Below are positions 1 through 64,000 of a stretch of DNA of 64,000 bases, piece by piece (the first letter of the stretch is position 1; the number at the start of each line of letters is the position of its first letter). The notes under the pieces were generated by a model. That model worked only from the letters and a program-made list of their open reading frames with translations. It was not told where the DNA came from and made no database searches. The translations under genes were made by a program, and so were the position numbers. Source of the DNA: Deltaproteobacteria bacterium (GTDB lineage Bacteria > Desulfobacterota > Syntrophobacteria > Syntrophobacterales > Syntrophobacteraceae); NCBI GenBank assembly GCA_012517315.1, contig JAAYVE010000022.1, positions 24,689 to 88,688 on the forward strand, written 5' to 3'.

Positions 1-2156
1 AACTTCTTGATGTTGGCGTAGACTCCGCGTCCCTCCTCAATGGCATTGACAATGGTGGCAAAGTTGTCGTCGGTGAGGATCATGTCGGACGCCTCTTTGG
101 CCACATCGGTGCCAGTGATCCCCATGGCGATGCCGATATGTGCTTTTTTGAGGGCGGGCGCGTCGTTGACGCCGTCTCCCGTGACGGCCACCACGTGACC
201 CAGTTCCTGCAGGGCGGAGACAATGCGCAGCTTGTGATCCGGTGTGGCACGGGCAAAGATCACCTCCCCCTCCAGGGCTTCCTTCAGCATCTCCTCCGTC
301 ATGTCATCGAGGTCGGCGCCCCCGATGACCCGTGGGCGACCGGTGTGGATGATGCCGATCCTGCGGGCGATGCTCTCCGCCGTGAGGCCATAGTCCCCGG
401 TGATCATGATGATCCGGATGCCGGCCCGGCGACATTTGTCCACGGCGTGTGAAACTTCGGGGCGAGGCGGGTCCAACATGGCCACGAGGCCGATAAAGGT
501 CAGATCCTGTTCCAAGATTTCCGGATCCAGATCACGGAAACCTGTGGCGGATTCACCCAGGCTCTTGGACAGATCGGAACGGCGGGCGACGGCAAGGACT
601 CGCAACCCCCTACGGGCGTATGCGTCGTTGGCGTCCATGATCCTCTCCCTCAGTTCCTCACTCAGGGGTGTTTCCATTCCGTCCCGGAGCAGCCGGGAGC
701 AGAGACGCAGCACTTCCTTGGGGGCTCCCTTCACATGGGCGATCAGGGAACCGTCACCGGTTCGATGTATCGTGCTCATGCGTTTGCGTCTGGATTCGAA
801 GGGCAGTTCCCTCAGGCGGGGAGCCGCCCGCTCCTCGGCTTGGAGATCCACCCCACCCTTTCTTGCCAGAACCAACAGTGCACCTTCGGTGGGGTCTCCC
901 AAAACCCCCCATCGAGGCCTTTCTCTCTCGGGGGAAAGCAGTCGAGCATTGCTGCACAGGCCGGCGGAAACAAGAAGTGCCCTGAGGTCACTTCTCTCGG
1001 CAGCGCTCAGCATTCTGCCATCCTCCAGGATCGCCCCCTCCGGTGAATAGCCGCTCCCGGTGACGGTCAATGCCTTGTCCCCCACCCAAAGCTCCCGCAC
1101 GGTCATTTCGTTCTGGGTGAGGGTCCCCGTCTTGTCGGTGCAGATGACAGTCGTGCAGCCCAGGGTCTCCACCGCGGACAGGCGTTTGACGAGGGCGTTT
1201 CTGCGTGCCATGCGCTGGACTCCCATGGCGAGGGAGAGGGTCACTGTGGGAAGCAGCCCCTCGGGGACGAAAGCGACGATCATCCCCATCCCGAATATGA
1301 AGCTCTCGGCTGGGTGAATCCCTGCGAAAGTGACCGCCAGCCCAAAGAAAACGCCTCCTGCAAAAACGGCGATGGCCGTAACCGACTTGGTGACGCGCTG
1401 CATTTCTCTCTGGAGAGGGCTGAGTTCCCCTTGGAGGGATTGAGTGAAGCCAGCGATTTTCCCCAGTTCCGTGCTCATCCCCGTTGCGAAAACAACGGCC
1501 TTGCCACTCCCCGCCATGACACTCGTTCCTGCAAAAAGCAGGTTCGGAATGTCTGTGCGGGCAAGGCCCCCTGTCCGGATCGCCTCGACGTTCTTGTGCA
1601 CCTGCACCGATTCGCCTGTGAGGGTGGACTGGTCCACCCGGAGTTCGTTTTCCTCCACAAGGCGGGCATCGGCGGAGATGCTGTCCCCTTCCGAAAACAG
1701 GATCACGTCTCCTGGTACAAGTTCCCGTGCTTCAGTCCGGACCACTTTCCCGTCCCGCACCAAACTCACCTGAAGGGGGAGGAGCCGGCACATGGCCTCC
1801 GTCGCCCGTTCAGCCTTGTATTCCTGCCAGAAGCTGAAAATCCCGTTGATGACATTGACCATCCAGATGGATATGGCGAGTTGAGGCATTTGCGCAATCA
1901 GAGCCACGAGACCTGCAATCCAGAGGAGAATGGCCATGAGGTGCACGAAGTTGGCCAGAAACTTCGCCACCAGTGACTGCCGTCGCGCTTCCTGAAGGAT
2001 ATTCGGACCGAATTGCTTGAGGCGCGTCAGAGCTTCCTCCCGGGTCAATCCCTCCGGGCGCGTCTTCAGCGCGGAGTAAACCTCACAAGGAGCCAGTCCC
2101 TCCAGCGGCGTGGTGATCTCTTCTTCCGGAAACTGCCGATGCCCCCAAGTGTTCAT
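1..2156 (-). CDS. Cation-transporting P-type ATPase (P2-type, Ca2+/Mg2+-like); C-terminus runs off the left window edge
   Basis: Own minus-strand translation; absent from the ORF track because no stop lies in the window. ATG at 2156. Contains N-terminal EGLTREEALTRLKQFGPN, TGES (QSTLTGESVQV), phosphorylation motif VICTDKTGTLT near 1140, and hinge VTGDGVNDAPALKKAHIGIAMG near 130-200. Confidence 0.9.
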   Translation of the reverse strand, partial: MNTWGHRQFPEEEITTPLEGLAPCEVYSALKTRPEGLTREEALTRLKQFGPNILQEARRQSLVAKFLANFVHLMAILLWIAGLVALIAQMPQLAISIWMVNVINGIFSFWQEYKAERATEAMCRLLPLQVSLVRDGKVVRTEARELVPGDVILFSEGDSISADARLVEENELRVDQSTLTGESVQVHKNVEAIRTGGLARTDIPNLLFAGTSVMAGSGKAVVFATGMSTELGKIAGFTQSLQGELSPLQREMQRVTKSVTAIAVFAGGVFFGLAVTFAGIHPAESFIFGMGMIVAFVPEGLLPTVTLSLAMGVQRMARRNALVKRLSAVETLGCTTVICTDKTGTLTQNEMTVRELWVGDKALTVTGSGYSPEGAILEDGRMLSAAERSDLRALLVSAGLCSNARLLSPERERPRWGVLGDPTEGALLVLARKGGVDLQAEERAAPRLRELPFESRRKRMSTIHRTGDGSLIAHVKGAPKEVLRLCSRLLRDGMETPLSEELRERIMDANDAYARRGLRVLAVARRSDLSKSLGESATGFRDLDPEILEQDLTFIGLVAMLDPPRPEVSHAVDKCRRAGIRIIMITGDYGLTAESIARRIGIIHTGRPRVIGGADLDDMTEEMLKEALEGEVIFARATPDHKLRIVSALQELGHVVAVTGDGVNDAPALKKAHIGIAMGITGTDVAKEASDMILTDDNFATIVNAIEEGRGVYANIKK

Positions 2157-2569
2157 GATTGCCTGGCCTCGCGTTGGCGATGCGGGGGACTGCCGTCAGC
2201 AAACAAGACGCAGAATCCCTCTGTAGACATGGTACTCCAAATGGATTTCCTTGTCCTCTGAGAATCTCCGCCATTCGATGATGGAGTTGCTCCTTCTCCC
2301 GGGTTTCCCTGATCGTCGGGTCTTTGAGCAGCGGCGCTTGCCGGCGTTTCAGGTTGTGCCGCCACTTGTGAGTCATGGGGAGGATGCATGAGGAGGATTC
2401 TCCGCATTGCCCCATCAAATGGGCAGTTGCGGAGAAGGTGGAGGGGATGATCTGCCCTTAGGAAGGTCTGGAGAGACTTTATCCATGCAAGGCAAGCCCC
2501 TCCGGTGCGACGGGCGGTGGATCGCATGGGCTATGGCCGCGAGAGCCGCCTTCGGTTACGCTCCCATTT

Positions 2570-4450
2570 TCACTGTAACGGGCTGTCCGGTTCCGGTTCG
2601 TCCATGGACAGGAACCGTTCCGCCTCGCCCGATGGGAGTTCCTGAATGCCTCTGAGCCTGCGCTCGATAGCGCGGGATCGCCTCGCGGCATCGTCCATAG
2701 TGTTTGAGGCCTGATCGAGCTTTTTCTTGACCCCGGCCAGGATGTCCCCGAACTTGCCGAACTCGGTTTTCACCGCTCCCAAGAGCTTCCACACTTCGCT
2801 GGATCGCTTCTGGATGGCCAGGGTCCTGAACCCCATCTGGAGACTGTTGAGCAAAGCTGCAAGGGTCGTCGGCCCGGCAATGACCACGCGGCATTCCCTC
2901 TGGATCTCTTCCACCACCCCCCCTCGTCTCATCACCTCAGCATAGAGGCCTTCCGTGGGAAGGAACATGATGGCGAAGTCCGTGGTGTGAGGGGGGCAGA
3001 GGTACTTGTTGCAGACGTCCCGCGCACAGGCCTTGATGCGTCCTGTGAGCCTCCTGGCGGCTTCCTCCGACGCCTCCGCGTCCGCTTTATCCTGTGCTTC
3101 CACAAGGCGCTGGTAGTCCTCCATGGGGAACTTGGCGTCAATGGGCAGCCACACCACTTCTCCCGCGTTTTCTCCCCGCCCGGGGAGCTTGATGGCGAAC
3201 TCCACCGTTTCTGTGCTCATCTCTTTGGTCTGCACGTTGCGCGCGTATTGCTCCGGTGCGAGCACCTGTTCCAGGAGGGCTTCCAGTTGGATTTCCCCCC
3301 AGCCCCCGCGGGCCTTCACGTTGGTGAGGACCCTTTTCAGATCTCCCACGCCCGTGGCGAGGGCTTGCATCTCCCCGAGTCCCCGGTGTACTTGTTCCAG
3401 CCTGTCGGAGACCTGCTTGAAGGATTCCCCGAGACGCTTTTCCAGGGTACCCTGAAGTTTTTCGTCCACAGTGTTGCGCATCTGGTCCAGTTGCCTCGCG
3501 TTGTCCTCCTGAATCCGCGTCAGTCTGGCTTCCACCGTGGCCCGAACGGCTTCGAGTTTGTTTTCGTTGGAATCCGTGAGCTTCCCGATGTGCTGTGAGA
3601 AGGACTGTATCTGCTCCTTCAGGAGGCTGCCCGTTTCGGTCATCGCCTTGAGGACCGAATCGCTGAAGTTCTTGAGAGACTGGGCTACCTCGTCTTTCAG
3701 AAGCCTTGCATTGGCCCCCGTTTCTTCGCGCATCTGGTCTATTTTCTTGCTGTTTTCACCTTGCAGGAGTCCGAGGCGCTCCTCAACGGTCTGCCGCATG
3801 GACGCGAGCCGCTGGTCGTTCGTCTGGGTGAGCCTCGCGAGATGCTCGGCGAAGATGTCCAGCTGGTTTTTCTGAAGAGCCGCCATTTCCCCCATGTTGC
3901 TGATGAGGGAGTCTCTGAAGGACTTGATGGTCAGACCCAGTTCTCCCCGGAGTTCCCGTGCCGCCGTGACAGAATCCTCACGTGCCTTCTCCAGCTCACT
4001 CCTGCTCTCCTGCTGCATTTCCTTCAGACGGTCCTCGACGGACTCCCGCATCCTTTCGAGTTTTTCCTCGTTGACTTGGGTGAGACCGCGCAGTTGAGCT
4101 GAAAAGCCCCCGAACTGCGTGTTCTGGAGGCTCGCCATTTCAGTCATCCGGGCCTGGAGCGAAGCGGCGAAGGCGTTCAGTGTGGCGATCATTTCCTCTC
4201 TCTCCTGCCGGAAACGTGTGGCCGTTTCCTCCCGGTTGGCGGAAATCTCGTCCTTCACCAGTCGTTCCAGCCGTTCCTGGCCGGCTTCCAATCGGTTCAT
4301 GAAGAGTTGCAAAGGCAGGTAGGGTTCCCATGGCTTCCTGCGCAGCAAGATGAGAAGAAGGACCAGGACCGCCGCCAGGAGCATTGTGTCGAGAACCGAA
4401 AGGAGCTCAGGTATTCCCGTTTGTTTCAAAGCGAGGACAAAAGCATCCAT
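2570..4450 (-). CDS. rmuC: DNA recombination protein RmuC with expanded coiled-coil N-terminal half
   Basis: ORF 2570..4534. Has a C-terminal RmuC-type domain (KARGGWGEIQLEALLEQVL, FAIMFLPTEGLYAEV), an N-terminal TM helix and a long coiled coil. Start placed at ATG 4450 (MDAFVLAL) with GGAGGG 8 nt upstream; 4534 is the longest possible start. Confidence 0.85.
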   Translation of the reverse strand: MDAFVLALKQTGIPELLSVLDTMLLAAVLVLLLILLRRKPWEPYLPLQLFMNRLEAGQERLERLVKDEISANREETATRFRQEREEMIATLNAFAASLQARMTEMASLQNTQFGGFSAQLRGLTQVNEEKLERMRESVEDRLKEMQQESRSELEKAREDSVTAARELRGELGLTIKSFRDSLISNMGEMAALQKNQLDIFAEHLARLTQTNDQRLASMRQTVEERLGLLQGENSKKIDQMREETGANARLLKDEVAQSLKNFSDSVLKAMTETGSLLKEQIQSFSQHIGKLTDSNENKLEAVRATVEARLTRIQEDNARQLDQMRNTVDEKLQGTLEKRLGESFKQVSDRLEQVHRGLGEMQALATGVGDLKRVLTNVKARGGWGEIQLEALLEQVLAPEQYARNVQTKEMSTETVEFAIKLPGRGENAGEVVWLPIDAKFPMEDYQRLVEAQDKADAEASEEAARRLTGRIKACARDVCNKYLCPPHTTDFAIMFLPTEGLYAEVMRRGGVVEEIQRECRVVIAGPTTLAALLNSLQMGFRTLAIQKRSSEVWKLLGAVKTEFGKFGDILAGVKKKLDQASNTMDDAARRSRAIERRLRGIQELPSGEAERFLSMDEPEPDSPLQ

Positions 4451-4630
4451 TGGCTGCACCCTCCGTTGGTTTTTCGTCTTCTTAACGCATACGGCCAAGC
4501 CCTGCAACTTTCCACAGGAAGGCCCGCGTTCCATGCCGATGTGAACATCACTTCGGCGAGAACCTGCCAGGAAAGCGGCATGCCAAGCTGTTTCAACATT
4601 GTCCGAAGGGAGAATCCCCTGAGGATGGTC

Positions 4631-5860
4631 TTACCGGAGGTGCGGAAAGGAGATGCGGAGCCAGAGCCATGCCGCAGCGAAGGCGAGTGTGACAAGAGTG
4701 ACCGGGATTCCCACGCGAGCGTGGTCCTTCCAGGTGATTCGCACGCCGAGTGTTTTGGCCTGTTCCACCACGATGATGTTGGCGATGCTTCCCACCAGGA
4801 GGAGATTCCCGGCGAGGGTGCTCGCCAGGGCGAGAATGGATCCGCCCATGGGGTGAATGGTAGCGGGGAGTAATAGCATGGTCGCTGGCATGTTGGAAAC
4901 GAGGTTGGAGAGCACAACTGCAACCCCGAAAAGCCAACGGGGCTCGCTGATGTCGACGCCGGTGGAACGGACGGCATTCATGATCCTGTCCATGTTTCCG
5001 GAAACCGCCAACACATGGTTCACGACGAAAAGACCGGAAAAAAGAACCAGCAAGTGCCAGTCCACCAATCCCAGGATTCTCGTTGAAGACATCCTGCGGC
5101 TTGAAAGAAGCCAGCCGGCTGCGGCCAGTGCCAAAACATCCCGGGGGAGCCGCGTGAACAGAAAAAGCCCCACCAGAACGCTCAAAACCAAGGCACCCTT
5201 GCCCGTCTGCCACGCACTGAAGGGAGGCGCCTCGACGGTGGGGACGGAGGTCTCTTTTTCCCAGTTGCCTCTCGCGCGAATCTTGACCACATACCAGACC
5301 GATGCAAGCCCGAGGATTACGGGGATGCCCGCATCCACCAGGTAAGCGACGAAGGACAAGTTGAGCGTTTGACCGATGAGCATATTCTGGGGGTTGCCGA
5401 TGAGTGTCGCCGCGGATCCGACATTGGCGGCGCAAGCAAGCGCCAGTAGAAAAGGCACGGGATCCAGGCGCCGCCTTGCGCAGACCTCCACCAGGACTGG
5501 AGTCATCGCCAGACAGACGATGTCGTTTGCCAGGAAAGCGGAGAGGAGTCCTGCGCAAAGGATGAGAAGGCCCAGAAAAACTGCGGGGGAGACGTCCATG
5601 CTTCCCAGTCGGTGCGTCAGGTAGGCGTAGAATCCGCCCAGTCGAAATTGAGCCGACACCACCATGAGGCCGAGCAGGAGAGCGATGGTGGGAACGTCTA
5701 TGGATCTCCAGGCGTCCTCCGGCTGAACCTTTCCCGATGCGAGCAGGAAAATGGCTCCCAGCAGGGCAATACCGGTTCGATCCAGGGCCAGCCCCGGGAT
5801 CTTCCCCAGGATCATCCCCAAGTACACAAAAAAGAACACCGCCAACACACCGGCATCCAT
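4631..5860 (-). CDS. ArsB/NhaD-superfamily (CitMHS-like) anion permease
   Basis: 409-aa ORF that is hydrophobic throughout, with roughly 10-12 helices. Sequence style matches ArsB/NhaD permeases (GLALDRTGIALLGA, NLLLVGSIANIIV). Family assigned from memory only. Confidence 0.7.
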   Translation of the reverse strand: MDAGVLAVFFFVYLGMILGKIPGLALDRTGIALLGAIFLLASGKVQPEDAWRSIDVPTIALLLGLMVVSAQFRLGGFYAYLTHRLGSMDVSPAVFLGLLILCAGLLSAFLANDIVCLAMTPVLVEVCARRRLDPVPFLLALACAANVGSAATLIGNPQNMLIGQTLNLSFVAYLVDAGIPVILGLASVWYVVKIRARGNWEKETSVPTVEAPPFSAWQTGKGALVLSVLVGLFLFTRLPRDVLALAAAGWLLSSRRMSSTRILGLVDWHLLVLFSGLFVVNHVLAVSGNMDRIMNAVRSTGVDISEPRWLFGVAVVLSNLVSNMPATMLLLPATIHPMGGSILALASTLAGNLLLVGSIANIIVVEQAKTLGVRITWKDHARVGIPVTLVTLAFAAAWLWLRISFPHLR

Positions 5861-6350
5861 GCGGCCCCTACCCCCATTCCTTTCATGTCATGATTCGTCG
5901 AGCGGACAGTTACTTAACGGTTTCGCCCACACTAGGCAAGGAAGATCAAACGGTTTCCGCACAAGTATCGGGATGTACCCATGGAAAATGAAACACGCAG
6001 ATCAGGGGCATGGGCATCTGCCGGGGCAAACGATGCATGTCATTCGTCCGCGGGGGGGCTTCCATACCTCATGAGCCATTTCAAAGACAAGGGAAAGCTC
6101 TCCCATTTTCTCGTGATGGGTTTCCGTCAGGGGTCCGAATTAGAGGGGAAAGCTTCATGGTGCTGAGGAGAGCAGGTTCAAGAGCCTCATGGTCTGAAGG
6201 AAAGCTGGGGCAGAGGGGATGCACTCCGGTACTTCCGTCATGCGGATGACCGTTTTCGCGAAGGGACTGGGAACGGGGATCGGCACCGCGCTGCTTTGAA
6301 GAACCAATGGATCCATATTCACAACAACCCCAAGAAAACGAGGAGAACGC

Positions 6351-6632
6351 ATGAAACGATTCTTGTTTGCAGTCAGCCTGGCAGCCTTGCTCCCGTTCAT
6401 CGCGGAATGCAGTCTCGCCGCAGAAAATGCGAATTCGTCCGGCGTCGCCCTGCAGGTGGCTCAGGCACGCCAAGGTGCGAACGCATGTATGGACAGATGT
6501 GAAAAGGCAAAGGACAACTGCATGGCTTACTATGTCAAGTCCGATTCGACAAGCGGCCGCTACGTCAGTGCCGATGGCGCCAAAACATGCTGGGAGGCCT
6601 ATCACCAGTGCAAGAGGCAGTGCCCCCGGTAA
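6351..6632 (+). CDS. Small exported Cys-rich protein (hypothetical)
   Basis: 93-aa ORF with GAGGAG RBS about 6 nt upstream. Signal-peptide-like N-terminus MKRFLFAVSLAALLPFIAECSLAAE. Six mature Cys arranged CxxxC...C...C...CxxxC. Confidence 0.6.
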   Translation: MKRFLFAVSLAALLPFIAECSLAAENANSSGVALQVAQARQGANACMDRCEKAKDNCMAYYVKSDSTSGRYVSADGAKTCWEAYHQCKRQCPR

Positions 6633-7046
6633 ACAGGAAAGCACAGTGGGGGAAATCGAACGTGCATCCACTTTAAGCAAGACTGTCCCTTTCCCCTGGT
6701 TTTGCCGGGGGAAGGGAAAAGAAGTCCAATTCCCAGAACACCCTTCTTTCCCGGGCGTGCTCTCCTCCCCGGGGAACCCATGAACCGGAAAAGCTGCACC
6801 CCCACGGCACGTCCTGCCTTCTCCCCATTGGCTGTGCTCTTGCGTTTTTCAGCGGGATAATCGATGATGAACGAGTCGTGGCGTGACCGATGGGTTTTTG
6901 GGGGTAAATCCAGGAATGGAGCGCCAAAGCAGGTTCCTGGGAGGCCAAAATACCGGTGGGCGGTGGCCGAGGTTCCTACGCCGCGACTTGAGGGGGAGGG
7001 TGGTAAGGGCTTTTCATGCGGCCTTGAGAAGGGGTATTCGGACCAG

Positions 7047-7529
7047 ATGAACGAGGACGGAGTATCGAAAAGTTCACGCTCCACCGGACCGCACCGGTTT
7101 GAGATGGAAGGCTGGATCAGTTGCGCGCCTTTCGAGCGGCTTCTCAACATGAGGATCGTCGAAGCGGCGGATGGCCGGGCCGTCCTGACGATGCCCTTCC
7201 ACATGGAATACGCCCAGGGCGGAGGACTCATGCACGGAGGGGCACTGGTCAGTTTGGCCGATACGGCCGTGGTCATGGCCATAAAAAGCATTGTCCCCCC
7301 ACAGTCGCATTTTGCGACCGTCTTGCTCGAAGCGAAATTCCTCGCGCCGGTCAAACAGGGAACAGTGACGGCGAGAGCCAGGGTCGTCCACAGGGAAGGA
7401 AGGGTCATCATGGGACACGCAGAGGTCTGCGACGAAGCGGGACGGGTTGTCGTCGATTTTTCTTCCACCTTCAAGGTCGCTAGAGATGCTGCCATTCGAG
7501 GGATCACGTTTCAGAAGGGTGGTGCATGA
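7047..7529 (+). CDS. PaaI-family (hotdog fold) acyl-CoA thioesterase
   Basis: The C-terminal 140 aa of ORF 6864..7529 carry a PaaI-like pattern: FERLLNMRIVEAADGRAVLTMP, GGGLMHGGALVSLADTA. Start moved to ATG 7047, since the upstream extension is not protein-like. Confidence 0.8.
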   Translation: MNEDGVSKSSRSTGPHRFEMEGWISCAPFERLLNMRIVEAADGRAVLTMPFHMEYAQGGGLMHGGALVSLADTAVVMAIKSIVPPQSHFATVLLEAKFLAPVKQGTVTARARVVHREGRVIMGHAEVCDEAGRVVVDFSSTFKVARDAAIRGITFQKGGA

Positions 7530-7704
7530 GTCCGGATGCAACGTCCAGGTGAGTCATGGTTCCGCCTGCGTGAACGCTTAGGAGTTCTCCATCGGTTCCC
7601 TTGTCCACCAAAAACCGCCTTTCCAGATGTGAGCCCGCACCATGTCGCTCTTTCCTATGAAGAGGGCTGTGGCGAAAGGTGACATCAAGCCGCGGGGCCC
7701 GCAG

Positions 7705-8322
7705 ATGATGGAATATCTCACATTTGGAGCCACACTGGGCCTCTCGGCGGGTCTTGCACCGGGTCCCCTTCTGACTCTGGTCATATCCGAGACGCTCCAT
7801 CACGGGATGAAGGCAGGGGTTAAGGTGGCCCTCGCCCCTCTTGTCACCGATTTGCCCATCATCCTCCTCACCTTTTTTGCGTTGGTTCAGTTTTCCCACC
7901 TCCACCGCGTGCTGGGCGTCTTCTCCCTTGCCGGTGGCGTGTTTCTCCTGTTCATGGGTTACCAAACCATGTACCACAAGGACATGGACCTGAATGCTCC
8001 TGTGGGTGGATCGAGATCCCTGGCTAAGGGGATACTGGCCAACGCCCTCAACCCACATCCTTACCTGTTCTGGTTCTGCGTGGGGGCCCCCACAATAGGC
8101 AAGGCATTGAAAACGGATCCGACAGGTCCCTTCGCCTTCGTCTGCGGATTCTACGTCTTGCTGATTGGCTCAAAGGTTCTTTTAGCCTTGGTGGTCGGCA
8201 GGTGGACATCCTTTCTGCAGCGGAATGCATACCGGTACGCCATGCGGTTGCTTGGGCTGGCATTGTGTGCCCTCGCCATTTTGCTTTTCCGGGACGGTGT
8301 GAGGCTTCTGGGATGGTCATGA
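7705..8322 (+). CDS. LysE/RhtB-family amino-acid exporter
   Basis: MMEYLTFGATLGLSAGLAPGPLLTLVI is a typical LysE N-terminus, and there are about 6 hydrophobic helices. ORF track start is 7642. Confidence 0.8.
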   Translation: MMEYLTFGATLGLSAGLAPGPLLTLVISETLHHGMKAGVKVALAPLVTDLPIILLTFFALVQFSHLHRVLGVFSLAGGVFLLFMGYQTMYHKDMDLNAPVGGSRSLAKGILANALNPHPYLFWFCVGAPTIGKALKTDPTGPFAFVCGFYVLLIGSKVLLALVVGRWTSFLQRNAYRYAMRLLGLALCALAILLFRDGVRLLGWS

Positions 8323-8394
8323 AGGCTGATGGGGAAAAGCATTATCATCGCATTCGGAAGCCTTTCGCGTCAAGGGTTCCAATACCGATGGTCT

Positions 8395-8547
8395 TCACCG
8401 CCCGCTCGTTTTTGAGGGAAAGGTTGCCGGGAGAATCATCGCGTAGGCGAAGCGTGCCAGGCCGAGGCGGGAAAACAGCACAAATCCCCTCACCGCAACG
8501 ATGACCCACCCGTCGCGCACCGAATGAAGCGCGAAAGGGAAAGCCAT
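8395..8547 (-). pseudogene. Possible remnant of a YbfB/YjiJ-type MFS transporter N-terminus (50 codons)
   Basis: Own translation: MAFPFALHSVRDGWVIVAVRGFVLFSRLGLARFAYAMILPATFPSKTSGR*. The GLARFAY..LP segment resembles the conserved N-terminal motif of that MFS family. Only about 70 nt remain before the next gene, so it cannot be full length. Confidence 0.25.
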
Positions 8548-8663
8548 GGCAATTTCTCCGGCATTATACGTTAAAATGCCGGTGTGTGAGCCGGTCGCGA
8601 TTCCATGCCAGGGCCTGAAGAAAAATGGGTGAGCCCATTTCTGAACCCACCCATTGACTTCTC

Positions 8664-8750
8664 TGGTGCCGAAGCGGGGACTCGAACCCCGACAGGCGTA
8701 CGCCCACTAGACCCTGAACCTAGCGCGTCTACCAGTTCCGCCACTTCGGC
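8664..8750 (-). tRNA. tRNA-Leu (anticodon CAG), CCA encoded
   Basis: Minus-strand sequence GCCGAAGUGGCGGAACUGGUAGACGCGCUAGGUUCAGGGUCUAGUGGGCGUACGCCUGUCGGGGUUCGAGUCCCCGCUUCGGCACCA. Acceptor GCCGAAG/CUUCGGC, anticodon loop UUCAGGG, long variable arm, T-loop GGUUCGAGUCC. Confidence 0.95.
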
Positions 8751-8851
8751 TGCACAACAAAAGCATTGCATTCAATGTGGGCGTAACGTATTCTAATCTA
8801 CTTGCGGTGTCAAGTAGATTTGCAGCGATTGCGGAGGTTGCGAAGCTCAAA

Positions 8852-9859
8852 ATGAAGGTCTTTGTGGGTGTTCAAGAGATTGCCCGATCCATCAGAAACC
8901 CCGTTCTCACCATTGGAAACTTCGACGGAGTGCATCGCGGTCATCAAGCCCTGTTTCACAGGGTCAGGGAATGGGCGGAGAAACTCCACGGGGAATCCGT
9001 CGTCATGACTTTCTATCCTCAGCCCCTCAAGGTTTTAGCTCCCGAGACCGGGCCGCCTCTCATCACGCTCCATGAAAAGAAGCTGGAACTCATCGCTTCG
9101 TGCGGAATCGATGTGACCATCGTGATCCCTTTCGACAGGGAATTTTCCAAGATTTCGGCCCCCAGTTTCGTGAAGGATATCCTGGTGGGAAAAATCGGCG
9201 TCCGAGCCCTCGTCGTCGGCTACGATTACCGGTTCGGCCACGGCAGGCAGGGGGACATCGATTTCCTTCGCCAAATGGGAGATGAACACGGTTTCTTCGT
9301 GGACATTGTGTCCGGAATCCGCGTGGAGGAAACCGTGGTGAGCAGCACCCTCATCCGTCAACTCATCAAGGACGGGGATCTCAGGGAAGCCTGCCGGCTC
9401 CTGGGGCGTCCCTACGAGGTGAGCGGCACGGTTGTCACGGGCAGGGGCAGGGGAGGGCGGCTCCTGGGGTTTCCCACGGCGAACGTGCGCCTCTCTGGTC
9501 AAGCCTGCCCGCGGCCGGGCGTCTATGCCGTGCAGGCGGAGGTGAACGGCGCCATCTACGGCGGAGCCGCCAACCTGGGATACAATCCCACTTTCGGAGA
9601 CGATGAACTCTCCCTGGAAGTGCATATCTTCGACTTTGACAAGGACATCTACGGCAAACCCATCTCCGTCAGATTCATCGACCGGCTGAGGGATGAGCAG
9701 CGTTTTTCCGGTATGGAGGAACTGGTGGAACAGATTCGAAAAGACGTGGCGAGGGCGAGAGAGGTCCTCTCCAAGGAAGGTTCCCTTTCCTGCCGTGGGA
9801 TACTGACCGAAGCAGAGCGGGAGTTTGTAGGGGGAGCCTGCCAAGCGCGAGTGGGGTAG
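8852..9859 (+). CDS. ribF: Bifunctional riboflavin kinase / FMN adenylyltransferase
   Basis: LTIGNFDGVHRGHQALF (FAD synthetase motif), with C-terminal kinase motifs GFPTANV and GANLGYNPTF. Start at ATG 8852 (MKVFVG); ORF track start is 8777. Confidence 0.92.
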   Translation: MKVFVGVQEIARSIRNPVLTIGNFDGVHRGHQALFHRVREWAEKLHGESVVMTFYPQPLKVLAPETGPPLITLHEKKLELIASCGIDVTIVIPFDREFSKISAPSFVKDILVGKIGVRALVVGYDYRFGHGRQGDIDFLRQMGDEHGFFVDIVSGIRVEETVVSSTLIRQLIKDGDLREACRLLGRPYEVSGTVVTGRGRGGRLLGFPTANVRLSGQACPRPGVYAVQAEVNGAIYGGAANLGYNPTFGDDELSLEVHIFDFDKDIYGKPISVRFIDRLRDEQRFSGMEELVEQIRKDVARAREVLSKEGSLSCRGILTEAEREFVGGACQARVG

Positions 9860-10005
9860 AGGCGGCTTGTCGGTTTGAGTGCATCCTCTCCCCCTTGACG
9901 TCCATCGTCCCAAGGGTGGTTCCCCAAGTGCGTCACGTGGATTCGGGCGGTTGAAGACCCGCCCAACCCGGCGAAGTGCGTTGCCTCGGCTTCGGCGGAC
10001 CGACC

Positions 10006-11595
10006 TCAAATCATGAGAGCCGTGTCCGAGGCCTCTTCCGCGGTTTGCCTGTCATCGCCGCAATAGCCCCCCTCCAGCAATTCCTCCACCCTGTCCTGCA
10101 TGCGCAGGATGAGGGGGGGCAGCGTGCGCCTGTCCACGGCCGAGATGGGCACGGCGTCATATCTTCCCGCCTGGATTTTCACGTATTCCGGATCCACTAG
10201 ATCGACCTTGTTGAAGACCAGCACCGTGGGTTTCTCGTGGAGTTGCAGTTGACTGAGGATCCGTTCCACTGCGGCCATCTGCTCCTGGTAACGGGGGTTT
10301 GCGATGTCGACCACGTGGAGAAGCAGGTCTGCATCGTCCAGCTCTTCCAGAGTGGCCGCAAAGGCTTCGATGAGGTCCCGGGGGAGGTTCCGGATGAAAC
10401 CCACCGTGTCCGTGACGATCACCTCGAAGTCCCTGGGAAAGCGCAATCTCCTGCTGGTAGGGTCCAGGGTTGCGAAGAGTTTGTCTTCGACGGTTACGGA
10501 GCTTCGGGTGAGGGCGTTGAGAAGGGTGGACTTGCCCGCGTTGGTATAGCCCACGATGGAGATGACTGGGAGGGACTTGCGCATTCGCTTGGTCCTGCGT
10601 TGGGCGCGGCCCCTTCGCACCGTCTCCAGTTCGCGGTCCAACTGGGAAATCCTGTCCTTGATGCGGCGGCGATTGATTTCCAGGGTGGTTTCACCGGGGC
10701 CCCTGGTACCGATGCCTCCAGTGAGCCGGGACAAAGCGTCGTCCTTCACTCCAAGGCGGGGAAGCAGGTACTTCAGTTGGGCCATTTCCACCTGGATCTT
10801 GCCTTCCCGGCTCTGGGCCCGCTGCGCGAAAATGTCGAGGATAAGCTGGGTCCGGTCGATGACGCGCAGTTCCGTGGTGTCCGTGATCGCCTTCACCTGG
10901 GAGGGGTTGAGATCCTGGTCGAAAATGAGCAGGTCCACTCCCGACTGAAGCGCCCTCAAAACGATCTCGCTCAGCTTGCCTTTCCCAATGAGATACTTGG
11001 GATTGATTTCCCGCTGTCTTTGGATGACCTTCTCTACGGCAAGAATACCGCTGGTGCGCGAGAGTTCCTCCAGTTCATCCATGGAAGTCCTGGCCGTTTC
11101 CCTGTCCGCTGCGGTGACACTCACCAGGATGGCTCGGTCCTGCTGAGTGGCTGAAGGAATCGCCAGGCGGTTTCGTTCCAGTTCGCTTTCCAGGGATTGG
11201 ACCATCTGCTGGAAATCGAGGTGGGGGTCGGAGGCGGCCATGGCTGGAAGGATCTCCCAGCCGGTGGTTCCCTCCTCCCTGGATGGGAGGATGTGGGCCA
11301 CTTCCAGATCAGTGGCACCCCCGTGCCCATCCACCAGGATGGCGGCCACGCAGTCCAGCCGCAGAAAGACGAGATCCATCAAGTCGTCCTGGGTGAGAGA
11401 TTCCTGCTGCAGGTGAGTATGCACAAGGCGAAGCCCCCGCAGGCGCCATCTTCCACCACGGCTCTTCGGCAGGTCCGGGATATAGAGGGATCGGGGTCCC
11501 CCCGCGATGACCATCTCCACAGCCCCACTGCGTCCTATGAGCAGCCCGATCTGTCTGCCGCACTCGAAAGACAGGCGTGCCAAGTCCCTTGCCAA
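10006..11595 (-). CDS. hflX: GTPase HflX (true start probably further upstream, see finding)
   Basis: HflX N-domain LILDIFAQRAQSREGKIQVEMAQLKYLLPRL. G1 GYTNAGKSTL, G3 DTVGF, G4 NKVD. The first canonical start is TTG 11595. Confidence 0.9.
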   Translation of the reverse strand: MARDLARLSFECGRQIGLLIGRSGAVEMVIAGGPRSLYIPDLPKSRGGRWRLRGLRLVHTHLQQESLTQDDLMDLVFLRLDCVAAILVDGHGGATDLEVAHILPSREEGTTGWEILPAMAASDPHLDFQQMVQSLESELERNRLAIPSATQQDRAILVSVTAADRETARTSMDELEELSRTSGILAVEKVIQRQREINPKYLIGKGKLSEIVLRALQSGVDLLIFDQDLNPSQVKAITDTTELRVIDRTQLILDIFAQRAQSREGKIQVEMAQLKYLLPRLGVKDDALSRLTGGIGTRGPGETTLEINRRRIKDRISQLDRELETVRRGRAQRRTKRMRKSLPVISIVGYTNAGKSTLLNALTRSSVTVEDKLFATLDPTSRRLRFPRDFEVIVTDTVGFIRNLPRDLIEAFAATLEELDDADLLLHVVDIANPRYQEQMAAVERILSQLQLHEKPTVLVFNKVDLVDPEYVKIQAGRYDAVPISAVDRRTLPPLILRMQDRVEELLEGGYCGDDRQTAEEASDTALMI

Positions 11596-11727
11596 GTCAG
11601 GGGAGACGACCTGGCGGCTGGGGGTGCGCCGCCGGTAGAGTCGCTCGAGCCGGTGGCGAACAGTGCTCTTGAGACCGCCGATGTTTCCCAGTACCCTGCT
11701 GATGCGAAACCCTCCATTCCTATCGGA

Positions 11728-13041
11728 TCAGATTTTCCGCTCGTCCACGAGACGCACCGCCTTTCCTTCGGATCGGGGCAAGCCGTTGGGTTCCACCAGT
11801 TCAATGCGGGGAGTGAGCAGCAATTCACCCTTGAGGTCGTGGGCGATTTTTTTCTGAACCCGCTGGAGATGTCGCATGTCTTCAACAAAGATGCGATCCG
11901 TCACTTCCACTTTCACGATCATCTCGTCCACGTTGTTCTCCCGGCGAAGGATGATGACATAGTTGTTTCCGACCTCCGCAATATTCATTAGAACCTGTTC
12001 CACCTGGACCGGGAAGATGTTGACCCCCTTGATGATGAACATGTCGTCGCTGCGCCCCTGGATTCTGTCCAGGCGGACGTGAGCACGGCCGCACGGGCAT
12101 TCACCTGGAAGGAGGCGAGTGAGGTCCTTGGTGCGGTAGCGGAGGATGGGCATGGCGTCGCGGTTCAAAGTGGTGAGGACCAGCTCTCCCAGGGTGCCTT
12201 CCGGCACCGGCGCCAGGGTTTCCGGGTCCAGGACCTCGACCCAATATGCATCCTCCCAAATGTGCATCCCCGTTTTCCAGGGGCACTCGAAGGCCACACC
12301 CGGACCGTTCATCTCCGAGAGGCCGTAGCTGTTGTACACGTCGATCCCGTAGAACTCCTCAACACGCCGGCGCACCTCCTCGGAATAGGGTTCGGCGCCC
12401 AAGTAAGCGATGCGCAGGCTGAGTTCCTTTCGCGGGTCTAGTCCCATTTCGGTCATGATGTCCATGAGCCGCAGGGCGTAGCTGGGAATGATGTGCATGA
12501 CCGTGGTGGAGAAATCCCTCATGAGCTGAATCTGGCGCCTGCTGTTGCCGGCCCCGGATGGGATGGTCAAGAGGCCCAGCCGCTCGGCCCCGTAGTGGAA
12601 CCCGAGGCCGCCGGTGAAAAGACCGTATCCGGTGAGGTTCTGGAAGGTGTCTCCGGGCCTTGCCCCCGTCATGTACATGCATCGGGCCAGAAGATCGGCC
12701 CAGTGATCCACATCGTGGCGCGAATAGAAGACCGCCGTGGCCTGACCTGTGGTGCCGGAAGAGACATGGAGCCTGACGAGCTTGTCCTTCGTCGTGCACA
12801 GAAGACCATAGGGATACTGGTTGCGCAGATCCTGCTTCGTGGTGAGGGGGAGCTTTCGGATGTCTTCTGGAGAGCGGATGTCCCCAGGGGAGATGCCCGC
12901 TTCCCCGAGTCTTGCCTGGTAGAAGGGAGAGCAAAGCACCCGCTCCAGGGTGCTCCTGAGGCGGTGCAATTGCAGGGCGCGCAGCCGCTCGCGGTCAAGG
13001 GCCTCGGCGGGAGCATCCCAAAACACGTCGGTTCTTTTCAT
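11728..13041 (-). CDS. paaK: Phenylacetate-CoA ligase family protein (PaaK / F390-synthetase-like)
   Basis: 437 aa. FYQARLGEAGI, RKLPLTTKQDLR, VSSGTTGQATAVFYS, RTKDLT are characteristic of PaaK-type adenylate-forming enzymes. Confidence 0.85.
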   Translation of the reverse strand: MKRTDVFWDAPAEALDRERLRALQLHRLRSTLERVLCSPFYQARLGEAGISPGDIRSPEDIRKLPLTTKQDLRNQYPYGLLCTTKDKLVRLHVSSGTTGQATAVFYSRHDVDHWADLLARCMYMTGARPGDTFQNLTGYGLFTGGLGFHYGAERLGLLTIPSGAGNSRRQIQLMRDFSTTVMHIIPSYALRLMDIMTEMGLDPRKELSLRIAYLGAEPYSEEVRRRVEEFYGIDVYNSYGLSEMNGPGVAFECPWKTGMHIWEDAYWVEVLDPETLAPVPEGTLGELVLTTLNRDAMPILRYRTKDLTRLLPGECPCGRAHVRLDRIQGRSDDMFIIKGVNIFPVQVEQVLMNIAEVGNNYVIILRRENNVDEMIVKVEVTDRIFVEDMRHLQRVQKKIAHDLKGELLLTPRIELVEPNGLPRSEGKAVRLVDERKI

Positions 13042-13179
13042 GATCTGACCTCAACGGTTGATTGCCGCAGCAATGGAAGGTGGGACGGATGGGGCGCAAA
13101 CCGGTGGAAGTTCGTGGGAAAAAGGGCGGTGAAGCGTCGAGAACATGCGGGAGAATGAGATCCCGCGGCAGCGAAGCTG

Positions 13180-14520
13180 TCAGCCGCCGTAGGCCAAATT
13201 CTCAAACCGCGTGTACGAGTTGATGTAGGCCAACTTGACATCGCCCGTAGGTCCGTTGCGCTGCTTGCCGATGCTGATTTCGGCGATTCCCTTGTCGGTG
13301 GTGCCGGGGTTGTACACTTCGTCCCGGTAGATGAACGCGATGACGTCCGCGTCTTGCTCGATGGCACCCGATTCCCGAATGTCGCTCATGACCGGCCTTT
13401 TGTTGTTGCGTTCCTCCACTTTCCGGTTGAGCTGGGACAGGGCGATGACGGGGATGTTCAGTTCCTTGGCGAGGGCCTTGAGAGCCCGTGAGATTTCCGA
13501 AATCTCCTGCTCCCGGCGTTCTGTTCCCTCCCTGCCCCGCATGAGCTGGAGATAATCCACGATGACGAGTCCAAGCCCACGGTCCGCCATCATGCGGCGG
13601 GCTTTCGCCCTCAATTCCAGCGCGGAGATGGCCGGCGTGTCGTCGATGTAGATGGGAACGTCGAAGAAATCCCCCGCAGCCTTCAGGAGTTTTGAGATCT
13701 CCTGCTGGTTGAGGAACCCGCTGCGAATCTTGTGCGAGTCCACCCTCGCCTCACTGCACAGGAGGCGCATAGCCAGCTGCTCCCTGCTCATTTCCAGGGA
13801 GAAGATCCCCACCGGGATTCCACTCTCGAGGGCTGCGTTCCTTGCGATGTTCAGGGCGAAAGCGGTTTTCCCCATGCTGGGGCGCGCCGCGATGATGATG
13901 AGGTCAGATGGCTGAAAGCCTGCGGTGAGCTTGTCCAGGTCCTTGAAATGACTTGGTACTCCCGTCACCATGTCCCTGGATTCCTGGAAGCGCTCAATGG
14001 CCTCGATGCTCTTCTTGAGGATTTCTTTCAGAGGAAAGTAACTGGTGCGCGAACGGTTCTGGGTCACGTTGAAAATGGCCGCTTCAGCGACATCCAGAAT
14101 CTCCTCCAGGCTCTTGCCCCCACCGTAGCAGTGGGCGATCACTTCGTTGGCGGCCTGGATGAGTCGGCGCAGGAGGGCCTTCTCGTTGACGATCTTGGCG
14201 TAAACGGCCACATTGCTGGCCGATGGGACCGTTTCCACGAGGGATGCCAGGTAAGTGGCCCCCCCTACGATCTCCAGCTGCTCCTTGCGTTTGAGCAGGT
14301 CGGATACGGTGATGAGGTCGACAGGTTCATTGCGCTCGAAGAGATCCAGAATGGCGCGAAAGATGATGCGGTGGGAGTCCCGGTAGAATTCGTCCCCCCT
14401 TAGCATTTCCAGGGCCGAAGGAAGCCCGGTGTTGTCCAGGAGGATTCCCCCGAGGAGAGACTGTTCCGCCTCGATCTGCTGGGGAGGAACCCTCTTAAGT
14501 TCTTCGGAGACGCCCTCCAC
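13180..14520 (-). CDS. dnaB: Replicative DNA helicase DnaB
   Basis: PPQQIEAEQSLLGGILLD, Walker A ARPSMGKTAFALN, IVDYLQLM, RNGPTG. 446 aa with no intein. Confidence 0.95.
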   Translation of the reverse strand: MEGVSEELKRVPPQQIEAEQSLLGGILLDNTGLPSALEMLRGDEFYRDSHRIIFRAILDLFERNEPVDLITVSDLLKRKEQLEIVGGATYLASLVETVPSASNVAVYAKIVNEKALLRRLIQAANEVIAHCYGGGKSLEEILDVAEAAIFNVTQNRSRTSYFPLKEILKKSIEAIERFQESRDMVTGVPSHFKDLDKLTAGFQPSDLIIIAARPSMGKTAFALNIARNAALESGIPVGIFSLEMSREQLAMRLLCSEARVDSHKIRSGFLNQQEISKLLKAAGDFFDVPIYIDDTPAISALELRAKARRMMADRGLGLVIVDYLQLMRGREGTERREQEISEISRALKALAKELNIPVIALSQLNRKVEERNNKRPVMSDIRESGAIEQDADVIAFIYRDEVYNPGTTDKGIAEISIGKQRNGPTGDVKLAYINSYTRFENLAYGG

Positions 14521-14523
14521 GGC

Positions 14524-14970
14524 CTATTCTTCCTTCTCCACGATGACGTTCACCTGGGCGGTGATCTGGGTATCGACCCGGACGGGAACCGTATACTCCC
14601 CCAACTGCTTGATGGGCTGTTCCAGGAGAATGTCCCGGCGAGGGACGTCGAATCCTTGTTCATGCAAAAACCCGTGGATATCCGATGTGCTCACGGAGCC
14701 GTAAAGCTTGTCATCTTCGGACACCTTGCGCTTGAGGACGATCTTCAACCGGTTGATCTTCTCGGCGAGGGAGAGCATCTCCTGGCGCACCTTTTCACGT
14801 TTCAGCGCAAGCAGTTTCTTCCTGTGTTCCAGTTCGCGCACATTCTTGCCGATGGCTTCCAGGGCCAACCGCTGGGGAAAGAGATAGTTGCGCGCGTAGC
14901 CGGGAGCCACGTTCACCACGTCCCCGATCTGTCCCAGGGATTGAATGTTCTCGGTCAGAATCACCTTCAT
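14524..14970 (-). CDS. rplI: 50S ribosomal protein L9
   Basis: MKVILTENIQSLGQIGDVVNVAPGYARNYLFPQ. Confidence 0.95.
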   Translation of the reverse strand: MKVILTENIQSLGQIGDVVNVAPGYARNYLFPQRLALEAIGKNVRELEHRKKLLALKREKVRQEMLSLAEKINRLKIVLKRKVSEDDKLYGSVSTSDIHGFLHEQGFDVPRRDILLEQPIKQLGEYTVPVRVDTQITAQVNVIVEKEE

Positions 14971-15003
14971 CGTTTGCTCCTCATATTTTCTGGAATGAAG
15001 TCC

Positions 15004-15990
15004 CTATGCACTGGAATTGAGCTTCTGGGAAAGACGCCGAAAGTCGAACCACATGTCGAAAAGCCCCATGAAAATCGCAATGAGCGTGGCAATCTGCTGC
15101 AGGAGGACCAGCCCGTAAAGGAGAGCCTTCAACAGGCGCGGAAGTTTCCATCGCTCGAAAAAAAATCCGAGCACGGCCATGCCTTGAAAGAGGTAGACCG
15201 TTCCGAGTACCACCAGAAGGTTCAGACCCAGGGTCTTCACAAAGGATGGAACGGGCACGAGCAGAATGAAACCTGCCGCAATGACTCCCCACACGAGGAT
15301 CTCAGGGGCTTTCCAATGGGACCAGTTCTGCGTTGAAGCGCAGGTCAGGTTGTAAAGTCTGCAGTATCGTCTCAGGACCAGCAAATTGAGCCACGAAACC
15401 ACCAGCAAGGACGAAAGGACACCTCCCGGGGCAAGACGGGCCACGACGGGTACCACCCGCTGCATTGCCTCTTCCATCGCGGGTTTCTCCGGCGCCAGCC
15501 CTTCAGCTTCCTGAACAGCCATGCGGAATGCCTGCCCCAAGTCCTCCTCAAACACCTCCAAGGGGTTGCGCCCTCCTTGAACGTGGGCCATCAGGAACAG
15601 GCCGACCCCGATGGCGAAAACGGCGATGGTGGCGATGAAAACGGTTCTCTCGACCGACCACTGGCGCCGCATGCCGAATCCCAGGATAAAACCCAGCATC
15701 AGCATGGCCAAATAATACGGGATGCTCTGAGCGGCCCCGATGGCAGCGAGAGCGGCGGACCCTGCTGCGGCTGCGCACCCGGGAACCCAGTAGCCCCTGG
15801 GACTCCCCCACCGAAAAAAGAACAGGGCGCATGGGAAGGGCGTGAAGACCCCCGCTGGAAGACCCATGATGGGCACGAGCAACACGGTGAAGTAGCACAA
15901 AAGTGTCGCCAGAACGCTGAAAAAAACCTCCCGAAAAAGCAGGAGGGCCCGAACCGGCACCGTTTTTTCATCATGTGCATTCATGGGCAA
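15004..15990 (-). CDS. Polytopic membrane protein, DUF2232/YybS-like
   Basis: 328-aa hydrophobic ORF lying between rpsR and rplI, the conserved position of YybS/DUF2232 genes. The family call rests on context plus general resemblance. Confidence 0.65.
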   Translation of the reverse strand: MPMNAHDEKTVPVRALLLFREVFFSVLATLLCYFTVLLVPIMGLPAGVFTPFPCALFFFRWGSPRGYWVPGCAAAAGSAALAAIGAAQSIPYYLAMLMLGFILGFGMRRQWSVERTVFIATIAVFAIGVGLFLMAHVQGGRNPLEVFEEDLGQAFRMAVQEAEGLAPEKPAMEEAMQRVVPVVARLAPGGVLSSLLVVSWLNLLVLRRYCRLYNLTCASTQNWSHWKAPEILVWGVIAAGFILLVPVPSFVKTLGLNLLVVLGTVYLFQGMAVLGFFFERWKLPRLLKALLYGLVLLQQIATLIAIFMGLFDMWFDFRRLSQKLNSSA

Positions 15991-16023
15991 CCATCAGGGA
16001 CTTGCCGGCCTGCCGGCCCCTTC

Positions 16024-16269
16024 TCACACCGTGTGAACGGTAGTGAAAGGCAGTAGGGCGATCTGCCTTGCCCGTTTCACCGCCAGCGTCAATACGCGCT
16101 GGTGCTTGGCACAGTTGCCGGAAATCCTTCTGGGTACGATCTTTCCCCGCTCCGTCACAAAATAGCGCAGTGTCTTGGAATCCTTGTAGTCAATTTTCAT
16201 CTCGGCATCGACGCAGAATCGGCAGACCTTGCGTCGATGAAAGGTGCGTCGTTTGCTTCTCATGGCCAT
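16024..16269 (-). CDS. rpsR: 30S ribosomal protein S18
   Basis: [15 protein letters not shown]...[25 protein letters not shown]. Confidence 0.95.
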
Positions 16270-16328
16270 GGCCTATTTCCTTTCACGATGGTCGATCGAG
16301 AAAAAGGGGCGGGGACGGCAGGGAACGC

Positions 16329-16784
16329 CTAGCTCTCGTCCTCCTCCTCGCTCGCATCCACATCCTCGTCCATTGCCGAAAGTTGCTCCTCCTCCTGCTC
16401 TACGACAGGGAAGGATTCCTTTTCAGGGGTCACTTCCTCTGTCTCCGCGGCCGCCTGGGCAGCGCCCCTGCGGGCCTCTTCCTTTTCCGGATCGAACCGT
16501 TCCTCCAGTTTCACGGTGATGAACTTGAGGAGGCGCTCGTCCAGGCGCATGTTGCGCTCCAGTTCCGCAACGAGCTTGGGACCGCCCGCGTATTCCATGA
16601 GCACATAATGGCCGCGTATGCGCTTCTTTACAGGATAGGCAAGCTTCTTCTTGCCCCAGGAAGCGTAGGAGAGGAGAGTGCCGCCGTTGGAGGAGACGAC
16701 CGTTTTGAGTTTTTCATCCACGGCGGCGTTGGCTTCATCGGAAAGGTCCGGATCCAGGATAAAAAATGTTTCGTACTTTCTCAT
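16329..16784 (-). CDS. rpsF: 30S ribosomal protein S6 with acidic C-terminal tail
   Basis: MRKYETFFILDPDL...WGKKKLAYPVKK, tail ...DEDVDASEEEDES, and a strong AAAGGAGGAA RBS. Confidence 0.95.
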   Translation of the reverse strand: MRKYETFFILDPDLSDEANAAVDEKLKTVVSSNGGTLLSYASWGKKKLAYPVKKRIRGHYVLMEYAGGPKLVAELERNMRLDERLLKFITVKLEERFDPEKEEARRGAAQAAAETEEVTPEKESFPVVEQEEEQLSAMDEDVDASEEEDES

Positions 16785-17109
16785 TCAAAATTCCTCCTTT
16801 TGGGTTGGCAGCCCCTCTCCTCAGTGGGATTGGAGCAAGGAGCCCATTGTCTGGGAAAAATATTAGCTAACACAGTGGCTGAAAACGCGTCAAGGAATTT
16901 CTCAACCGGTTGCCAGCTGTTCCTTCGACAATCGTGATGTGTTGCGGTGAAGGCCGGAAGGGGAGGCGCTGGCAGTGAGGGCATGACGCCCCCTGGGGAG
17001 GATCGGCTGAACAGGTGATCACATGCCTGGGATAAGGCGGCAAGTCGGAAGCATCGTATCCGTCCGCCGAGGATTCCGGTCCCAGGGCGGCCGGGGCCTG
17101 AAGCGCCCT

Positions 17110-17481
17110 TCATTTGCCCCGATGCACGCCTTTCCAGGAAGGGGAGAATTCAAAAACCAGCTCGTTTTCTCTAGCCCACCCCAGTTGCTGCCGGACGAGG
17201 CGTTCCTGTGTCCTGGTGTTGCTCTTGAGACTCTGAATCAGTTGGAACATCCTCTGATTGTCTTCCTCGAGCTTTCGGATCTTCCCCAGCACCTCCTCCA
17301 CCTGCTGATTCTGCTGTTTCAGCCCTCGGATTCCCTGTTCGGACACTAGGATGGAGGAAGCGAGGAGCCCGTTCAAAACCAGAAGGAGAGCGCAAAGGGC
17401 GATGAAAATGTGGGACGCCTTCACGGTAGCTCGCTGGCTTCTTGCCAGATACCTGTTCTTTGCCGTTGCCTGGATTTCCAT
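17110..17481 (-). CDS. Septum formation initiator (FtsB/DivIC-like) protein
   Basis: 123 aa. One TM helix (IFIALCALLLVLNGLLASSIL), then a leucine-zipper-like coiled coil and ERLVRQQLGWARENELVFEF, a typical FtsB C-terminal motif. Confidence 0.7.
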   Translation of the reverse strand: MEIQATAKNRYLARSQRATVKASHIFIALCALLLVLNGLLASSILVSEQGIRGLKQQNQQVEEVLGKIRKLEEDNQRMFQLIQSLKSNTRTQERLVRQQLGWARENELVFEFSPSWKGVHRGK

Positions 17482-17490
17482 GTCGATTCC

Positions 17491-19074
17491 TCAGACAAGA
17501 GCCCTTTCCGGTATGTTGACGGAGGGGAAGAGCCGCGGGTCTGTGTGGGGAAGAAACAAAGCTCCCCGGAACTCATTCATGAGTTCCATGTTCACGTTGA
17601 GCTCGATATATGTGATCCGCTCGCAAACTGCTTCCACTTCGGCGAGCAGCCCCCGGTCCATGAGGAGCATCATTCCCCCCAGTCCCACAGTGTCCTGAAG
17701 TCCCTGGTAAATGTCCAGAGGTAGATCGGGAAGCATTCCGATGCGAATGGCCATGGCCGGATCGATGGTGTTGCCGAACGTCCCCGCCACGTAAAATCGT
17801 TTCAAGTCATTGAAACTAAGGCCCACCTTGTTCATGATCACCGTGAGAATGGTGAACATGGCCGCTTTCGATTTGAGGAAAATGCCCACGTCGATCTCCG
17901 ATACGCTGAGATCCCGACCGTCGGCCGTTTCGTTCCCGAAGGCAACCACAAAGGCGGGAACGTCGCCGGAGACGTCGATTCGTGGGGAGTCACAACGGGT
18001 GTTGATTTTTCCCTGGATCGTGAGGATCCCCGCCATGAACATTTCGGCTATCAGGTCGATCAGTCCCGAACCGCAAAGACCTCTGGGCTTTCCTTCGCCG
18101 ATGACGTGAAAGTCCACGTGGAAAGTCTCAGGGTCGATCCTGACCCTGTCAACAGCCCCTGGAGAAGCCATCATTCCCCGTTCTACGACCCCCCCCTCAA
18201 GGGCAGGCCCCGCTGCGCCGGCACAGGCGATGAGCCAGTGGCGGTTGCCGAGCACCACCTCGGCATTGGTTCCCACGTCCACCAAGAGGCTCGTTTCCTC
18301 CGCCAGGTGCATGCCCGATGCGATGATTCCCGCCACGAGGTCACCGCCGAAATAGGAGCCCACGTTGGGAAAGAGGTAAACCAACGCCCGGGGATGAATG
18401 GCCAGCCGCAGTTCCTCCCCGTGGTAGAACGGAAAATGGTTCACTGCGGGGATGTAAGGTTCCCGGCAGATATGGGATGGGTCCAGGCTCAGAAACAAGT
18501 GGGACATGGTGGTGTTGCCCCCGATCACCAGTGCGAAAACCTCGGCCGAGGAGCGGCCGGCACGCTCCAGCATGGACTCCATGGTTTGGTTAAAAGCCTG
18601 CCTGAGCAAGCTCTGCAGTCTTTCAAGATTCTCCTGTTCACGGGCGAAAAGAATCCGGGTCAGGATGTCCTCGCCGTAGGGAATCTGGGGGTTCGCTGCG
18701 GACGAGCGTTCCAGCAGTCTTCCCGAAGTGAGGTCCATCAGGTAGAAACAAAGACGCGTTGTTCCCAGATCCGCAGCAAAGGCGAGGACGGACCCTGTTA
18801 CCCGGCCCGGCGACACGTCGAGGATTTCCCACTGCAGCCCGTTGTACCCCAGGTGAACGGTGACCTTGAAATCCCCGGCACGAACGGCCCGTACCCACCG
18901 GGGAATGTATAAAGGGGGAACCGCGAGGGGAGCGAATCCTTCCTTCCTGAGAAGCCTCAGGAGGCGGTCCAGATCAGCCGCGTTGTCGTTCAAGTTGGGT
19001 GGGGGAAGTTCGACATGAACACGCTGCACCAGGGGACGGGGGGTTAACCATGAAGGGAGCTTCATTGCATTCAA
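17491..19074 (-). CDS. ASKHA-fold protein, DUF4445 / RACo (corrinoid reductive activase)-like, lacking the N-terminal 2Fe-2S ferredoxin domain
   Basis: 527 aa. FAADLGTTRLCFYLMDL and LLVDVGTNAEVVLG (actin-like phosphate motifs), CAGAAGPALEGG, MLPDLP. No Cys cluster in the first 100 aa. Confidence 0.7.
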   Translation of the reverse strand: MNAMKLPSWLTPRPLVQRVHVELPPPNLNDNAADLDRLLRLLRKEGFAPLAVPPLYIPRWVRAVRAGDFKVTVHLGYNGLQWEILDVSPGRVTGSVLAFAADLGTTRLCFYLMDLTSGRLLERSSAANPQIPYGEDILTRILFAREQENLERLQSLLRQAFNQTMESMLERAGRSSAEVFALVIGGNTTMSHLFLSLDPSHICREPYIPAVNHFPFYHGEELRLAIHPRALVYLFPNVGSYFGGDLVAGIIASGMHLAEETSLLVDVGTNAEVVLGNRHWLIACAGAAGPALEGGVVERGMMASPGAVDRVRIDPETFHVDFHVIGEGKPRGLCGSGLIDLIAEMFMAGILTIQGKINTRCDSPRIDVSGDVPAFVVAFGNETADGRDLSVSEIDVGIFLKSKAAMFTILTVIMNKVGLSFNDLKRFYVAGTFGNTIDPAMAIRIGMLPDLPLDIYQGLQDTVGLGGMMLLMDRGLLAEVEAVCERITYIELNVNMELMNEFRGALFLPHTDPRLFPSVNIPERALV

Positions 19075-19116
19075 TCCTCGAAGCCTTCACCGGTGCCCGG
19101 GATTTTCCGAAGCTGG

Positions 19117-19968
19117 TCAGGTCCAGCGGATGGGCTCAAACTGCATGATGTTCACCGTGAGTTCAAGAAAACCGCATATCATAATATCCGATATATTCAA
19201 GCAAAAACGCGCATCCAAACGATCGAGGGCCTTTTGGACGCATTCTCCCGGTTCCAGATTGAACGAGACGGCATGAGGGTTTTGGAAGTGCGCCGGATTG
19301 CACCAGTGGGGGGGAGAGAGGCTGAAGTGCATCCGGCAGGCCATAGGGCGGTAAGGATAAACGACGCAGAAGGAGCGGTGGAGAAACGGGCATGGCATGC
19401 ACTGGCCCAGATAGCGCTTCAACAGTTCCTCCCTCGAGTGGTGGAGGGCACCCGGAGCGTCACGGTCATCTTGGCGTGGGTTCCTTTGGAGGAGCCCCTC
19501 CCAGGTTTCTCCCGCTTCAAGGCATCTGCGGAAGAGACGGGGGGCCATGCCGGTGCAGACGGATCCGTGATAGATGCCGATGAGTTCGAGATTGCTCAGT
19601 CCCGAAGGCATGTTGTAACAGCAGTGGGGGCACTGCGGTCCACAGCGTACGAAGATTCCCCGATCCTGGAGACAACCCAGGAGATAACGTGTGGATTCGT
19701 CGAAAAGATCCATCACTCGCCGAAAAGTCTCGAGCACCCGGCCGGGAAGACTCCTCCGTGTCCCGAAGTGCCTCAGCTCTTCCATTCCGGCGATATCCAG
19801 GAGCAATCGGGCGATTTTTTTCTGGTAACCGCCGACCACCCGGCGTTCCGGCTCCCGCAAAGAGTTCAGGGAGGGGGAAAAGGGTTCCTTTTCTGCCACT
19901 ATAAGATCTTTCACCACTGGGATGCCCTGCACGTTCAAGGCGATGCGGGTACGTCGCATGACCGGCAT
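19117..19968 (-). CDS. YkgJ/UPF0153-type Cys-cluster (zinc/iron-chelating) domain protein
   Basis: CPHCCYN followed by CPFLHRSFCVVYPYRPMACRMH, matching the CxxCC ... C.FL...C.IY..RP..CR pattern. Confidence 0.65.
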   Translation of the reverse strand: MPVMRRTRIALNVQGIPVVKDLIVAEKEPFSPSLNSLREPERRVVGGYQKKIARLLLDIAGMEELRHFGTRRSLPGRVLETFRRVMDLFDESTRYLLGCLQDRGIFVRCGPQCPHCCYNMPSGLSNLELIGIYHGSVCTGMAPRLFRRCLEAGETWEGLLQRNPRQDDRDAPGALHHSREELLKRYLGQCMPCPFLHRSFCVVYPYRPMACRMHFSLSPPHWCNPAHFQNPHAVSFNLEPGECVQKALDRLDARFCLNISDIMICGFLELTVNIMQFEPIRWT

Positions 19969-20448
19969 GCCCTGTTCCGGTTTGCCCCCATCCGCTGTAT
20001 CTTTCTCCCCCTCTATTTCCGTTTGAATGTCACATGTGTCGGGACATTAGCCAATAGCGGCCAAAAAGAAAAGGGAGGAATCAGCCCCCCGCGGGGGAGC
20101 TTGCCTGGCCTGAGCAGGCGGATGGTCGGCGGCCCCGGAAATTGACTTGACATCACAATGGGGATTCAGTAGTGTTCCCATGGCCAAGAAAGGGCAGAGT
20201 CATTTGATTATATTGGAATTTCATGCTATATGCCGGTCTTGATCCAGGATTGTTACGATCGGGATCGGGCGTCCCGCGGCCCGCAGGCATTGGCGGCTCA
20301 ATCCCTGGTTGGCTTCCAAGTTTTCCATCAACCGCCTTCGAAGGGTGCAGTTTCAAAACGTCCCAGCTGTCTTTAGAGAAGGTGCCCGATCCCATTGGAA
20401 CAGGTGCAGCTGCTATCATCAATCAATCTGACGGAACAAGGTGGGTCT

Positions 20449-20694
20449 ATGGATGATATTCAGATCAAGGAACTGGTGGAAGTCATCGCTCGTTCACTGG
20501 CGGAGTATCCCGAAGAGGTCGAGGTGAGGGAAATCATCGGCCACCAGATTTCAGTGATCGAACTCAAGGCAGCGAAAGCAGACCTGGGCAAGATCATCGG
20601 AAAGGAGGGACGCAACGCCCATGCGCTGAGGACCATTGTCAACGCTGCAGCGACCAAGTTGCGCAAGCGGGCGGTTTTGGAGATCCTCGAGTGA
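20449..20694 (+). CDS. KH-domain RNA-binding protein (YlqC/UPF0109-like)
   Basis: 81 aa from ATG 20449, with [31 protein letters not shown] is the KH GxxG core. Confidence 0.8.
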
Positions 20695-20762
20695 CCGATC
20701 ACCGTGGAACGGTTTCGGCAAAGGGATCTCCACCGTAGATCTCCCGACGGGAACGAGTTGGA

Positions 20763-21068
20763 ATGAGTGAATTGGAAAAGGGCTTGCGACAGCCCGTGCA
20801 TTCGTTGAAGGAGGAGCGCCCCCCGTGCTTCGGCAGGGCAAACCTCGTTTGTCCCAGGGACGATGCGGGACTCATGCAACCGCAACGGGAGTGCATGCCC
20901 TGTGTCCATTTGCGTGCCTGTCTTCAACAGGCGTTGCACGGGCAGGGACTCATTTCCAAGAGCCTCTCCCAAGAGGCGTTTGGGTCCAGGCTCGCCCACT
21001 TCATCCGACGATGGTCCGACCAGAAGCTTTCCCACTGCGCGGGATCCGGTAAGAGGTCCGCCGATTGA
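20763..21068 (+). CDS. Hypothetical protein (101 aa, Cys-containing)
   Basis: Only an ORF in the gap between the KH gene and the GT9 gene, on the same strand. Weak RBS and no recognisable motif. Confidence 0.3.
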   Translation: MSELEKGLRQPVHSLKEERPPCFGRANLVCPRDDAGLMQPQRECMPCVHLRACLQQALHGQGLISKSLSQEAFGSRLAHFIRRWSDQKLSHCAGSGKRSAD

Positions 21069-21095
21069 TCCGGGTCCTGCCCGGTCCACTGGCCC

Positions 21096-22190
21096 ATGCT
21101 CTCTGAGAATGCCATCCCGCAGAGTTTTCCCACTACATTTCAACCATTGCAAGGCGGCAGACTCGCCATTTTCCACCAGGGAGCCCTGGGAGATTTCCTT
21201 CTGACATGCCCCGTTTTTGAAGGGATTCACCTTGCCTTTCCCCAGGTCGTGATGGACTTCTGGACGCGGGAACCCCATGGAAAGCTCATCGCTTCAAGAC
21301 CTTACCTCGGCGGACTTCATATCCCGGACAGCACGGAACTGAGCCCTTTTTATCACGAGGAAGAATGGAGCCGCGCTCCTGTCCCCGCCGCGCTGCGGAG
21401 AGCCGACGGGGTGCTCCTCTTTGGCCAAGCCGGGGCAAGAAGGCTGGCAGAGCGGCTGGCCGTCCGGCTCGACCGACCCGTGCACTGGATCCAATCCTTT
21501 CCGGACTGCGGAACCCCGGTGCCCGTTACGGAATTCCTGGTTCAGCAGGTGAGGGATAGACTGGGCCCCATTCATGCAGCTCCGGTGGAGCTCTCCCTGG
21601 ATCCCGAGGAGTGCAGGAGAGCGAGGTCCTGGCTGGCTAAACGGTTGGATTCCATTGAACCGGGGCCTCTCTTCATTCATCCCGGCAGCGGCGGTGCCGC
21701 GAAGATCTGGCCCCTTGCCAGGTGGTGGGAGTTGCTCATTTGGATTCGAGAGGAGTTGAGGTTGCCCGTTGTCCTCACCCTGGGGCCTGCCGATGAAAAG
21801 CTTGAACGGTTCGCCTGCCAGGCGGAGAGTCTTGGGGTGTATGTAGCACAAGGACTCTCCCTGGGGGGCCTCAGCGCTCTTCTTTCCCAAGCCCGTTTTT
21901 TCGTGGGCGGTGATTCAGGGGTGAGCCACCTGGCAGGGGCACTGGCCGTTCCCAGTGTGGTCATCTTCGGGCCTTCGGACCCCCGGGTCTGGGCACCGCG
22001 GGGCCCTTCGGTGCGGGTTGTGGTGGAACGATGGACAGAGGGGGAGATTTTTCAATGGTCTCCCTTGGAAAGGGAGGTCACGAGGGGAACAGAACATGTC
22101 CGTTCCCTGGTGATGCAACACGTGGATGTGGATCGTCCCTGCGGTGAACCTCGATCAGAAAAGGGCCGCAGGGAGATGGAAGACGGTTGA
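21096..22190 (+). CDS. Glycosyltransferase family 9 (heptosyltransferase-like)
   Basis: HQGALGDFLLTCPVF, IHPGSGGAAKIWP, FVGGDSGVSHLAGALAVPSVVIFGPSDP. Confidence 0.8.
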   Translation: MLSENAIPQSFPTTFQPLQGGRLAIFHQGALGDFLLTCPVFEGIHLAFPQVVMDFWTREPHGKLIASRPYLGGLHIPDSTELSPFYHEEEWSRAPVPAALRRADGVLLFGQAGARRLAERLAVRLDRPVHWIQSFPDCGTPVPVTEFLVQQVRDRLGPIHAAPVELSLDPEECRRARSWLAKRLDSIEPGPLFIHPGSGGAAKIWPLARWWELLIWIREELRLPVVLTLGPADEKLERFACQAESLGVYVAQGLSLGGLSALLSQARFFVGGDSGVSHLAGALAVPSVVIFGPSDPRVWAPRGPSVRVVVERWTEGEIFQWSPLEREVTRGTEHVRSLVMQHVDVDRPCGEPRSEKGRREMEDG

Positions 22191-23012
22191 AGAGGAGGCT
22201 CCCACACCAAAAAGACTCTGGCGAAGGCGGGGGTTCTGGAGTAGATCGCTTCCCCGGCCTGAGAGAGCAATACGTCCTTCTTCGATGAGACAGGCCGTGT
22301 CCGCCATCTGCAGGATTCTGCGTACGTGCTGTCCCGCAATGAGGAGGGTGATGCCCGCTTCCTTCAAGGACTGAAACAGATCGGAAAAACGTCGGAACAC
22401 CTTGGGGCTGAGTTCCTGAAAGGGGTCATCCAACAGGATGAGGCGGGCTCCGCTCATCAAACCCCGGGCCAGGGTCACCATCCGCTGCTGCCCACCGCTG
22501 AGGATTCCCGCCCGCACGTCCCGTTTGGCTCGCAACTCGGGAAGAATGTGGAAGATCATTTCCAGCAGGGTGGGAATGGCCTTCCGATTCAAGTATGCGC
22601 CGATTTCCAGATTTTCCAGGACGCTCATCTCCGGAAAGACACGCATTCCCTCGGGGACATAAACCACCCCCCGTTCGACGATTTCCCACACGGGAAGGGA
22701 TTCAATCGGTGCCCCGTCGAACAGAATGCGGCCCGCCGAAGGCCGGAGCAAGCCTGCTACCGCCTTCAGGATGGTGGTTTTGCCGGCACCGTTGGGACCC
22801 ACCAGGGCGCCGATCTGCCGGGATACCACTTGCAGGGAGACGCCGTCCACCGCTTTCCGGGTGCCGAAGAAGACGGAAATATCCTCCAGCACAAGGAGAG
22901 GTACCGGGGGGCTCGCTTCTGCCACCTGTTCAACCTTCTTCGGTAGTCTCGGAATAGTCCGGCAGGGTTCCGTCGTGATGGCTGTGGAATGCCGGCTGGA
23001 AGGGACCCTCAT
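22155..23012 (-). CDS. ABC transporter ATP-binding protein (LivF-like), orphan
   Basis: Walker [10 protein letters not shown], signature LSGGQQRM, Walker B LILLDDP. The start overlaps the U32 stop (ATGA), but the first ~45 aa are atypical, so the true start may be internal. Confidence 0.85.
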
Positions 23013-24040
23013 GCATAAAGGCCCTTGATATTGCGGTGGAGTTCCCGAGTCTTTTCCATGCGGGCCCGGTCCCGGTCCGCTGCAATTTCATCCAGTTCCT
23101 CCTGTAAGGGCACTAGTTTGGGATCGTCCCAGCAAAGACCTCGCCGATGGGCATCGATGAGGGAGCGATAGATGGCGATCATCCGTGAAATGAGACGGAC
23201 AGCATATTCCCTCCCCTGGACCTTCAGGGTGTGCAGACCCAGGTCCATGTAATCCCAGAGTTCACCCCGTGTGATGACGAAAGCCACGTTGGGGTGGCGG
23301 CGGATGCGGTCGTTGATGGTTTCGATTTCCGAATCCCCATGGCCCCGCTGCTTGAGGACCTTGCGTCTCTGTTCATCGGTGAGGAGGCAGAATCGGAGGC
23401 AACTGCCGCTTCGGTCGGGCCAGCCTTCATACTCCACGATCTCGTTTCCGTCCTCGTCGGCATAAATGCGCTTGATGTACGAGTCGCTAATGAGTTCGTG
23501 GAAGAGGCAATTCCCCACTCCTACCACGCATCGGTTCCCGTGAACGAGCACCTCCGTCGCCAGACCTAAGGCGTCGCACTCGGACTTGAATCTCCTCAGC
23601 TTTTCAACCGTGTTGATTTCCGTGCTCGCCACGATCTGCCGTGCCCCGCAACCCTTGTATTCCGCCATTTGGCGCGGAGTCTGGATGTTGCAGCCGACGC
23701 TTGCATGGATGACCAGATCGGGAAAGTTGTCCCTCACCATTTGCATGATGGCAGCGGTCTTGACGATGACCCCTTCGGCCCCCCATGAGGCATACTTGGC
23801 GATCTTTCCCATGGCCACCATGGACTTCTCAGGCGGGATCTCGGCGTTGAGAGCAATCCGCACTTTGCCCCCGAAGGGTTTGGCGATTTCAATGGCTTCC
23901 CGGACCTGCGAGTCCTCCAGTTCCCAGGCACATTTCCTCCTGCTGAATCCCTTGGAGCCCACGTAGACGGCGTCGGCACCGCTCGAAAAGACGGCTTCCA
24001 CCATGGCCAGGCTGCCACCCGGAGCCAAGAGTTCGTTCAT
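23009..24040 (-). CDS. Peptidase U32 family protein
   Basis: [28 protein letters not shown]...FSRR is a typical U32 N-terminus. 343 aa. Confidence 0.8.
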
Positions 24041-24315
24041 GGAGTCCTCCTTGTCTCAAGAACAGGTCGTGGATCCTTAAGGTCCACTTTGAGAGAATCA
24101 AACCGAGCCTCACTTTTTCAATTGTAAAAGAACTGGAAAAATCGACAACATGGAAATGAACTGCGGCGTAGGACCGCCCCAAAAACGCACAGAACCCTCC
24201 CTCGCAGACACCGGCGCCTTCAAGGGAGTGCCTGCCGCAGGGCATTCTTCAAAGCCGGTCGCAGCGTGCCGCGAAATCGGCTTTCACCACGAAGGGCTTG
24301 AGCCCGTTCACAGCA

Positions 24316-25167
24316 TCAAGGGGACAGAGCGGGCGACAGGACGAACCCCGTGCTTCCGAAAGCGAAGCGATCACCATATTCGGCGGCAAGCCTCGCGATG
24401 GGCTTCTGCCCTGTGCAGTGACTCGTTGCCAGAATCTTTAGCTGGTACTTGTTGAGTTGCCGGATCGTCTCCTCCAGTTGAACCTCGGGGGAGAACCCCA
24501 GGTGCGTTCCTCCCAGGATTGCAAAGATGCGATCCTCCCCCGTCTTCTGGATGACATGGTTCAAGATGTTGATGAGTCCTGCGTGGGCGCATCCCAGGAC
24601 GACGACCAGGCCCTGAGGGGTTTTGAGCACGAGGGAATAGTCGTCCAGGAAGGGGTCTGGTTCCCACCCACCATTGTTGCGCACCACGAACTTGGGATCT
24701 CCCGTCTCGAAGGGGGTCACCCGGGGGACCTCCCCAGTGACATAGATGCCCGGGGCCACCTCTGCAAAAGATTTCTCCCATTGGAAACGTGCTCCACGCG
24801 TGGTGAGATAGGCCTCGTGCCAGGGAATGCCGATGGAAACCAGCTTCTCCTCCTTCCCCATCATCATCCAGCGGAAACGCTCCCGCAGGACATCGGGGTG
24901 GGCAATGATTTCACAGGGGCCATGGAGACCGAGAAAGGCGAGCAAACCGCCTGTGTGATCAAAATGGCCGTGGCTGAGAAGCAGCCTGGAAACTTGGCGC
25001 AAATCCTTCTGGAGGCGCAATGAATTCTGCACGAGACTGAACCCCTGGCCTGTGTCAAAAAGAATTTTCGCCTCAGGGGTCTCCACGTAAGCGGAAAAAC
25101 CGTGTTCCCCCAGCAGACCGGGAGTCGTCACGGTATTCTCACACAGCACGGTAATTTTCCAGTCCAT
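24316..25167 (-). CDS. MBL-fold metallo-hydrolase
   Basis: LLLSHGHFDHTGGL and GCAHAG motifs. 283 aa. Confidence 0.8.
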   Translation of the reverse strand: MDWKITVLCENTVTTPGLLGEHGFSAYVETPEAKILFDTGQGFSLVQNSLRLQKDLRQVSRLLLSHGHFDHTGGLLAFLGLHGPCEIIAHPDVLRERFRWMMMGKEEKLVSIGIPWHEAYLTTRGARFQWEKSFAEVAPGIYVTGEVPRVTPFETGDPKFVVRNNGGWEPDPFLDDYSLVLKTPQGLVVVLGCAHAGLINILNHVIQKTGEDRIFAILGGTHLGFSPEVQLEETIRQLNKYQLKILATSHCTGQKPIARLAAEYGDRFAFGSTGFVLSPALSP

Positions 25168-25251
25168 CGAACCCTCCGTGTTTGCCCACCCTCCGAGCGC
25201 GGTGAAAACACATCAATTGATAGACACTGAAAAAACGCGATCCCTTCCTCG

Positions 25252-26889
25252 TCAGCGCAGTTTGCGGCGGAGCAGTTTGCCCGTGGGGGTGCGGGGCAGT
25301 TCGGCCACGTATTCGAAGACCCGCGGGAGCTTGTAGATGGCGATGTGTCCCTTGAGGAATTCGAGCATCTGCTCGGTGAACTTGTCGTCTCCGGTCTGAC
25401 CGGGTTTGAGGACGACGACGGCCTTGACGATCTGTCCCTTGTCCGGGTCGGGAATGCCCACAACACCTACGTCGGCCACCGCCGGGTGTTTGGCGATGGC
25501 TTCCTCCACCTCCGAGGGGCCGATGCGATAGCCGGAACTCTTGATCATGTCATCTTCCCTGGCCACGAAGAAGATGTTTCCGTCCTCGTTCATGAACACG
25601 GCGTCGCCCATCTGGTTCCAGCCGTTGACGACCCCCTTCTTCTGGGATTTGAGAAGTCGTTCGTCGTCCACGTAGGGTTTCCAGTAAAGGGTGCCAGACG
25701 GTCCCTTGAGAATCATGCTGCCCACGTCGCCGGATTTGCAGTCGTTGCCTGTGGGATCAACAACGCGAATGTTCACCCCTGGGAGTGCCTTCCCGATGGA
25801 GTTAGGAACGGGTTCCGGGTTCATGGTGTTTGATGTCACCAAGTGCAGCATTTCGGTCCCCCCAAGCCCTTCCCAGATGGGTTGCCCGGTGAGTTCCTGC
25901 CACCCTTGCAGTGTTTCGGCCCCAAGGGCGTCCCCGCCGGACGTGCAGAGGCGGATGGAGCTGAAATCGTACTTCTTGAAATCGGGGAACTTCATGAGGG
26001 CCCTGTAAGCCGTGGGCAGGCCCGTGAGAACCGTGATCTTGTGCTTTTGCACGAGGTCCATCATGTCGGGAGGGCTGAACTTGGGCAGGAGGGACATGGC
26101 GGCGCCCCCCTCGAAAGGAAGGAGTGTGAACGTCCCGAAGCCGGCGGCGAAGGAGACCGGTGCAGCGCCTCCCAAGATATCTCCAGGCTTCATTTTGTAA
26201 ACATATTTATTGACTACCCTGGCCTCGATGATGGCCGGTCGTACGAAGTGCACGCAGCCCTTGGGCATCCCGGTGGTGCCGGACGTGTACAGGATGATCC
26301 CGATGTCGTCTGCCTTGAGCATGGTGGCGTCCAGTTGGGGAGCCCCCTTCTCCATCATCTCCTCGTACGAAAGGTGCCCGGAACTCTTCACCTCGTCGGG
26401 GTTGCCACCGATGACGATCACCTTGGTGCCGTATTCGAAATGGGCCTTGGCGGTCTCCACGGGTCCCATGAGAGGAGCGTTGACGATGAAATACTTCATT
26501 TCGGCGTTGTTGACGACAAAGGCGACTTCCTCACTGGACCAGAGGGGAGAAGTGGGAATGGGAATGGCACCGATCTTCTCGATGGCAAAAATGACGACCA
26601 CTGCCTGGGGGGTGTTCACCAGACGAATGCCCACGCGATCCTGAGCTTCCACTCCGGCAGCCTTCAATGCGTTTCCAAACTTGTTCACCATCGTTTGGAC
26701 CTGGGCATAGGTGAAGGTCTTGTCGGCGAACTTGATGGCGATGTTGTCTCCCCGACCCTCCCGAACATGGCGGTCAATGAGATAATCGGCAATGTTCAAC
26801 TCCATGGGGGTGTCCGCGAATTCCTCCGGCACCAGATATTCAGGCCATGTGTCCTTGGGAGGTAAGTAATTCTCAGGTATCTTTGCCAT
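25252..26889 (-). CDS. AMP-dependent acyl-CoA synthetase/ligase (aromatic-acid-CoA-ligase-like)
   Basis: ILYTSGTTGMPKG, GYRIGPSEVE, PRTPTGKLLRR. Start at ATG 26889 (MAKIPEN) with AAGGAGGG RBS; ORF track start is 26925. Confidence 0.88.
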   Translation of the reverse strand: MAKIPENYLPPKDTWPEYLVPEEFADTPMELNIADYLIDRHVREGRGDNIAIKFADKTFTYAQVQTMVNKFGNALKAAGVEAQDRVGIRLVNTPQAVVVIFAIEKIGAIPIPTSPLWSSEEVAFVVNNAEMKYFIVNAPLMGPVETAKAHFEYGTKVIVIGGNPDEVKSSGHLSYEEMMEKGAPQLDATMLKADDIGIILYTSGTTGMPKGCVHFVRPAIIEARVVNKYVYKMKPGDILGGAAPVSFAAGFGTFTLLPFEGGAAMSLLPKFSPPDMMDLVQKHKITVLTGLPTAYRALMKFPDFKKYDFSSIRLCTSGGDALGAETLQGWQELTGQPIWEGLGGTEMLHLVTSNTMNPEPVPNSIGKALPGVNIRVVDPTGNDCKSGDVGSMILKGPSGTLYWKPYVDDERLLKSQKKGVVNGWNQMGDAVFMNEDGNIFFVAREDDMIKSSGYRIGPSEVEEAIAKHPAVADVGVVGIPDPDKGQIVKAVVVLKPGQTGDDKFTEQMLEFLKGHIAIYKLPRVFEYVAELPRTPTGKLLRRKLR

Positions 26890-27495
26890 CCTCGTACCCT
26901 CCTTGAGTTTGGGTGAACCAAACAAGTTGATCTGGAATCATTGCGTCCAATAAATCCATTGGCGACCGAAACCGGATGAAAAAGAAAACGTCGCACCGTG
27001 CTCGCTATCACCTCCTTTCCAGGACAAACCGGCATACGCTGCCAACCATTCGACCGTTTGCGCCGTGTGACCGGACCCGCCCCAGGACGCTACGGGGATG
27101 AAAGGCGACTGACATGGTCGCGGGAATTCACAGCCGACCGGGGGTCCAAGGGATGGGGAAACAGGATTTCAAGCGAACCGATCCGGCCACCGGGAATGCT
27201 CTTGGAGAATGCTACACTCCCCAGTCCGGCGATTCCTTGCCGGCAACCCGGATTTGGCCTCGCTCGGCTGGGGAAAAGCGCTCAACTGACTGATCACAGG
27301 TTGTTCACGGGTCTTACCCGGCGAATGTCATTCACAGACTTCGAAAACCACAGAAACGCGAACCGCTGGGAAGGTGAGGACAGGCCGATTGAGAAGCTCT
27401 CAATTCAACGGGAAAAACAGGATAAAACGTGTTCAAACGGAACGTTGGGATCTCTTCTTCTCGATCTAAAGCGCATGGATAACGATTGGATGCCC

Positions 27496-27786
27496 CTAGG
27501 CTTCTTCCACCAGTTTGAAGAACTCATCCACCGGAAGCATCCGGTATACTTCATAGTTGACCGTTCCGCGCTGGACGGTGTTCACCATGGATTTGACCCG
27601 GGCCTGTTCATCGGGAAACTCGCTGATGATCATGTACTCACCCCGCGCAACGATGTAATACTCTGCGAGGATCTTCCCCCCCACCGCCTCGACGCTTTTC
27701 CTTCCCATGGCGTATCGTTCGCGGGAGTTCTTGATGTCCTTGTTGCCTTCAGGGGTCTTCTTGAGAAAAGAAACATAAATCGCCAT
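27496..27786 (-). CDS. GYD domain-containing protein
   Basis: 96 aa. MAIYVSFLKKTPEG...ARGEYMIISEFPDE matches the GYD family pattern. Confidence 0.75.
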   Translation of the reverse strand: MAIYVSFLKKTPEGNKDIKNSRERYAMGRKSVEAVGGKILAEYYIVARGEYMIISEFPDEQARVKSMVNTVQRGTVNYEVYRMLPVDEFFKLVEEA

Positions 27787-28418
27787 CTTCTCCTCCTCTT
27801 GTGTGTTGAACCTCTTGGAGAACCACCCACACCCTGTCTGCCGAATGGAACACTAGTAAAGCCGCATGATGGGACATCCTATACGCAGAAGAGGCGATTG
27901 TCAAACGTCCCCATCATTTGAGACTCGTGGAAATGAAGGTTTTGAGAACACAAGTCTGCAAAAACCGAGTGGAACCTGAACGCAAACTTATGTATAGTTA
28001 TTATGGGCATACAGGAAAACATTAAACTTGACGGTTGTGCTCGGAAACAATAGGAGTCCCGATGGAAGAAGCCTTGCCGAAGCTCTCCGTTCATGCGTCT
28101 GATATTGTTCTCCGCTCTGCATCCCGGGGGACTCACCAGACACACAGGGACGGGGGGATTTCCAAACGCCGGGTTCCCTTGTGTCAGTTGCGATTCAGTT
28201 CTTGAAACGGCACCTCTCAAAAGGTCTTCCGCCAAGTCGTTGTTCGGTTTTTCCGCCAAGTCCGCTCCCGCTCTATTTCCCGCCACCACCAGCAGATGCG
28301 CTGTTCCGCCCCCATTGAACATGATGCTCCATCCTCGCATTGCATTCATCCCAGGCCCTTGGGGACGAATGCCGTTCCGGCCGTTTCCGAGGAGGAGGGC
28401 CTTTGAAGGGAGGTGTGG

Positions 28419-28706
28419 ATGGGCAGACTCAAGGAACTGGAAAACCGTTTTTTCATCGATCTATGTGCCTGCAGGGTCTACTGCAGATCTTGCCGGAAGC
28501 CCTGCAAAGCTCTGGAGCTCCCTCAATTCATCCAGTTCTGGTGTGCCACCCGCGGGTGTGAAAACGCCGGGGATGTCAAGCTCTTCAGGGATGGGACTTG
28601 GCAGATATTCGGTTTTGAAGAGACGTTCTACGATAACCGTCTGAGCAGGATCGTGCCAAAGGTTCTCCAAAGCATTGTCACTGGGCGGCGCTTCACCTGC
28701 GGCTGA
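28419..28706 (+). CDS. Small Cys-rich protein (95 aa), hypothetical
   Basis: ATG 28419 preceded by GAAGGGAGG RBS. Eight Cys, seven of them within 35 residues (LCACRVYCRSCRKPC...WCATRGC). No family recognised. Confidence 0.55.
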   Translation: MGRLKELENRFFIDLCACRVYCRSCRKPCKALELPQFIQFWCATRGCENAGDVKLFRDGTWQIFGFEETFYDNRLSRIVPKVLQSIVTGRRFTCG

Positions 28707-28771
28707 GGATTCCCCGGCAGCCTTGCGGAGTGGAAGGGGGCGAGAGGGACCGAACTCTCGAACCCACAAGG

Positions 28772-29503
28772 TCAGAAAAGGCTCCAGCGGGCGCCTGCCG
28801 GGTTGATGACCACCATGTCGCCGCTTGCGCTCACCCTGCCGGGTCGGTCTTTCGCGATCATGGCCATGAGTCCGGGGATCAGGCGGTCAGCGGCTTTTTC
28901 CCTGGCCTCGGGTTGAAGGGGGCTCAGTTGCTCGAGGGCGACGCACAGATATTCCCCGATGCGGAGATCCAGCGACGAGGAGCTGTGGTATCCGTCGGCC
29001 GAAAAGGAAGAATGGGCGAAATTCCCGGATCCTGTGAGCATATGGGGCAGAAATCCGTCACCGGATGAAAAGCGGACGAGGACCGGAACTCCCTCCCGGG
29101 TGAGAACGGCGAGGAGGAGGTCTGTCGGGATGCTCCTGGGATCCGGCACATTCTCTCCCCTGGGGTGCTCCCGTTCCTCCAGGCGGCAAAGGATCAGCCC
29201 ATGGGCCTCCACGAAGGCTTCCCGCAACTGCACCGCTTTTTGGACTTCCCCAAGGGTGAGTTTCTGTCTTCTGTGACTGACGGCAAAGAAATCCTTCACC
29301 GCTTCGGCTGCGACAAGATGGAACCCCGAAATCCCGATACCCGTCACCCAGCAGGATTCGCTGATGTGGTGCAGCTTTCTCGCATCCTCCAGGAGGATGG
29401 GTTTTGAGAGAGCCCCGCCACCTTCCGTGTTCCATATGCGCCGCAGGCTGTCCGCCGCAAGGATGATCTGTTGCGGCAAAGCCAAAGCCAGGTAGCAGCT
29501 CAT
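28772..29503 (-). CDS. Putative Ntn-hydrolase, proteasome-beta/HslV/Anbu-like (hypothetical)
   Basis: Start placed at ATG 29503. The N-terminus MSCYLALALPQQIILAADSLR follows the [T/S/C]xxxA...vvlAaDsR pattern of proteasome-type Ntn peptidases, and is followed by KLHHISESCWVTGIGISG. Fold assignment is inference. Confidence 0.5.
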   Translation of the reverse strand: MSCYLALALPQQIILAADSLRRIWNTEGGGALSKPILLEDARKLHHISESCWVTGIGISGFHLVAAEAVKDFFAVSHRRQKLTLGEVQKAVQLREAFVEAHGLILCRLEEREHPRGENVPDPRSIPTDLLLAVLTREGVPVLVRFSSGDGFLPHMLTGSGNFAHSSFSADGYHSSSSLDLRIGEYLCVALEQLSPLQPEAREKAADRLIPGLMAMIAKDRPGRVSASGDMVVINPAGARWSLF

Positions 29504-29543
29504 GGTTTCACCCTGTCGGCCCGGTATGGGGTCGGTGATTTCG

Positions 29544-29572
29544 TTGACCTGCTGAAATGAATCTTGTAATAT
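29544..29572 (+). promoter_or_regulatory. Sigma70-like promoter candidate facing the amidoligase gene
   Basis: TTGACC (29544-29549), 17-nt spacer, TAATAT (29567-29572), within the 295-bp divergent intergenic region. It would give a ~220-nt leader. Confidence 0.35.
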
Positions 29573-29798
29573 AAACAATGAAAAAGAAAACAATCCCCAT
29601 CGAACGGAATCCTGCGATCCCCTTCAACCGGTGCACGAAGCGCCAATGTCTCGTGCTGCAACTGAAGCCCCCGCTCTGCTGGCAGATGGAAACATCCCGC
29701 TTTTTACTCTCCCATCGGTTTTGCCTGTCGGATCTACGGCCGCGGATTCCAGGGTGCGGCCCCGGTGTGGACCTTATGAGAGACTGGGAGTTCCGGCG

Positions 29799-30755
29799 AT
29801 GAACGAAACCCTGATCCATCGGCTCAAGAAACGCTACCCCATGCTTGAATACTTCACGGAGCGGCCGTTTGGAATCGAAATCGAAGGGTACGGGCTCCAA
29901 TATTATCTCCTTCCCCCAGACAACGGCATTGTCAAACCTTACAACATCCAATCTTGCGCGGGAGACGGGCGGCGGTTCGATGCACTTCTACGGGAGTTTG
30001 GCTTGAATCTCGGCTCCCGCAAGGATTCGTGGCACATCGAGGAGGACAGTTCCATCACCCACAGGGGTGCCTTTGAACTGATCAGCCCGATCCTATCAGG
30101 GATGGACGGGTTGGTCCAGGTTTACCGGTTCCTGGAGTTGCTCGGTCGCATAAAGGGTGTTGAAATCGATGAATCGTGCGGCTTCCACGTTCATCATGGA
30201 GTCGACGCGAAGACGTTCACCTGTCGGCAGCTCCAGGAACTGGTGCGCATTGTCTATTCCATGGAGGATTACTTCTATCTCCTGATCCCCGGCGATCGTC
30301 AAAACAATGCCACCTGCCGACCGGTGGAAGTCGACGTGAGAGCTTTCCTGGATCCGCAGCTTTGTGCCGCTGACCCGGAGACTTCCATCGAACAGATCAA
30401 GAAGCTCTGGTACTCCAGTGAAAATCGCTTCGAATGCGGGGAGGATGCGACCGGGAAGTACGACAAGACCCGCTACCACGGCCTCAACCTGCACTCCTAC
30501 TGGTATCGCTCAACCATAGAATTTCGCTACCATTCGGCGGTCCTGCACAATCGGGATGAAGCCATGCAATGGATCATCTTCACCCAGTTTCTCGTGGAAC
30601 TGAGCGAGGGGCGGATCCCCGAGGTTCTGTTCATGCCGGATGCCAACAAGTGGTTGAAGGCCATTTACAAGATCTACCTCGCCTTTGGGCATCTGGACCG
30701 GATGCGCAGGGTGACAGGGTACACACGGAAGAGTTCGGCCGTACTGAACAGGTGA
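29799..30755 (+). CDS. Amidoligase_2 family enzyme (GS/GCS2-fold carboxylate-amine ligase)
   Basis: Motif series FGIEIEG, WHIEEDSSI, FELISP, CGFHVHHG, TRYHGLNL, STIEFRYHS. Start at ATG 29799 (MNETLIHRL) with GGGAG RBS; ORF track start is 29631. Confidence 0.8.
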   Translation: MNETLIHRLKKRYPMLEYFTERPFGIEIEGYGLQYYLLPPDNGIVKPYNIQSCAGDGRRFDALLREFGLNLGSRKDSWHIEEDSSITHRGAFELISPILSGMDGLVQVYRFLELLGRIKGVEIDESCGFHVHHGVDAKTFTCRQLQELVRIVYSMEDYFYLLIPGDRQNNATCRPVEVDVRAFLDPQLCAADPETSIEQIKKLWYSSENRFECGEDATGKYDKTRYHGLNLHSYWYRSTIEFRYHSAVLHNRDEAMQWIIFTQFLVELSEGRIPEVLFMPDANKWLKAIYKIYLAFGHLDRMRRVTGYTRKSSAVLNR

Positions 30756-30808
30756 GGCGAGAGCAGTTTCGTCTGGCCTGCCTTTGAATGTCGATGGAGC
30801 GGAAAGGG

Positions 30809-31549
30809 ATGTGCGACCTGTTGGCCCTCTCTGCCAGCAACGACTATACCCCCCATGAATACCTGCCCATTTTCGCGGAAAAGGGCAAAGGGAATATGAA
30901 CGGGTGGGGGATTGGTTTTTTCCGTGACAATCGGGCATACGTGGAGAAATCCGCCGAACGGGTTTTCGCGGGGGAACAGGTTCACGAGAGCTTCCAGAGG
31001 CTCGCCAGGGTCATCGACAGCAGGATCATTGTGTCCCACATCAGTTGCTCCCTCAGCGGAGGCCGCCACAGCACCGACAACCATCCCTTTGTGCTGCCTT
31101 TTTTGGGGCACAGCTGGCTTTTCGTGCATGTGGGCGTCGTCGACGGGATTGCCGGATACGAAACCTCCGTTGAGCCCCGCGTCGAATCCGAGGCCTTTCC
31201 GGCAAGGATTTTTGAATATCTCAGGGACCGGATGGTTTCGGCCTTATCCCGCAACCCCTACCTGGGTCTCTACGATGCCCTGAGGAATGCGATCCAGGAA
31301 ATCAGCCGGGACTATCCGGGGAGGTATACTTTCTTCCTGGCCAACGAGTCGGTGCTGTTCGTCTTTTGCAATTATCATCCCATCATGTTGCTCAGGGAAT
31401 CGGAAACCAGCGGGGAAGTGCTGCTCGTCACCTCCGTCAAGGAGGGACTCAGTGCCAAGCAGTGGTTGTCCGTGGTGCCCGAGGAGCCCCACGTGGGCAA
31501 GCTGCTGGTCATTGCGGGGCCGGACGTGCTCTACAGGGGGGACGTGTGA
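30809..31549 (+). CDS. Class-II (Ntn) glutamine amidotransferase-like protein, YafJ-type, paralogue 1 (divergent active-site motifs)
   Basis: Starts MCDLLALS (Cys1 nucleophile), then NGWGIGFF and DNHPF, but has FVHVGVV in place of HNG. ORF track start is 30788. Confidence 0.8.
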   Translation: MCDLLALSASNDYTPHEYLPIFAEKGKGNMNGWGIGFFRDNRAYVEKSAERVFAGEQVHESFQRLARVIDSRIIVSHISCSLSGGRHSTDNHPFVLPFLGHSWLFVHVGVVDGIAGYETSVEPRVESEAFPARIFEYLRDRMVSALSRNPYLGLYDALRNAIQEISRDYPGRYTFFLANESVLFVFCNYHPIMLLRESETSGEVLLVTSVKEGLSAKQWLSVVPEEPHVGKLLVIAGPDVLYRGDV

Positions 31550-31735
31550 GAGACCGGCAACAACGAACGTCCCCAGGCCGAACGCGTCTTGTGCGTGAGA
31601 GCCGGGCGACGCGCCTGGGTTTCGCGCGCCATGACCCTTGCCCGCACGACTCCGTAGGGCGGTTTTCCCGAGCGATCCAAGAGGAGGCGGCCGGTTGCAG
31701 GGAAGCCACCCTGGCCGTCACCTGCCTGAGACGAC

Positions 31736-32482
31736 ATGTGTGATCTATTCGCCCTCTCTGCGGGGAGGCAGTATTCCGCCCCCGAGGCGCTCACGGTGTT
31801 TGCCGAGAGAGCCAAGAAGAACATGGATGGATGGGGGATCGGCTACTTCAGGAAAGACCGGGCCTGCGTGGAGAAGTCCTTTGAGCAAGCCTATGCGGAT
31901 GGCCGGATTCACGACAGTTTTGCGCGCCTGTCGCGGGTGGTCAACAGCCGGCTGATCATCGCCCATGTTCGATTTCGTACCAGCGGTTTCATCGACGAGT
32001 GCCATGCCCATCCTTTCATCCTTCACTTCGCGGGGAGAGACTGGCTCTTCGCTCACAACGGCAAGGCGCCCGGCATCGAAACTTATCTGGCACGGGGGGA
32101 TGGGATCCAATGCGCCTTCAGCGACTCGGCGAGAACGTTCGAATTCCTTCGGGACCAACTCATGACCGACTACGTGCCCTTAGGGACGAAAGCCAGCCTG
32201 TTGGACGCACTCCTTTCCGCCACTTCCCGCCTCGTGGAGGAGTATCCGGGGAGCTACAATTATCTCCTTTCCAACGGGACAGTTCTTTTTGCGTTCAGCA
32301 ACCACAGACAGTTCATGATACTCAGGGGGGATGAACGAAACGGCGGGGCACTCCTGCTCACGACGGTGGAAAAAGGTCTGAGCAATGGAAATTGGGTCAG
32401 AATAGCCCGGAGCACTTCGTCCCGGGGTGTGCTCCTGGCTGTTGCGGGGGGGGACCTCGTGATGCAGCGGAGCCTTCTGTGA
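31736..32482 (+). CDS. Class-II (Ntn) glutamine amidotransferase-like protein, YafJ-type, paralogue 2
   Basis: MCDLFALS, DGWGIGYF, AHVRFRTSG, HPF, FAHNGKA. Clear paralogue of the preceding gene. Confidence 0.85.
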   Translation: MCDLFALSAGRQYSAPEALTVFAERAKKNMDGWGIGYFRKDRACVEKSFEQAYADGRIHDSFARLSRVVNSRLIIAHVRFRTSGFIDECHAHPFILHFAGRDWLFAHNGKAPGIETYLARGDGIQCAFSDSARTFEFLRDQLMTDYVPLGTKASLLDALLSATSRLVEEYPGSYNYLLSNGTVLFAFSNHRQFMILRGDERNGGALLLTTVEKGLSNGNWVRIARSTSSRGVLLAVAGGDLVMQRSLL

Positions 32483-32597
32483 GAGATCCCTCTAGGGAAG
32501 TGCAGAGTCTTCGCAAACCCACCCGTGTCGGAGTGGGAGGTAAAGTCGTTGAGTCCATGACGCAGTTGGCTGCGCGAAGCGATCGGTGGTTGCATCG

Positions 32598-33017
32598 TTA
32601 CCGAGAACGTTTTCTTGGCTGCCTCCTTTTGATGGGGTGCTTGTCTGCCAGGATATGCCGCACCATTGTGAGCACTTCCCATTCCGGGTAGGGTTCCAGG
32701 ATGCCGCCGTAAGCTCCCTGCTCGATGGCCTGTTTGATCAGGTCCCGGTTTGCCTGGTCGCAGAGCAGGATGATGCGGCATGCAGGGCATGCGGCTTTCA
32801 TTTTTGTGTAAAGGGAGGCTCCGTGAATGCGAAGCGTCTCCACATCCACGAAAACGATCGCATCGCTTCGCCCTTTGAGAAATTGGTACATCTCTTCCGG
32901 AACTGCCATGATGATGGGCGGGATATCGTTTCTGCGCAGAAGGTTTCCAAGATGATTGCGAATTCCCTCCTCGGAGACCAGCACAAGCAGGGCCGTTTGT
33001 TCGCCTGGTGCGTTCAT
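32598..33017 (-). CDS. Stand-alone receiver (CheY-like) domain protein with atypical active-site residues
   Basis: 140 aa from ATG 33017. LLVLVSEEG, DAIVFVDVE (Asp present), RIILLCD, GGILEPY (Lys position is Glu). ORF track start is TTG 33194. Confidence 0.6.
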   Translation of the reverse strand: MNAPGEQTALLVLVSEEGIRNHLGNLLRRNDIPPIIMAVPEEMYQFLKGRSDAIVFVDVETLRIHGASLYTKMKAACPACRIILLCDQANRDLIKQAIEQGAYGGILEPYPEWEVLTMVRHILADKHPIKRRQPRKRSR

Positions 33018-33190
33018 CTTGTGTCGACTCCTGACTCCTCTGATCAATGAGGCGATGCCCTGCTCCAAATTGACCTTGGGTGTTGGAAACACCACACCGA
33101 TGCAAACCTTCACTTGAATGATTGGGCACCTCTGCGGCACGAATCTTTCGTTCCTGCTCCAGAATCCCCTCGTTGCCAAAACTTTTTCCC

Positions 33191-34396
33191 TCAAAGTTTG
33201 GCGTGTTGCTCCAGCTGGCTCTTGAACCGGTCCATGAATTCCATACGGAATGGTTCAATTTCCAGCGCCTCTTCGGGTTTTCCGGAGAGATAGAGGGTCA
33301 TGCCCTTGTAAACCAGGGCCTCCGGCATGCCGGGTTTGATCGCCAAAGCCTCTTCGAGGAATCGCAGGCTTTCCAGGTAGTTGCCGAGTCCCATGAGTGC
33401 GTAACCCTTGCCGACTTTGAGATAGGCATCCCTGTCGGGATGGGAGATGCGTTGTTCGAGTTGCTCAAATGTATCCAAGGCCTCATGGAAACGCCCGAGG
33501 TCATTGAGGCAGAGGCCCTTAAGCTTCAGTGCCTCCAAGTCCGGTGAAGGCAGGGCCATCTCCTTGTCACAGCAGTAGACCGCTTCCTCCAGGAGCCCTC
33601 TCTGTACGAGGCCCCTTGCCCCATCCATCCATCGAATCTGTTTTTCCACCCCGAGGAGTTTCAACATGACCCCTTCATAGGTTTCCTCGATGACCCGCCG
33701 CCCAAAATTGAAGACCGGAGCACCATGTCCCGGCCAGACGTTTTCGACGTCCTTTTTCAGAAGCGCCTTGAGGCTATACAGATAATGCTGGATTTCTCCC
33801 CCGGCACTCTTGTCCGCTTCGGCCATGGAATGGGGCAGCACGGTGTCACCGGTGATGACGGTCTTGGACGGAGCATGGTAGAAGCAGATGGAATCGATGG
33901 TGTGACCGGGGGTGTGGATGATCTCCCACTCAAAACCGCTCAATTCAATGACTTCTCCACCCGTTACCTCCCGCACCCGGCAACCCAGCTGGCGAACGAT
34001 GTCCTTCATTTCCTGAGGAGCGGCTTCGTGGGCGATCAATTCAAATCCACCGGCCTCCGCCACAGCCGGATATGCCCGCAGCAACTCGAAGGCTCCCATC
34101 ACATGATCCCGGTGGCCGTGCGTCACAGCGATCTTGCGGATCCTGGAGAGATCGATTCCCTGCCGATGCAGGTCTGTGAAGGCGGTGTAATCGTTGGCGG
34201 GATCCACGAGGGTCATGGACGGGCCATCCAGGAGGTAGATATTGGATGAAAAGTCGTAGCCTTGCAAAAAGCGGACACTACGGAACAGGGGGTCATGGCT
34301 GTTTAGAATTTCTCCGAGAACCTGCCAACCGGGGTGTTTGGTTTCCTCCTCCTGCTCAAGACCTGGTTCTTGCCCCAATTCTTCCATTCGGTGCAT
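33191..34396 (-). CDS. MBL-fold metallo-hydrolase fused to C-terminal TPR repeats
   Basis: VTHGHRDHVMG, HTPGHT, then TPR-like LGRFHEALDTFEQ / GNYLESLRFLEEALAIKP. Start at ATG 34396 with GGGAGA RBS; ORF track start is 34480. Confidence 0.8.
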   Translation of the reverse strand: MHRMEELGQEPGLEQEEETKHPGWQVLGEILNSHDPLFRSVRFLQGYDFSSNIYLLDGPSMTLVDPANDYTAFTDLHRQGIDLSRIRKIAVTHGHRDHVMGAFELLRAYPAVAEAGGFELIAHEAAPQEMKDIVRQLGCRVREVTGGEVIELSGFEWEIIHTPGHTIDSICFYHAPSKTVITGDTVLPHSMAEADKSAGGEIQHYLYSLKALLKKDVENVWPGHGAPVFNFGRRVIEETYEGVMLKLLGVEKQIRWMDGARGLVQRGLLEEAVYCCDKEMALPSPDLEALKLKGLCLNDLGRFHEALDTFEQLEQRISHPDRDAYLKVGKGYALMGLGNYLESLRFLEEALAIKPGMPEALVYKGMTLYLSGKPEEALEIEPFRMEFMDRFKSQLEQHAKL

Positions 34397-34775
34397 TTCC
34401 GTCTCCCTGCTCCCATGATCCACATCATCTCTACGGCTTCCATCCTTGGCTTTGTGAGAACCGATCCCCGTGGAGGTCAAGTGGGTGTGGCGGGGAACCG
34501 CACTTCATGTCCCCCCCGAGCCTTCCCGGCAAATTCGGCTTTCCTGGCTGAATCATGTTTCCGAATCGCAAGTCAGGGCAAAATCGGTTCATTCGTATCT
34601 TATCGCGTGAAAGGATGAAGGCAAGCCCCCGTTGCGCCAGCGGGAAGGCACAGGGGACCTTGGTCGAGGCTTCCTTGCTGCATTCCATCGCCCCGGCGTC
34701 CCGGAGACGCTGCCTCCGGGCACCGGGCCGTTGAAAGCGATGGAAATGTGTTGCGATCTCGGCTTCCGCCTAAGG

Positions 34776-35198
34776 TCATGGGGCGATATAGGCCAGTTTG
34801 TAGCTGAGTTTCATTTTCTCCGCAGGCCAGAATTTGACGCTCATGCGCTCCTCGCCCGGCCAGACATCCTTGCCGCCCACTTTCTCGATGAGCAATTCGA
34901 TAAAGTGGAATTCCGTGAGTTCATACTTGGTGATGGCCTCCGGGGGAATGACCACGGCCAACCCGGACTCCTTGGACACGTTCCATTCGAAGTGCTCGTT
35001 GGGTTCGTGTGTCTTGACTCCATCACCGTTGTAGACCGCCAGCAGTTTTCCCGAAACGGTCTTGCCCCGAAGGGGTCTTTCTGCCTCCCAGATCTCGTCC
35101 GGCAGGTGCCACCAAAGGGCTCTGAACCCCGTCTTGACGTACCCCCGTACAAGCATGGGGTCGAATCCGCAAACACCTACACGACATTTTTCAGGCAT
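34776..35198 (-). CDS. Hypothetical protein (140 aa), last gene of CoA-transferase operon
   Basis: ATG 35198 with AGGAGG RBS 7 nt upstream (MPEKCRVGVCGF...). No family recognised. Confidence 0.6.
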   Translation of the reverse strand: MPEKCRVGVCGFDPMLVRGYVKTGFRALWWHLPDEIWEAERPLRGKTVSGKLLAVYNGDGVKTHEPNEHFEWNVSKESGLAVVIPPEAITKYELTEFHFIELLIEKVGGKDVWPGEERMSVKFWPAEKMKLSYKLAYIAP

Positions 35199-35268
35199 GC
35201 TCACCCTCCTGACTGACAGGATCACCGAGGACCGGGCAGAGAGCAGATCGGTCCACCAGGCCGATCGC

Positions 35269-35565
35269 CTATCCTTTGTCCACGATCCTGAGCCATGAAT
35301 GTTCCAATTCCTCAAGTGCGTTCTGGAGTTCTTCCACCTGAAGGTAGCATGAACCCAGAAAGTCGCTCACCTCCGCCTCATTGAGATATTTGTTCTCAAA
35401 AAGCCTTCTGACGTAGGGGACCACATAGCTGGTGACCTCTTCCCGGAACTCCTCCACCAGAAACTCGCCCCCCCCGTCGAGAGGCGCATCGCGCAGATAC
35501 GCCTCCTTCCAGCGGATCACCATTGTCTTGATTGCCGTCAGTTCATTGATGACCAGATCTTCCAT
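35269..35565 (-). CDS. Hypothetical acidic protein (98 aa)
   Basis: ORF packed 4 nt after the preceding gene. Helical, acidic composition and no motif recognised. Confidence 0.6.
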   Translation of the reverse strand: MEDLVINELTAIKTMVIRWKEAYLRDAPLDGGGEFLVEEFREEVTSYVVPYVRRLFENKYLNEAEVSDFLGSCYLQVEELQNALEELEHSWLRIVDKG

Positions 35566-35569
35566 GGCG

Positions 35570-35800
35570 CTATTTCTTCTTAGCCTCGAAGGCGAAGCAC
35601 TTCTTCACCACGTTGAAATCGGCCACGGACCAATAATGGGGCCAGTGGATCTTCTTGCACCAGCCGATAATGTCCGCGGGAGGGAATTGGGACCCCTTCA
35701 GCACCGGTTTGAGGTGCCTGCACTGCCAGCAGATATGATCGCTCTGCTTTTCCGGAATGAGTACGGTATCCAGGAATTCTTCAGGGGATAGCTGTGCCAT
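35570..35800 (-). CDS. Hypothetical small Cys/Trp-rich protein (76 aa)
   Basis: Contains HICWQC (CxxC), plus WC and KC. Lies 18 nt after the preceding gene. Confidence 0.6.
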   Translation of the reverse strand: MAQLSPEEFLDTVLIPEKQSDHICWQCRHLKPVLKGSQFPPADIIGWCKKIHWPHYWSVADFNVVKKCFAFEAKKK

Positions 35801-35818
35801 GCAACACTCCTTTCCTGC

Positions 35819-36304
35819 TCACCATTCCTTGACTTCGCCCTTTTTGATCTTCTCCTGATATTCGGCCCACACGTCGGGGGAGAGCTTCTGGACGTCCCAG
35901 TTGAAGCCGAAGCTCCCGGCGATGCCGGCTGACGGGGGCTGCGGACGCCAACCCCTGACAAGCTTTCCTCGGGCGCTGTATTTCACCATGTCGGCACGGC
36001 CCAGGTAGATGTGCCTGGGGAGGCAATGATAAGGCCTGGTCCTGCCCTCGATGCCCGGGATGTAGCAGTCGTAACCGTCGAGGGGCTTGTCCGCGACCAG
36101 GGGGCTGGTGTCGGGCTTCTCCCCAGGTCTCTCCTCCGGGCCTATGTACATGTGGCCCTGGATCATGTGGATGTAGTAAACCGTTCCACATTCGGCGCAG
36201 TTCACCTTCCCTTCCCAGTTCCAAAAGCAGTAAGGGTCAAGGTAGTTCACCGTGTTGCAGGGTTTACCGTCCTTCTCTTTCTTGCACCAAATGATATCGC
36301 ACAC
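35819..36304 (-). CDS. Hypothetical Cys-rich protein (about 162 aa)
   Basis: GTG 36304 preceded by GAAGGAGGA, which avoids overlap with the upstream stop at 36322; the longest ORF start is 36346. Cys pattern CDIIWC...PC...YC...NCAEC...DC...HC. Confidence 0.6.
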   Translation of the reverse strand: MCDIIWCKKEKDGKPCNTVNYLDPYCFWNWEGKVNCAECGTVYYIHMIQGHMYIGPEERPGEKPDTSPLVADKPLDGYDCYIPGIEGRTRPYHCLPRHIYLGRADMVKYSARGKLVRGWRPQPPSAGIAGSFGFNWDVQKLSPDVWAEYQEKIKKGEVKEW

Positions 36305-36321
36305 AGTGCATCCTCCTTCTC

Positions 36322-37737
36322 TTAGATCATGCTCTTGGCATACCATTCTTCGATTTTGGCCGTGGGATAGCCGAGCAGTTCATGGTAGATCTTCACGTTG
36401 TCGGCGCCCACCGGTCTCCAGATCCAGTAGAGCCTGCGTGGGGTCTTGGACATGAGGCCCGCTGAATACGTGCCGTGCTGGAGAATGTCGCCGAAGAGAG
36501 GATCCTCGGTCCACCGGACGGTTCCGCGCTGGCGGTAATGCTCACATTCGTAGACTTCCCTGTCGTTCATGACCGGCTCGGCCAAGAGGCCGGCATCCTG
36601 GAGGATCTTGACGACTTCCGAACGGCTCTTGTCGGCGGCCCAGCGCTCGAGCGCCGCGTAGATCTCCACCTGGGCTTCCCCTTCCACCCGGTCCTTGTGT
36701 GCTTTGTATTTTTCGTAGAGCTCCTTCATCCCCGTGATGGCGCAGAGTTCTTGGAAGTCCCTGTCCTGGAAGGCGCTCACCATGGCATACCTGGCTTCGA
36801 ACTTGTCCTGAGGATTCACCGCGTCGGGAAAATCGGACTTTCCGCACAGGATGATCCCGTGGACGCACAGCTGGGTGTCCCAGTTGCCCCAACGCTGGCG
36901 CACGATTCCAAAACGGCCGTAGAGGGGTGCTGCATACCCTAGGCATCGTGTAGCCGCCTGCACCTGGGAGAACTCGATCATGGTCCCGAGCCCGGTCTTC
37001 CGTCTCCAGTGAATGGCCGCCAGGATCCCGAAGGTGATCTGGGTCCCTGAATACCAGTCGATGCACCAGTTGGAATGCTTGGTGGCGTGGCCCCCCATGA
37101 ACTCATGCATGCCGGTGACCGATGCGAGTCCGGCATGAGCTTGGCCGAGAATGTCGTAGGAACCGCCGAACACCTTGGGCCCATACCCGAAACCGCCGCC
37201 CCAGACGTAGATGAACCGGGGGTTCATTTCCTGCAGGAACCGATAGCTTTGCTTCCACCGATCGAAAGTCCCGGGGCGGTAACACTCCGTCAACCCGTCG
37301 GACATTTTCACCAGGCGGTAGAAGGCTTCCTTCATCTCGTCCAGGTGATAGTCCATGGTGATGTGGTACTCGTTGGGGTTGGCGTTGAGGTAACCGTAGC
37401 CGGTGCCGGTCATGGGCCGGGTGTCGTGGAGGGGATAAAGGTAACACTCATTGAACGGGGAAGTGTGCCGCATGGGGTCCCCCATCCTAGGCATCTCCAC
37501 CTTGATGACTTCCGCTCCCAGTTCCGCCAGGTTGGAAACCGAGTGCGGGGTGAAAATATACATGGTGGTGCTCAACCAGCGGATGCCCTTCAGAGCCATG
37601 GGCTTGCAGAACTCATTGCCCGGGTCGAATGCCTTGCGGCAATACTCCTCATAGGGCATCTTCATTTCCTCGAGCTCTTCCTTGCTCTGCGGGCCGGGCA
37701 AATCCTCCAGCCTGGTGACTCTCAAATCCTTTGCCAT
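36322..37737 (-). CDS. Family III CoA-transferase (CaiB/BaiF/Frc-like), subunit 2
   Basis: MAKDLRV... with [45 protein letters not shown] 37737 overlaps the upstream TAA by 1 nt (TAATG). The track ORF to 38247 is an out-of-context extension. Confidence 0.85.
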
Positions 37738-39224
37738 TAGATTACCCCCTTTTCCTTGAGTGCATTGACATCGGTTTGACCCATCCCAAGATACTTCAGG
37801 TACATCTCGTAGTTGTCTTTGCCGAGAGGCCTGCCCAGCCATTTGACGCGGTGGGGCGTCCGATACTGGAAGGAATTGGGCGACGCCGAGTAGAGGATGG
37901 TCCCATACTGGTCGCTGTCGATGGTGTACACCCAAGGTCGATATTTGAAGTGCGGGAATTCCGCCACTTCGTCGATGAACAGAATGGGCCCGGCGGCGAT
38001 TTCGTACTCCAGGAGCTTTTGCTCCGCCTCCACCCGGTTGATGTCCCTGAGCCAGCGGGTCGTGAGGGTATAGGTCTTGATGAGGGCCTGGAGGGCGTTT
38101 CTCGCAGCCATTTCCTTGAGGAGGGGATCCTCGTGGATGAGTCGGCCGAACTGTGGGAAATCCCTCTCGATGCACATGCCGATACGGTACCACAGGCGGT
38201 CTGTCTGGCCGCCGATCATCATGTAGCCGTCTTTGCAGGGGTTCCATTCATACTGGTTCAGGTTGGGGTCCCAGGCCCCCGTCCTTGCCTTGATGCTCTT
38301 GTTGAACCCGTACCAGCCGATGTCGAAGTCCAGGATGTCCATCTGGGTTTCGGCACCGGTCACCTCGATGAGCTGTCCCTCACCGCTGAACTGGTCCCTC
38401 CAGTAGAGGGCGGCCAGAATGCTGCAGGCACCCTGTTCACCGGCGACATAGTCGGCGAACCAGACGCCGGAACGGGTGGGGTCCCCGCCCTTTCCGCGGG
38501 GGAGCTGATCCTGAGGAAAGCCCGTGTTGTGGACGAAGGAATTGGCGCAGCCCCCGAATGGTTCCAGGGTCCACTGGCCGAATTTGGAGAGTTTGTCCTT
38601 GTAAGGACCCCAAGTGCCCCGCACCGCGATTTGGCAGTATACGAGACCTGGATTGAGCTTGGAGAGCTGCCGGTAGCCGACTCCCAGGCTGTCCATGTAG
38701 CCCGGGGGATACTCTTCGATAATGGCGTCGGCGTGGGTGGCCAGCTTCTTGTACAATTCCCTGCCCTCTTCCGTCTCGATATTGAGGGTGATGGAGTAGG
38801 CGTTGCGCAACTCATGAATGAAGTCCAAACCGGTCTTGGTCCCCGTGTCCCGGTCGGCCAGCATGTATTCTTCCCGTCCGAAAGGGGTGAGTTTTCGCAA
38901 GGGGTCCCCTTCGGGGGGTTCGATGTTGATGACCTCGGCCCCGGCCTCCCCCAGAAGGCCCGCGCAGAACTTGTTGCCCATCCTCCAGAGTCCCATGCAC
39001 AGGACTCTGAACCCCTGGAGGGCTTCCGGCTTCCCGAAGCCGTATTCGAACCTGAGGTTGTCCTCACACCATTTTCCGAAGTCCGTGGCCTTGCGCCGTG
39101 CATAGACAGCCGCCACCTCCTCCGGTGAGGGAGGCGGTGTCACAGGCCATGGGCGTACCTCCGGACCCATCAAGGGCAGCGTGTCCGCAAGGCTGTTGAT
39201 TTCGATATCTCTCTTTTCTGCCAT
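37737..39224 (-). CDS. Family III CoA-transferase (CaiB/BaiF/Frc-like), subunit 1
   Basis: [10 protein letters not shown]...[57 protein letters not shown]. Start at ATG 39224 (MAEKRD) with GGGAGG RBS; ORF track start is 39278. Confidence 0.85.
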
Positions 39225-39952
39225 TCTTGAACCTCCCGTGCTCAGAGTGTTCTCTTGGACTGACTTTGCATCCTGCATCCCGGTGCCTCCTCAGGCCCGC
39301 GGCGATGCATTACGCCTCAGCACTTCGTGAAACAGGCACGGACCCGGCGTGCTGGACTCGGAATGTGGATTGCGGGAATCCGTGCGGGTTGCCTTTCTCC
39401 AAGGAAGAGAAAGAAACCCCTGAGCGCCTCTATCACCCCCTTTCCTGTCCCTCCGGGGGGCTCGGGGTCAACGTGCAATCACCCGTGCCCTCTAGGAGCC
39501 TTTGCATATGATGAAACACTCAACGTCTGCACTCGTCGAGATGTGGTGACCGGAAGCGAGGAGAAACGCCTTTTTGGTGACCGTCTGAAAGAAAGCAACG
39601 GAATCGACTAGGTGCTGGAAAAGGAGCCTGTTGTCGCTTGAGAGAAGCGCGATGTGAAGAGGGAGAAGGCTGCGCCGATTGTTCGGAGATGCAGCAGCAA
39701 CCTATGTGCTGTTACAAGAAGCTTGCCAAGGGCAAGAGCAGCAGGGTGCAATCATCCCTTCAATTGATATTCCACAATATGTCAATAAGTTAAATGAGAT
39801 CGAAGTGGAGATGCCCAACACCTGACAATGGTTCCAAAGGGGAGAATGGAGTGAAAACTGTCCAATTTCCGACTGCCTGTTGAGAGGCAAAATCATAGAA
39901 GCTAAATAGAGCAAAGGGTTAAGGGGATAGTCTCGAATGCGACCCAACTGGG

Positions 39953-42328
39953 TCAATTGATAGCTTGGGACTCGGGCCCGAGCCCATATCTGCGGATCAT
40001 GCTGTAAAGGGTACTGCGGCTGATTCTCAATCGCCGTGCGGCCTCGTGCTTGTTCCAGTTGGCGTCGTTGAGGACCCGGAGGATCAGTTGCCGTTCGTTT
40101 TCCTCCAGGGACATGGACCCCACCGGATGGGAGCCTTCCCGCAGAAAGCGGGGAAGGTGACTCATGCGGATGACGTCTTCCTGGGCCAAGACCACGGCGT
40201 GACTGATGGCGTTTTCCAGTTGGCGGACGTTGCCGGGCCATTCATGGTCCATGAGCACCTGCATGGCGTCAGGGGAAAACTTGAGGATCTTCTTTCCCTC
40301 TTTTAAATTGTACTTCTTGAGGAAATGCTGGGCAAGGAGAGGGATGTCCTCCTTGCGTTCGCGCAAAAGCGGCAGATGAATGGAAATCACGTTGAGGCGG
40401 TAATAGAGGTCGTCGCGAAATCGCCCAGCCCGGACCTCTGCTTGGAGATCGCGATTCGTCGCTGCCAGGATCCTCACATCCGCCGCAATGGTCGTCTCCC
40501 CACCGACCCGTTCGAAGCAGTGGTCCTGGAGAAAGCGGAGAAGGAGAATCTGTGTCGCCGGCGCCGTGTCGCCGATTTCATCCAGGAAAAGGGTTCCCCC
40601 GTTTGCCCGCTCGATGCGGCCCTTTTTCTGGCGGATGGCTCCGGTGAACGCTCCTTTCTCATGGCCGAAGATCTCGCTCTCCAACAGCGTCGGCGAATAG
40701 GCGGAACAGTTGGCCACCACGAAAGGCCCCTTGTAGCGGTGACTGCGGCTGTGAATGGCCTGGGCCACCAGTTCCTTGCCCGTCCCGTTTTCCCCCGTGA
40801 TGAGGACGGTGGCGTCGGAACCGGATACCAGCCCAATGAGTTCGTAAACTTCCTGCATCGCCTTGCTCTGGCCGATGATCTCCCCGTAGGCCGCCCGCTC
40901 CTGGACATGGCTGCGCAATTGATTGATCTCGGCCTCATGGATAACCAGCTTGTGAAGGTGGCCCGCCACCTGTTCGAACAGGGCATGAAGGAACCGAATG
41001 TCTTCCCGGCTGACGCTCTTGGAAGGACTCCCCCCCATGAAGCACAGCCCCGTACACCGGTTCTCGGTAGAAATGGGAAGACCAAACCATGAGTCGAACG
41101 TCTCGCCGAGGACGTTCAGGAATGCGGGCGTTTCGGGAGAGCTGCCGGAATGGAAAAGGTGTCCGCTTCCCGGTCGGTTCAAATAGGCGATGAAATCAGA
41201 GACAACGCCTGCCTCCTCCATTCTGCGCAGCATCTGCACAACCGGCTGTGAGACGGAAGCGTCGCAGGTTTCGAGGCGTAGAAAGTGATTTCCGGCAGGG
41301 CTCAAGAGGAACAGCAAGGGGGTGCATTCAGGGCAGATGCGCCGCATGATCTCGTAAAGGGAATGGACAAGCTCCCGGATGGAACTCTTCGCACTCATCT
41401 GACGGGAGATCTCAAAGAGGGTTTCCAGTTGCTGCTGGGTCTTCTGCAGTTCCCTGGACCTTGAGGCGAGGGTTTCCTCCATTCTTCTCTTTTCAGTGAT
41501 GTCTCTCTCGATGCGGATGATGAGGTGAGGAGCTCCGCTGCTGCTGGGGACGGGGTGCGCGATGACCTGGAAGAGGCGCGCCTGGCCCCGTGCGTCCGGG
41601 AATCCTTTCTCCATGCCGACGGGGCGGTTGGTTTGGTAGGCCTGCTGTACAATGCAGGCGAGCCCGTCGGCTTGGCAGGGACGCCCCCGCCCAAGGATCA
41701 CCTCGTAACAGGGCTTACCCAGCACCGAAGAGATGTTCTCCAGACCGAGGCGGTGGACAAGCGGCTGGTTCGCCTGGATGATGCGATAGTCCCTGGGGTC
41801 AATGACCAAGAGGTTGTCGGACATGATGTTGATGATTTCTCCACAGAAGTTCCTTGCCTCGAGAAGATCCTCCTCGCGTTTTCTCAAAGGGGTGGCGTCC
41901 CTCATGAGCACGATGCAATCGGAAGGATCCCCCGAGTTTTGAAGGGAGGCGACGGTGACAAACGTGGAAACGTGCCCCCCGTCCTTTCTCGCCAGGATGA
42001 GTTCGGAGCGGTATGGCTTTTCCCCACTCATTCCATGCAACACATCTTCCCAGGATGCGGAGCAATCCTGCGCCAGGAGGGAGAGGAGGGGGCGTCCCTG
42101 GAGTTCCAGGGGGGCGTAGCCCAGGAGTGCCCCCATGGAATCATTGGCGAGAATCACGCAGCCCTGACGATCCACGATGCAGATGCTGTCTCCAGCCAGG
42201 CGGAACAACGTCTTTGCCGTTTCTTCCCATTGAGGCGGCAGCCTTTTCATAAGGGAGTCTCCGGAATTCATGAAATCGTGCCGGATCATCTGACCCACGG
42301 CCTCGAACGATTTCCCTGCCGCCCTCAA
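39953..42328 (-). CDS. Sigma54-dependent transcriptional activator (PAS-PAS-GAF-AAA+-HTH)
   Basis: ITGENGTGKELVA (Walker A), ESEIFGHEKGAFTGA (GAFTGA), FLDEIGD, C-terminal Fis-type HTH AARRLRISRSTLYSMIRRYGL. The N-terminal ~430 aa hold PAS-like repeats and a GAF-like module. Confidence 0.9.
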   Translation of the reverse strand: MRAAGKSFEAVGQMIRHDFMNSGDSLMKRLPPQWEETAKTLFRLAGDSICIVDRQGCVILANDSMGALLGYAPLELQGRPLLSLLAQDCSASWEDVLHGMSGEKPYRSELILARKDGGHVSTFVTVASLQNSGDPSDCIVLMRDATPLRKREEDLLEARNFCGEIINIMSDNLLVIDPRDYRIIQANQPLVHRLGLENISSVLGKPCYEVILGRGRPCQADGLACIVQQAYQTNRPVGMEKGFPDARGQARLFQVIAHPVPSSSGAPHLIIRIERDITEKRRMEETLASRSRELQKTQQQLETLFEISRQMSAKSSIRELVHSLYEIMRRICPECTPLLFLLSPAGNHFLRLETCDASVSQPVVQMLRRMEEAGVVSDFIAYLNRPGSGHLFHSGSSPETPAFLNVLGETFDSWFGLPISTENRCTGLCFMGGSPSKSVSREDIRFLHALFEQVAGHLHKLVIHEAEINQLRSHVQERAAYGEIIGQSKAMQEVYELIGLVSGSDATVLITGENGTGKELVAQAIHSRSHRYKGPFVVANCSAYSPTLLESEIFGHEKGAFTGAIRQKKGRIERANGGTLFLDEIGDTAPATQILLLRFLQDHCFERVGGETTIAADVRILAATNRDLQAEVRAGRFRDDLYYRLNVISIHLPLLRERKEDIPLLAQHFLKKYNLKEGKKILKFSPDAMQVLMDHEWPGNVRQLENAISHAVVLAQEDVIRMSHLPRFLREGSHPVGSMSLEENERQLILRVLNDANWNKHEAARRLRISRSTLYSMIRRYGLGPESQAIN

Positions 42329-42717
42329 CCGACCGGCGGCAAATTTCTGCTGGCGCGGGGGGATACAACGCCCCGAGAAGAAAGAGCGTACAACGATCGG
42401 CTCGGTGGAATCGATGCATCGGAGCTACCGGAGATGATCCGATCCTGCTCAAGAGATGATGGCACGTGTTGGGGAACTCAGGGCCAGCTTGCTCTGCCAC
42501 ACGATATGCCGGAGCGGAGAGGAAGATCCAGCAGAGTGTATAGAATTCGACTATGCCAAGTCCAAGTATCAGACATTTTGTCAGCATTCCCTCGGAATGT
42601 CAACGGCGAATAAGCCGAAAGGCTCCTGCAGCAAAGGATTCAGCCGGGATTGGCCCCTCCGCACGCAGGTCAAGGGCAGGCAGTCTCCCGCCCCCGTTGC
42701 CGTGGGAGAGCCCCAAT

Positions 42718-43095
42718 TCAGCGGTCCCCAGAGGGAATTCCCAATTCGCCCGGCAGGTCGAAAAAAACTTCTTCTGCCAATTTTTTCAGAAATTCCAATG
42801 GGATCTCCTGTTCAATGGATTCGGCGTCCGTTTCCAGCACCTGGCATAGAGCATGGACGAGCCCCTCGTAAAAGTGAACGAGACCGGTGACGCCCCCATC
42901 GGGTTGTCCCATCATGAGAGCTTCTTCAACGGTCATGGTGATGAAAGGATCGTCTCCCAGCTTCAGGGAGGATCTCTTGAGGAGTTCCGGGTAACGGGCG
43001 GGGGGGATGGATGGATTGCCGGCCATCCATCCCAGTTGAAGCAGCACGCAAGTGCAGTACTCGGCCTGTCGGCGCACTTCCTGTGGTGAAAGCAT
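42718..43095 (-). CDS. Hypothetical protein (125 aa) directly abutting the YcaO stop codon
   Basis: ATG 43095 immediately follows the YcaO stop (43096-43098). No motif recognised, and it does not look like TfuA. Confidence 0.6.
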   Translation of the reverse strand: MLSPQEVRRQAEYCTCVLLQLGWMAGNPSIPPARYPELLKRSSLKLGDDPFITMTVEEALMMGQPDGGVTGLVHFYEGLVHALCQVLETDAESIEQEIPLEFLKKLAEEVFFDLPGELGIPSGDR

Positions 43096-44322
43096 CTATG
43101 CTATTTCCTCCTCATGGATATAGAGCCTGTCTCCCCTGCGGCTTCGGTCGAAACAGTAGACCTCCAGTCCGGGAACAATCACTCTGACCGCGGGGATGGC
43201 GACATCCGGCCGGGTGAGATCCACGGCAATGATCCTCCGGATGCCTTTCTCTTGAAGTCTCCCGGCCATGACCTCAATGTCGGAGAGAATATCCGGCGTG
43301 CTCGACGACTCGATGGTACCGAGCGGCTTGCAGACCCTGCCGGAGAAGCGTCCGTCCTCGAGCTCCGCTTCAAGATCGATATAGGAAGTGCTTTGGCGCA
43401 GACCCTGGATTCCGTGCCTTTCCAGGAGGAAAGCCCGTGTGGATGCGATTTCCATAAGGGCGCGGGCCATGGCGACACAGGGATCTAGGTGAGCGCCGAA
43501 CCCGTCCACTGGAATGGCGGATGCGTATTGCAGGTCTCGGGAAAAGGCGGCGATCACAGGTATTCCAAGGTTGGTGGTGATGTCTTTGGCGGTGATCTCG
43601 ATGCTCGCGGCCTGGAATCGCGCCACAAGATCCAGGAGGAACCCATGGTCCGGGATGTCCTCCACGCAGAGGGCTGTGTCCATGGAGTCACGGAACTCGG
43701 CGATGCTCCAGGCGTCTCGTTCCACCACTTCCGCCAGGCCATGGAAGATCGCTTCCTCCATGGTGTTTCCCGAAGCCAGTCCGTTGGTGCTCGTGGAAAT
43801 GGGGCTCAGGGGGTCCAAGGGGAAGGGGTGATAGACGGCGCACGCAGGGACAAGGACACCCTCCTTTGCGAGGAGGTCGTATCCCCAAACCCAGTGAAGT
43901 GGAATCCGCCGCGGGTTCTTGGCGAACCGGGGCAGGATGAGTTCCTGGGGGTCAAGAACGGGGTGATCCCGGACCAGCTCCTGAAAGGAGCCCCGGATGA
44001 GCCGGGAAAGGTATTCATCCCGAAACTCCGATGCGTGGCGTTCGATGGCCTCCATGAGAAGGGAGACTTGGGCCTGGAGCGCTGAAAGTCCCTTGCCCAC
44101 GTGAGTGACAACTGCCTTATCGGGTCTGGTTCTCCGGCAGGTGAATACGGGAATCCCGATCCGGTCCGCACCTGTGGCTTCCCCCATGGAGCGGATGCCA
44201 ATCAGTTCCTTCATCTTCTCGATGAAATCGAGAGTCGCTTGAGGTGTCCTGGATCGGTGGGTCTCGTGAACGTAAACCTTGGGGCACTCTTTGAGGATCA
44301 TCGTGTGCTGTGGAGGTGACAT
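43096..44322 (-). CDS. YcaO-like family protein
   Basis: 408 aa. VTHVGKGLSALQAQVSLLMEAIERHA, GLASGNTMEEAIFHGLAEVVERDAWSI (YcaO ATP/Mg site style). Confidence 0.8.
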   Translation of the reverse strand: MSPPQHTMILKECPKVYVHETHRSRTPQATLDFIEKMKELIGIRSMGEATGADRIGIPVFTCRRTRPDKAVVTHVGKGLSALQAQVSLLMEAIERHASEFRDEYLSRLIRGSFQELVRDHPVLDPQELILPRFAKNPRRIPLHWVWGYDLLAKEGVLVPACAVYHPFPLDPLSPISTSTNGLASGNTMEEAIFHGLAEVVERDAWSIAEFRDSMDTALCVEDIPDHGFLLDLVARFQAASIEITAKDITTNLGIPVIAAFSRDLQYASAIPVDGFGAHLDPCVAMARALMEIASTRAFLLERHGIQGLRQSTSYIDLEAELEDGRFSGRVCKPLGTIESSSTPDILSDIEVMAGRLQEKGIRRIIAVDLTRPDVAIPAVRVIVPGLEVYCFDRSRRGDRLYIHEEEIA

Positions 44323-44524
44323 GTGCTCCGTTTCCTCGCGCGAAAAGATTCATGGGGCTGCTGCCGGAGCCGGGGGGTACAACCGTGTTCCTGGGAAAAG
44401 CGCCGGCAAATGGGAATGACCGATAAGGCTTGGAAACGGCATCAGAAAGCCTGTCGGCAGCCGGGGTTATCATCCGCGCCTCTTACACCGGCACGACAAT
44501 GAGGCCGCCGCCGGTGGCATTGAC

Positions 44525-45682
44525 TCAGATGTATCGGTCGCCCAGTTCCGTGATGAGTTGTTCGAGATCCCCGCCCCATTGCGTTTCCAGGTCCCTCCTG
44601 GCTGCCTCCAGCCTGGCCCTAACAGTGGGATTCTGAATGTCCGCAAGGGCGTGCAGGGCCCCTCCCCGACGTCCGAGGCGGTAGAGCAACCGCTCTTCCC
44701 GCGGAAGGGCAAGGTACTTCTCCACCGTGGCCATCATGGCATCCCTGTCCTGGGGGAGGGTTCCCTGCACCTCAGGGAGCAAGTTCATGATGTGGTCCGA
44801 GGTGAGATGGCTGTGGATTCCCTGGAGGGACTGGAGGAACAGGAGGATTTCTTCTGCCGTTTCATCGTCTGAGAGGGGAGTGAAACGCCCCTCCGCCACA
44901 TCCCGGTAGAGGGGCGTGCTCGGGGGGATCCTCAAGCTGCGCAGGCGGATGAAATGAGGGTCAATGGCGTTGAGGACCCTTGCGGTTTCCGTTGCGTGTT
45001 CGTGAGACCAGCGTTTTCCCCCCAAGCCGGGCATGACGTACTCGGAGAGGGTGATCCCTGCATCCTTCACTTTGGTGCCCGCCGCCACGTGTTCTTCCGG
45101 GGTGGCCCCCTTCATGACGAAGCGTAGGACCTGGGGAGAGCCGCTTTCGAGGCCGATGTGGATACGGTCCAGTCCCGCAGTGTGGAGTGCCGCCAACTGC
45201 TCTCTGCTCTTCCTGGCGAGCGTGCTGCTCCGGCCGTAGGAGGTGACCCGCTGGATTCCCGGCACGTTCCGGCGCAGGTACTGAAGTGCCTCGATGAGCA
45301 CATCGTCAGGGAGGATCAGGCTATTGGCGTCCTGAATGAACACTCGTCCGTTTCCGCCAATGTGCCAATAGGCCACATAATGATAGGCACTACCGTAGGC
45401 GGGATCCTTCAGCACCGCGCTGAGCAATGACTGGGTCATTTTCCCGCCGAATCCCATGGCATGGGACTGCCGCTCAAGATCACGGATGATTGCGGAGACG
45501 CTGTCGATGTCTTCCAGGATCTCCCTGAGAGAACGCCTGCTGAACTTCTGTCCTTTGTAAACAGGGCAAAAGGTGCATCGATTCCAGGGGCAGTTGCGGC
45601 TGAAACGCAGGAGCAAACTTCCCGCCTCGCTGGGTGGGCGAATGGGACCCTGTTCAAAGGTGATCATTGATCGGCAATCCAT
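44525..45682 (-). CDS. Radical SAM protein
   Basis: 385 aa. Cys triad in RNCPWNRCTFCPVY, followed by a TIM-barrel-like region (IQDANSL, RIHIGLESGS). Confidence 0.8.
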   Translation of the reverse strand: MDCRSMITFEQGPIRPPSEAGSLLLRFSRNCPWNRCTFCPVYKGQKFSRRSLREILEDIDSVSAIIRDLERQSHAMGFGGKMTQSLLSAVLKDPAYGSAYHYVAYWHIGGNGRVFIQDANSLILPDDVLIEALQYLRRNVPGIQRVTSYGRSSTLARKSREQLAALHTAGLDRIHIGLESGSPQVLRFVMKGATPEEHVAAGTKVKDAGITLSEYVMPGLGGKRWSHEHATETARVLNAIDPHFIRLRSLRIPPSTPLYRDVAEGRFTPLSDDETAEEILLFLQSLQGIHSHLTSDHIMNLLPEVQGTLPQDRDAMMATVEKYLALPREERLLYRLGRRGGALHALADIQNPTVRARLEAARRDLETQWGGDLEQLITELGDRYI

Positions 45683-45918
45683 TTTTCAAGAAAATCCTCA
45701 GAATCGGGAGAGCACAGCCGGTGGGAGCATGGCTTTTTCCGCACGGTAATCTCATCGTCTCCCACTCCCTCTGCGGACGATATCACTATACCACACTGGG
45801 CATCGTTGGAAAGGAGCGGATCCGGTCGGTCAAACAGCGGTTGTTTTCTGAAGCTTGCTCCAGTATATTTCATCACTTCATGGTGGTAACTCATCAGGTA
45901 ACGGGGGAGTGGCACGGG

Positions 45919-46242
45919 ATGGAAGAGAAAATCAATGCGGTTTACGTGATGGTGAGACGGGACGAACTGACCGCCGAGGACGGCTGCAGTTATGAGAGGC
46001 CCCTCGCGTTGCAGGAGCGGGCGTGCCTCGATTTTCTCAAGGCCACGGTGGGGGAGGAGACGAATACGCGCATCCAGATCTATCGGCGCAGGGCGGACCT
46101 CCTGAAAGACATGGACCGACATTTGGTGAAGAGACTGGTGGTGGAAAGCGCCGACCGGCTGGGAGCGACTCCTCAGGAAATCGAGGGGATCCTGTTCGAG
46201 TTGAAAATGGAACAGGTCGAACTGCTGACCCTTCAACCCTGA
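45919..46242 (+). CDS. Hypothetical protein (107 aa)
   Basis: Only the C-terminal part of ORF 45667..46242 looks protein-like (MEEKINAVYVMV...EIEGILFELK). Divergent from the radical SAM gene, with a weak RBS. Confidence 0.35.
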   Translation: MEEKINAVYVMVRRDELTAEDGCSYERPLALQERACLDFLKATVGEETNTRIQIYRRRADLLKDMDRHLVKRLVVESADRLGATPQEIEGILFELKMEQVELLTLQP

Positions 46243-46313
46243 AGGCGATTGCCGGAATGGGGCAAGCTGCAACCCCCATTCCGATGGTCTCCTTGCGTCC
46301 GGCGACCGAATGT

Positions 46314-46712
46314 TCAGCCGGTTTTGACCGTGATTTTCCTGGGTTTCACAGCTTCAGCCTTGGGAAGAGTCACCACCAGGACACCATCTTTCATGGTGGC
46401 TTCGATTTTAGACTGGTCGATGGCTTTGCCCAGAGTGAACTGCCTGTAGAAGTCGCCCACCCCGTATTCCTGGAGGATGACCTGTTCGTTTTCTCCCTCC
46501 AGGGTCACATTTCCTCTGAGAGAGAGCTGGTTGTCCTTGATGTCGATGGAGATGTTCTCAGCGGCGACACCCGGCATATCGGCGACGAGAGTGAGGGCAT
46601 CCGCCGATTCGTAGATATCCACAGATGGCACATAGAGCGGAAGATTGCGGGTGCTTTCGGCCTGCCCGGCCACCTCAACCTTCTCCCGGGCTTGAAGATC
46701 CTTTTCGCTCAT
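46314..46712 (-). CDS. Hsp20/alpha-crystallin family small heat-shock protein
   Basis: PSVDIYESADALTLVADMPGV...GVLVVTLPK. Start at ATG 46712 with GGGAGG RBS. Confidence 0.9.
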   Translation of the reverse strand: MSEKDLQAREKVEVAGQAESTRNLPLYVPSVDIYESADALTLVADMPGVAAENISIDIKDNQLSLRGNVTLEGENEQVILQEYGVGDFYRQFTLGKAIDQSKIEATMKDGVLVVTLPKAEAVKPRKITVKTG

Positions 46713-46775
46713 CTTGAAACCTCCCACGCTGGATGCATGATGAAGAAACACGATCGCTCAGACCACCTTGCCGGA

Positions 46776-47234
46776 CTATTGGGATTTGACCACGATCTGT
46801 TTCGGGCGAAGTTCGGGAGCCTTGGGGAGGGTGATCTTGAGAACCCCGTTTCTAAACGCCGCGCTGACTCCCTCGGGATTGATCCTGACCGGCAATGTCA
46901 TGGTCCTTCTGAACCGCCCCGATTCACGTTCTCGGCGATGATAACTGACGTTTTCTCCGGCTTCCACGAGCTTGCGCTCCCCGCGGATGGCCAATGTTTC
47001 CCCCTCCACGGAGATATCCATGTCTTCAGGCTTAATGCCCGGGAGTTCCGTGCGGATGTAAATGTTTTCCGCGTCCTCACTGACATTGACGGGGGGAAAG
47101 ACCGTGCCTCGAACAAAAGGGAACCTTCTACCGGAAAAGTCCGAGAAGATCCGGTTCATCTCCTTCTGGAGGCGGTCGATCATTTCTGCGGGCTTGGACG
47201 ACTCGGGGTAATCGTACCATCGAATGATTGCCAC
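46776..47234 (-). CDS. Hsp20/alpha-crystallin family small heat-shock protein
   Basis: PPVNVSEDAENIYIRTELPGI...GVLKITLPK. GTG start 47234 with AAGGAGGG 7 nt upstream. Confidence 0.9.
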   Translation of the reverse strand: MAIIRWYDYPESSKPAEMIDRLQKEMNRIFSDFSGRRFPFVRGTVFPPVNVSEDAENIYIRTELPGIKPEDMDISVEGETLAIRGERKLVEAGENVSYHRRERESGRFRRTMTLPVRINPEGVSAAFRNGVLKITLPKAPELRPKQIVVKSQ

Positions 47235-47297
47235 GGCACTGCCCTCCTTTCCAGTTGTTCTCTTCTTAATGCTATTGGCTGTCGACGGTCACAAAGT

Positions 47298-47325
47298 AAA
47301 GTAGGACATGGATCCGGGATGTCAA
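47298..47325 (-). promoter_or_regulatory. Sigma70-like promoter candidate for the hsp20 pair
   Basis: On the minus strand: TTGACA (47325-47320), 16-nt spacer, TACTTT (47303-47298), about 65 nt upstream of the GTG start. Confidence 0.3.
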
Positions 47326-47422
47326 GTTGGAGCGGCGTGCGGGGCGTATCTCTTGGAGACGCATCCGGTGAGTCTGTCCCTCCGGGGCGTGGCAGAGAGG
47401 AATTCCCGGGAGGCACCGCTTG

Positions 47423-48895
47423 ATGGGCAAGTACGCTTTCTGTGTTGCCGGAACGCACAGTGGATGCGGTAAGACGACGGTCACCCTCGCACTCATCGCT
47501 TCCCTCAAACAGAGGGGCTTGAAGGTTCAGCCCTTCAAAGTCGGTCCTGATTTTATCGACCCTGGCTTTCACAGCCAACTGGCAGGCATTGAGTCACGGA
47601 ACCTCGACGGCTGGATGCTCACGAGGGAATACAATCAGTCCCTTTTCCAGGAAATGCTGGGAGAGGGGGATGTGGCGGTGGTGGAGGGGGTCATGGGCCT
47701 GTTCGACGGCTACGATGGATCCAGTGAATCGGGAAGTACGGCGGAAATGGCCAAGTGGCTCGGGATTCCCGTCGTTCTCATCGTGGATGCCCGCAGCATG
47801 GCCCGGAGTGCCGCCGCTGTTGTCCATGGCTTCATCCATTTCGATCCAGAGGTTGCAATCGCGGGGGTCATTTTCAACAGGATCGCAGGCCCCGGCCACT
47901 TGGAATACCTCAGGGACGCAATCCGATCCAATCTCCCCGGCGTTGCCATCCTGGGGGGGCTGCCGCGTGAGACAGTGATCGAAATCCCCGAGCGGCACTT
48001 GGGATTGGTCACAGCTGACGAGGTTCTCCTAGGGCCGGTATGGGTGGAGAGGGCCAAAGCCATCATGGAAAAGTCCCTTGACTTGGATCTCCTCTTACAC
48101 AAGGCCGCCCTCTCTCAGGAGGCGGCCTCGCCCCGCGAGGAGGCAGCCGGCTCTTGCCGGACACTTGCGAAAGGCTCCCAGTCCGGTGAAGGAGACCGAA
48201 TGGGCCTGTCCGCGACTTGCGGGGCGGGCTTGAAAGAAGAGAGGGGGAGCGTCGTCATTGCCGTTGCCCGGGATGCAGCCTTCTGCTTTTACTACCCGGA
48301 CAATCTCCAGTTGCTCGAGAAGGCCGGCGCGCAGATTCGTTTCTTTTCCCCCCTTGCGGGGGAGGGTATCCCGGAGAATGCCGCCGGGGTTTACCTGGGT
48401 GGCGGCTACCCCGAGTTGTACGCTCATGGGATTGCCTCCAACGATGCTTTCCTCCGTTCCCTGGCGGATGCCGCAGCCAGGGGGGCCCCCATCTATGCAG
48501 AATGCGGGGGGCTCATGACCCTGGGCCGCTGTATCGAGACCGCGGATGGAAAACGGTTCCCCATGGCTGGGCTCCTTCCCTTCGGGACGCGCATGCTCAA
48601 GCGGCGCAAGGCGCTCGGGTACACAGAAGTGATTCTTCGGGACGCGTGCCTCCTGGGTGACCCGGGAACGGCCATAAGAGGTCACGAGTTTCATTACTCT
48701 GAGATCGTTGGAGAGGAAGAGGACGGGGCGATGCGCCTCGTTTACGCTGTGCAGGGGCGAAGAGGGGGCGCCATGCGCCTGGAGGGATACGCCAAGGGGT
48801 CGGTCCTGGCGAGTTACGTGCATTTGCACTGGGGGAGCAACCCCTTGGCGGCGGTGAAGTTCGTCCAGAATTGCCGGCAGTCTCCGGCGCATTGA
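47423..48895 (+). CDS. cbiA: Cobyrinate a,c-diamide synthase
   Basis: VAGTHSGCGKTTVTLAL, KVGPDFIDP, and a C-terminal GATase part (YAECGGLM). Confidence 0.9.
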   Translation: MGKYAFCVAGTHSGCGKTTVTLALIASLKQRGLKVQPFKVGPDFIDPGFHSQLAGIESRNLDGWMLTREYNQSLFQEMLGEGDVAVVEGVMGLFDGYDGSSESGSTAEMAKWLGIPVVLIVDARSMARSAAAVVHGFIHFDPEVAIAGVIFNRIAGPGHLEYLRDAIRSNLPGVAILGGLPRETVIEIPERHLGLVTADEVLLGPVWVERAKAIMEKSLDLDLLLHKAALSQEAASPREEAAGSCRTLAKGSQSGEGDRMGLSATCGAGLKEERGSVVIAVARDAAFCFYYPDNLQLLEKAGAQIRFFSPLAGEGIPENAAGVYLGGGYPELYAHGIASNDAFLRSLADAAARGAPIYAECGGLMTLGRCIETADGKRFPMAGLLPFGTRMLKRRKALGYTEVILRDACLLGDPGTAIRGHEFHYSEIVGEEEDGAMRLVYAVQGRRGGAMRLEGYAKGSVLASYVHLHWGSNPLAAVKFVQNCRQSPAH

Positions 48896-48998
48896 TCACC
48901 GACGTCCGAGGAGTCAAGTGCATGACTGGGCGGGGTCATGGACACGCCATTGGAGCCGCGTTGCCTGAGAAGATTTGTCGGGGAGGAGACCGCAAGCC

Positions 48999-50555
48999 AT
49001 GTCTTCCATGAGTAGGCCCCTCATGTTCCTGGGGACCGGGTCCGACGTCGGAAAAAGCGTCCTTGCAGCGGCGTTCTGCCGCATCCTGAAGCAGGACGGT
49101 TTCCGAGTGGCGCCCTTCAAAGCCCAGAATATGGCGTTGAATTCGTTCATCACCTCGGAGGGGGGCGAAATGGGTCGGGCCCAGGTGGTGCAGGCGGAGG
49201 CGGCCGGCATTGAGCCTCACGTGGACATGAACCCGATCCTTCTCAAGCCCACTTCCCAAATGGGTTCCCAGGTCATTGTCCTGGGAAAGGCCGTAGGGAA
49301 TTTCTCGGCCAGGGCCTATTACGAGTACAAGCCCCGACTGCTCTCCATTGTCCGGGAGTCCTTTGAGCGGCTTTCCGCTCAGTACGACATCATCGTGATG
49401 GAAGGGGCCGGCAGCGCGGTGGAATTGAACCTCAAGGAGCATGACCTGGTGAACCTGTCTATGGCGGAAATGGCCGGCGCACGGTGTGTTCTCGTAGGGG
49501 ACATCGACCGGGGGGGCATTTTCGCCGCCCTCCTGGGTAGTTTCCTGCTCATGGAACCGCAGGAGCAGGAACGCATCATTGGCTTCATGGTGAACAAGCT
49601 CAGGGGGGATCCCGCTCTGTTTTCGCGGCCCCCCAACAGCGGGGTGGAAATCCTCGAAGCCCGCGCCCAAAGGCCTGTCCTGGGAGTCATCCCGTATTTC
49701 GACCACATCGCCCTGCCCGAGGAAGACAGTGTTGCCCTGGGGCGGCGCATGGATCGGGCCGCGAGGGAGAGAAGTCGTGCGGGGACTTTCCTCGGGGTCG
49801 TGCGGCTCCCCTTCATTTCAAACTACACCGATTTCGACTGCTTCGAGCAGGATCCTGCCGTGGCCCTCGAATACTTCAACCGCCCCGACCGCGTTTTTCA
49901 TTTCGATGCGGTCATCTTGCCCGGCAGCAAGAACACTCTGGAGGACCTTGACTTCATCAAGCGTTCGGGCCTTGGGGATGCCATTGTCTCTTATTACAAG
50001 GCGGGAGGAACCGTGGTGGGGATTTGCGGCGGCTATCAGATGCTGGGGCTCAGGGTAAGGGACCCCCTCGGTGTGGAAAGCGGGTTGCGGGAAGTGGACG
50101 GTCTCGGGTTGCTGGAAATGGAGACGGAAATGTTCAAGGACAAGATCACGTGCCAGGTTGAAGCCGTTGCCGTCGGGAGTGCAGGGGAGAGTCCCTGCGG
50201 GGAGGAGCACCTTTTCGGCTACGAAATCCACATGGGAAGGAGCACTGCCACGGGAGAGACCAGACCCGTTTTCAAAATCCTGCGGCGGGACGGAAAACCC
50301 GTCGAAATACCGGACGGTTTGGCCACTCCCGATCAAAGGGTCTGGGGCACTTACATCCATGGCGTGTTCGACAACGATTGGTTCAGAAGGAGATTTCTCT
50401 CAGACCTCCGGGAACGGATGGGCAGAGGAGGTGTCTCCCCGGAATCCTCCTTTTGCTACCGCAAATGGAAAGAAGAACAGTACGACCGACTGGCGGAGCA
50501 CGTGCGCCGCCATGCCGATGTGGCACGAATCTACCGCCTGCTTGGGCTGAGGTGA
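48999..50555 (+). CDS. cobQ: Cobyric acid synthase
   Basis: LMFLGTGSDVGKSVLAAAFCR, FKAQNMALNS, EGAGS, and a C-terminal GATase (GICGGYQMLG). Start at ATG 48999 with GGGGAGGAG RBS; ORF track start is TTG 48975. Confidence 0.92.
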   Translation: MSSMSRPLMFLGTGSDVGKSVLAAAFCRILKQDGFRVAPFKAQNMALNSFITSEGGEMGRAQVVQAEAAGIEPHVDMNPILLKPTSQMGSQVIVLGKAVGNFSARAYYEYKPRLLSIVRESFERLSAQYDIIVMEGAGSAVELNLKEHDLVNLSMAEMAGARCVLVGDIDRGGIFAALLGSFLLMEPQEQERIIGFMVNKLRGDPALFSRPPNSGVEILEARAQRPVLGVIPYFDHIALPEEDSVALGRRMDRAARERSRAGTFLGVVRLPFISNYTDFDCFEQDPAVALEYFNRPDRVFHFDAVILPGSKNTLEDLDFIKRSGLGDAIVSYYKAGGTVVGICGGYQMLGLRVRDPLGVESGLREVDGLGLLEMETEMFKDKITCQVEAVAVGSAGESPCGEEHLFGYEIHMGRSTATGETRPVFKILRRDGKPVEIPDGLATPDQRVWGTYIHGVFDNDWFRRRFLSDLRERMGRGGVSPESSFCYRKWKEEQYDRLAEHVRRHADVARIYRLLGLR

Positions 50556-50705
50556 TGGGTTTCACGGATCCTGGAATTGTGACGGTCTCCCGGCCAAAGT
50601 GAGGGTTGGGGGCCTTGGGGAAATTCTTCGTGACACGTTGCCGGTTCTTGTCCCGGGATCTCCCTCCCCTGGAAGGCTTCATGCCATTCGATCCGGAGTG
50701 AGCGC

Positions 50706-51668
50706 TTGGTTTTTTTTCCATTCCACCTCATGATCGCATACGTTCTCGACCTTGTGGCGGGCGACCCTCCGTGGTGGCCTCATCCCATCCGCTGGACAGG
50801 CCGCCTCATCATTTCCCTGGAATGGCTTTTCTACGACGAGGAGGGGTCTCCCTCCCTGCAAAGGGTGGCGGGTATCGGTTTCTGGCTGGCGGTGATGGCG
50901 GGCGTGTTGATCGGTGCGATTCTGATGATGGGCCTCTCCGCCTGGGTGCACCCCGTTGCCGGCCAGCTGGTCATGATCTGGCTGGCCGCATCCTGCCTTG
51001 CCACTCGAAGCCTGCACCAGGAGGCTTCCAAGGTGATGCAGGCCCTTGCGAAAGGCGACATCAACGGCGCAAGGATTGCCCTGAGCCGCATTGTGAGCAG
51101 GGACACGGGGAAATTGGGGGAAAAGGACATCATTCGGGCTGTTATCGAGACCATGTCCGAGAATGTCTCAGACGGCATCGTCGCTCCGCTTTTTTACCTC
51201 GCTCTGGGAGGGCCGCTGTGGGCCCTTGCCTACAAAGCCGTCAACACCATGGACTCCATGGTGGGTTACCTCAACAATCGGTACCGTTATTTCGGCTGGT
51301 TCCCTGCGCGGGTCGATGACTTCGCCAACTGGGTGCCTTCACGTCTGAGCGGTTTTCTGCTGGCGGGGGCGGCCCGCCTCCTGGGGTTCGACTGGAAGAG
51401 GGCTTGGCAGGTCATGGCTCGGGATGCGGGGAAGATGAAAAGCCCTAATGCGGGTTTCCCGGAATGCGCCGCCGCAGGAGCCCTCAACGTCCAGTTGGGA
51501 GGAAGCAATACCTATTTTGGACAATCCGTGGAAAAGCCAACCCTTGGCGATTCCCTGAGACCACTGACCCTGGAGCGATACGAGGCGATGGTGCGGCTCC
51601 TTTACGGGGCGTCCTTCCTGGGGTTCCTGCTGGCCATGGGAATCCGGTTCCTGCTGGTCCGTGTGTGA
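50706..51668 (+). CDS. cbiB: Adenosylcobinamide-phosphate synthase
   Basis: AYVLDLVAGDPPWWPHPIRWTG, SPNAGFPE. TTG 50706 gives an N-terminus of the usual length; ATG 50730 is the alternative. Confidence 0.9.
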   Translation: MVFFPFHLMIAYVLDLVAGDPPWWPHPIRWTGRLIISLEWLFYDEEGSPSLQRVAGIGFWLAVMAGVLIGAILMMGLSAWVHPVAGQLVMIWLAASCLATRSLHQEASKVMQALAKGDINGARIALSRIVSRDTGKLGEKDIIRAVIETMSENVSDGIVAPLFYLALGGPLWALAYKAVNTMDSMVGYLNNRYRYFGWFPARVDDFANWVPSRLSGFLLAGAARLLGFDWKRAWQVMARDAGKMKSPNAGFPECAAAGALNVQLGGSNTYFGQSVEKPTLGDSLRPLTLERYEAMVRLLYGASFLGFLLAMGIRFLLVRV

Positions 51669-51874
51669 TGTGGGGGCGGCGCCTGCGCTATTGCCCTGGG
51701 GCTGCCCCTCGCGGAAGCAGGCAAGACCGGGAGGCCTTTTCTGTGTCTTTTTGAAGCAATGGGCCGGTTTGCCTCACCTCCCCCGTTTTCAGGGGGAATC
51801 ATCGTCTGGTTCCATGCGGCTGCGGGGAAAGGGCGTGCCGACGAACGAATCTCGCCAACCAGAGAAAGGTCCCC

Positions 51875-52963
51875 ATGAGTTTTCTTCACGGTGGCAATGT
51901 TTATGAAATTGCTGCAAGGCTTGGATGCGGTCCGGAAGAGATCCTCGATTTCAGCGCCAGCATCAATCCCCTGGGGCCTCCTCCAGGATTGATGGAAGAG
52001 CTGGAAAGGCATTTTCACCTTCTTCAGCACTATCCGGACATCCGCAACGAAGCCATTGTTCACGCCATCGCCGAATATGAGCGGGTGCCCGCCGGCATGG
52101 TGGTGGTGGGGAACGGCTCGACAGAGCTCATTTACTGGCTTCCGGGGGTTTTGAAGGTGAAGAGTGCCGCCATTGTGCTGCCCACTTTCAGTGAGTACCG
52201 CAAGGCATTCGAGTTACAAGGGGTTCGCCTGGAGAAGCTTTTCTGCTCCCGGGAAAACGGCTTTCAGCCGACGGTGGAGCAACTGGAGAGAGTCTGTGAT
52301 GCCCTTGCCCCGGACGCGGTCCTCCTCACCAACCCGGCGAGTCCCGCCGGAACCACTCTTCCTCCTCCGGTGCGCGAGTGGGTGCTCGAGAAGGGCTGTC
52401 TGGGAAAGCCGATTTGCATCGTCGACGAGGCGTTCGTGGATTTTTGCCCGGAGGAGTCGTTCAAGCCGAGCCTCGCACACGTTCCCAACCTCGTCCTCAT
52501 CCGTTCCATGACCAAGTTCTACGGTATCCCCGGCTTGAGGCTGGGGTATCTGCTGGCTTCGGAAGATCTGGCGGCGCGGTGTCGTGCCTCCCTGCCGCCT
52601 TGGGGGGTGAGCACCTTCGCTCAGGTGGGGGGAGTCTACTGCCTGCGCCAGGAAACATACAGGAGGGAGACCCTCGCCCTTGTGGAAGAGGAACGAAGCC
52701 GCCTTCAAAAGGCGTTTTCGGAGACGTCCGGTGTTGAGGTCTTCCCGGGACGGGCGAACTACCTCCTCCTCCACTTCGATGGGGGGATGACCTCAGCCGG
52801 GGCACTCCAGGAAGCACTACTTCAATCGCGGCGCATTCTCATCAGGGACTGCAGCACCTTCCAGGGGCTGGACGGGCGCTTTGTCCGTGTTGCGGTGAGG
52901 CTTCCCCAAGAGAACCAACGTCTCGTGGAGGGGATCAGGGAGTGGGCGTCACGTCGGGCATGA
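51875..52963 (+). CDS. cobD: Threonine-phosphate decarboxylase (class I/II aminotransferase fold)
   Basis: HGGNVYE...LDFSASINPLGPP, SMTKFYGIPGLRLGY (PLP Lys), in cobalamin gene context. Confidence 0.85.
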   Translation: MSFLHGGNVYEIAARLGCGPEEILDFSASINPLGPPPGLMEELERHFHLLQHYPDIRNEAIVHAIAEYERVPAGMVVVGNGSTELIYWLPGVLKVKSAAIVLPTFSEYRKAFELQGVRLEKLFCSRENGFQPTVEQLERVCDALAPDAVLLTNPASPAGTTLPPPVREWVLEKGCLGKPICIVDEAFVDFCPEESFKPSLAHVPNLVLIRSMTKFYGIPGLRLGYLLASEDLAARCRASLPPWGVSTFAQVGGVYCLRQETYRRETLALVEEERSRLQKAFSETSGVEVFPGRANYLLLHFDGGMTSAGALQEALLQSRRILIRDCSTFQGLDGRFVRVAVRLPQENQRLVEGIREWASRRA

Positions 52964-53230
52964 AGATCCCGGTTCCCGGTGCTCGTCCTTGAGGAAATAC
53001 AGGTGATACTCCTCCTCCCGGAGATGCCGATGCATGAGTTCGTTCATCAGTTCGAAAAGTTCCGTGATTTCCCCATCGGTCAGCCTCGGGATCAGAAGCT
53101 CTGTGAAGTCGTCGTCGGAGAACTTTTGAAGGTAAACCCTGAGTGAGTTTTCGTCCACTTCACGGGACATGCCGAAAGCCACCAGTTCGCCGTAATGCTC
53201 TACGAAAGTGTGCCGGTGCTTGCTCATCAT
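52949..53230 (-). CDS. Hypothetical acidic protein (93 aa) downstream of inositol-phosphate synthase
   Basis: ATG 53230 (MMSKHRH...) with a G-rich RBS. No family recognised. ORF track start is 53263. Confidence 0.5.
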   Translation of the reverse strand: MMSKHRHTFVEHYGELVAFGMSREVDENSLRVYLQKFSDDDFTELLIPRLTDGEITELFELMNELMHRHLREEEYHLYFLKDEHREPGSSCPT

Positions 53231-53246
53231 CCTGCCCGCCCCCTTT

Positions 53247-54593
53247 TCACTGTGTTTCCCCATTCATGTAATAGTCCAGGCCGAAGTGGGTGATTTGTTC
53301 CTCTCCCATGAGATAGCGCAGGGTGTTCTTGAGTTTCATGAGCTGGATGAAAAGATCGTACTCGGGGTAGAGGTTGGACTTGTGCATGGGGCTTTTGAAA
53401 TAGAAGGAAAGCCATTCCTGGATGCCGCTCATGCCCACTCGCTGGGCGAGATCCATGAAGAGGACGAGGTCGAGAATGAGGGGAGCGGCCAGGATGCTGT
53501 CCCTGCAGAGGAAATCCACTTTGATCTGCATGGGATAGCCAAGCCAACCGAAAATGTCGACGCAGTCCCATCCTTCCTTGTTGTCCCCCCGGGGGGGGTA
53601 GTAGTTGATGGTGACCTTGTGGTAATAATTCTTGTAGAGGGAAGGGTAGAGCTGCGGCTGGAGGATGTATTCCAGCACGGAGAGCTTGCTCTCTTCCTTG
53701 GTTTTGAAGGAGTCTTTGTCGTCCAGCACCAGGCCGTCGCGATTTCCCAGGATGTTGGTGGAATACCAGCCTTCCAGGCCCAGCATCCTCGCTTTGAGGC
53801 CGGGTGCGAGGATGGTTTTCATGAGGGTCTGGCCAGTCTTGAAATCCTTGCCTGCGATGGGAATGTTGTGCTCCCGGGCCATTTGCACCATGGCCGGAAT
53901 GTCGACGGTCAGGTTCGGAGCTCCGTTGATGAAGGGCACCCCGCTCTCCAGGGCCGCCATGGCATACAGCATGCTCGGGGCGACGTGAGGGTGGTTCTGG
54001 TCGACAGCCCGCCTGAGCGACTGGGGGGATTGATGGATGTCTTCCACCTGAAGATGGACCTCGGTGCTTCCGCACCAGATCATCACGCAGCGGTCCAGCT
54101 GATGGTCCTCGCGGAAACGTCGGATGTCCTCCTTGAGCGCCTCCACATGCTGCCTCAGGTCTCCGCCCGGCTTCACGTGGACACCATCCAGGTTCTTGAC
54201 GAACTGCCTGCTGAAAGCTGCCTTCATGGGGACGATGCCGCTGAGAAACCCTTTGATGGCTTCCATGTGGTCCCGGCTCAAAACCCTTGCATACATGGCC
54301 GCCTCGTAGGCATTGGCCTCGTAGATGTCCCAGCCGCCAAAGACCAGGTCATCCAGTGAAGCCAGGGGGATGAACTCCTTGATCCTGGGGACCCGGTGCT
54401 CGAATCGTTTCCCAAGGCGGATGGTTCCTAGTTGGGTGAGGGAACCCACCGGTTCGGCAATCCCTCTCCGCACGAGTTCGACGCCGGCGATGAAAGTCGT
54501 GCTGACCGCCCCGCCCAGCCCGGGGACCAAAACGCCCAGTCTGCCTTCTGGTTTCTCGATCTGTTCCTTACGCTTCAGGTTCTCTTCTCTCAA
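53247..54593 (-). CDS. Inositol-3-phosphate synthase (myo-inositol-1-phosphate synthase family)
   Basis: LGVLVPGLGGAVSTTFIAG, NGAPN, GKDFKTGQT. Start set at TTG 54593, with GGAGGG 6 nt upstream, giving 449 aa. The 515-aa track ORF adds a non-homologous extension. Confidence 0.85.
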   Translation of the reverse strand: MREENLKRKEQIEKPEGRLGVLVPGLGGAVSTTFIAGVELVRRGIAEPVGSLTQLGTIRLGKRFEHRVPRIKEFIPLASLDDLVFGGWDIYEANAYEAAMYARVLSRDHMEAIKGFLSGIVPMKAAFSRQFVKNLDGVHVKPGGDLRQHVEALKEDIRRFREDHQLDRCVMIWCGSTEVHLQVEDIHQSPQSLRRAVDQNHPHVAPSMLYAMAALESGVPFINGAPNLTVDIPAMVQMAREHNIPIAGKDFKTGQTLMKTILAPGLKARMLGLEGWYSTNILGNRDGLVLDDKDSFKTKEESKLSVLEYILQPQLYPSLYKNYYHKVTINYYPPRGDNKEGWDCVDIFGWLGYPMQIKVDFLCRDSILAAPLILDLVLFMDLAQRVGMSGIQEWLSFYFKSPMHKSNLYPEYDLFIQLMKLKNTLRYLMGEEQITHFGLDYYMNGETQ

Positions 54594-54609
54594 GGTGCTC
54601 CCTCCGTCT

Positions 54610-55152
54610 TCAAAGGGGAAATGGCGCCTGTTCCGGATTTTCGAGGGACAGGAGGCGTCTTTTGATGTGCAGCCCGCCCGTGTAGCCCCCCGGTTTTCCC
54701 CCGGCGCCGATGACTCGGTGGCACGGGATGATGATGGCAACGGGGTTCCTGCCACAGGCATGGCCCACGGCCCTGGCTGCCTGCGGTCTTCCAATGGCTG
54801 CCGCGATGCGGGAATACGTGCGCGTTTTGCCGAAGGGGATCTGGCAAAGTGCTGCCCAGACCTCCTTCTGGAATGGGGTGCCCGACGCCGTGTCTACGGG
54901 GATGGGAGGCAGAGGCGTTGCGTGGTGTAGATAATCGAGCACTGCGTCACGGGTTCGGCATAGAAGGGAATGTCTACCCGATGACACAACCCGTTCGCCC
55001 GAAAAAGCGGGGGCCGGGACTCTTCCCCGGAAAAATTCCTCTGCCCCGGGGGCAACTCCGACACGGAGGAGGCAGATTCCCGCGGGTGTGGCCGCCATGA
55101 AAATGGGGCCCAGGGGAGATTGAAAGGATAGCGTTGCCATTGCCGTCGTCAC
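54610..55152 (-). CDS. ogt: Methylated-DNA--protein-cysteine methyltransferase
   Basis: FQKEVWAALCQIPFGKTRTYSRIA, IIIPCHRVIG (PCHR active site). GTG 55152 overlaps the upstream stop; ATG 55140 is the alternative. Confidence 0.9.
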   Translation of the reverse strand: MTTAMATLSFQSPLGPIFMAATPAGICLLRVGVAPGAEEFFRGRVPAPAFSGERVVSSGRHSLLCRTRDAVLDYLHHATPLPPIPVDTASGTPFQKEVWAALCQIPFGKTRTYSRIAAAIGRPQAARAVGHACGRNPVAIIIPCHRVIGAGGKPGGYTGGLHIKRRLLSLENPEQAPFPL

Positions 55153-55802
55153 TCTTCACTCTCCAGAAAATCCGTGATGTAGGGATTGGTCTCCATTTCG
55201 TGCCCCACCGTGGAGCTGGGTTGATCACCATAGTCGTGGCCGGGCCAGACAACTGTTTCCGGGGGCAAGGCAATGATTTTCTTCAAAAGGGATTCCAGGA
55301 GTTGTTCGAAAGAAGCTCCCGGGAGGTCTGTTCGTCCCACCGCCCCCACGAACAGAGTGTCCCCCGTGAAAAGATTCCCGTCAATGAGGATACAGCAGGC
55401 CCCGGGCGTATGGCCTGGAGTGTGGATGAATTTCATGGTGAGACCGCCGAAGGACAGTTCATCCCCGTCGCGCACCCGGATGTCCGCAGGCGATGCGGAA
55501 TCCACGCCCAGCATCCTGGACCATCCCTTGAACTCGGGCTTTTGAAAGAAGACATCGTCCAATTCGTGCATGACCACCTTCGCTCCTGTCACCCTTTTCA
55601 GGCGGTCGTTTCCACAGGTGTGGTCCGGGTGCCCATGGGTGTTGACGATGTAAAGGAGCCTGACACCGTGCTCCGCGAGGAGTGCCAGGACCCGGTCTTC
55701 GTCCCCGGCGGGATCAATGAGGATGCCTTCCTTGTTTTTTTCGTCATAGACCAGGTAACAGAAGACCTCCATGTGCCCTACAGGCATCTGAATGATTTTC
55801 AT
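55149..55802 (-). CDS. MBL-fold metallo-hydrolase (glyoxalase II-like)
   Basis: MKIIQMPVG...IVNTHGHPDHTCGN, HTPGHTPG. Start at ATG 55802 with GGAG RBS; ORF track start is 55892. Confidence 0.85.
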   Translation of the reverse strand: MKIIQMPVGHMEVFCYLVYDEKNKEGILIDPAGDEDRVLALLAEHGVRLLYIVNTHGHPDHTCGNDRLKRVTGAKVVMHELDDVFFQKPEFKGWSRMLGVDSASPADIRVRDGDELSFGGLTMKFIHTPGHTPGACCILIDGNLFTGDTLFVGAVGRTDLPGASFEQLLESLLKKIIALPPETVVWPGHDYGDQPSSTVGHEMETNPYITDFLESEE

Positions 55803-55920
55803 GCCTTTTCTCCACGTCCGTCTTGTGAGGAGGCTCGCGCCTCGGAGCCAAGGGGTGGTTTGGAAAATGAACCAAGTGGGTTGAAATGTCAAAGGGCGAA
55901 TCCATGAGGACGGTGAGGGG

Positions 55921-56817
55921 TCATCCTTTCCAGGCGTCCTGTCCGCTGCGGTCGCCTGCCAGGACCTCGATCAGGGGGGGAATGACGGTTTTCGCGATGG
56001 TCCTGGATGATCCTCCGCCGAGCACCACTTCCAGACGTCCCTCGCAGACTTCCCCTGCAAGCGACCTGACCATTGCTGCAATTGCGAGATAGGCATCGAC
56101 GGTCAAGCCCAAATCGCCGTAATCTCCCCTGTGCGTGTCGAAACCGAAATACCAGAAGATCAGTTGGGGCTTGAAAGATCGGGCCCGCTCCACAAAGGCG
56201 TTGGCCGCAGTCTGCGCATACAGACCGTCGATGCTCTCACCGGAGGCCTTGCGGCCCCATCCCCAGGCGCTCGGGGCGACCACGTCCACCTTGGTGCCGT
56301 CTTTGGAAACGTGATCCATCGAACAGAGGCAGACATGCAGCACCTCCCCGTCACGCTCCGTGAGGTCCCGGGTCCCGTCCCCGTGGTGCGCGTCCGTGTC
56401 CAGGATGGCAAAGCGCTTCACGCCGTACAATTCGCGGAGTTTGCAGATGGCGATGACCACATCGTTGAAGCAGCAATAGCCGCCGAAGAAATCCCTGCCG
56501 GAATGGTGTCCGCCGGCACCGATGAAAGCAAACGCGTTTTGAATCTCACCCCGGACGATCATCTCCGCCGCCAGCACCACGCCGCCCGCAGAATGCCAGG
56601 CGGTGGAACAGAGGCGATCCCTGCGGACACCGTCCAACAGGTGGGGACTGTGGACCTTTAGAATCCATTCTTCCTCCAAAGGAGGCGATTCCACAAGTCG
56701 ATAACGGGGCCTCTGGAGCAAGTGCTCGATGGCTTGCGGGAAATCCTCCAGGCGCGTTCCCTGAGTGAGATAGCTCCTTCGGCTGAAACTGGGATGATAA
56801 AAGATTCCCGTTGCCAT
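55921..56817 (-). CDS. Histone deacetylase-family (AcuC/arginase-deacetylase fold) protein
   Basis: GAGGHHSG, CCFNDV, ILDTDAHHGDGT. Start at ATG 56817 with GGAGGAG RBS. Confidence 0.85.
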   Translation of the reverse strand: MATGIFYHPSFSRRSYLTQGTRLEDFPQAIEHLLQRPRYRLVESPPLEEEWILKVHSPHLLDGVRRDRLCSTAWHSAGGVVLAAEMIVRGEIQNAFAFIGAGGHHSGRDFFGGYCCFNDVVIAICKLRELYGVKRFAILDTDAHHGDGTRDLTERDGEVLHVCLCSMDHVSKDGTKVDVVAPSAWGWGRKASGESIDGLYAQTAANAFVERARSFKPQLIFWYFGFDTHRGDYGDLGLTVDAYLAIAAMVRSLAGEVCEGRLEVVLGGGSSRTIAKTVIPPLIEVLAGDRSGQDAWKG

Positions 56818-57011
56818 GATTCTCTCCTCCGTTGTCTTTTTCCGCTCCGTGTTCGCCTGGATCTCATCAGGAAAAAGGCCGCCCACCAGAGGAAAGGCGG
56901 CAGAAGGAAATGGGGCCCATTTCGAAATGGCCCGGGGAGTGTTTCCCCTTTGGGGTTTCGGATCTGGAAAAGGGCCGCGTGGTCATGGAAATTTGACCGC
57001 TGCAAGGCATG

Positions 57012-57479
57012 TCAGGGCATGAGGTAAAAAGCCAGAGCCTTGGGACATTCCCCTTCAGGAAAACTCGCGCCGATCCGGCGGCCGTCGACATTTCGCACTT
57101 CCACGAGTTTGGTGATCTCGGTCTTGTCCGCATCGTCCAAAACGAACCGAACCCTGACCAACTGGCCGGCCCGCATGGGCATGTCTTCATTCAGTTCAAA
57201 TGCGATGCCCGTCCTCGAAAGGTCTTTCACCGTCATGTTGCCCTTCTGCTCGCGGTCCGGCAAAAGGAGTGCGTATGCCCCGGGGATGCGTACGCTCTTG
57301 CGATAGTGTTTTCTTTTCTCGAAGGTGACGGGAAAGACAAAGCCGCAGGAACACTTGACGTTGACAGGCTTGAAAGAGGCCAGATATTGCTGGGCGTTGA
57401 CCTTCTTTCTCTTTCCACAACTGCTGCAGACAATGGTGGCTTCTTCCCGCTCGTTCACATATATTTTTTGGGGTTGCAT
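57012..57479 (-). CDS. PilZ domain protein with N-terminal zinc-ribbon-like CxxC pairs
   Basis: CSSCGKRK...CSCG, then RKHYRKSVRI (RxxxR) and DLSRTGIAF (D/NxSxxG). AAGGAGGTG RBS. Confidence 0.75.
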   Translation of the reverse strand: MQPQKIYVNEREEATIVCSSCGKRKKVNAQQYLASFKPVNVKCSCGFVFPVTFEKRKHYRKSVRIPGAYALLLPDREQKGNMTVKDLSRTGIAFELNEDMPMRAGQLVRVRFVLDDADKTEITKLVEVRNVDGRRIGASFPEGECPKALAFYLMP

Positions 57480-58364
57480 GTCTCCTGCACCTCCTTTGCT
57501 CCCTATGCCCGCCGCTGAATGCAGGGAAAGAACCGGCTCCGGAAACCAAGTCGAAATGGGAAAGGTCCGAAAAACCTTTTCCGTGTGCCGGGGGATTTCG
57601 GAAAACCATACGAATAGGGCATGTGCGATGGCTTATCAAAACGCGCCTTCATTTGCAAGAAGGTTGTCCCCTGCCCTGTAAGGGCGACGCGACCGTCTCC
57701 GGAGGGCGGGGCTTGGGGTCGGTGACCGCCGGCGTGCCTGGGGGGATGCCGCTCAATACAAGAGGGAACCGACTTCCTCCCTTCACGCTATCTTGATGAT
57801 TTGCCATGTGCTTTTTCGCGCACACGACACTATTGTGACCCATGATGCCCCCCATCCGTGTAAAAGTACAATTTTGTACCCTCACCAAAGACGGTACGGC
57901 GTTGGGGTGAATCTCCAATAGCATGCCCTTGGCTGTCTCGTCCCGGATCGGGTTTCGAGGTACGCTCTTTGATAAACAGCAGAAAGAGGACATCCCTCCT
58001 CCAACTGTAACCCATCAGGAAAAGGGCGGAACCCATGGGCCGTTCAGGCGACCTCGCCGTCCCCCGTGGGACCGGAGGCAGAACGGTCTGGTGCATTACC
58101 CTCCGAGGGGCCTCAAAAGTGAACGGGATGAAGGGACAGCGCGGACAGGTTCCTTGAAGGGTATGGAGACGGGCTGGAGGTTGTTTCCGTGTTATGGGTT
58201 TACTTGGATAGGAGAATGGAATACATTTTTTATGGATTTATGGCGATATGCGGAGAGGCTGATCATTTTCGCCCATCAAATCACCGAATACGCTTTAGAG
58301 AGGACTCATCCTTACATTTTTGTCTATTTTTCAGTTTTACTAATATGCCGGGGCATCCTTCACA

Positions 58365-58389
58365 GCCTATTGTCCATATAGGCTTTTTT
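58365..58389 (+). terminator. Weak intrinsic-terminator-like hairpin plus T6 in the leader of the glutamate synthase operon
   Basis: GCCTAT (58365-70), 7-nt loop, ATAGGC (58378-83), then TTTTTT (58384-89), about 100 nt upstream of ATG 58491. The stem is only 6 bp. Confidence 0.3.
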
Positions 58390-58490
58390 CGTGCCCTGAC
58401 ACTGAGACCCCTCCCGGAGCGGCCTGCGGTCAGTGGCGGCCGGTTTCGGTGGGGATGATTCCATACTGTTGAAAAGGAGCGAATGGTTCA

Positions 58491-59621
58491 ATGTGTCGGT
58501 TATTTGCGGTGACCAGTGAGGAACCCCTTTCGCCAATGATGGCGATTCGTGCCCTGGATGTCATGCGGGAAGGGCACGATGGTTCGGGCGTGGGGCTTTT
58601 TCTGAGCGATCTGGGGGGTCCGTTGGAAGAACTGAAAGGGGCGCCCATTCTCTCCGGTATTTTCACCAACGAGGGGATCAAGCGGCTGGACCAGTTCATG
58701 ATGAACATCGGCTTCATGACCAAGTACAAGCTTTCCATCCGGATTCCCAAGACCCCTCCTTCCGGGGTTCCGAGGAGGGACGTTTACCTCATCCGCGCCT
58801 ACGAGTATCCGGAGGGGTGGGAGGCACTGAGCCAGGAGGAGATCGACTACCGGCTCCTCATGATCCGTCTGCAGTTGCGGCAGATGGGCGAGGAAAAGGA
58901 GGACATGATCGTGTACAGTTTCTGGCCGGACGTCATCATGATCAAAGAGATCGGTGATCCCCTCACGGTCGCCGAGTACCTGAAGCTGGACCGTGAGGAA
59001 CTCCAGGCGCGGATCATTCTCGCTCAGGGAAGGCAAAACACGAACTACGCCATCAATCTATACGCTTGCCACCCGTTTTTCATTCAAGGGGTGGCCACCA
59101 TGACGAACGGGGAGAACACCGCTTTTGTGCCTATCCGGGAATTCCTCTCTTCCAGGGGGTTTCCGGGGTACTTGGGGTATCAGTCCGATTCGGAGGTTTT
59201 CACCCACATTCTCCATTTTTCCCTGAAACGGCTGGGTCTCGGGATTGAAGCCTATAAGCACGTCATCACTCCGCTTCAGGACGAAGACCTGGAAAAGCAC
59301 CCCAACGGTCCGTTTCTCAAGCATCTCAAGAACTCCTGCCGACGGCTCATCATCGACGGGCCCAACTGCGTCATCGGTTGTCTGCCGGACAAGACGCTTT
59401 TCATGGTTCAGGACAGAAAGAAGCTGCGACCCGGAGTGCTGGGCGGAAGGCCGGGACTTTTCGCCATTTCCTCGGAGATGTGCGGTTTGGACGCTGCCAT
59501 TCCCGATCGGAACAAGAGCAAGGATTTTCAACCGATGCATCTGGATACCGCTCTCATTCGCCCTGAGCGTCAGGAGGTGACGATATGGTCTCAAACGGCT
59601 CCATTACCCCTTCAACACTGA
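58491..59621 (+). CDS. Glutamate synthase, class-II amidotransferase subunit (archaeal-type GltB domain 1)
   Basis: MCRLFAVTS (Cys1), DGSGVGLF, AQGRQNTN, HPF, plus context with the two following genes. Confidence 0.85.
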   Translation: MCRLFAVTSEEPLSPMMAIRALDVMREGHDGSGVGLFLSDLGGPLEELKGAPILSGIFTNEGIKRLDQFMMNIGFMTKYKLSIRIPKTPPSGVPRRDVYLIRAYEYPEGWEALSQEEIDYRLLMIRLQLRQMGEEKEDMIVYSFWPDVIMIKEIGDPLTVAEYLKLDREELQARIILAQGRQNTNYAINLYACHPFFIQGVATMTNGENTAFVPIREFLSSRGFPGYLGYQSDSEVFTHILHFSLKRLGLGIEAYKHVITPLQDEDLEKHPNGPFLKHLKNSCRRLIIDGPNCVIGCLPDKTLFMVQDRKKLRPGVLGGRPGLFAISSEMCGLDAAIPDRNKSKDFQPMHLDTALIRPERQEVTIWSQTAPLPLQH

Positions 59622-61243
59622 GCGTGAAGGATCTGCCCTGGCAGATTCACTGGGACAAGGACAAGTGCACCCTGTGCGGGCGCTGCACGGCGGTGTGTCC
59701 TGTCCATGCCATTGAACTGGGCGTGCATCGGAAAAGGATCGTGAACGTCCTGCCCCTGGAAGGGCTCCACCCCGGTAACGGCCATTCCAATGTGTATCAG
59801 GTTTATCACGGCATCCGGCAGAAGACGGACCCGGCCTATGCTTGCGTCGGATGTGCCAGCTGCAGCCTTGTTTGCCCCAATGACTGCATCGCGCCATACC
59901 GGAGCGACGAGATCGACAAGCTCCGCTATCACATCAACCAGGGCGGTCAACCCCGGCGCAGGGGAGGGAGGCGCAATGCGACGGATCCCTCCCCCGGCGG
60001 CATCCTGGACCGCATCAAGTTCACTCGCATCTCCATGCTCACGGATCCGGCCTTGGATGCGGGAAGGCATGAATTCGAGCTGAGAACGCTTCTAGGACGC
60101 GTTCTTCCCCCGGAGGAAACCCTGCGGGTGTATCGGGAACAAGGATGGATACCTCCCGTGAGGGAAATATACCCCCTCATCATTGGTTCCATGTCCTTCG
60201 GGGCCCTTTCTCCCAACATGTGGGAGGGGCTGCAGATGGGGGTAGCCTATCTCAACGAGGAACTGGGCATGCCGGTGCGCATTGCGAGCGGGGAGGGGGG
60301 GTGCCCCCCCCGCCTGCTCCGGTCCCGATTCCTCAAGTACTTGATCTTGCAAATCGCCAGCGGCTATTTCGGGTGGGACGAAATCATCCACGCGTTGCCG
60401 GAAATGAAGGAAGACCCATGCGCGGTGGAGATCAAGTACGGGCAGGGGGCTAAACCCGGCGACGGGGGGCTTCTCATGTGGTACAAGGTGAACAAGCTCA
60501 TTGCCGCCATCCGGGGCGTTCCTCCAGGGGTGAGCCTGCCCAGTCCCCCGACGCATCAGACCAAGTACTCCATCGAAGAAGCCGTGGCCAAGATGATCCA
60601 GTCCATGTACATGGCGTGGGGGTTCCGGGTTCCCGTTTACCCAAAAATCTCCGGGACATCCACAGCCCTGGCCGTTCTCAACAATCTCACCCGAAACCCT
60701 TACGCCGCAGGTCTGGCCATTGACGGGGAGGATGGGGGAACCGGCGCGGCCTATACGGTTTCCATGGACCACATGGGGCATCCCATCGCGAGCAACCTTC
60801 GGGATTGCTATCTGAACCTGGTGAAACTGGGCAAGCAGAACGAAATCCCCCTGTTTGCGGGTGGGGGTGTGGGAAAGTACGGCAACCTGGCATCCAACGC
60901 GGCTGCCCTCATCATGCTGGGGGCGAGCGGCGTTCAGACGGGCAAGTACATGATGCAGGCGGCCGCGGGGTGCCTCGGTTCGGAGGCGGACCGCTGCAAC
61001 ATCTGCAACATCGGTCTCTGCCCCAAGGGGATCACGTCGCAGGATCCCCGCCTCTACAGGCGGCTTGACCCGGAAAAGGTGGCGGAACGGGTCGTGGACG
61101 TGTTCCTGAGTTTCGACACGGAGCTGCGCAAGATCGTTGCTCCCCTGGGACGTTCCACCTCGCTGCCCATCGGCATGTCCGACGCCTTGGCCATCAATGA
61201 TCACCACGCGGCGGAGCGCCTGCAGATCAAATTCGTTGTCTAG
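59585..61243 (+). CDS. Glutamate synthase FMN/Fe-S subunit (GltB domain 2) with N-terminal 2x[4Fe-4S] ferredoxin
   Basis: CTLCGRCTAVCP and CVGCASCSLVCP, then IGSMSFGALS, IKYGQGAKPGDGG, GGTGA. AGGAGGTGA RBS. Overlaps the upstream gene by 37 nt. Confidence 0.88.
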   Translation: MVSNGSITPSTLSVKDLPWQIHWDKDKCTLCGRCTAVCPVHAIELGVHRKRIVNVLPLEGLHPGNGHSNVYQVYHGIRQKTDPAYACVGCASCSLVCPNDCIAPYRSDEIDKLRYHINQGGQPRRRGGRRNATDPSPGGILDRIKFTRISMLTDPALDAGRHEFELRTLLGRVLPPEETLRVYREQGWIPPVREIYPLIIGSMSFGALSPNMWEGLQMGVAYLNEELGMPVRIASGEGGCPPRLLRSRFLKYLILQIASGYFGWDEIIHALPEMKEDPCAVEIKYGQGAKPGDGGLLMWYKVNKLIAAIRGVPPGVSLPSPPTHQTKYSIEEAVAKMIQSMYMAWGFRVPVYPKISGTSTALAVLNNLTRNPYAAGLAIDGEDGGTGAAYTVSMDHMGHPIASNLRDCYLNLVKLGKQNEIPLFAGGGVGKYGNLASNAAALIMLGASGVQTGKYMMQAAAGCLGSEADRCNICNIGLCPKGITSQDPRLYRRLDPEKVAERVVDVFLSFDTELRKIVAPLGRSTSLPIGMSDALAINDHHAAERLQIKFVV

Positions 61244-61349
61244 GGCGGGGGCTTGTGCAAGTTGCTTCATCACTCCGAAAGGGGCGCCATTCCTTTCTCC
61301 TGGGTTTTGAACCTCGCGGAGCCATTGGTTGAGATTGGAGATATCAGAA

Positions 61350-63683
61350 ATGGAAAGTGATCAATTCTTCCGGATTTCCGGAATGGAAAACGGGCATCGC
61401 ATTGAGTCGCGCATTCTCGAAGAGCGGCTTCAGAAAGCCGTGGAGCGTGGACACCGGTTTCTTGAGGTGGAGGCGTTTGGGCAGCACGGCATAGGCGGCC
61501 GCCTGTGGAAAGCCGGCGATGAACCCGTCACGGTGAGGATCCTTGGTTCCCCCGGCCAGCGGGTGGGATCCATGGGCTTTCCCAATACGCGCATCGAGAT
61601 CAAGGGGCCGGCCTCCGACGATGTGGGCTGGCTCAACGGCGGGGCGGAAATCGTGGTACAGGGCAATGCCGCCAACGGCGTCGCCAACGCCATGGCCCAG
61701 GGGAAAATTTACGTGGCGGGCAACATCGGGGCGCGCGGCATGACCATGACCAAGCACAACCCCCGGTTCGATCCGCCCGAGTTGTGGGTGCTGGGGTCCG
61801 TGGGGGACTACTTTGCAGAGTTCATGGCGGGGGGAATCGCCGTGGTCTGCGGCTACGAGCCCCAGAACCCGGAAAACGTGCTGGGACATCGACCCTGCGT
61901 GGGGATGGTGGGGGGCAAGATTTTTTTCCGCGGTCCTCACAAGGGATACAGCCATGCAGACGCCAAGCTGGTTCCCCTTTCCGATGACCACTGGCACTGG
62001 CTGCTGGGAAATCTCAAGGAGTTCCTAAAGGCCATCGGCCACGGGCACCTCTTCCAGGAGATGTCCCATCGGGAACAGTGGCAACTGCTCGAGGCGCGCA
62101 CGCCTTTCGAAAAAACGGGAAGATCCCGACGCTCCATGCAATCCTTCCACAGGGAGGTGTGGGAAAAAGAGCTTGGGCGGGGCGGTCTCATCGGGGATTT
62201 GGTGGACATGGATCGCAGCCCGATTCCCGTCATCACCAACGGCAAGCTTCGCCGTTACGTTCCCGTTTGGGAAAACCGGAAATACGCTGCGCCATGCGAA
62301 GCCAGCTGCCCCACGGGAATTCCGGTGCAGGAGAGGTGGAGGCTCATTCGGGAAGGCCGGTTCGAAGAGGCGATAGACCTCGCACTGGCTTACACTCCTT
62401 TTCCTGCCTCTATCTGCGGGTACCTCTGCCCGAATCTCTGCATGCAGGGATGCACCCGTCAGACGGTGAAGATGCCCCCCATCGACGTCAGCCTGCTGGG
62501 CAGGGAGAGCATCAAGGCGAAAGCCCCTGAGTTGCCTTCCCCCTCGGGGAAAAGGATCGCGGTCATCGGCGGTGGGCCGGCAGGGATTTCCATTGCCTGG
62601 CAACTGCGTCTGAAAGGCCATGACGCAGTGATCTACGACATGCGTCCGAACCTCGGAGGCAAGATTTCCGCTCTCATTCCCAAGACCCGAATCCCCGAGG
62701 AGGTGATCGGAAAGGAACTGGAGCGGATCCGGGAGGTGGTCCCCCACGTCCATATGCAACAGCGCATGACCCGTCAGGACTTGGAACAACTGAAAGCGGA
62801 TTACGATTTCATCGTGATCGCAGTGGGGGCACAGAAACCGCGAATCCTGCCTGTCCCGGGCAAGGAGCGGCTCATCCCGGCACTGGAATTTCTGCGACTG
62901 AGCAAAATGGACCAGGCGACAGTCGGCAGGCGCGTGGTCATCATCGGGGCGGGAAACGTGGGGTGTGACGCGGCCACCGAGGCGCATCGTCTCGGTGCGG
63001 AAGAGATCCTGCTCATCGACATCCAGGAGCCTCTCTCCTTCGGCAAGGAACGCAAGGAGGCGGAAGCCGCGGGAGCGAGATTTCGATTTCCATGTTTTAC
63101 CAAGTCAATCACCGACGAGGGCGTTGAACTGACCACCGGTGAAGTCATCCCGGCCGATACGGTGATCATTTCCGTCGGGGACATGCCCGATCTGGATTTT
63201 CTCCCGGAAAACATCGCCACGGAACGGGGTTTCATCAAGGTCAACGAACATTTTCAGACCAGCGACCCCCAAGTGTTTGCAGTGGGAGACGCCGTGAAGC
63301 TCGGCCTTCTGACGGATGCCATCGGCGCGGGCCGCAAGGCGGCGGCGGCGATCTGCGACATTCTGGAAGGCAAGCGGCCAAAGGGGGACGTGAGGCAGCG
63401 GATTCCCTACTCCCGCATCAAGCTGGAATACTTCGACCCCAGATTGATGCGATTCGACGACGTCAACCAGTGCGCCACCCAGTGCTCCTCCTGCGGCGCC
63501 TGCCGCGATTGCGGAATGTGCGTCGCCATCTGTCCCCAGGCCGCCATATCGAGGAAGGAAGTGAAAAATCCCACTGGGTTCGAAATGGTGGTGGATCCCG
63601 AGCGGTGTATCGGGTGCGGGTTTTGTGCCGGAACGTGCCCTTGTGGGATCTGGAACCTGGTGGAAAACGATCCGCTGGATTGA
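61350..63683 (+). CDS. Fusion of glutamate synthase GXGXG domain (GltB domain 3) with GltD-like NAD(P)H oxidoreductase and C-terminal 4Fe-4S dicluster
   Basis: GxGxG repeats (VQGNAANGVANAMAQGKIYVAGNIGARG), CPTGIP/CPNLC Fe-S motifs, dinucleotide folds VIGGGPAG and IIGAGNVGCD, and C-terminal CGACRDCGMCVAICP / CIGCGFCAGTCP. Start at ATG 61350; the track starts at TTG 61329. Confidence 0.85.
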   Translation: MESDQFFRISGMENGHRIESRILEERLQKAVERGHRFLEVEAFGQHGIGGRLWKAGDEPVTVRILGSPGQRVGSMGFPNTRIEIKGPASDDVGWLNGGAEIVVQGNAANGVANAMAQGKIYVAGNIGARGMTMTKHNPRFDPPELWVLGSVGDYFAEFMAGGIAVVCGYEPQNPENVLGHRPCVGMVGGKIFFRGPHKGYSHADAKLVPLSDDHWHWLLGNLKEFLKAIGHGHLFQEMSHREQWQLLEARTPFEKTGRSRRSMQSFHREVWEKELGRGGLIGDLVDMDRSPIPVITNGKLRRYVPVWENRKYAAPCEASCPTGIPVQERWRLIREGRFEEAIDLALAYTPFPASICGYLCPNLCMQGCTRQTVKMPPIDVSLLGRESIKAKAPELPSPSGKRIAVIGGGPAGISIAWQLRLKGHDAVIYDMRPNLGGKISALIPKTRIPEEVIGKELERIREVVPHVHMQQRMTRQDLEQLKADYDFIVIAVGAQKPRILPVPGKERLIPALEFLRLSKMDQATVGRRVVIIGAGNVGCDAATEAHRLGAEEILLIDIQEPLSFGKERKEAEAAGARFRFPCFTKSITDEGVELTTGEVIPADTVIISVGDMPDLDFLPENIATERGFIKVNEHFQTSDPQVFAVGDAVKLGLLTDAIGAGRKAAAAICDILEGKRPKGDVRQRIPYSRIKLEYFDPRLMRFDDVNQCATQCSSCGACRDCGMCVAICPQAAISRKEVKNPTGFEMVVDPERCIGCGFCAGTCPCGIWNLVENDPLD

Positions 63684-63840
63684 GGGGCAGTTCCGCCGCT
63701 GATGCAAAGTGGGCAGGGTCTCTTCCCCAGTGAGGCGAACGTTCCAACAGCGGGAGGGAGAGGCGGGAGAGCAGACTCCACCAGCCGGATCCCTTGAAAA
63801 GGGGGGCGGCAAGGGGCTGATGGAGTCCCTCCATCGCCGC

Positions 63841-64000
63841 TCATACGGGGGATGATGCACCGAAGTGCAGCGCTTCAGTCAGTGCTTCCACCATGTCTAC
63901 GATGCGCGGCCCTGAGCGGCAGGTGAGCCCGCAGTCGAACACGTAAAGCCGTTGGTGTTTCACGGCGTCCACCTGCATCCACAACGGATCGCTCCTCAAT
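63841..64000 (-). CDS. C-terminal fragment of a periplasmic substrate-binding protein (BtuF/FecB-like); N-terminus beyond the right window edge
   Basis: Own translation: ...LYVFDCGLTCRSGPRIVDMVEALTEALHFGASSPV* with TGA at 63843-63841. The RxGPRIV...L motif is typical of class III binding-protein C-termini. Confidence 0.45.
   Translation of the reverse strand, partial: LRSDPLWMQVDAVKHQRLYVFDCGLTCRSGPRIVDMVEALTEALHFGASSPV

Follow-up and report, generated by a model that had tools for sequence, protein, structure and literature searches.

Conserved amidoligase–amidotransferase gene trio of Desulfobacterota and its proteasome-like neighbour

A 64 000-nucleotide stretch of deltaproteobacterial DNA, here called the window, carries an Amidoligase_2 gene next to genes for several predicted Ntn-type proteins and small open reading frames. 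The initial annotation, made from the sequence alone, proposed that they form one ligase/amidohydrolase/Ntn-peptidase module. This raises the question of which of these genes belong together, and of what chemistry they might perform. The features concerned are as follows (L numbers denote related loci used for comparison).

28062..28205, plus strand: 47-aa open reading frame, matching only the near-identical contigs L002 and L003
28419..28706, plus strand: CYS95, small Cys-rich protein of 95 aa, putative zinc ribbon with invariant CxxC...Cx4C, convergent with X243
28772..29503, minus strand: X243, 243 aa, divergent proteasome-beta-like Ntn hydrolase with predicted Ser nucleophile (AlphaFold2, Foldseek, profile)
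29544..29572, plus strand: promoter-like site TTGACC-N17-TAATAT in the divergent spacer, directed towards the amidoligase gene
29799..30755, plus strand: 318-aa Amidoligase_2, an ATP-dependent carboxylate-amine ligase of the GS/GCS2-like type, PF12224 match, opening the trio
30809..31549, plus strand: GAT_A, class-II amidotransferase-like Ntn protein of 246 aa, degenerate paralogue, PF13230 match
31736..32482, plus strand: GAT_B, class-II amidotransferase-like Ntn amidohydrolase of 248 aa, canonical active site complete, PF13230 match
32598..33017, minus strand: RR139, receiver-like protein of 139 aa (Response_reg 26.9 bits, below the Pfam cut-off of 30.2)
33191..34396, minus strand: MBL-TPR, metallo-beta-lactamase-fold hydrolase (Lactamase_B E=3e-21) with C-terminal TPR repeats (TPR families)

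The 318-aa protein had been recognized as Amidoligase_2 by its motifs, and it matches PF12224 strongly (E=1.3e-30), scoring 107.6 bits where the cut-off is 22 and covering model positions 2-243 of 245. The motifs are present in the translation, and their Glu, Asp, His and Arg residues are invariant in 25 orthologues. The protein is a 100% match to NCBI MAG protein GX443_07115 and has 467 relatives at E<=1e-10, with about 60% identity across Desulfobacterota; no solved structure related to it by sequence was found. The two genes that follow on the same strand are class-II amidotransferase-like paralogues, as annotated. Both match PF13230 (GATase_4; GAT_A E=4e-19, GAT_B E=1e-27), both start with MCDL, and they are 42% identical to one another.

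The two paralogues differ in their active sites. GAT_B has every canonical glutamine-binding and oxyanion residue (Cys1, Arg, the Asn-Gly pair and Asp), and its Cys1, HvR, HAHPF, FAHNG and SDSAR motifs are conserved in 59 orthologues. GAT_A keeps the Cys1 nucleophile but has lost the Arg, the Asn-Gly of the oxyanion site and the Asp; the consensus of 70 orthologues begins MCDI, with HNG and SDSAR both replaced. Although only Cys1 is left, GAT_A is as well conserved as GAT_B. Among solved structures, 1TE5 (E=3e-11) and EgtC (E=5e-5) come nearest to GAT_B, and both are of the stand-alone hydrolase type.

Of 60 informative genome loci, from Syntrophobacterales, Desulfobacterales and their relatives, 51 have the three genes in the same order and on the same strand; the median distance between the amidoligase gene and GAT_A across the genome loci is 127 bp. 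More than 50 species of sulfate-reducing or syntrophic bacteria have the trio, which retains 55-65% identity across several orders while the flanking genes on either side vary. As to the five-gene set of the initial annotation, the trio thus recurs elsewhere, but X243 adjoins the amidoligase gene in only one of 80 species-level genome loci (profile search around the amidoligase), the Cys-rich gene is local, and the 47-aa frame is not conserved.

That Amidoligase_2 pairs with an amidotransferase has already been reported from comparative genomics (Iyer, Abhiman, Burroughs & Aravind 2009, cited in PMC10580990). Such pairs are seen in phages such as phiEco32, LUZ24-like and OM43 phages. In both settings PF12224 lies beside class-II amidotransferase-like genes. 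However, the phage partners cited there belong to PF13522 and those of the window to PF13230, and the window amidoligase is at most 31% identical to the phage enzymes. It represents a chromosomal Desulfobacterota branch with two paralogous GATs, one canonical and one degenerate, in fixed order. The literature searched yielded no experimental characterization of Amidoligase_2 plus amidotransferase-like pairs, in agreement with the initial annotation, which knew of no characterized locus with this gene set.

The reading that we prefer, tentatively and at slightly less than even probability, is that the trio forms a ligase/hydrolase cassette for a small-molecule amide of the gamma-glutamyl type, with X243 as an accessory neighbour. 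With ATP the amidoligase would activate a carboxyl group, most likely the gamma-carboxyl of glutamate, as an acyl-phosphate and then join it to an amine. GAT_B, as an Ntn cysteine amidohydrolase, keeps all residues that hold the alpha-amino and alpha-carboxylate groups of a free glutamyl moiety, and it would split this gamma-glutamyl amide again. Together they would ligate and then release, as EgtA/EgtC or PuuA/PuuD do. GAT_A may act as a partner subunit, or else as a hydrolase of another acyl specificity. Perhaps the substrates are small: GAT-less amidoligase paralogues (55-58% identical) are encoded directly 3′ of a PLP-dependent amino-acid decarboxylase gene, and since the decarboxylase is an amine producer, small-molecule amines are indicated. 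In the Pfam annotation of PF12224 the partner gene is reportedly either a GAT-like thiol peptidase or an AIG2-type gamma-glutamyl cyclotransferase, a pattern that suits the removal of gamma-glutamyl groups better than the supply of ammonia. It should be pointed out that the trio has no modifying enzyme conserved alongside it, and ligase and hydrolase alone would therefore resemble a futile cycle.

The add-then-remove logic of EgtA/EgtC had been invoked in the initial annotation, and it stands in part. Both EgtA/EgtC and PuuA/PuuD-type systems combine a ligase of the GS/GCS2 superfamily with a gamma-glutamyl-amide hydrolase, and GAT_B is related to EgtC in sequence and keeps the glutamyl-binding residues. 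On the other hand, the two GATs score 26 and 43 bits with the EgtC equivalog model, far under its cut-off of 218.65. The ligase of the window is Amidoligase_2 rather than GCS2 or Gln-synt, and no EgtB- or EgtD-like genes are found among its Pfam-annotated neighbours. The EgtB step requires O2, and the trio-bearing organisms are presumably strict anaerobes.

A stand-alone GAT and a ligase might just as well make up a glutamine-dependent amidotransferase complex, by the logic of MurT/GatD or of a split asparagine synthetase. In such a complex GAT_B would hydrolyse free glutamine, GAT_A would be a catalytically degenerate scaffold, and the ammonia would pass to the amidoligase, where an ATP-activated carboxylate would be amidated to a primary amide. 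The trio is self-sufficient and the sole conserved unit, the active site of GAT_B has the complete glutamine-binding set of true class-II amidotransferases, and GAT_A, degenerate yet conserved at 60-66% identity, would suit the part of a structural or bridging subunit. The GAT-less paralogues adjoin an amine-producing decarboxylase, and by analogy the GATs could supply the nucleophile. In many Desulfobacterales loci a thioesterase gene and the gene for an ADP-forming acyl-CoA synthetase lie immediately upstream of the trio, a hint at a carboxylic-acid substrate. However, ammonia-channelling class-II amidotransferase domains are, to our knowledge, almost always fused to the synthase, whereas EgtC, the characterized stand-alone member of GATase_4, is a hydrolase, and the AIG2-type cyclotransferase said to be the partner in other lineages cannot give ammonia. 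On balance we consider this complex unlikely. Peptidoglycan amidation by MurT/GatD likewise has a stand-alone amidotransferase and an ATP-dependent ligase encoded together (PMC3267633 and PMC5871853), but MurT folds like a Mur ligase and GatD belongs to the class-I amidotransferases, which have a triad, whereas the window has a GS-like ligase and class-II Ntn GATs.

X243 has no match in Pfam, PF00227 included, or in NCBIfam; PF00227 is matched by 8 of 23 X243 relatives. The AlphaFold2 model (23 sequences; pLDDT 88.5, pTM 0.87) has the fold of a proteasome subunit. It gives 853 Foldseek matches in the PDB at E<=1e-3, the top 50 being proteasome subunits only, and the X243 profile finds proteasome beta2 as its best PDB matches. 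The proteasome-beta/Anbu-like N-terminus noted at first sight is in this way borne out in the face of a negative Pfam search. With profile matches for the ligase and GATs, genes that co-occur in relatives and an Ntn fold for the 243-aa protein, none of the outcomes that the initial annotation had named as fatal to its proposal was observed.

The proteasome-like family comprises 20S beta, HslV, Anbu, BPH, connectase and 22 homologues, among them PHD (Proteasome Homolog of Deltaproteobacteria), and is defined by the pattern Thr1/Ser1-Asp17-Lys33-Gly47 (Fuchs, Alva & Lupas 2021; PMC8665760). X243 has the fold and, at Ser2/Asp18/Lys43/Gly57, the equivalents of Ser1/Asp17/Lys33/Gly47; D18 and G57 are invariant among its relatives, and S2 and K43 are conserved in at least 90%. 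Like most non-20S homologues it has no propeptide, and maturation is predicted to consist of Met removal, which would expose the Ser. It differs from the family in its lack of a PF00227 match, its predicted Ser nucleophile, a long helix (residues 84-111 of the model) and its extreme rarity: 1.84 billion proteins yield about 21 representative clusters of the X243 family. Judged by its modelled structure, X243 is a genuine member of this family. For the homologues newly described by Fuchs et al. the gene context was uninformative, whereas the X243 family has a recurrent one.

X243 lies beside the trio in five lineages overall, with amidoligase identities of 58-83% and in two orientations, a persistence that sits uneasily with a purely accessory role. 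It is found equally often beside MBL-TPR and the receiver-like protein with no trio between. RR139 adjoins X243 relatives in L087, L091, L094 and L101, and MBL-TPR does so in these and in L090; in L087, L090, L091 and L101 one or both of these genes lie beside the X243 relative with no trio. MBL-TPR is beside the trio in 18 of the 80 genome loci, all of Syntrophobacteraceae type. Perhaps, then, X243, MBL-TPR and the receiver-like protein are a separate proteolytic or regulatory module that lies next to the amidoligase gene without functional significance, which we rate as somewhat unlikely. When the oppositely oriented trio is removed, the window has exactly the MBL-TPR, RR139, X243 order of L087. 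X243 is directly beside MBL-TPR or RR139 in three arrangements (L087, L090, L091), L101 resembles L094 minus the trio, and all loci with X243 and the trio come from one Syntrophobacteraceae-type clade with extended synteny (o175-o76-o98-o179-MBL-TPR). Against this, 18 genome loci have MBL-TPR without X243, the distant X243 relatives in L085 and L096-L099 are in unrelated contexts with neither partner, and the L087, L090 and L091 contigs are short, so that the trio may lie just beyond their ends.

X243 and the amidoligase gene are transcribed divergently across exactly 295 bp, and the TTGACC-N17-TAATAT site lies there as first described. Sites of this type are at chance level in the region (3 found, 2.8 expected by shuffling). 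Both hexamers are nevertheless conserved in L001, a 51%-identity relative in which the remaining spacer has diverged. This common spacer of X243 and the amidoligase gene, with its conserved promoter-like element, likewise speaks against a purely accessory role of X243.

The Cys-rich frame beyond X243 has the strong RBS reported for it (GGGAGG, 5 nt 5′ of the ATG), and its protein is conserved in L001 (72% identity), L005 (63%) and L020 (45%), more so than the overlapping frames. L020 has it 8 kb from the amidoligase gene, L007 has a degraded remnant, and L094 has none; searches of Pfam, NCBIfam and PHROG gave no match. From these alignments CYS95 is a real gene with a zinc-ribbon-like product, its conservation confined to the closest relatives. 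The C-terminus is not conserved, and the protein is therefore not Pup- or ubiquitin-like. The 47-aa frame also exists as annotated, but it is restricted to near-identical contigs, and its ATG is missing in the L001 alignment; it is probably not a gene.

These findings bear on the integrated tagging-and-removal system, similar to pupylation or the Anbu operon, that the initial annotation proposed. The amidoligase would put glutamate or a short peptide on a protein (e.g. CYS95, or target lysines), GAT_A and GAT_B would trim or deamidate the tag, and X243 would remove it or degrade the tagged protein. The families and the fold of that proposal are right and the trio is conserved, but the five genes are not a conserved unit. 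The proteasome fold and catalytic residues of X243, its retention beside the amidoligase and the partly conserved divergent promoter region speak for tagging. In addition, sister genomes encode in the equivalent slot upstream of the trio a protein of 266 aa with a JAMM-like E...HxH...S..D motif, which might take the place of X243; Prok-JAB matches are weak (best E=0.006), searches of NCBIfam and the PDB found nothing, and the JAMM-like assignment is weak. A precedent is the Anbu operon, in which amide-forming enzymes are encoded with a proteasome homologue and protein tagging has been proposed, although that hypothesis is equally unproven (PMC6376114). Pupylation (PafA/Dop/Pup/20S) similarly has an amide-forming ligase beside a proteasome homologue. 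However, no ATP-grasp, alpha-E, transglutaminase or Pup_ligase-family gene, Pup-like tail or AAA+ unfoldase is present among the Pfam-annotated neighbours, and the association of X243 with the ligase is lineage-restricted. The trio occurs without X243 in more than 50 species and X243 relatives occur without the trio, CYS95 has neither a conserved C-terminal residue nor a constant place at the locus, and the binding residues of GAT_B suit a free glutamyl group rather than a peptide backbone. Such a system is accordingly rated as quite improbable.

Under the preferred reading of a gamma-glutamyl cassette, X243 would most likely be a self-contained amide or peptide hydrolase on which the ligase system does not depend. 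The JAMM-like protein in the equivalent slot of sister genomes could mean that there is selection for a peptidase partner. By its gene contexts X243 is most likely a lineage-restricted accessory gene of the trio neighbourhood, tied to the MBL-TPR and receiver-like genes at least as much. The widely conserved unit, of hitherto unreported function, is the three-gene operon of amidoligase, GAT_A and GAT_B.

The genes around the amidoligase in the window, which comes from a Deltaproteobacteria/Syntrophobacteraceae-type MAG, are as follows.

Genes of the locus, by window position
27496-27786, minus strand: GYD gene, 96 aa (PF08734)
28062-28205, plus strand: 47-aa ORF with no supporting evidence
28419-28706, plus strand: CYS95, a Cys-rich ORF of 95 aa without Pfam match
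28772-29503, minus strand: X243, a proteasome-like protein of 243 aa without Pfam match
29799-30755, plus strand: Amidoligase_2 gene, 318 aa (PF12224, E=1.3e-30)
30809-31549, plus strand: GAT_A, class-II amidotransferase-like, 246 aa (PF13230, E=4e-19)
31736-32482, plus strand: GAT_B, paralogue of GAT_A, 248 aa (PF13230, E=1e-27)
32598-33017, minus strand: RR139, receiver-like, 139 aa (Response_reg, below threshold)
33191-34396, minus strand: MBL-TPR, metallo-beta-lactamase fold with C-terminal TPR repeats, 401 aa (Lactamase_B and TPR)

The motifs, the coordinates and the 295-bp divergent spacer described in the initial annotation are all correct by ORF map and sequence inspection. The amidoligase is 100% identical to the NCBI entry 'MAG: hypothetical protein GX443_07115 [Deltaproteobacteria bacterium]'. 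Neighbours at 24.3-37.7 kb, by Pfam scan, are MBL-fold, AMP-ligase, GYD, receiver-like and MBL-TPR genes, four unknowns and a CoA-transferase. A tRNA-Leu is the only RNA element across the window, and an Rfam scan of 26.5-35 kb gives no family, its sole match being a sub-threshold miRNA. A defence-system reading of the locus was ruled out, given that a PADLOC match is absent and GC content (0.55-0.61) is uniform over the whole window.

The conserved unit is the trio of amidoligase, GAT_A and GAT_B, and not the set of five genes that had been proposed. A one-genome-per-species scan for the amidoligase gave 168 loci; 80 were retrieved together with flanking sequence, and the trio counts rest on the 60 of these with enough downstream sequence. 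The three genes stand in fixed order and strand at 51 of the 60, GAT_A occurs without GAT_B at two, and the other seven hold amidoligase paralogues without GATs. Identity of the trio across orders is 55-65%, and its carriers are at least 51 species-level genomes, including the cultured Desulfoferrobacter suflitae (L016). An X243 profile search over all fetched loci detects the gene at just one of the 80 from genomes, L005, and the small ORFs are local. Experimental characterisation of the trio, or of the pairing of Amidoligase_2 with amidotransferases generally, was not found in the literature searched, which agrees with the initial claim that no such locus has been characterised.

The genes flanking the trio differ among loci. 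At 33 loci, mostly annotated Desulfobacterales or Desulfobacteraceae, an ADP-forming acyl-CoA synthetase (CoA_binding/Succ_CoA_lig/ATP-grasp_5; e.g. L067:2736-4763) lies directly upstream on the same strand, and 27 of these also have an FlK-type hotdog thioesterase there, again on the same strand (e.g. L040:7058-7462). Because synthetase and thioesterase directly precede the trio on one strand, the arrangement suggests a five-gene operon in those loci. In Syntrophobacteraceae-type loci the trio is followed by MBL-TPR and four unknown genes, and at other loci an FKBP gene or the gene of a 266-aa protein lies upstream. In the window, the run at 34776-37740 (minus strand) consists of a family III CoA-transferase (PF02515) followed by proteins of 175, 76, 98 and 179 aa, these four with zero Pfam matches. 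The 175- and 76-aa proteins are Cys-rich and show identities of 74-97% and 78-92%, respectively. The run is kept throughout Syntrophobacteraceae-type loci and continues into MBL-TPR and RR139. Another MBL-fold gene, at 55236-55721 (minus strand), weakly matches the MBL domain of MBL-TPR (31% over 178 aa).

The Amidoligase_2 assignment is confirmed, the match to PF12224 being far above threshold (107.6 bits against a cut-off of 22) and covering essentially the full domain (model positions 2-243 of 245); PHROG 'amidoligase enzyme' is matched at E=4e-28. Relatives number 467 at E<=1e-10, with about 60% identity across Desulfobacterota, and a search of PDB sequences with the family profile found no solved relative. 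Across 25 orthologues there is no variation at E27, E29, E81, D83, E93, H130, H132, H133, R225, E241 and R243. These acidic, His and Arg residues probably form a GS/GCS2-type active site, their catalytic role being inferred from knowledge of the family. Phage homologues are at most 31% identical to the window enzyme; phage amidoligase-GATase pairs are described, with Iyer et al. 2009 quoted for them, in PMC10580990.

Both GATs are class-II amidotransferase-like proteins as had been claimed, with PF13230 (GATase_4) scores of 68.9 bits for GAT_A and 97.3 bits for GAT_B (cut-off 23). The Cys nucleophile directly follows the initiator Met (MCDI/MCDL) in about 70 GAT_A and 59 GAT_B orthologues. The 59 GAT_B sequences keep the Arg (HvR), HAHPF, the FAHNG oxyanion pair and SDSAR at 90% or more. 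In GAT_A orthologues the glutamine-binding sites are altered: the Arg motif becomes Hi.C, HNG is variable or Val, and SDSAR becomes dvy.AR. Overall conservation of GAT_A is at least that of GAT_B despite the lost Arg, Asn-Gly and Asp, and GAT_A is a degenerate or re-specialised class-II member or partner. GAT_B, since it retains the full glutamine-binding set, is predicted to bind a free glutamyl moiety, i.e. glutamine or a gamma-glutamyl amide. Its closest solved relatives are 1TE5 and EgtC. Both GATs fall far below the EgtC equivalog cut-off of NCBIfam TIGR03442 (26.4 and 43.2 bits against 218.65), and EgtA, EgtB and EgtD genes were not found by Pfam among the 24.3-37.7 kb neighbours. The GAT_A/GAT_B spacer (31550-31735, 186 bp) has an imperfect GC-rich inverted repeat, CCCAGGC...GCCTGGG (about 31571-31618), which is not conserved, as the L001 spacer is only about 60 bp.

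With glutamine as ligand of GAT_B, the trio could be a glutamine-dependent amidotransferase complex by analogy with MurT/GatD, a reading that we consider rather unlikely. According to the Pfam annotation of PF12224, which follows Iyer et al. 2009, Amidoligase_2 enzymes are reportedly partnered by a GAT-like thiol peptidase in some cases and by an AIG2-type gamma-glutamyl cyclotransferase in others, and this alternation favours gamma-glutamyl removal over ammonia supply. Tentatively preferred, at somewhat below an even chance, is a small-molecule gamma-glutamyl-type ligate-and-release cassette. Amidoligase and GAT_B would ligate and then release a gamma-glutamyl-type small-molecule amide, with GAT_B as the predicted gamma-glutamyl-amide hydrolase and GAT_A as an altered partner. 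X243 would be a separate predicted Ser-Ntn hydrolase, an accessory neighbour of the trio. The likelihoods given to the different readings here are not mutually exclusive.

A hint as to substrates comes from GAT-less amidoligase paralogues (e.g. L049:7118-10918; also L045, L051, L055-L058, L063, L064, L072, L073 and L079). These are 55-58% identical and form a second copy alongside the trio of the same genomes. Upstream at nine loci is a 493-aa protein for which Pfam and PDB show no relative; a PLP-dependent amino-acid decarboxylase immediately precedes the paralogue at five, and a NUDIX gene follows it at four. A decarboxylase makes an amine, and this gene context points to small-molecule amines as putative ligase substrates; the paralogue loci look like a separate amine-ligation pathway.

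The divergent spacer between X243 and the amidoligase contains TTGACC-N17-TAATAT at 29544-29572. The site noted initially is thus present; however, sites of this type are not enriched in the region relative to shuffled sequence. As both hexamers are kept in L001 although the rest of the spacer has diverged, it may reasonably be taken as a candidate promoter of the amidoligase operon. A promoter-like TTGACA-N17-TAGGAT also occurs upstream of the GYD gene (27876-27904, minus strand), with both hexamers kept in L001 and L088 and diverged flanks. A further conserved stretch, CTGCTCGGAAACAA.AGGA at about 28036-28058, is common to the window and L001.

X243 itself gave nothing significant in direct searches of Pfam, NCBIfam, PADLOC, PHROG and PDB sequences. 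Two relatives turned up among 5.8 billion proteins by word-indexed search, and an exhaustive HMM search found 21 at E<=1e-3 among 1.84 billion representatives; the family is therefore very rare. One relative, WP_084055616.1, is from the cultured Desulfacinum hydrothermale DSM 13146. Aligned family members share D18 and G57 without exception and S2 and K43 at 90% or more, and nearly all of them begin with Met-Ser. The family profile finds almost only proteasome beta2 subunits among PDB sequences, and D18, K43 and G57 align with AADTR, AKLH and GAG of yeast beta2, i.e. Asp17, Lys33 and Gly47. Extrapolation of this ungapped register would make Ser2 the equivalent of Thr1. PF00227 matches eight of 23 family members (best E=1.1e-5) and does not match the window protein.

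AlphaFold2 with three sequences gave a pLDDT of 35, a deep enough alignment being obtained only via the exhaustive HMM search; the model from 23 sequences has a pLDDT of 88.5 and a pTM of 0.87. Foldseek with this confident model gave 853 PDB matches at E<=1e-3, the top 50 of which are all proteasome subunits (probability 1.00, TM 0.46-0.68), and this bears out the Ntn-type, proteasome-like fold suggested for the 243-aa protein. Fuchs, Alva & Lupas 2021 define the proteasome-like family by a beta-sheet core with Thr1/Ser1, Asp17, Lys33 and Gly47 (PMC8665760). With the modelled alpha-beta-beta-alpha fold of proteasome subunits and the Ser, Asp, Lys and Gly equivalents, X243 fits that definition. 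Among the 22 new homologues that the same authors list is PHD (Proteasome Homolog of Deltaproteobacteria; PMC8665760); the PHD representative OGP72033.1 is absent from the X243 cluster members, as matched by accession only.

A metagenome scan with an 8-sequence X243 alignment gave one locus. Gene arrangements around family members are listed below.

X243-family loci, with identity to window X243 and arrangement
Window, 100%: divergent from amidoligase
L001, 51%: divergent from amidoligase
L005 (contig shared with L088), 39%: divergent from amidoligase
L100, 36%: divergent from amidoligase
L094, 35%: X243, a 302-aa gene and the trio co-directional, followed by RR and MBL-TPR in the other orientation
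L101, 34%: as L094, minus the trio
L090, 32%: MBL-TPR, X243
L091, 31%: RR139 (minus), X243 (plus), MBL-TPR (plus)
L087, 29%: MBL-TPR, RR139, X243, then rplM/rpsI
L096-L099, 26-30%: adjoin an HDOD-HD gene
L085 (Nitrospirota), 24%: in an island that also holds integrase and nSTAND3 genes

The window order minus the oppositely oriented trio is exactly that of L087. X243 is a facultative gene of the amidoligase neighbourhood, and is tied to MBL-TPR and RR139 at least as much as to the trio. Its place beside the amidoligase may be neutral synteny, which is compatible with either chemistry of the trio and which we regard as somewhat unlikely. In a plain neighbour-joining topology of the amidoligase, without bootstrap values, the window, L001 and L005 form one clade, and L094 and L100 fall inside the same 31-member Syntrophobacteraceae-type clade as these, not as one group. 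Retention beside the amidoligase through an inversion gives only moderate support to a coupling of the two genes.

A 272-302-aa protein lies directly downstream of the X243-family gene in L094 (2484-3392) and L101 (1522-2340); the two are 44% identical and have no Pfam match, and L087 has a short remnant-like match upstream of X243. At L085:696-7724, from a Nitrospirota MAG, the most distant family member (24% identical, with a 'faint' PF00227 match) is accompanied by nSTAND3, a pair of HTH_17 genes and an integrase of phage type, in what looks like a mobile or defence island.

Of the two small ORFs included in the initial proposal, CYS95 is a real protein and the 47-aa ORF is not conserved. 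CYS95 is 72% identical in L001, 63% in L005 and 45% in L020, its overlapping reading frames are less conserved, and five cysteines are invariant (C22, C25, C29, C42, C47). L094 lacks it, L020 has it at a distance of 8 kb from the amidoligase, and L007 has a remnant adjoining GYD. Its C-terminus is not conserved, which ruled it out as a Pup- or ubiquitin-like tag. A 74-aa ORF at 29578-29802, overlapping the amidoligase start codon, was rejected as a precursor-peptide gene for lack of conservation: identity is only 85% among otherwise 99% identical contigs, and L001 and L005 lack it.

A tagging system with X243 as an integral part, as first proposed, seems improbable. Bearing on it is a 266-aa protein of 11 sister genomes (L012:3057-3854; also L007, L010, L011, L013, L014, L016, L019, L020, L022 and L024), which is 58-72% identical among loci. 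In nine of them its gene precedes the amidoligase co-directionally at a distance of 0.3-1.1 kb; the L014 and L016 copies are oppositely oriented and about 7 kb distant. Its invariant residues, E52...H108xH110...S119xxD122, have JAMM-like spacing with one extra residue, and a JAMM-like peptidase would be a lead favouring tagging. Matches to Prok-JAB, however, are weak (seven of 11 members, best E=0.006, none above the Pfam threshold), the JAMM assignment is unsupported by PDB and NCBIfam, and the protein was not found anywhere in the 64-kb window.

Nor is the gene content that of pupylation, with which the locus had been compared. Pupylation uses a PafA/Dop-type (Pup_ligase) enzyme, whereas the window ligase matches only PF12224; Pup has a conserved C-terminal Gly-Gly-Gln/Glu, unlike CYS95; and no AAA+ unfoldase is found among the Pfam-annotated 24.3-37.7 kb neighbours. 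Anbu has a Thr1 nucleophile and an operon of ATP-grasp, alpha-E and transglutaminase genes (PMC6376114), whereas X243 has Ser and neighbours amidoligase, GATs, CYS95 and GYD. Many orphan proteasome homologues have been described as 'without genomic contexts suggestive of a function' (Fuchs, Alva & Lupas 2021; PMC8665760); in contrast, the X243 family has a recurrent context of MBL-TPR, receiver-like gene and amidoligase operon.

The furthest-reaching possibility is more doubtful still: that the amidoligase-GAT operon and the Ser-type proteasome homologue constitute a protein- or peptide-directed gamma-glutamyl tagging-and-removal system in a clade of syntrophic/sulfate-reducing Deltaproteobacteria, with MBL-TPR and the receiver-like protein as adaptor or regulator, and a JAMM-like peptidase replacing the homologue in sister genomes. 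If true, bacteria would have, besides pupylation and the proposed Anbu system, a third way of linking an amide ligase with a relative of the proteasome.

The pairing of Amidoligase_2 with an amidotransferase is a published prediction, and the proteasome-like superfamily is already known. New are the fixed pair of canonical and degenerate GATs, the breadth of the chromosomal trio in Desulfobacterota, and a rare proteasome relative of Ser type whose neighbourhood recurs; there is as yet no evidence that the locus is a new kind of system. The hosts of the trio are environmentally important anaerobes, and solving one member would provide annotation for hundreds of genes in bacteria and phages. A canonical and a degenerate class-II amidotransferase in fixed pairing make a clean case for the study of pseudo-enzyme partners, and the X243 neighbourhood offers experimentalists concrete candidate partners. 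The cultured carriers, D. suflitae for the trio and D. hydrothermale DSM 13146 for the X243 relative, are entry points.

Follow-up and report, generated by a model that had tools for sequence, protein, structure and literature searches.

A divergent family-III CoA-transferase pair and four conserved small proteins in a putative CoA-ester module of anaerobic bacteria and archaea

What do two CoA-transferase paralogues do in the company of four small proteins that belong to no recognized family? The question is raised by six packed genes on the minus strand (39224..34776) of a 64,000-nucleotide stretch of Syntrophobacteraceae DNA, hereafter the window. The original prediction, made from the sequence, proposed a new CoA-ester module with novel Cys-rich partners. 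Our analysis supports this proposal, as the small genes are conserved and the transferases fall outside characterized groups. We found no prior description of the module in the literature, and it probably represents a route for dealing with a CoA-linked acid that has yet to be described.

The coupled transferase pair

The six-gene observation was confirmed. CoATA (alpha, 37737..39224, minus strand, 495 amino acids; ribosome-binding site GGGAGG) ends in a TAATG overlap with the start of CoATB (beta, 36322..37740, minus strand, 471 amino acids). At gaps of 17, 18, 4, and 70 nt follow Cys162 (gamma, 35819..36304, 161 amino acids), with a GTG start 7 nt past AAGGAGGA; the Trp-rich p76 (delta, 35570..35800, 76 amino acids); the acidic p98 (epsilon, 35269..35565, 98 amino acids); and the β-rich p140 (zeta, 34776..35198, 140 amino acids), all on the minus strand. 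The six genes, the overlap, and the 4- to 70-nt spacing all lie where they had been predicted.

Conservation was surveyed in the best 80 of 268 matching genomes. Gene order is collinear in these 80 loci as far as the contigs reach, with p98 as the sole exception. The loci span at least six bacterial phyla and two archaeal contigs, including Desulfobacterota, Chloroflexota, Acidobacteriota, Methylomirabilis, and Margulisiibacteriota, and carriers of the module number in the hundreds among anaerobic bacteria and include some archaea. In six metagenome-assembled genomes (MAGs) the entire module is present as a pair of paralogous copies, a pattern expected of catabolic enzymes that are substrate-specific. 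Beyond these type 1 loci, Thermoanaerobaculia and Nitrospinota have a distantly related type 2 module that retains alpha, beta, a zinc-ribbon subunit, a p76-like subunit, and a ligase, with unrelated proteins in place of epsilon and zeta.

Alpha and beta are divergent, translationally coupled family-III CoA-transferase paralogues. Both match the full-length PF02515 profile with E about 1e-65 (4.6e-65 for CoATA, 1.8e-65 for CoATB). CoATA is 66–90% identical among related loci and CoATB 77–98% across phyla. Translational coupling is conserved, with the alpha stop overlapping the beta start in 43 of 67 loci, and the median gaps among the genes after beta are 1–19 nt in related loci. Membership in a characterized orthologous group, which the original prediction had allowed for, is not what we found: NCBIfam equivalog scores are 55–129 bits against cut-offs of 413–750, and even the top PDB relatives stop at E values of about 1e-23 to 1e-26.

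The pair differs at the catalytic column. CoATB has Asp196 within the motif SYDILGQA (Asp in 81 of 81 sequences), and this residue lines up with Asp in the YDFVVQA motif of formyl-CoA transferase 10uh; on what is established for the family, we take the latter to be the catalytic residue (Asp169 of the O. formigenes enzyme). In CoATA the column is Glu in the window (LEPFGG) and, across sequences, Glu in 51 of 68 and Asp in 16 of 68.

Benzylsuccinate CoA-transferase BbsEF (PDB 9fn0) likewise consists of two adjacent, diverged family-III paralogues, presumably a heteromer, and is among the best PDB relatives (beta to 9fn0_B, E = 5e-22; alpha to 9fn0_A, E = 6e-18). SmtAB and succinyl-CoA:phthalate CoA-transferase are further heteromeric examples. 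The BbsEF subunits also differ from each other at the catalytic column, but 9fn0_B has Gly where beta has Asp, whereas here a carboxylate is retained in both subunits. Identity is only about 25%, and alpha and beta possess 50–70 extra N-terminal residues as well as insertions. BbsEF is not known to have small subunits and belongs to an operon for beta-oxidation. The pair described here is instead inherited together with four dedicated small proteins and a hydrolase (described below), and its surroundings show no conserved beta-oxidation genes. Given the conserved alpha–beta coupling and the survival of the quartet of alpha, beta, zinc-ribbon, and p76-like subunits in type 2 modules, a heteromeric enzyme with dedicated Cys-rich partners, as originally suggested, is the most economical reading.

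Four small proteins and a possible holoenzyme

Cys162, p76, p98, and p140 proved as unplaceable as first reported, with no Pfam or NCBIfam match at E ≤ 0.01 and no PDB, PADLOC, or PHROG match. All four genes are under strong purifying selection (pN/pS against the related locus L004: Cys162, 0.02/0.51; p76, 0.03/0.47; p98, 0.12/0.62; p140, 0.01/0.63), which disposes of the concern that these reading frames might not be conserved. Cys162 contains 8 Cys in its 161-residue form, 6 of them conserved, and not the at least 9 originally counted. It combines an N-terminal zinc-ribbon-like motif (C7, C16, C36, C39) with an NYLDPYxFWNWEGK motif and a basic middle segment, and its remote homologues show a CxxC...CxxC pattern that looks like structural zinc ribbons. 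Only 48 matches were retrieved among 1.84 billion representatives; mean column identity over 44 orthologues is 83%, with 54 invariant positions. Because its AlphaFold 2 model is poor (pLDDT 48), any role given to gamma is guesswork.

The conserved residues of p76 are H22, C24-x2-C27, C48, and C68. The protein is 64–93% identical among related loci and recognizable as a homologue of 46–68 amino acids in type 2 modules. The p76 sequence also occurs as the C-terminal domain of two unrelated proteins of 287–294 amino acids (P0001 and P0002). The least conserved subunit is p98 (36–77% identity), which is absent from one clade (L008, L010, L012, L021). Conserved residues of p140 include C5 and C10, and the protein collection holds 574 clusters of it at 90% identity, in which all named matches are hypothetical proteins. 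Its AlphaFold 2 model is confident (pLDDT 90.7, pTM 0.86), yet the predicted fold resembles no solved structure: a Foldseek search of the PDB returned no match with E < 0.1 and a best TM of 0.46. Conserved Cys/His sets are present in gamma, delta, and zeta, with no metal or cofactor family assignable to the Cys patterns.

That the locus encodes a dedicated multi-subunit family-III CoA-transferase holoenzyme, within a self-contained and horizontally mobile CoA-ester module, is the reading we favor over its rivals, at about even odds. We infer complex formation by the six proteins and metal binding by the small subunits. Alpha and beta would associate as a heterodimer with the interlocked architecture that typifies the family. 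Gamma and delta, as putative Zn-binding subunits, would grip the extended N termini and the insertions of alpha and beta and would either shape the acyl-acceptor site or control access to it; the basic central part of gamma, apparently non-globular, may extend into that site. Epsilon and zeta would be peripheral, lineage-specific subunits.

The characterized family-III enzymes we know of are all homodimers or α2β2 assemblies without extra subunits, so the presence of four obligate partners may indicate that the reaction goes further than CoA transfer. In a rival reading, the small subunits, perhaps together with the alpha site, would form a second catalytic center that transforms the bound CoA-ester by dehydration, hydration, decarboxylation, ring chemistry, or O2-independent hydroxylation, giving an FldABC-like machine of transferase plus modifying enzyme. 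We consider this unlikely, though it draws on several features of the locus: the very strong conservation of four obligate partners, gamma above all; the Cys/His sets; the change of the alpha catalytic residue, mostly to Glu; the lack of any other modifying enzyme conserved nearby; and a loosely linked U32-family putative anaerobic hydroxylase. There is also precedent in FldA, a family-III transferase that is a stable subunit of the FldABC phenyllactate dehydratase (cited in PMC13416013). FldABC illustrates how such a transferase can belong to a multi-subunit machine that transforms a CoA-ester on the complex. FldBC are 2-hydroxyacyl-CoA dehydratase subunits with Fe-S clusters that need an ATP-dependent activator, and nothing like FldBC or the activator is encoded here. 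Moreover, Pfam and NCBIfam recognize no flavin, Fe-S, radical-SAM, biotin, or TPP domain in any subunit, the Cys patterns resemble structural zinc ribbons, and epsilon and zeta, being swapped for unrelated proteins in type 2 modules, with epsilon also missing from one clade, are therefore unlikely to be catalytic.

A hydrolase, a ligase, and looser neighbors

The unit exceeds six genes. A glyoxalase-II-like MBL-fold hydrolase with a C-terminal TPR domain (33191..34396, minus strand; Pfam Lactamase_B and TPR) is part of the module; its reading frame opens at 34480, with the likely start near 34396. A tblastn match to it comes after p140 in about 58 of the 80 loci, and ORF clustering and extraction recovered 52; the hydrolase lies between p140 and alpha in the archaeal locus L099 and is found near the type 2 module in Nitrospinota. 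The metal site is complete: H121, H123, H126, H193, D212, and H252 are present in 53 of 53 sequences and D125 in 52 of 53. The closest relatives are GloB and LACTB2. The MBL domain shares the full HxHxDH...H...D...H ligand set with GloB and with MBL thioesterases such as PqsE, but the protein scores 55 bits against the GloB cut-off of 200.8 and, unlike GloB, carries the TPR domain. Organisms with the module are not known to produce glutathione, and the substrate of the hydrolase is therefore more likely an acyl-CoA.

An AMP-forming acyl-CoA ligase (25252..26925, minus strand; Pfam AMP-binding) lies 8 kb from the module in the window. Judging from its identity to counterparts at L022 (76%), L048 (64%), and type 2 loci of Nitrospinota (53%) and Thermoanaerobaculia (45%), it is orthologous to the ligase found beside the module at other loci. 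This specific ligase is a recurrent neighbor, universal and directly adjacent in type 2 modules, within 9 kb in about 9 of the 80 type 1 loci, and present as fragments upstream of the module in L001. Directly downstream of it in the window is a second MBL-fold protein (24316..25167, minus strand; Pfam Lactamase_B), and after that comes a peptidase-U32-family protein (23009..24040, minus strand; PF01136), the latter with weak NCBIfam matches to TrhP (3e-27) and UbiU (4e-21), both below cut-off. The same trio follows the module in Thermodesulfatator (L048). Linkage of these three genes to the module extends to only a minority of the type 1 loci, and the U32 protein, found within 9 kb in L011, L018, L022, L027, L036, and L048, is loosely associated with the module. 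A single-domain response regulator with a CheY-like receiver (32598..33017, minus strand; Pfam Response_reg) recurs downstream in 22 of 80 loci. Beyond the module genes, the sigma-54 activator (see below), and this regulator, neighbor clustering of the 80 loci gave no other family in more than 10. The usual family-III partners had been reported missing, and indeed no decarboxylase, dehydratase, or dehydrogenase occurs among the neighbors scanned around these loci.

Under the holoenzyme reading, the ligase would spend ATP to make the first substrate-CoA molecule, and the transferase would then move CoA from product to fresh substrate, as in CaiC/CaiB and BaiB/BaiF. The MBL/TPR protein would dock through its TPR domain and hydrolyze a thioester for product release or proofreading. 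Family-III transferases of carnitine (CaiB/CaiC) and bile acid (BaiF/BaiB) metabolism are likewise genomically linked to a dedicated AMP-forming ligase, an arrangement consistent with priming by the ligase and subsequent CoA recycling by the transferase. These systems differ from ours in several respects: CaiB equivalog scores here are 56–74 bits against a cut-off of 413, no Cai- or Bai-type dehydratase, reductase, or oxidoreductase genes are present, and most type 1 loci have no ligase next to the module. The substrate would be a carboxylic acid; an aromatic or dicarboxylic one is a guess from the ligase type and from the presence of transporters and an IclR regulator next to type 2 modules. 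Against this scheme, it seems uneconomical to combine a transferase with a thioesterase, unless the latter acts on something else.

The same gene set admits a reading in which alpha and beta do not transfer CoA between molecules. A ligase, a family-III-fold enzyme, and a thioesterase make up the layout of acyl-CoA-dependent chiral inversion, and the gene set here matches it. The pair would act as a racemase or epimerase (AMACR/MCR-like), an intramolecular transferase (Mct/ThnP-like), or a transferase/lyase (DddD-like) on the CoA-ester supplied by the ligase, and the MBL/TPR thioesterase would free the converted acid. AMACR and MCR are among the PDB relatives of alpha (E about 1e-10), the ligase is universal and directly adjacent in type 2 modules, and the family includes the intramolecular CoA-transferases Mct (PMC9813914) and ThnP (PMC11659651). 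We nevertheless judge it improbable: the nearest matches are true transferases (formyl-CoA transferase, succinyl-CoA:mesaconate transferase, BbsEF) and not racemases, the ligase stands outside the conserved type 1 core, and the four small subunits go unexplained.

A stress or repair role, in which the PAS/sigma-54 sensor switches on CoA-based detoxification of a reactive aldehyde or thioester, as a counterpart of the glyoxalase system in organisms without glutathione, appears very improbable. Among known enzymes, glyoxalase II (hydroxyacylglutathione hydrolase) is nearest to the hydrolase, regulators are adjacent, and the module is self-contained, without downstream pathway enzymes, and scattered phylogenetically among anaerobes and archaea; however, no glyoxalase-I-like domain was detected, and the paralogous modules in six MAGs and the type 2 linkage to ligase, transporters, and IclR fit substrate-specific catabolism better. 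That the four small ORFs are spurious, or unrelated genes that merely lie downstream, has virtually no chance of being correct and is refuted by the conservation and selection data: absence of database annotation is all that speaks for it, against collinearity across phyla and archaea (p98 in one clade excepted), pN/pS of 0.01–0.12 over 0.47–0.63, the confident p140 fold, and retention of gamma and delta in the remote type 2 module.

Regulation and the leader element

The sigma-54 enhancer-binding protein directly upstream (39953..42328, minus strand; PAS, AAA+, and Fis-type HTH domains; PF00158, PF08448, PF02954) has the PAS domains that had been predicted, but Pfam found no GAF domain. Its position held up; substrate induction through sigma-54 is only a proposal, because a homologue lies upstream in only 37 of 80 related loci and no canonical −24/−12 promoter was found for the operon. 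In the scheme proposed here, expression would probably be inducible through the adjacent activator together with the response regulator, and may be tuned by a Shine-Dalgarno-like element in the leader.

This element, AAGGGGGTGA, lies in the 5′ leader (39433..39442, minus strand), 218 nt before the CoATA start, without a conserved ORF after it. An exact RRGGRGGTGA block is found in 54 of 67 CoATA upstream regions, 82–414 nt ahead of the start. It is a candidate for a leader element of the STAB-SD type, named for the 5′ mRNA stabilizer of Bacillus thuringiensis cry3A (PMC4113751). Like STAB-SD, it places a Shine-Dalgarno-like GAAAGGAGG... far upstream of the start codon and opens no ORF; unlike STAB-SD, it occurs in Desulfobacterota and other Gram-negative lineages. 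The leader of the ligase carries the same block, AAGGAGGTGA, at 27017..27008.

Gene order, conservation and spread of the module

The most economical model is that the locus would encode a multi-subunit family-III CoA-transferase holoenzyme. Two transferase genes on the minus strand, α (CoATA, 39224..37737, 495 aa, ribosome-binding site GGGAGG) and β (CoATB, 37740..36322, 471 aa), overlap as TAATG at the α stop and β start. They are followed on the same strand by four small genes: γ (Cys162, 36304..35819, 161 aa, with a GTG start preceded by AAGGAGGA), δ (p76, 35800..35570, 76 aa), ε (p98, 35565..35269, 98 aa), and ζ (p140, 35198..34776, 140 aa). With gaps of 17, 18, 4, and 70 nt 3′ of β, the tight packing described in the original prediction is borne out. 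On the upstream side is a PAS-containing sigma-54 enhancer-binding protein (42328..39953; PF00158, E=2e-68), and Pfam identified an MBL-fold protein with a TPR domain (MBL/TPR, 34480..33191) and a receiver-domain protein downstream. An Rfam scan of the window returned a tRNA and nothing else.

Using β to scan one genome per GTDB species (~185,000 species genomes), we found relatives in 268 of them, spanning at least six bacterial phyla together with archaeal contigs. Across the best 80 loci, β is 77-98% identical between phyla, and tblastn with every window protein recovered the order α-β-γ-δ-ε-ζ in each locus up to the contig end. Identities to the window proteins across these 80 loci were 66-90% for α, 70-97% for γ, 64-93% for δ, 36-77% for ε, and 50-99% for ζ. 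Strict extraction yielded all six genes in 47 loci; contig ends cut most of the others, and ε is truly absent from one clade (L008, L010, L012, and L021). The overlap of the α stop and β start recurs in 43/67 loci, and the median gaps before later genes are 1-19 nt. Nei-Gojobori counts against the related locus L004 gave every gene a pN much lower than its pS (γ, 0.02/0.51; δ, 0.03/0.47; ε, 0.12/0.62; ζ, 0.01/0.63); at larger distances pN is still 0.08-0.4, with synonymous sites saturated. Collinearity across the 80 loci and pN far below pS indicate that the four small ORFs are real genes.

Named hosts include Desulfobacterales, Syntrophobacterales, Desulfacinum, Desulfosoma, Desulfobacca, Desulforhabdus, and Thermodesulfatator. 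Further hosts are the ethane-consortium partner Eth-SRB2, Chloroflexota/Anaerolineales, Terriglobia, Margulisiibacteriota, Methylomirabilis, Deferrimicrobium, and CSP1-8. The full gene set also occurs on two contigs with archaeal marker genes, L085 (thermosome, CGI-121, and PUA) and L099 (GCA_054014375.1; Alba, archaeal TRM10, and RFC), the latter with the single-strand order ζ, MBL/TPR, α, β, γ, δ, ε. In six MAGs the whole module occurs twice, as paralogues (L008/L083, L028/L075, L029/L069, L030/L059, L031/L063, and L041/L066). That β remains ~80% identical between phyla despite synonymous saturation points to horizontal spread of the module under unusually strong constraint. Cultured hosts are available in Desulfacinum infernum DSM 9756, D. 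hydrothermale DSM 13146, and Desulfosoma caldarium. At one syntenic locus on an 815-kb contig (L001, 8027-11435), frameshifts break α, β, and γ, one of them yielding a called β-γ fusion protein (P0003). Since amino-acid conservation runs on across the shifts, errors of long-read assembly are a more probable cause than pseudogene formation.

Transferase subunits and their private small proteins

Both large subunits span the family-III CoA-transferase model PF02515 nearly end to end, as originally predicted: of its 366 positions, 1-365 align with α residues 69-470 (E=4.6e-65) and 1-359 with β residues 50-441 (E=1.8e-65). The two paralogues are 28% identical to each other, and both carry the GAEVIxxE / GDPxR CoA-binding signature. 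In β, SYD196ILGQAHAG aligns with YDFVVQAESG of the formyl-CoA transferase 10uh, and Asp196 is invariant (81/81 sequences). We take the aligned Asp to be the catalytic residue (Asp169 of formyl-CoA transferase) within the motif (Y/H)DxxxQAxxG. For α, a pairwise HMMER alignment had instead put Gln in this column; the resulting view of α as a dead subunit was withdrawn once α sequences from archaea and from a remote version of the module (type 2, described below) aligned Glu or Asp there. The window sequence LEPFGG, aligned through LDPAGQCA, LDPTAQAA, and LEPTGQAA of those proteins, places Glu221 at the catalytic column; after this realignment, 51/68 α sequences have Glu in that column and 16/68 have Asp. 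On this placement of α, both subunits would retain a carboxylate at the catalytic column.

Within their known superfamily, the two transferases are new members that branch deeply. Against the characterised orthologous groups (Frc, YfdE, CaiB, mesaconate, glutarate, and Mct), the best NCBIfam equivalogs scored 115-129 bits, far below cut-offs of 413-750. The best solved relatives (E 1e-18 to 1e-26) are a Brucella CaiB/BaiF protein, formyl-CoA transferase, succinate-hydroxymethylglutarate CoA-transferase, and BbsEF. Enzymes of family III form interlocked dimers and transfer CoA by a ping-pong mechanism via an aspartyl anhydride; to our knowledge, they are known solely as homodimers or α2β2 enzymes. 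Like BbsEF-type heteromers, the locus encodes two adjacent, co-translated paralogues. BbsEF-type enzymes are not known to contain anything but the two transferase subunits; here, four more operon genes, which may encode physical subunits, are co-inherited with α and β.

None of the four small proteins matches Pfam or NCBIfam, and searches of the PDB with all four profiles gave nothing significant, in agreement with the original prediction, which could assign none of them to a family. Releases of these resources dated 2025-2026 hold neither a model nor a structure for them. PADLOC and PHROGs likewise returned no matches, and a defence-system or phage reading was therefore dropped. Exact look-up found the small proteins in public collections, where every named entry listed is a "hypothetical protein" (for example, in Desulfacinum infernum DSM 9756, SAMN02745206_02014-02017, D. 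hydrothermale DSM 13146, and Desulfosoma caldarium). A single-protein search with ζ gave 574 clusters at 90% identity, none with a Pfam domain. A concatenated query had returned 3 matches, but these clusters and the exact look-ups show that the families are common, and the notion that they are rare was rejected.

Conserved cysteines mark three of the small subunits. Across 44 sequences, γ has 54 invariant positions; Cys7, Cys16, Cys36, and Cys39 are arranged in the pattern of a zinc ribbon, Cys94 is likewise invariant, and a basic segment reads GRTRP...RGRPVRGWRPQPP. Its AF2 model was poor (pLDDT 48, <40 over most of residues 71-140; shallow alignment) and was set aside as unusable for fold searches. 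Such a model fits, but does not prove, a γ that folds only on a partner. In δ, the conserved residues are H22, C24, C27, C48, C68, and four Trp. The δ fold also appears as the C-terminal 75 residues (~66-69% identical) of two unrelated 287-294 aa proteins, P0001 (L002, 2927-3790) and P0002 (L003, 153-1016), which occur in another context with an adjoining DUF5131 gene. C5 and C10 are invariant in ζ, whose AF2 model is confident and beta-rich (pLDDT 90.7, pTM 0.86). Foldseek of this model against the PDB gave no match below E=0.1 and a top TM of 0.46; the beta-barrel look-alikes (PHS018, riboflavin kinase, and FAD-binding domains) were accordingly not treated as homologs. The least conserved of the four is ε.

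Paired class-III CoA-transferases adjoining an acyl-CoA synthetase have been reported in benzene degradation, in the "Magic" cluster of ORM2a (bioRxiv 10.1101/2024.12.15.628547) and in BzS1_26180-26210 (PMC13416013). The partners there are hot-dog or dehydratase and flavoprotein subunits, and the small proteins of our module are absent; these are therefore distinct clusters. A description of the module was not found in the literature searched, and what makes its architecture a new variant is the combination of four small subunits of its own with an MBL/TPR hydrolase.

Recurring partners, the type 2 module and a candidate leader signal

When all flanking ORFs from the 80 loci were clustered into families, three turned out to accompany the six genes repeatedly: 52 loci have the MBL/TPR protein, 37 have a homologue of the sigma-54 activator upstream, and 22 have the receiver protein (~142 aa). 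No other flanking family occurred in >10 of the 80 loci. The MBL domain is closest to glyoxalase II (GloB) and LACTB2, and the ligands of its binuclear metal site (HxHxDH, H, D, H) are retained: H121, H123, H126, H193, D212, and H252 in 53/53 sequences and D125 in 52/53. Against the GloB equivalog TIGR03413, the protein scored 55.4 bits, short of the 200.8-bit cut-off.

In nine loci, the module has a gene for an AMP-forming acyl-CoA ligase at its side. The window holds its orthologue (26925..25252, minus strand; identity 76% with the ligase of Eth-SRB2 and 64% with that of Thermodesulfatator), followed 3′ on the minus strand by a second MBL-fold protein (25167..24316) and a peptidase-U32-family protein (24040..23009) with weak TrhP/UbiU-like matches. 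The same trio, spanning 23009-26925 in the window, lies directly 3′ of the module in Thermodesulfatator (L048, 13043-16735), and the U32 gene is ≤9 kb from the module in five loci besides this one. Given the weak TrhP/UbiU-like matches, the U32 protein may be an O2-independent hydroxylase.

A profile HMM of γ, searched against 1.84 billion representative proteins, gave only 48 matches. Distant matches (132-140 aa) carry the zinc-ribbon core CxxC-x3-NYLDPxxFWNFxGKxKCAGCD and belong to the type 2 module. Here, CoA-transferases of 471-476 and 448-459 aa precede the γ-like protein, a δ-related protein of 46-68 aa (CxxC...GxCxKxEWP), two small proteins, and an orthologous ligase 45-53% identical to that of the window. 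The two extra small proteins showed no similarity to ε and ζ by hhalign. In Thermoanaerobaculia, MFS and ABC transporters lie alongside; in Nitrospinota, an IclR regulator, an alpha/beta hydrolase, and an MBL/TPR protein are close by. This gene content points to α + β + γ + δ as the ancient invariant core, with the ligase and MBL/TPR protein as recurring partners and ε and ζ apparently lineage-specific. In the Nitrospinota loci L093-L095 (3607-5576), AIRC (LarB-like) and Ni_insertion (LarC-like) genes, presumably for nickel-pincer cofactor synthesis, sit just upstream of the IclR regulator.

The upstream activator is real and has PAS domains, but 67 upstream regions contained no consistent -24/-12 promoter (GG-N10-GC, TGGCACG-N4-TTGCW), and in the best window candidate, GGGCACGGGTGATTGCA, the spacing is GG-N11-GC. 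Nothing consistent came from simple scans for sigma-70 promoters and terminators, which were uninformative. A different signal did emerge: an exact RRGGRGGTGA block in 54/67 CoATA leaders, 82-414 nt 5′ of the α start, mostly GAAAGGAGGTGA and complementary to the 16S rRNA 3′ end. An estimated ~0.003 occurrences per region would be expected by chance, and the 54 leaders share no conserved ORF behind the block. The whole 64-kb window has five RRGGRGGTGA sites, including those in the leaders of the CoATA operon (39442..39433, minus strand; AAGGAGGTGA) and of the ligase gene (27017..27008, minus strand). The ligase leader also carries the block in four further loci where this gene is transcribed separately (L011, L015, L018, and L022), and this common element ties the ligase to the module.

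STAB-SD elements stabilize mRNA against 5′-exonuclease through binding of the 30S subunit. By analogy, the leader block looks like a STAB-SD-type mRNA stabilizer or a shared leader signal: as in the 5′ stabilizer of Bacillus thuringiensis cry3A (PMC4113751), a Shine-Dalgarno-like sequence lies within the 5′ UTR, well away from the start codon, and initiates no ORF. If functional, it would take this type of mRNA control beyond Firmicutes.

Proposed enzyme and competing readings

In the holoenzyme model, α and β would form the catalytic heterodimer, γ and δ would serve as zinc-ribbon subunits, and ε and ζ would be peripheral. CaiC primes for CaiB and BaiB for BaiF; the same ligase-primes-transferase scheme is proposed for the module, whose ligase would prime the CoA cycle. 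The TPR-anchored, glyoxalase-II-like enzyme would hydrolyze a thioester. Family membership, the catalytic Asp of β, co-inheritance, selection, and linkage to hydrolase and ligase are established by the sequence data; that the proteins form a complex and bind metal, what each subunit does, and what kind of substrate is used are inferred. The original prediction of a new CoA-ester module with novel partners is essentially supported, and is extended by the MBL/TPR protein, the ligase, and type 2. It would be new to enzymology for a transferase to be inherited invariably together with four small proteins of its own and a thioesterase-like hydrolase, and would mark a blind spot of anaerobic metabolism. 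With the transferases under a generic CaiB-like annotation and the small proteins hypothetical wherever named, the module's role is missed when metabolism is reconstructed for sulfate reducers, syntrophs, and groundwater lineages.

The co-inherited, cysteine-bearing small subunits also underlie the main rival, in which they would perform a second chemistry on the bound CoA-ester, analogous to FldABC. A bolder form of this idea, which we regard as rather unlikely, makes α/β/γ/δ a new class of enzyme machine: the transferase scaffold would hold the acyl-CoA, metal-binding small subunits lacking structurally solved relatives would carry out a chemically demanding oxygen-independent step, for instance on an aromatic or otherwise inert acid, and the MBL/TPR protein and ligase would close the cycle. 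If true, it would bring four new protein families, at least one with an apparently new fold, and a new anaerobic carbon route shared horizontally among sediment, groundwater, and hot-spring anaerobes and archaea. A further rival starts from the ligase, on whose product α and β might act as an isomerase, racemase, or lyase. Finally, the module might serve CoA-based detoxification.

Other genes in the window also stood out. A YcaO gene (44322..43096, minus strand), scoring 294 bits against the McrA-glycine thioamidation model TIGR03266 (cut-off 365), adjoins a radical-SAM gene (45682..44525, minus strand) weakly similar to B12/radical-SAM methyltransferases; both were rejected as modifying enzymes of the module, being absent from all related loci. 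An amidoligase (PF12224) followed by two class-II glutamine amidotransferase-like (GATase_4) paralogues (29631-32482, plus strand) also occurs as a set near the module in L004, L061, and L073. A RACo-type protein (17491-19074, minus strand; PF14574, PF17651, and PF17650), a reductive activator of corrinoid proteins, and a CobB/CobQ-like gene (47420-48895) together show that the source of the contig is an anaerobe that uses corrinoids.
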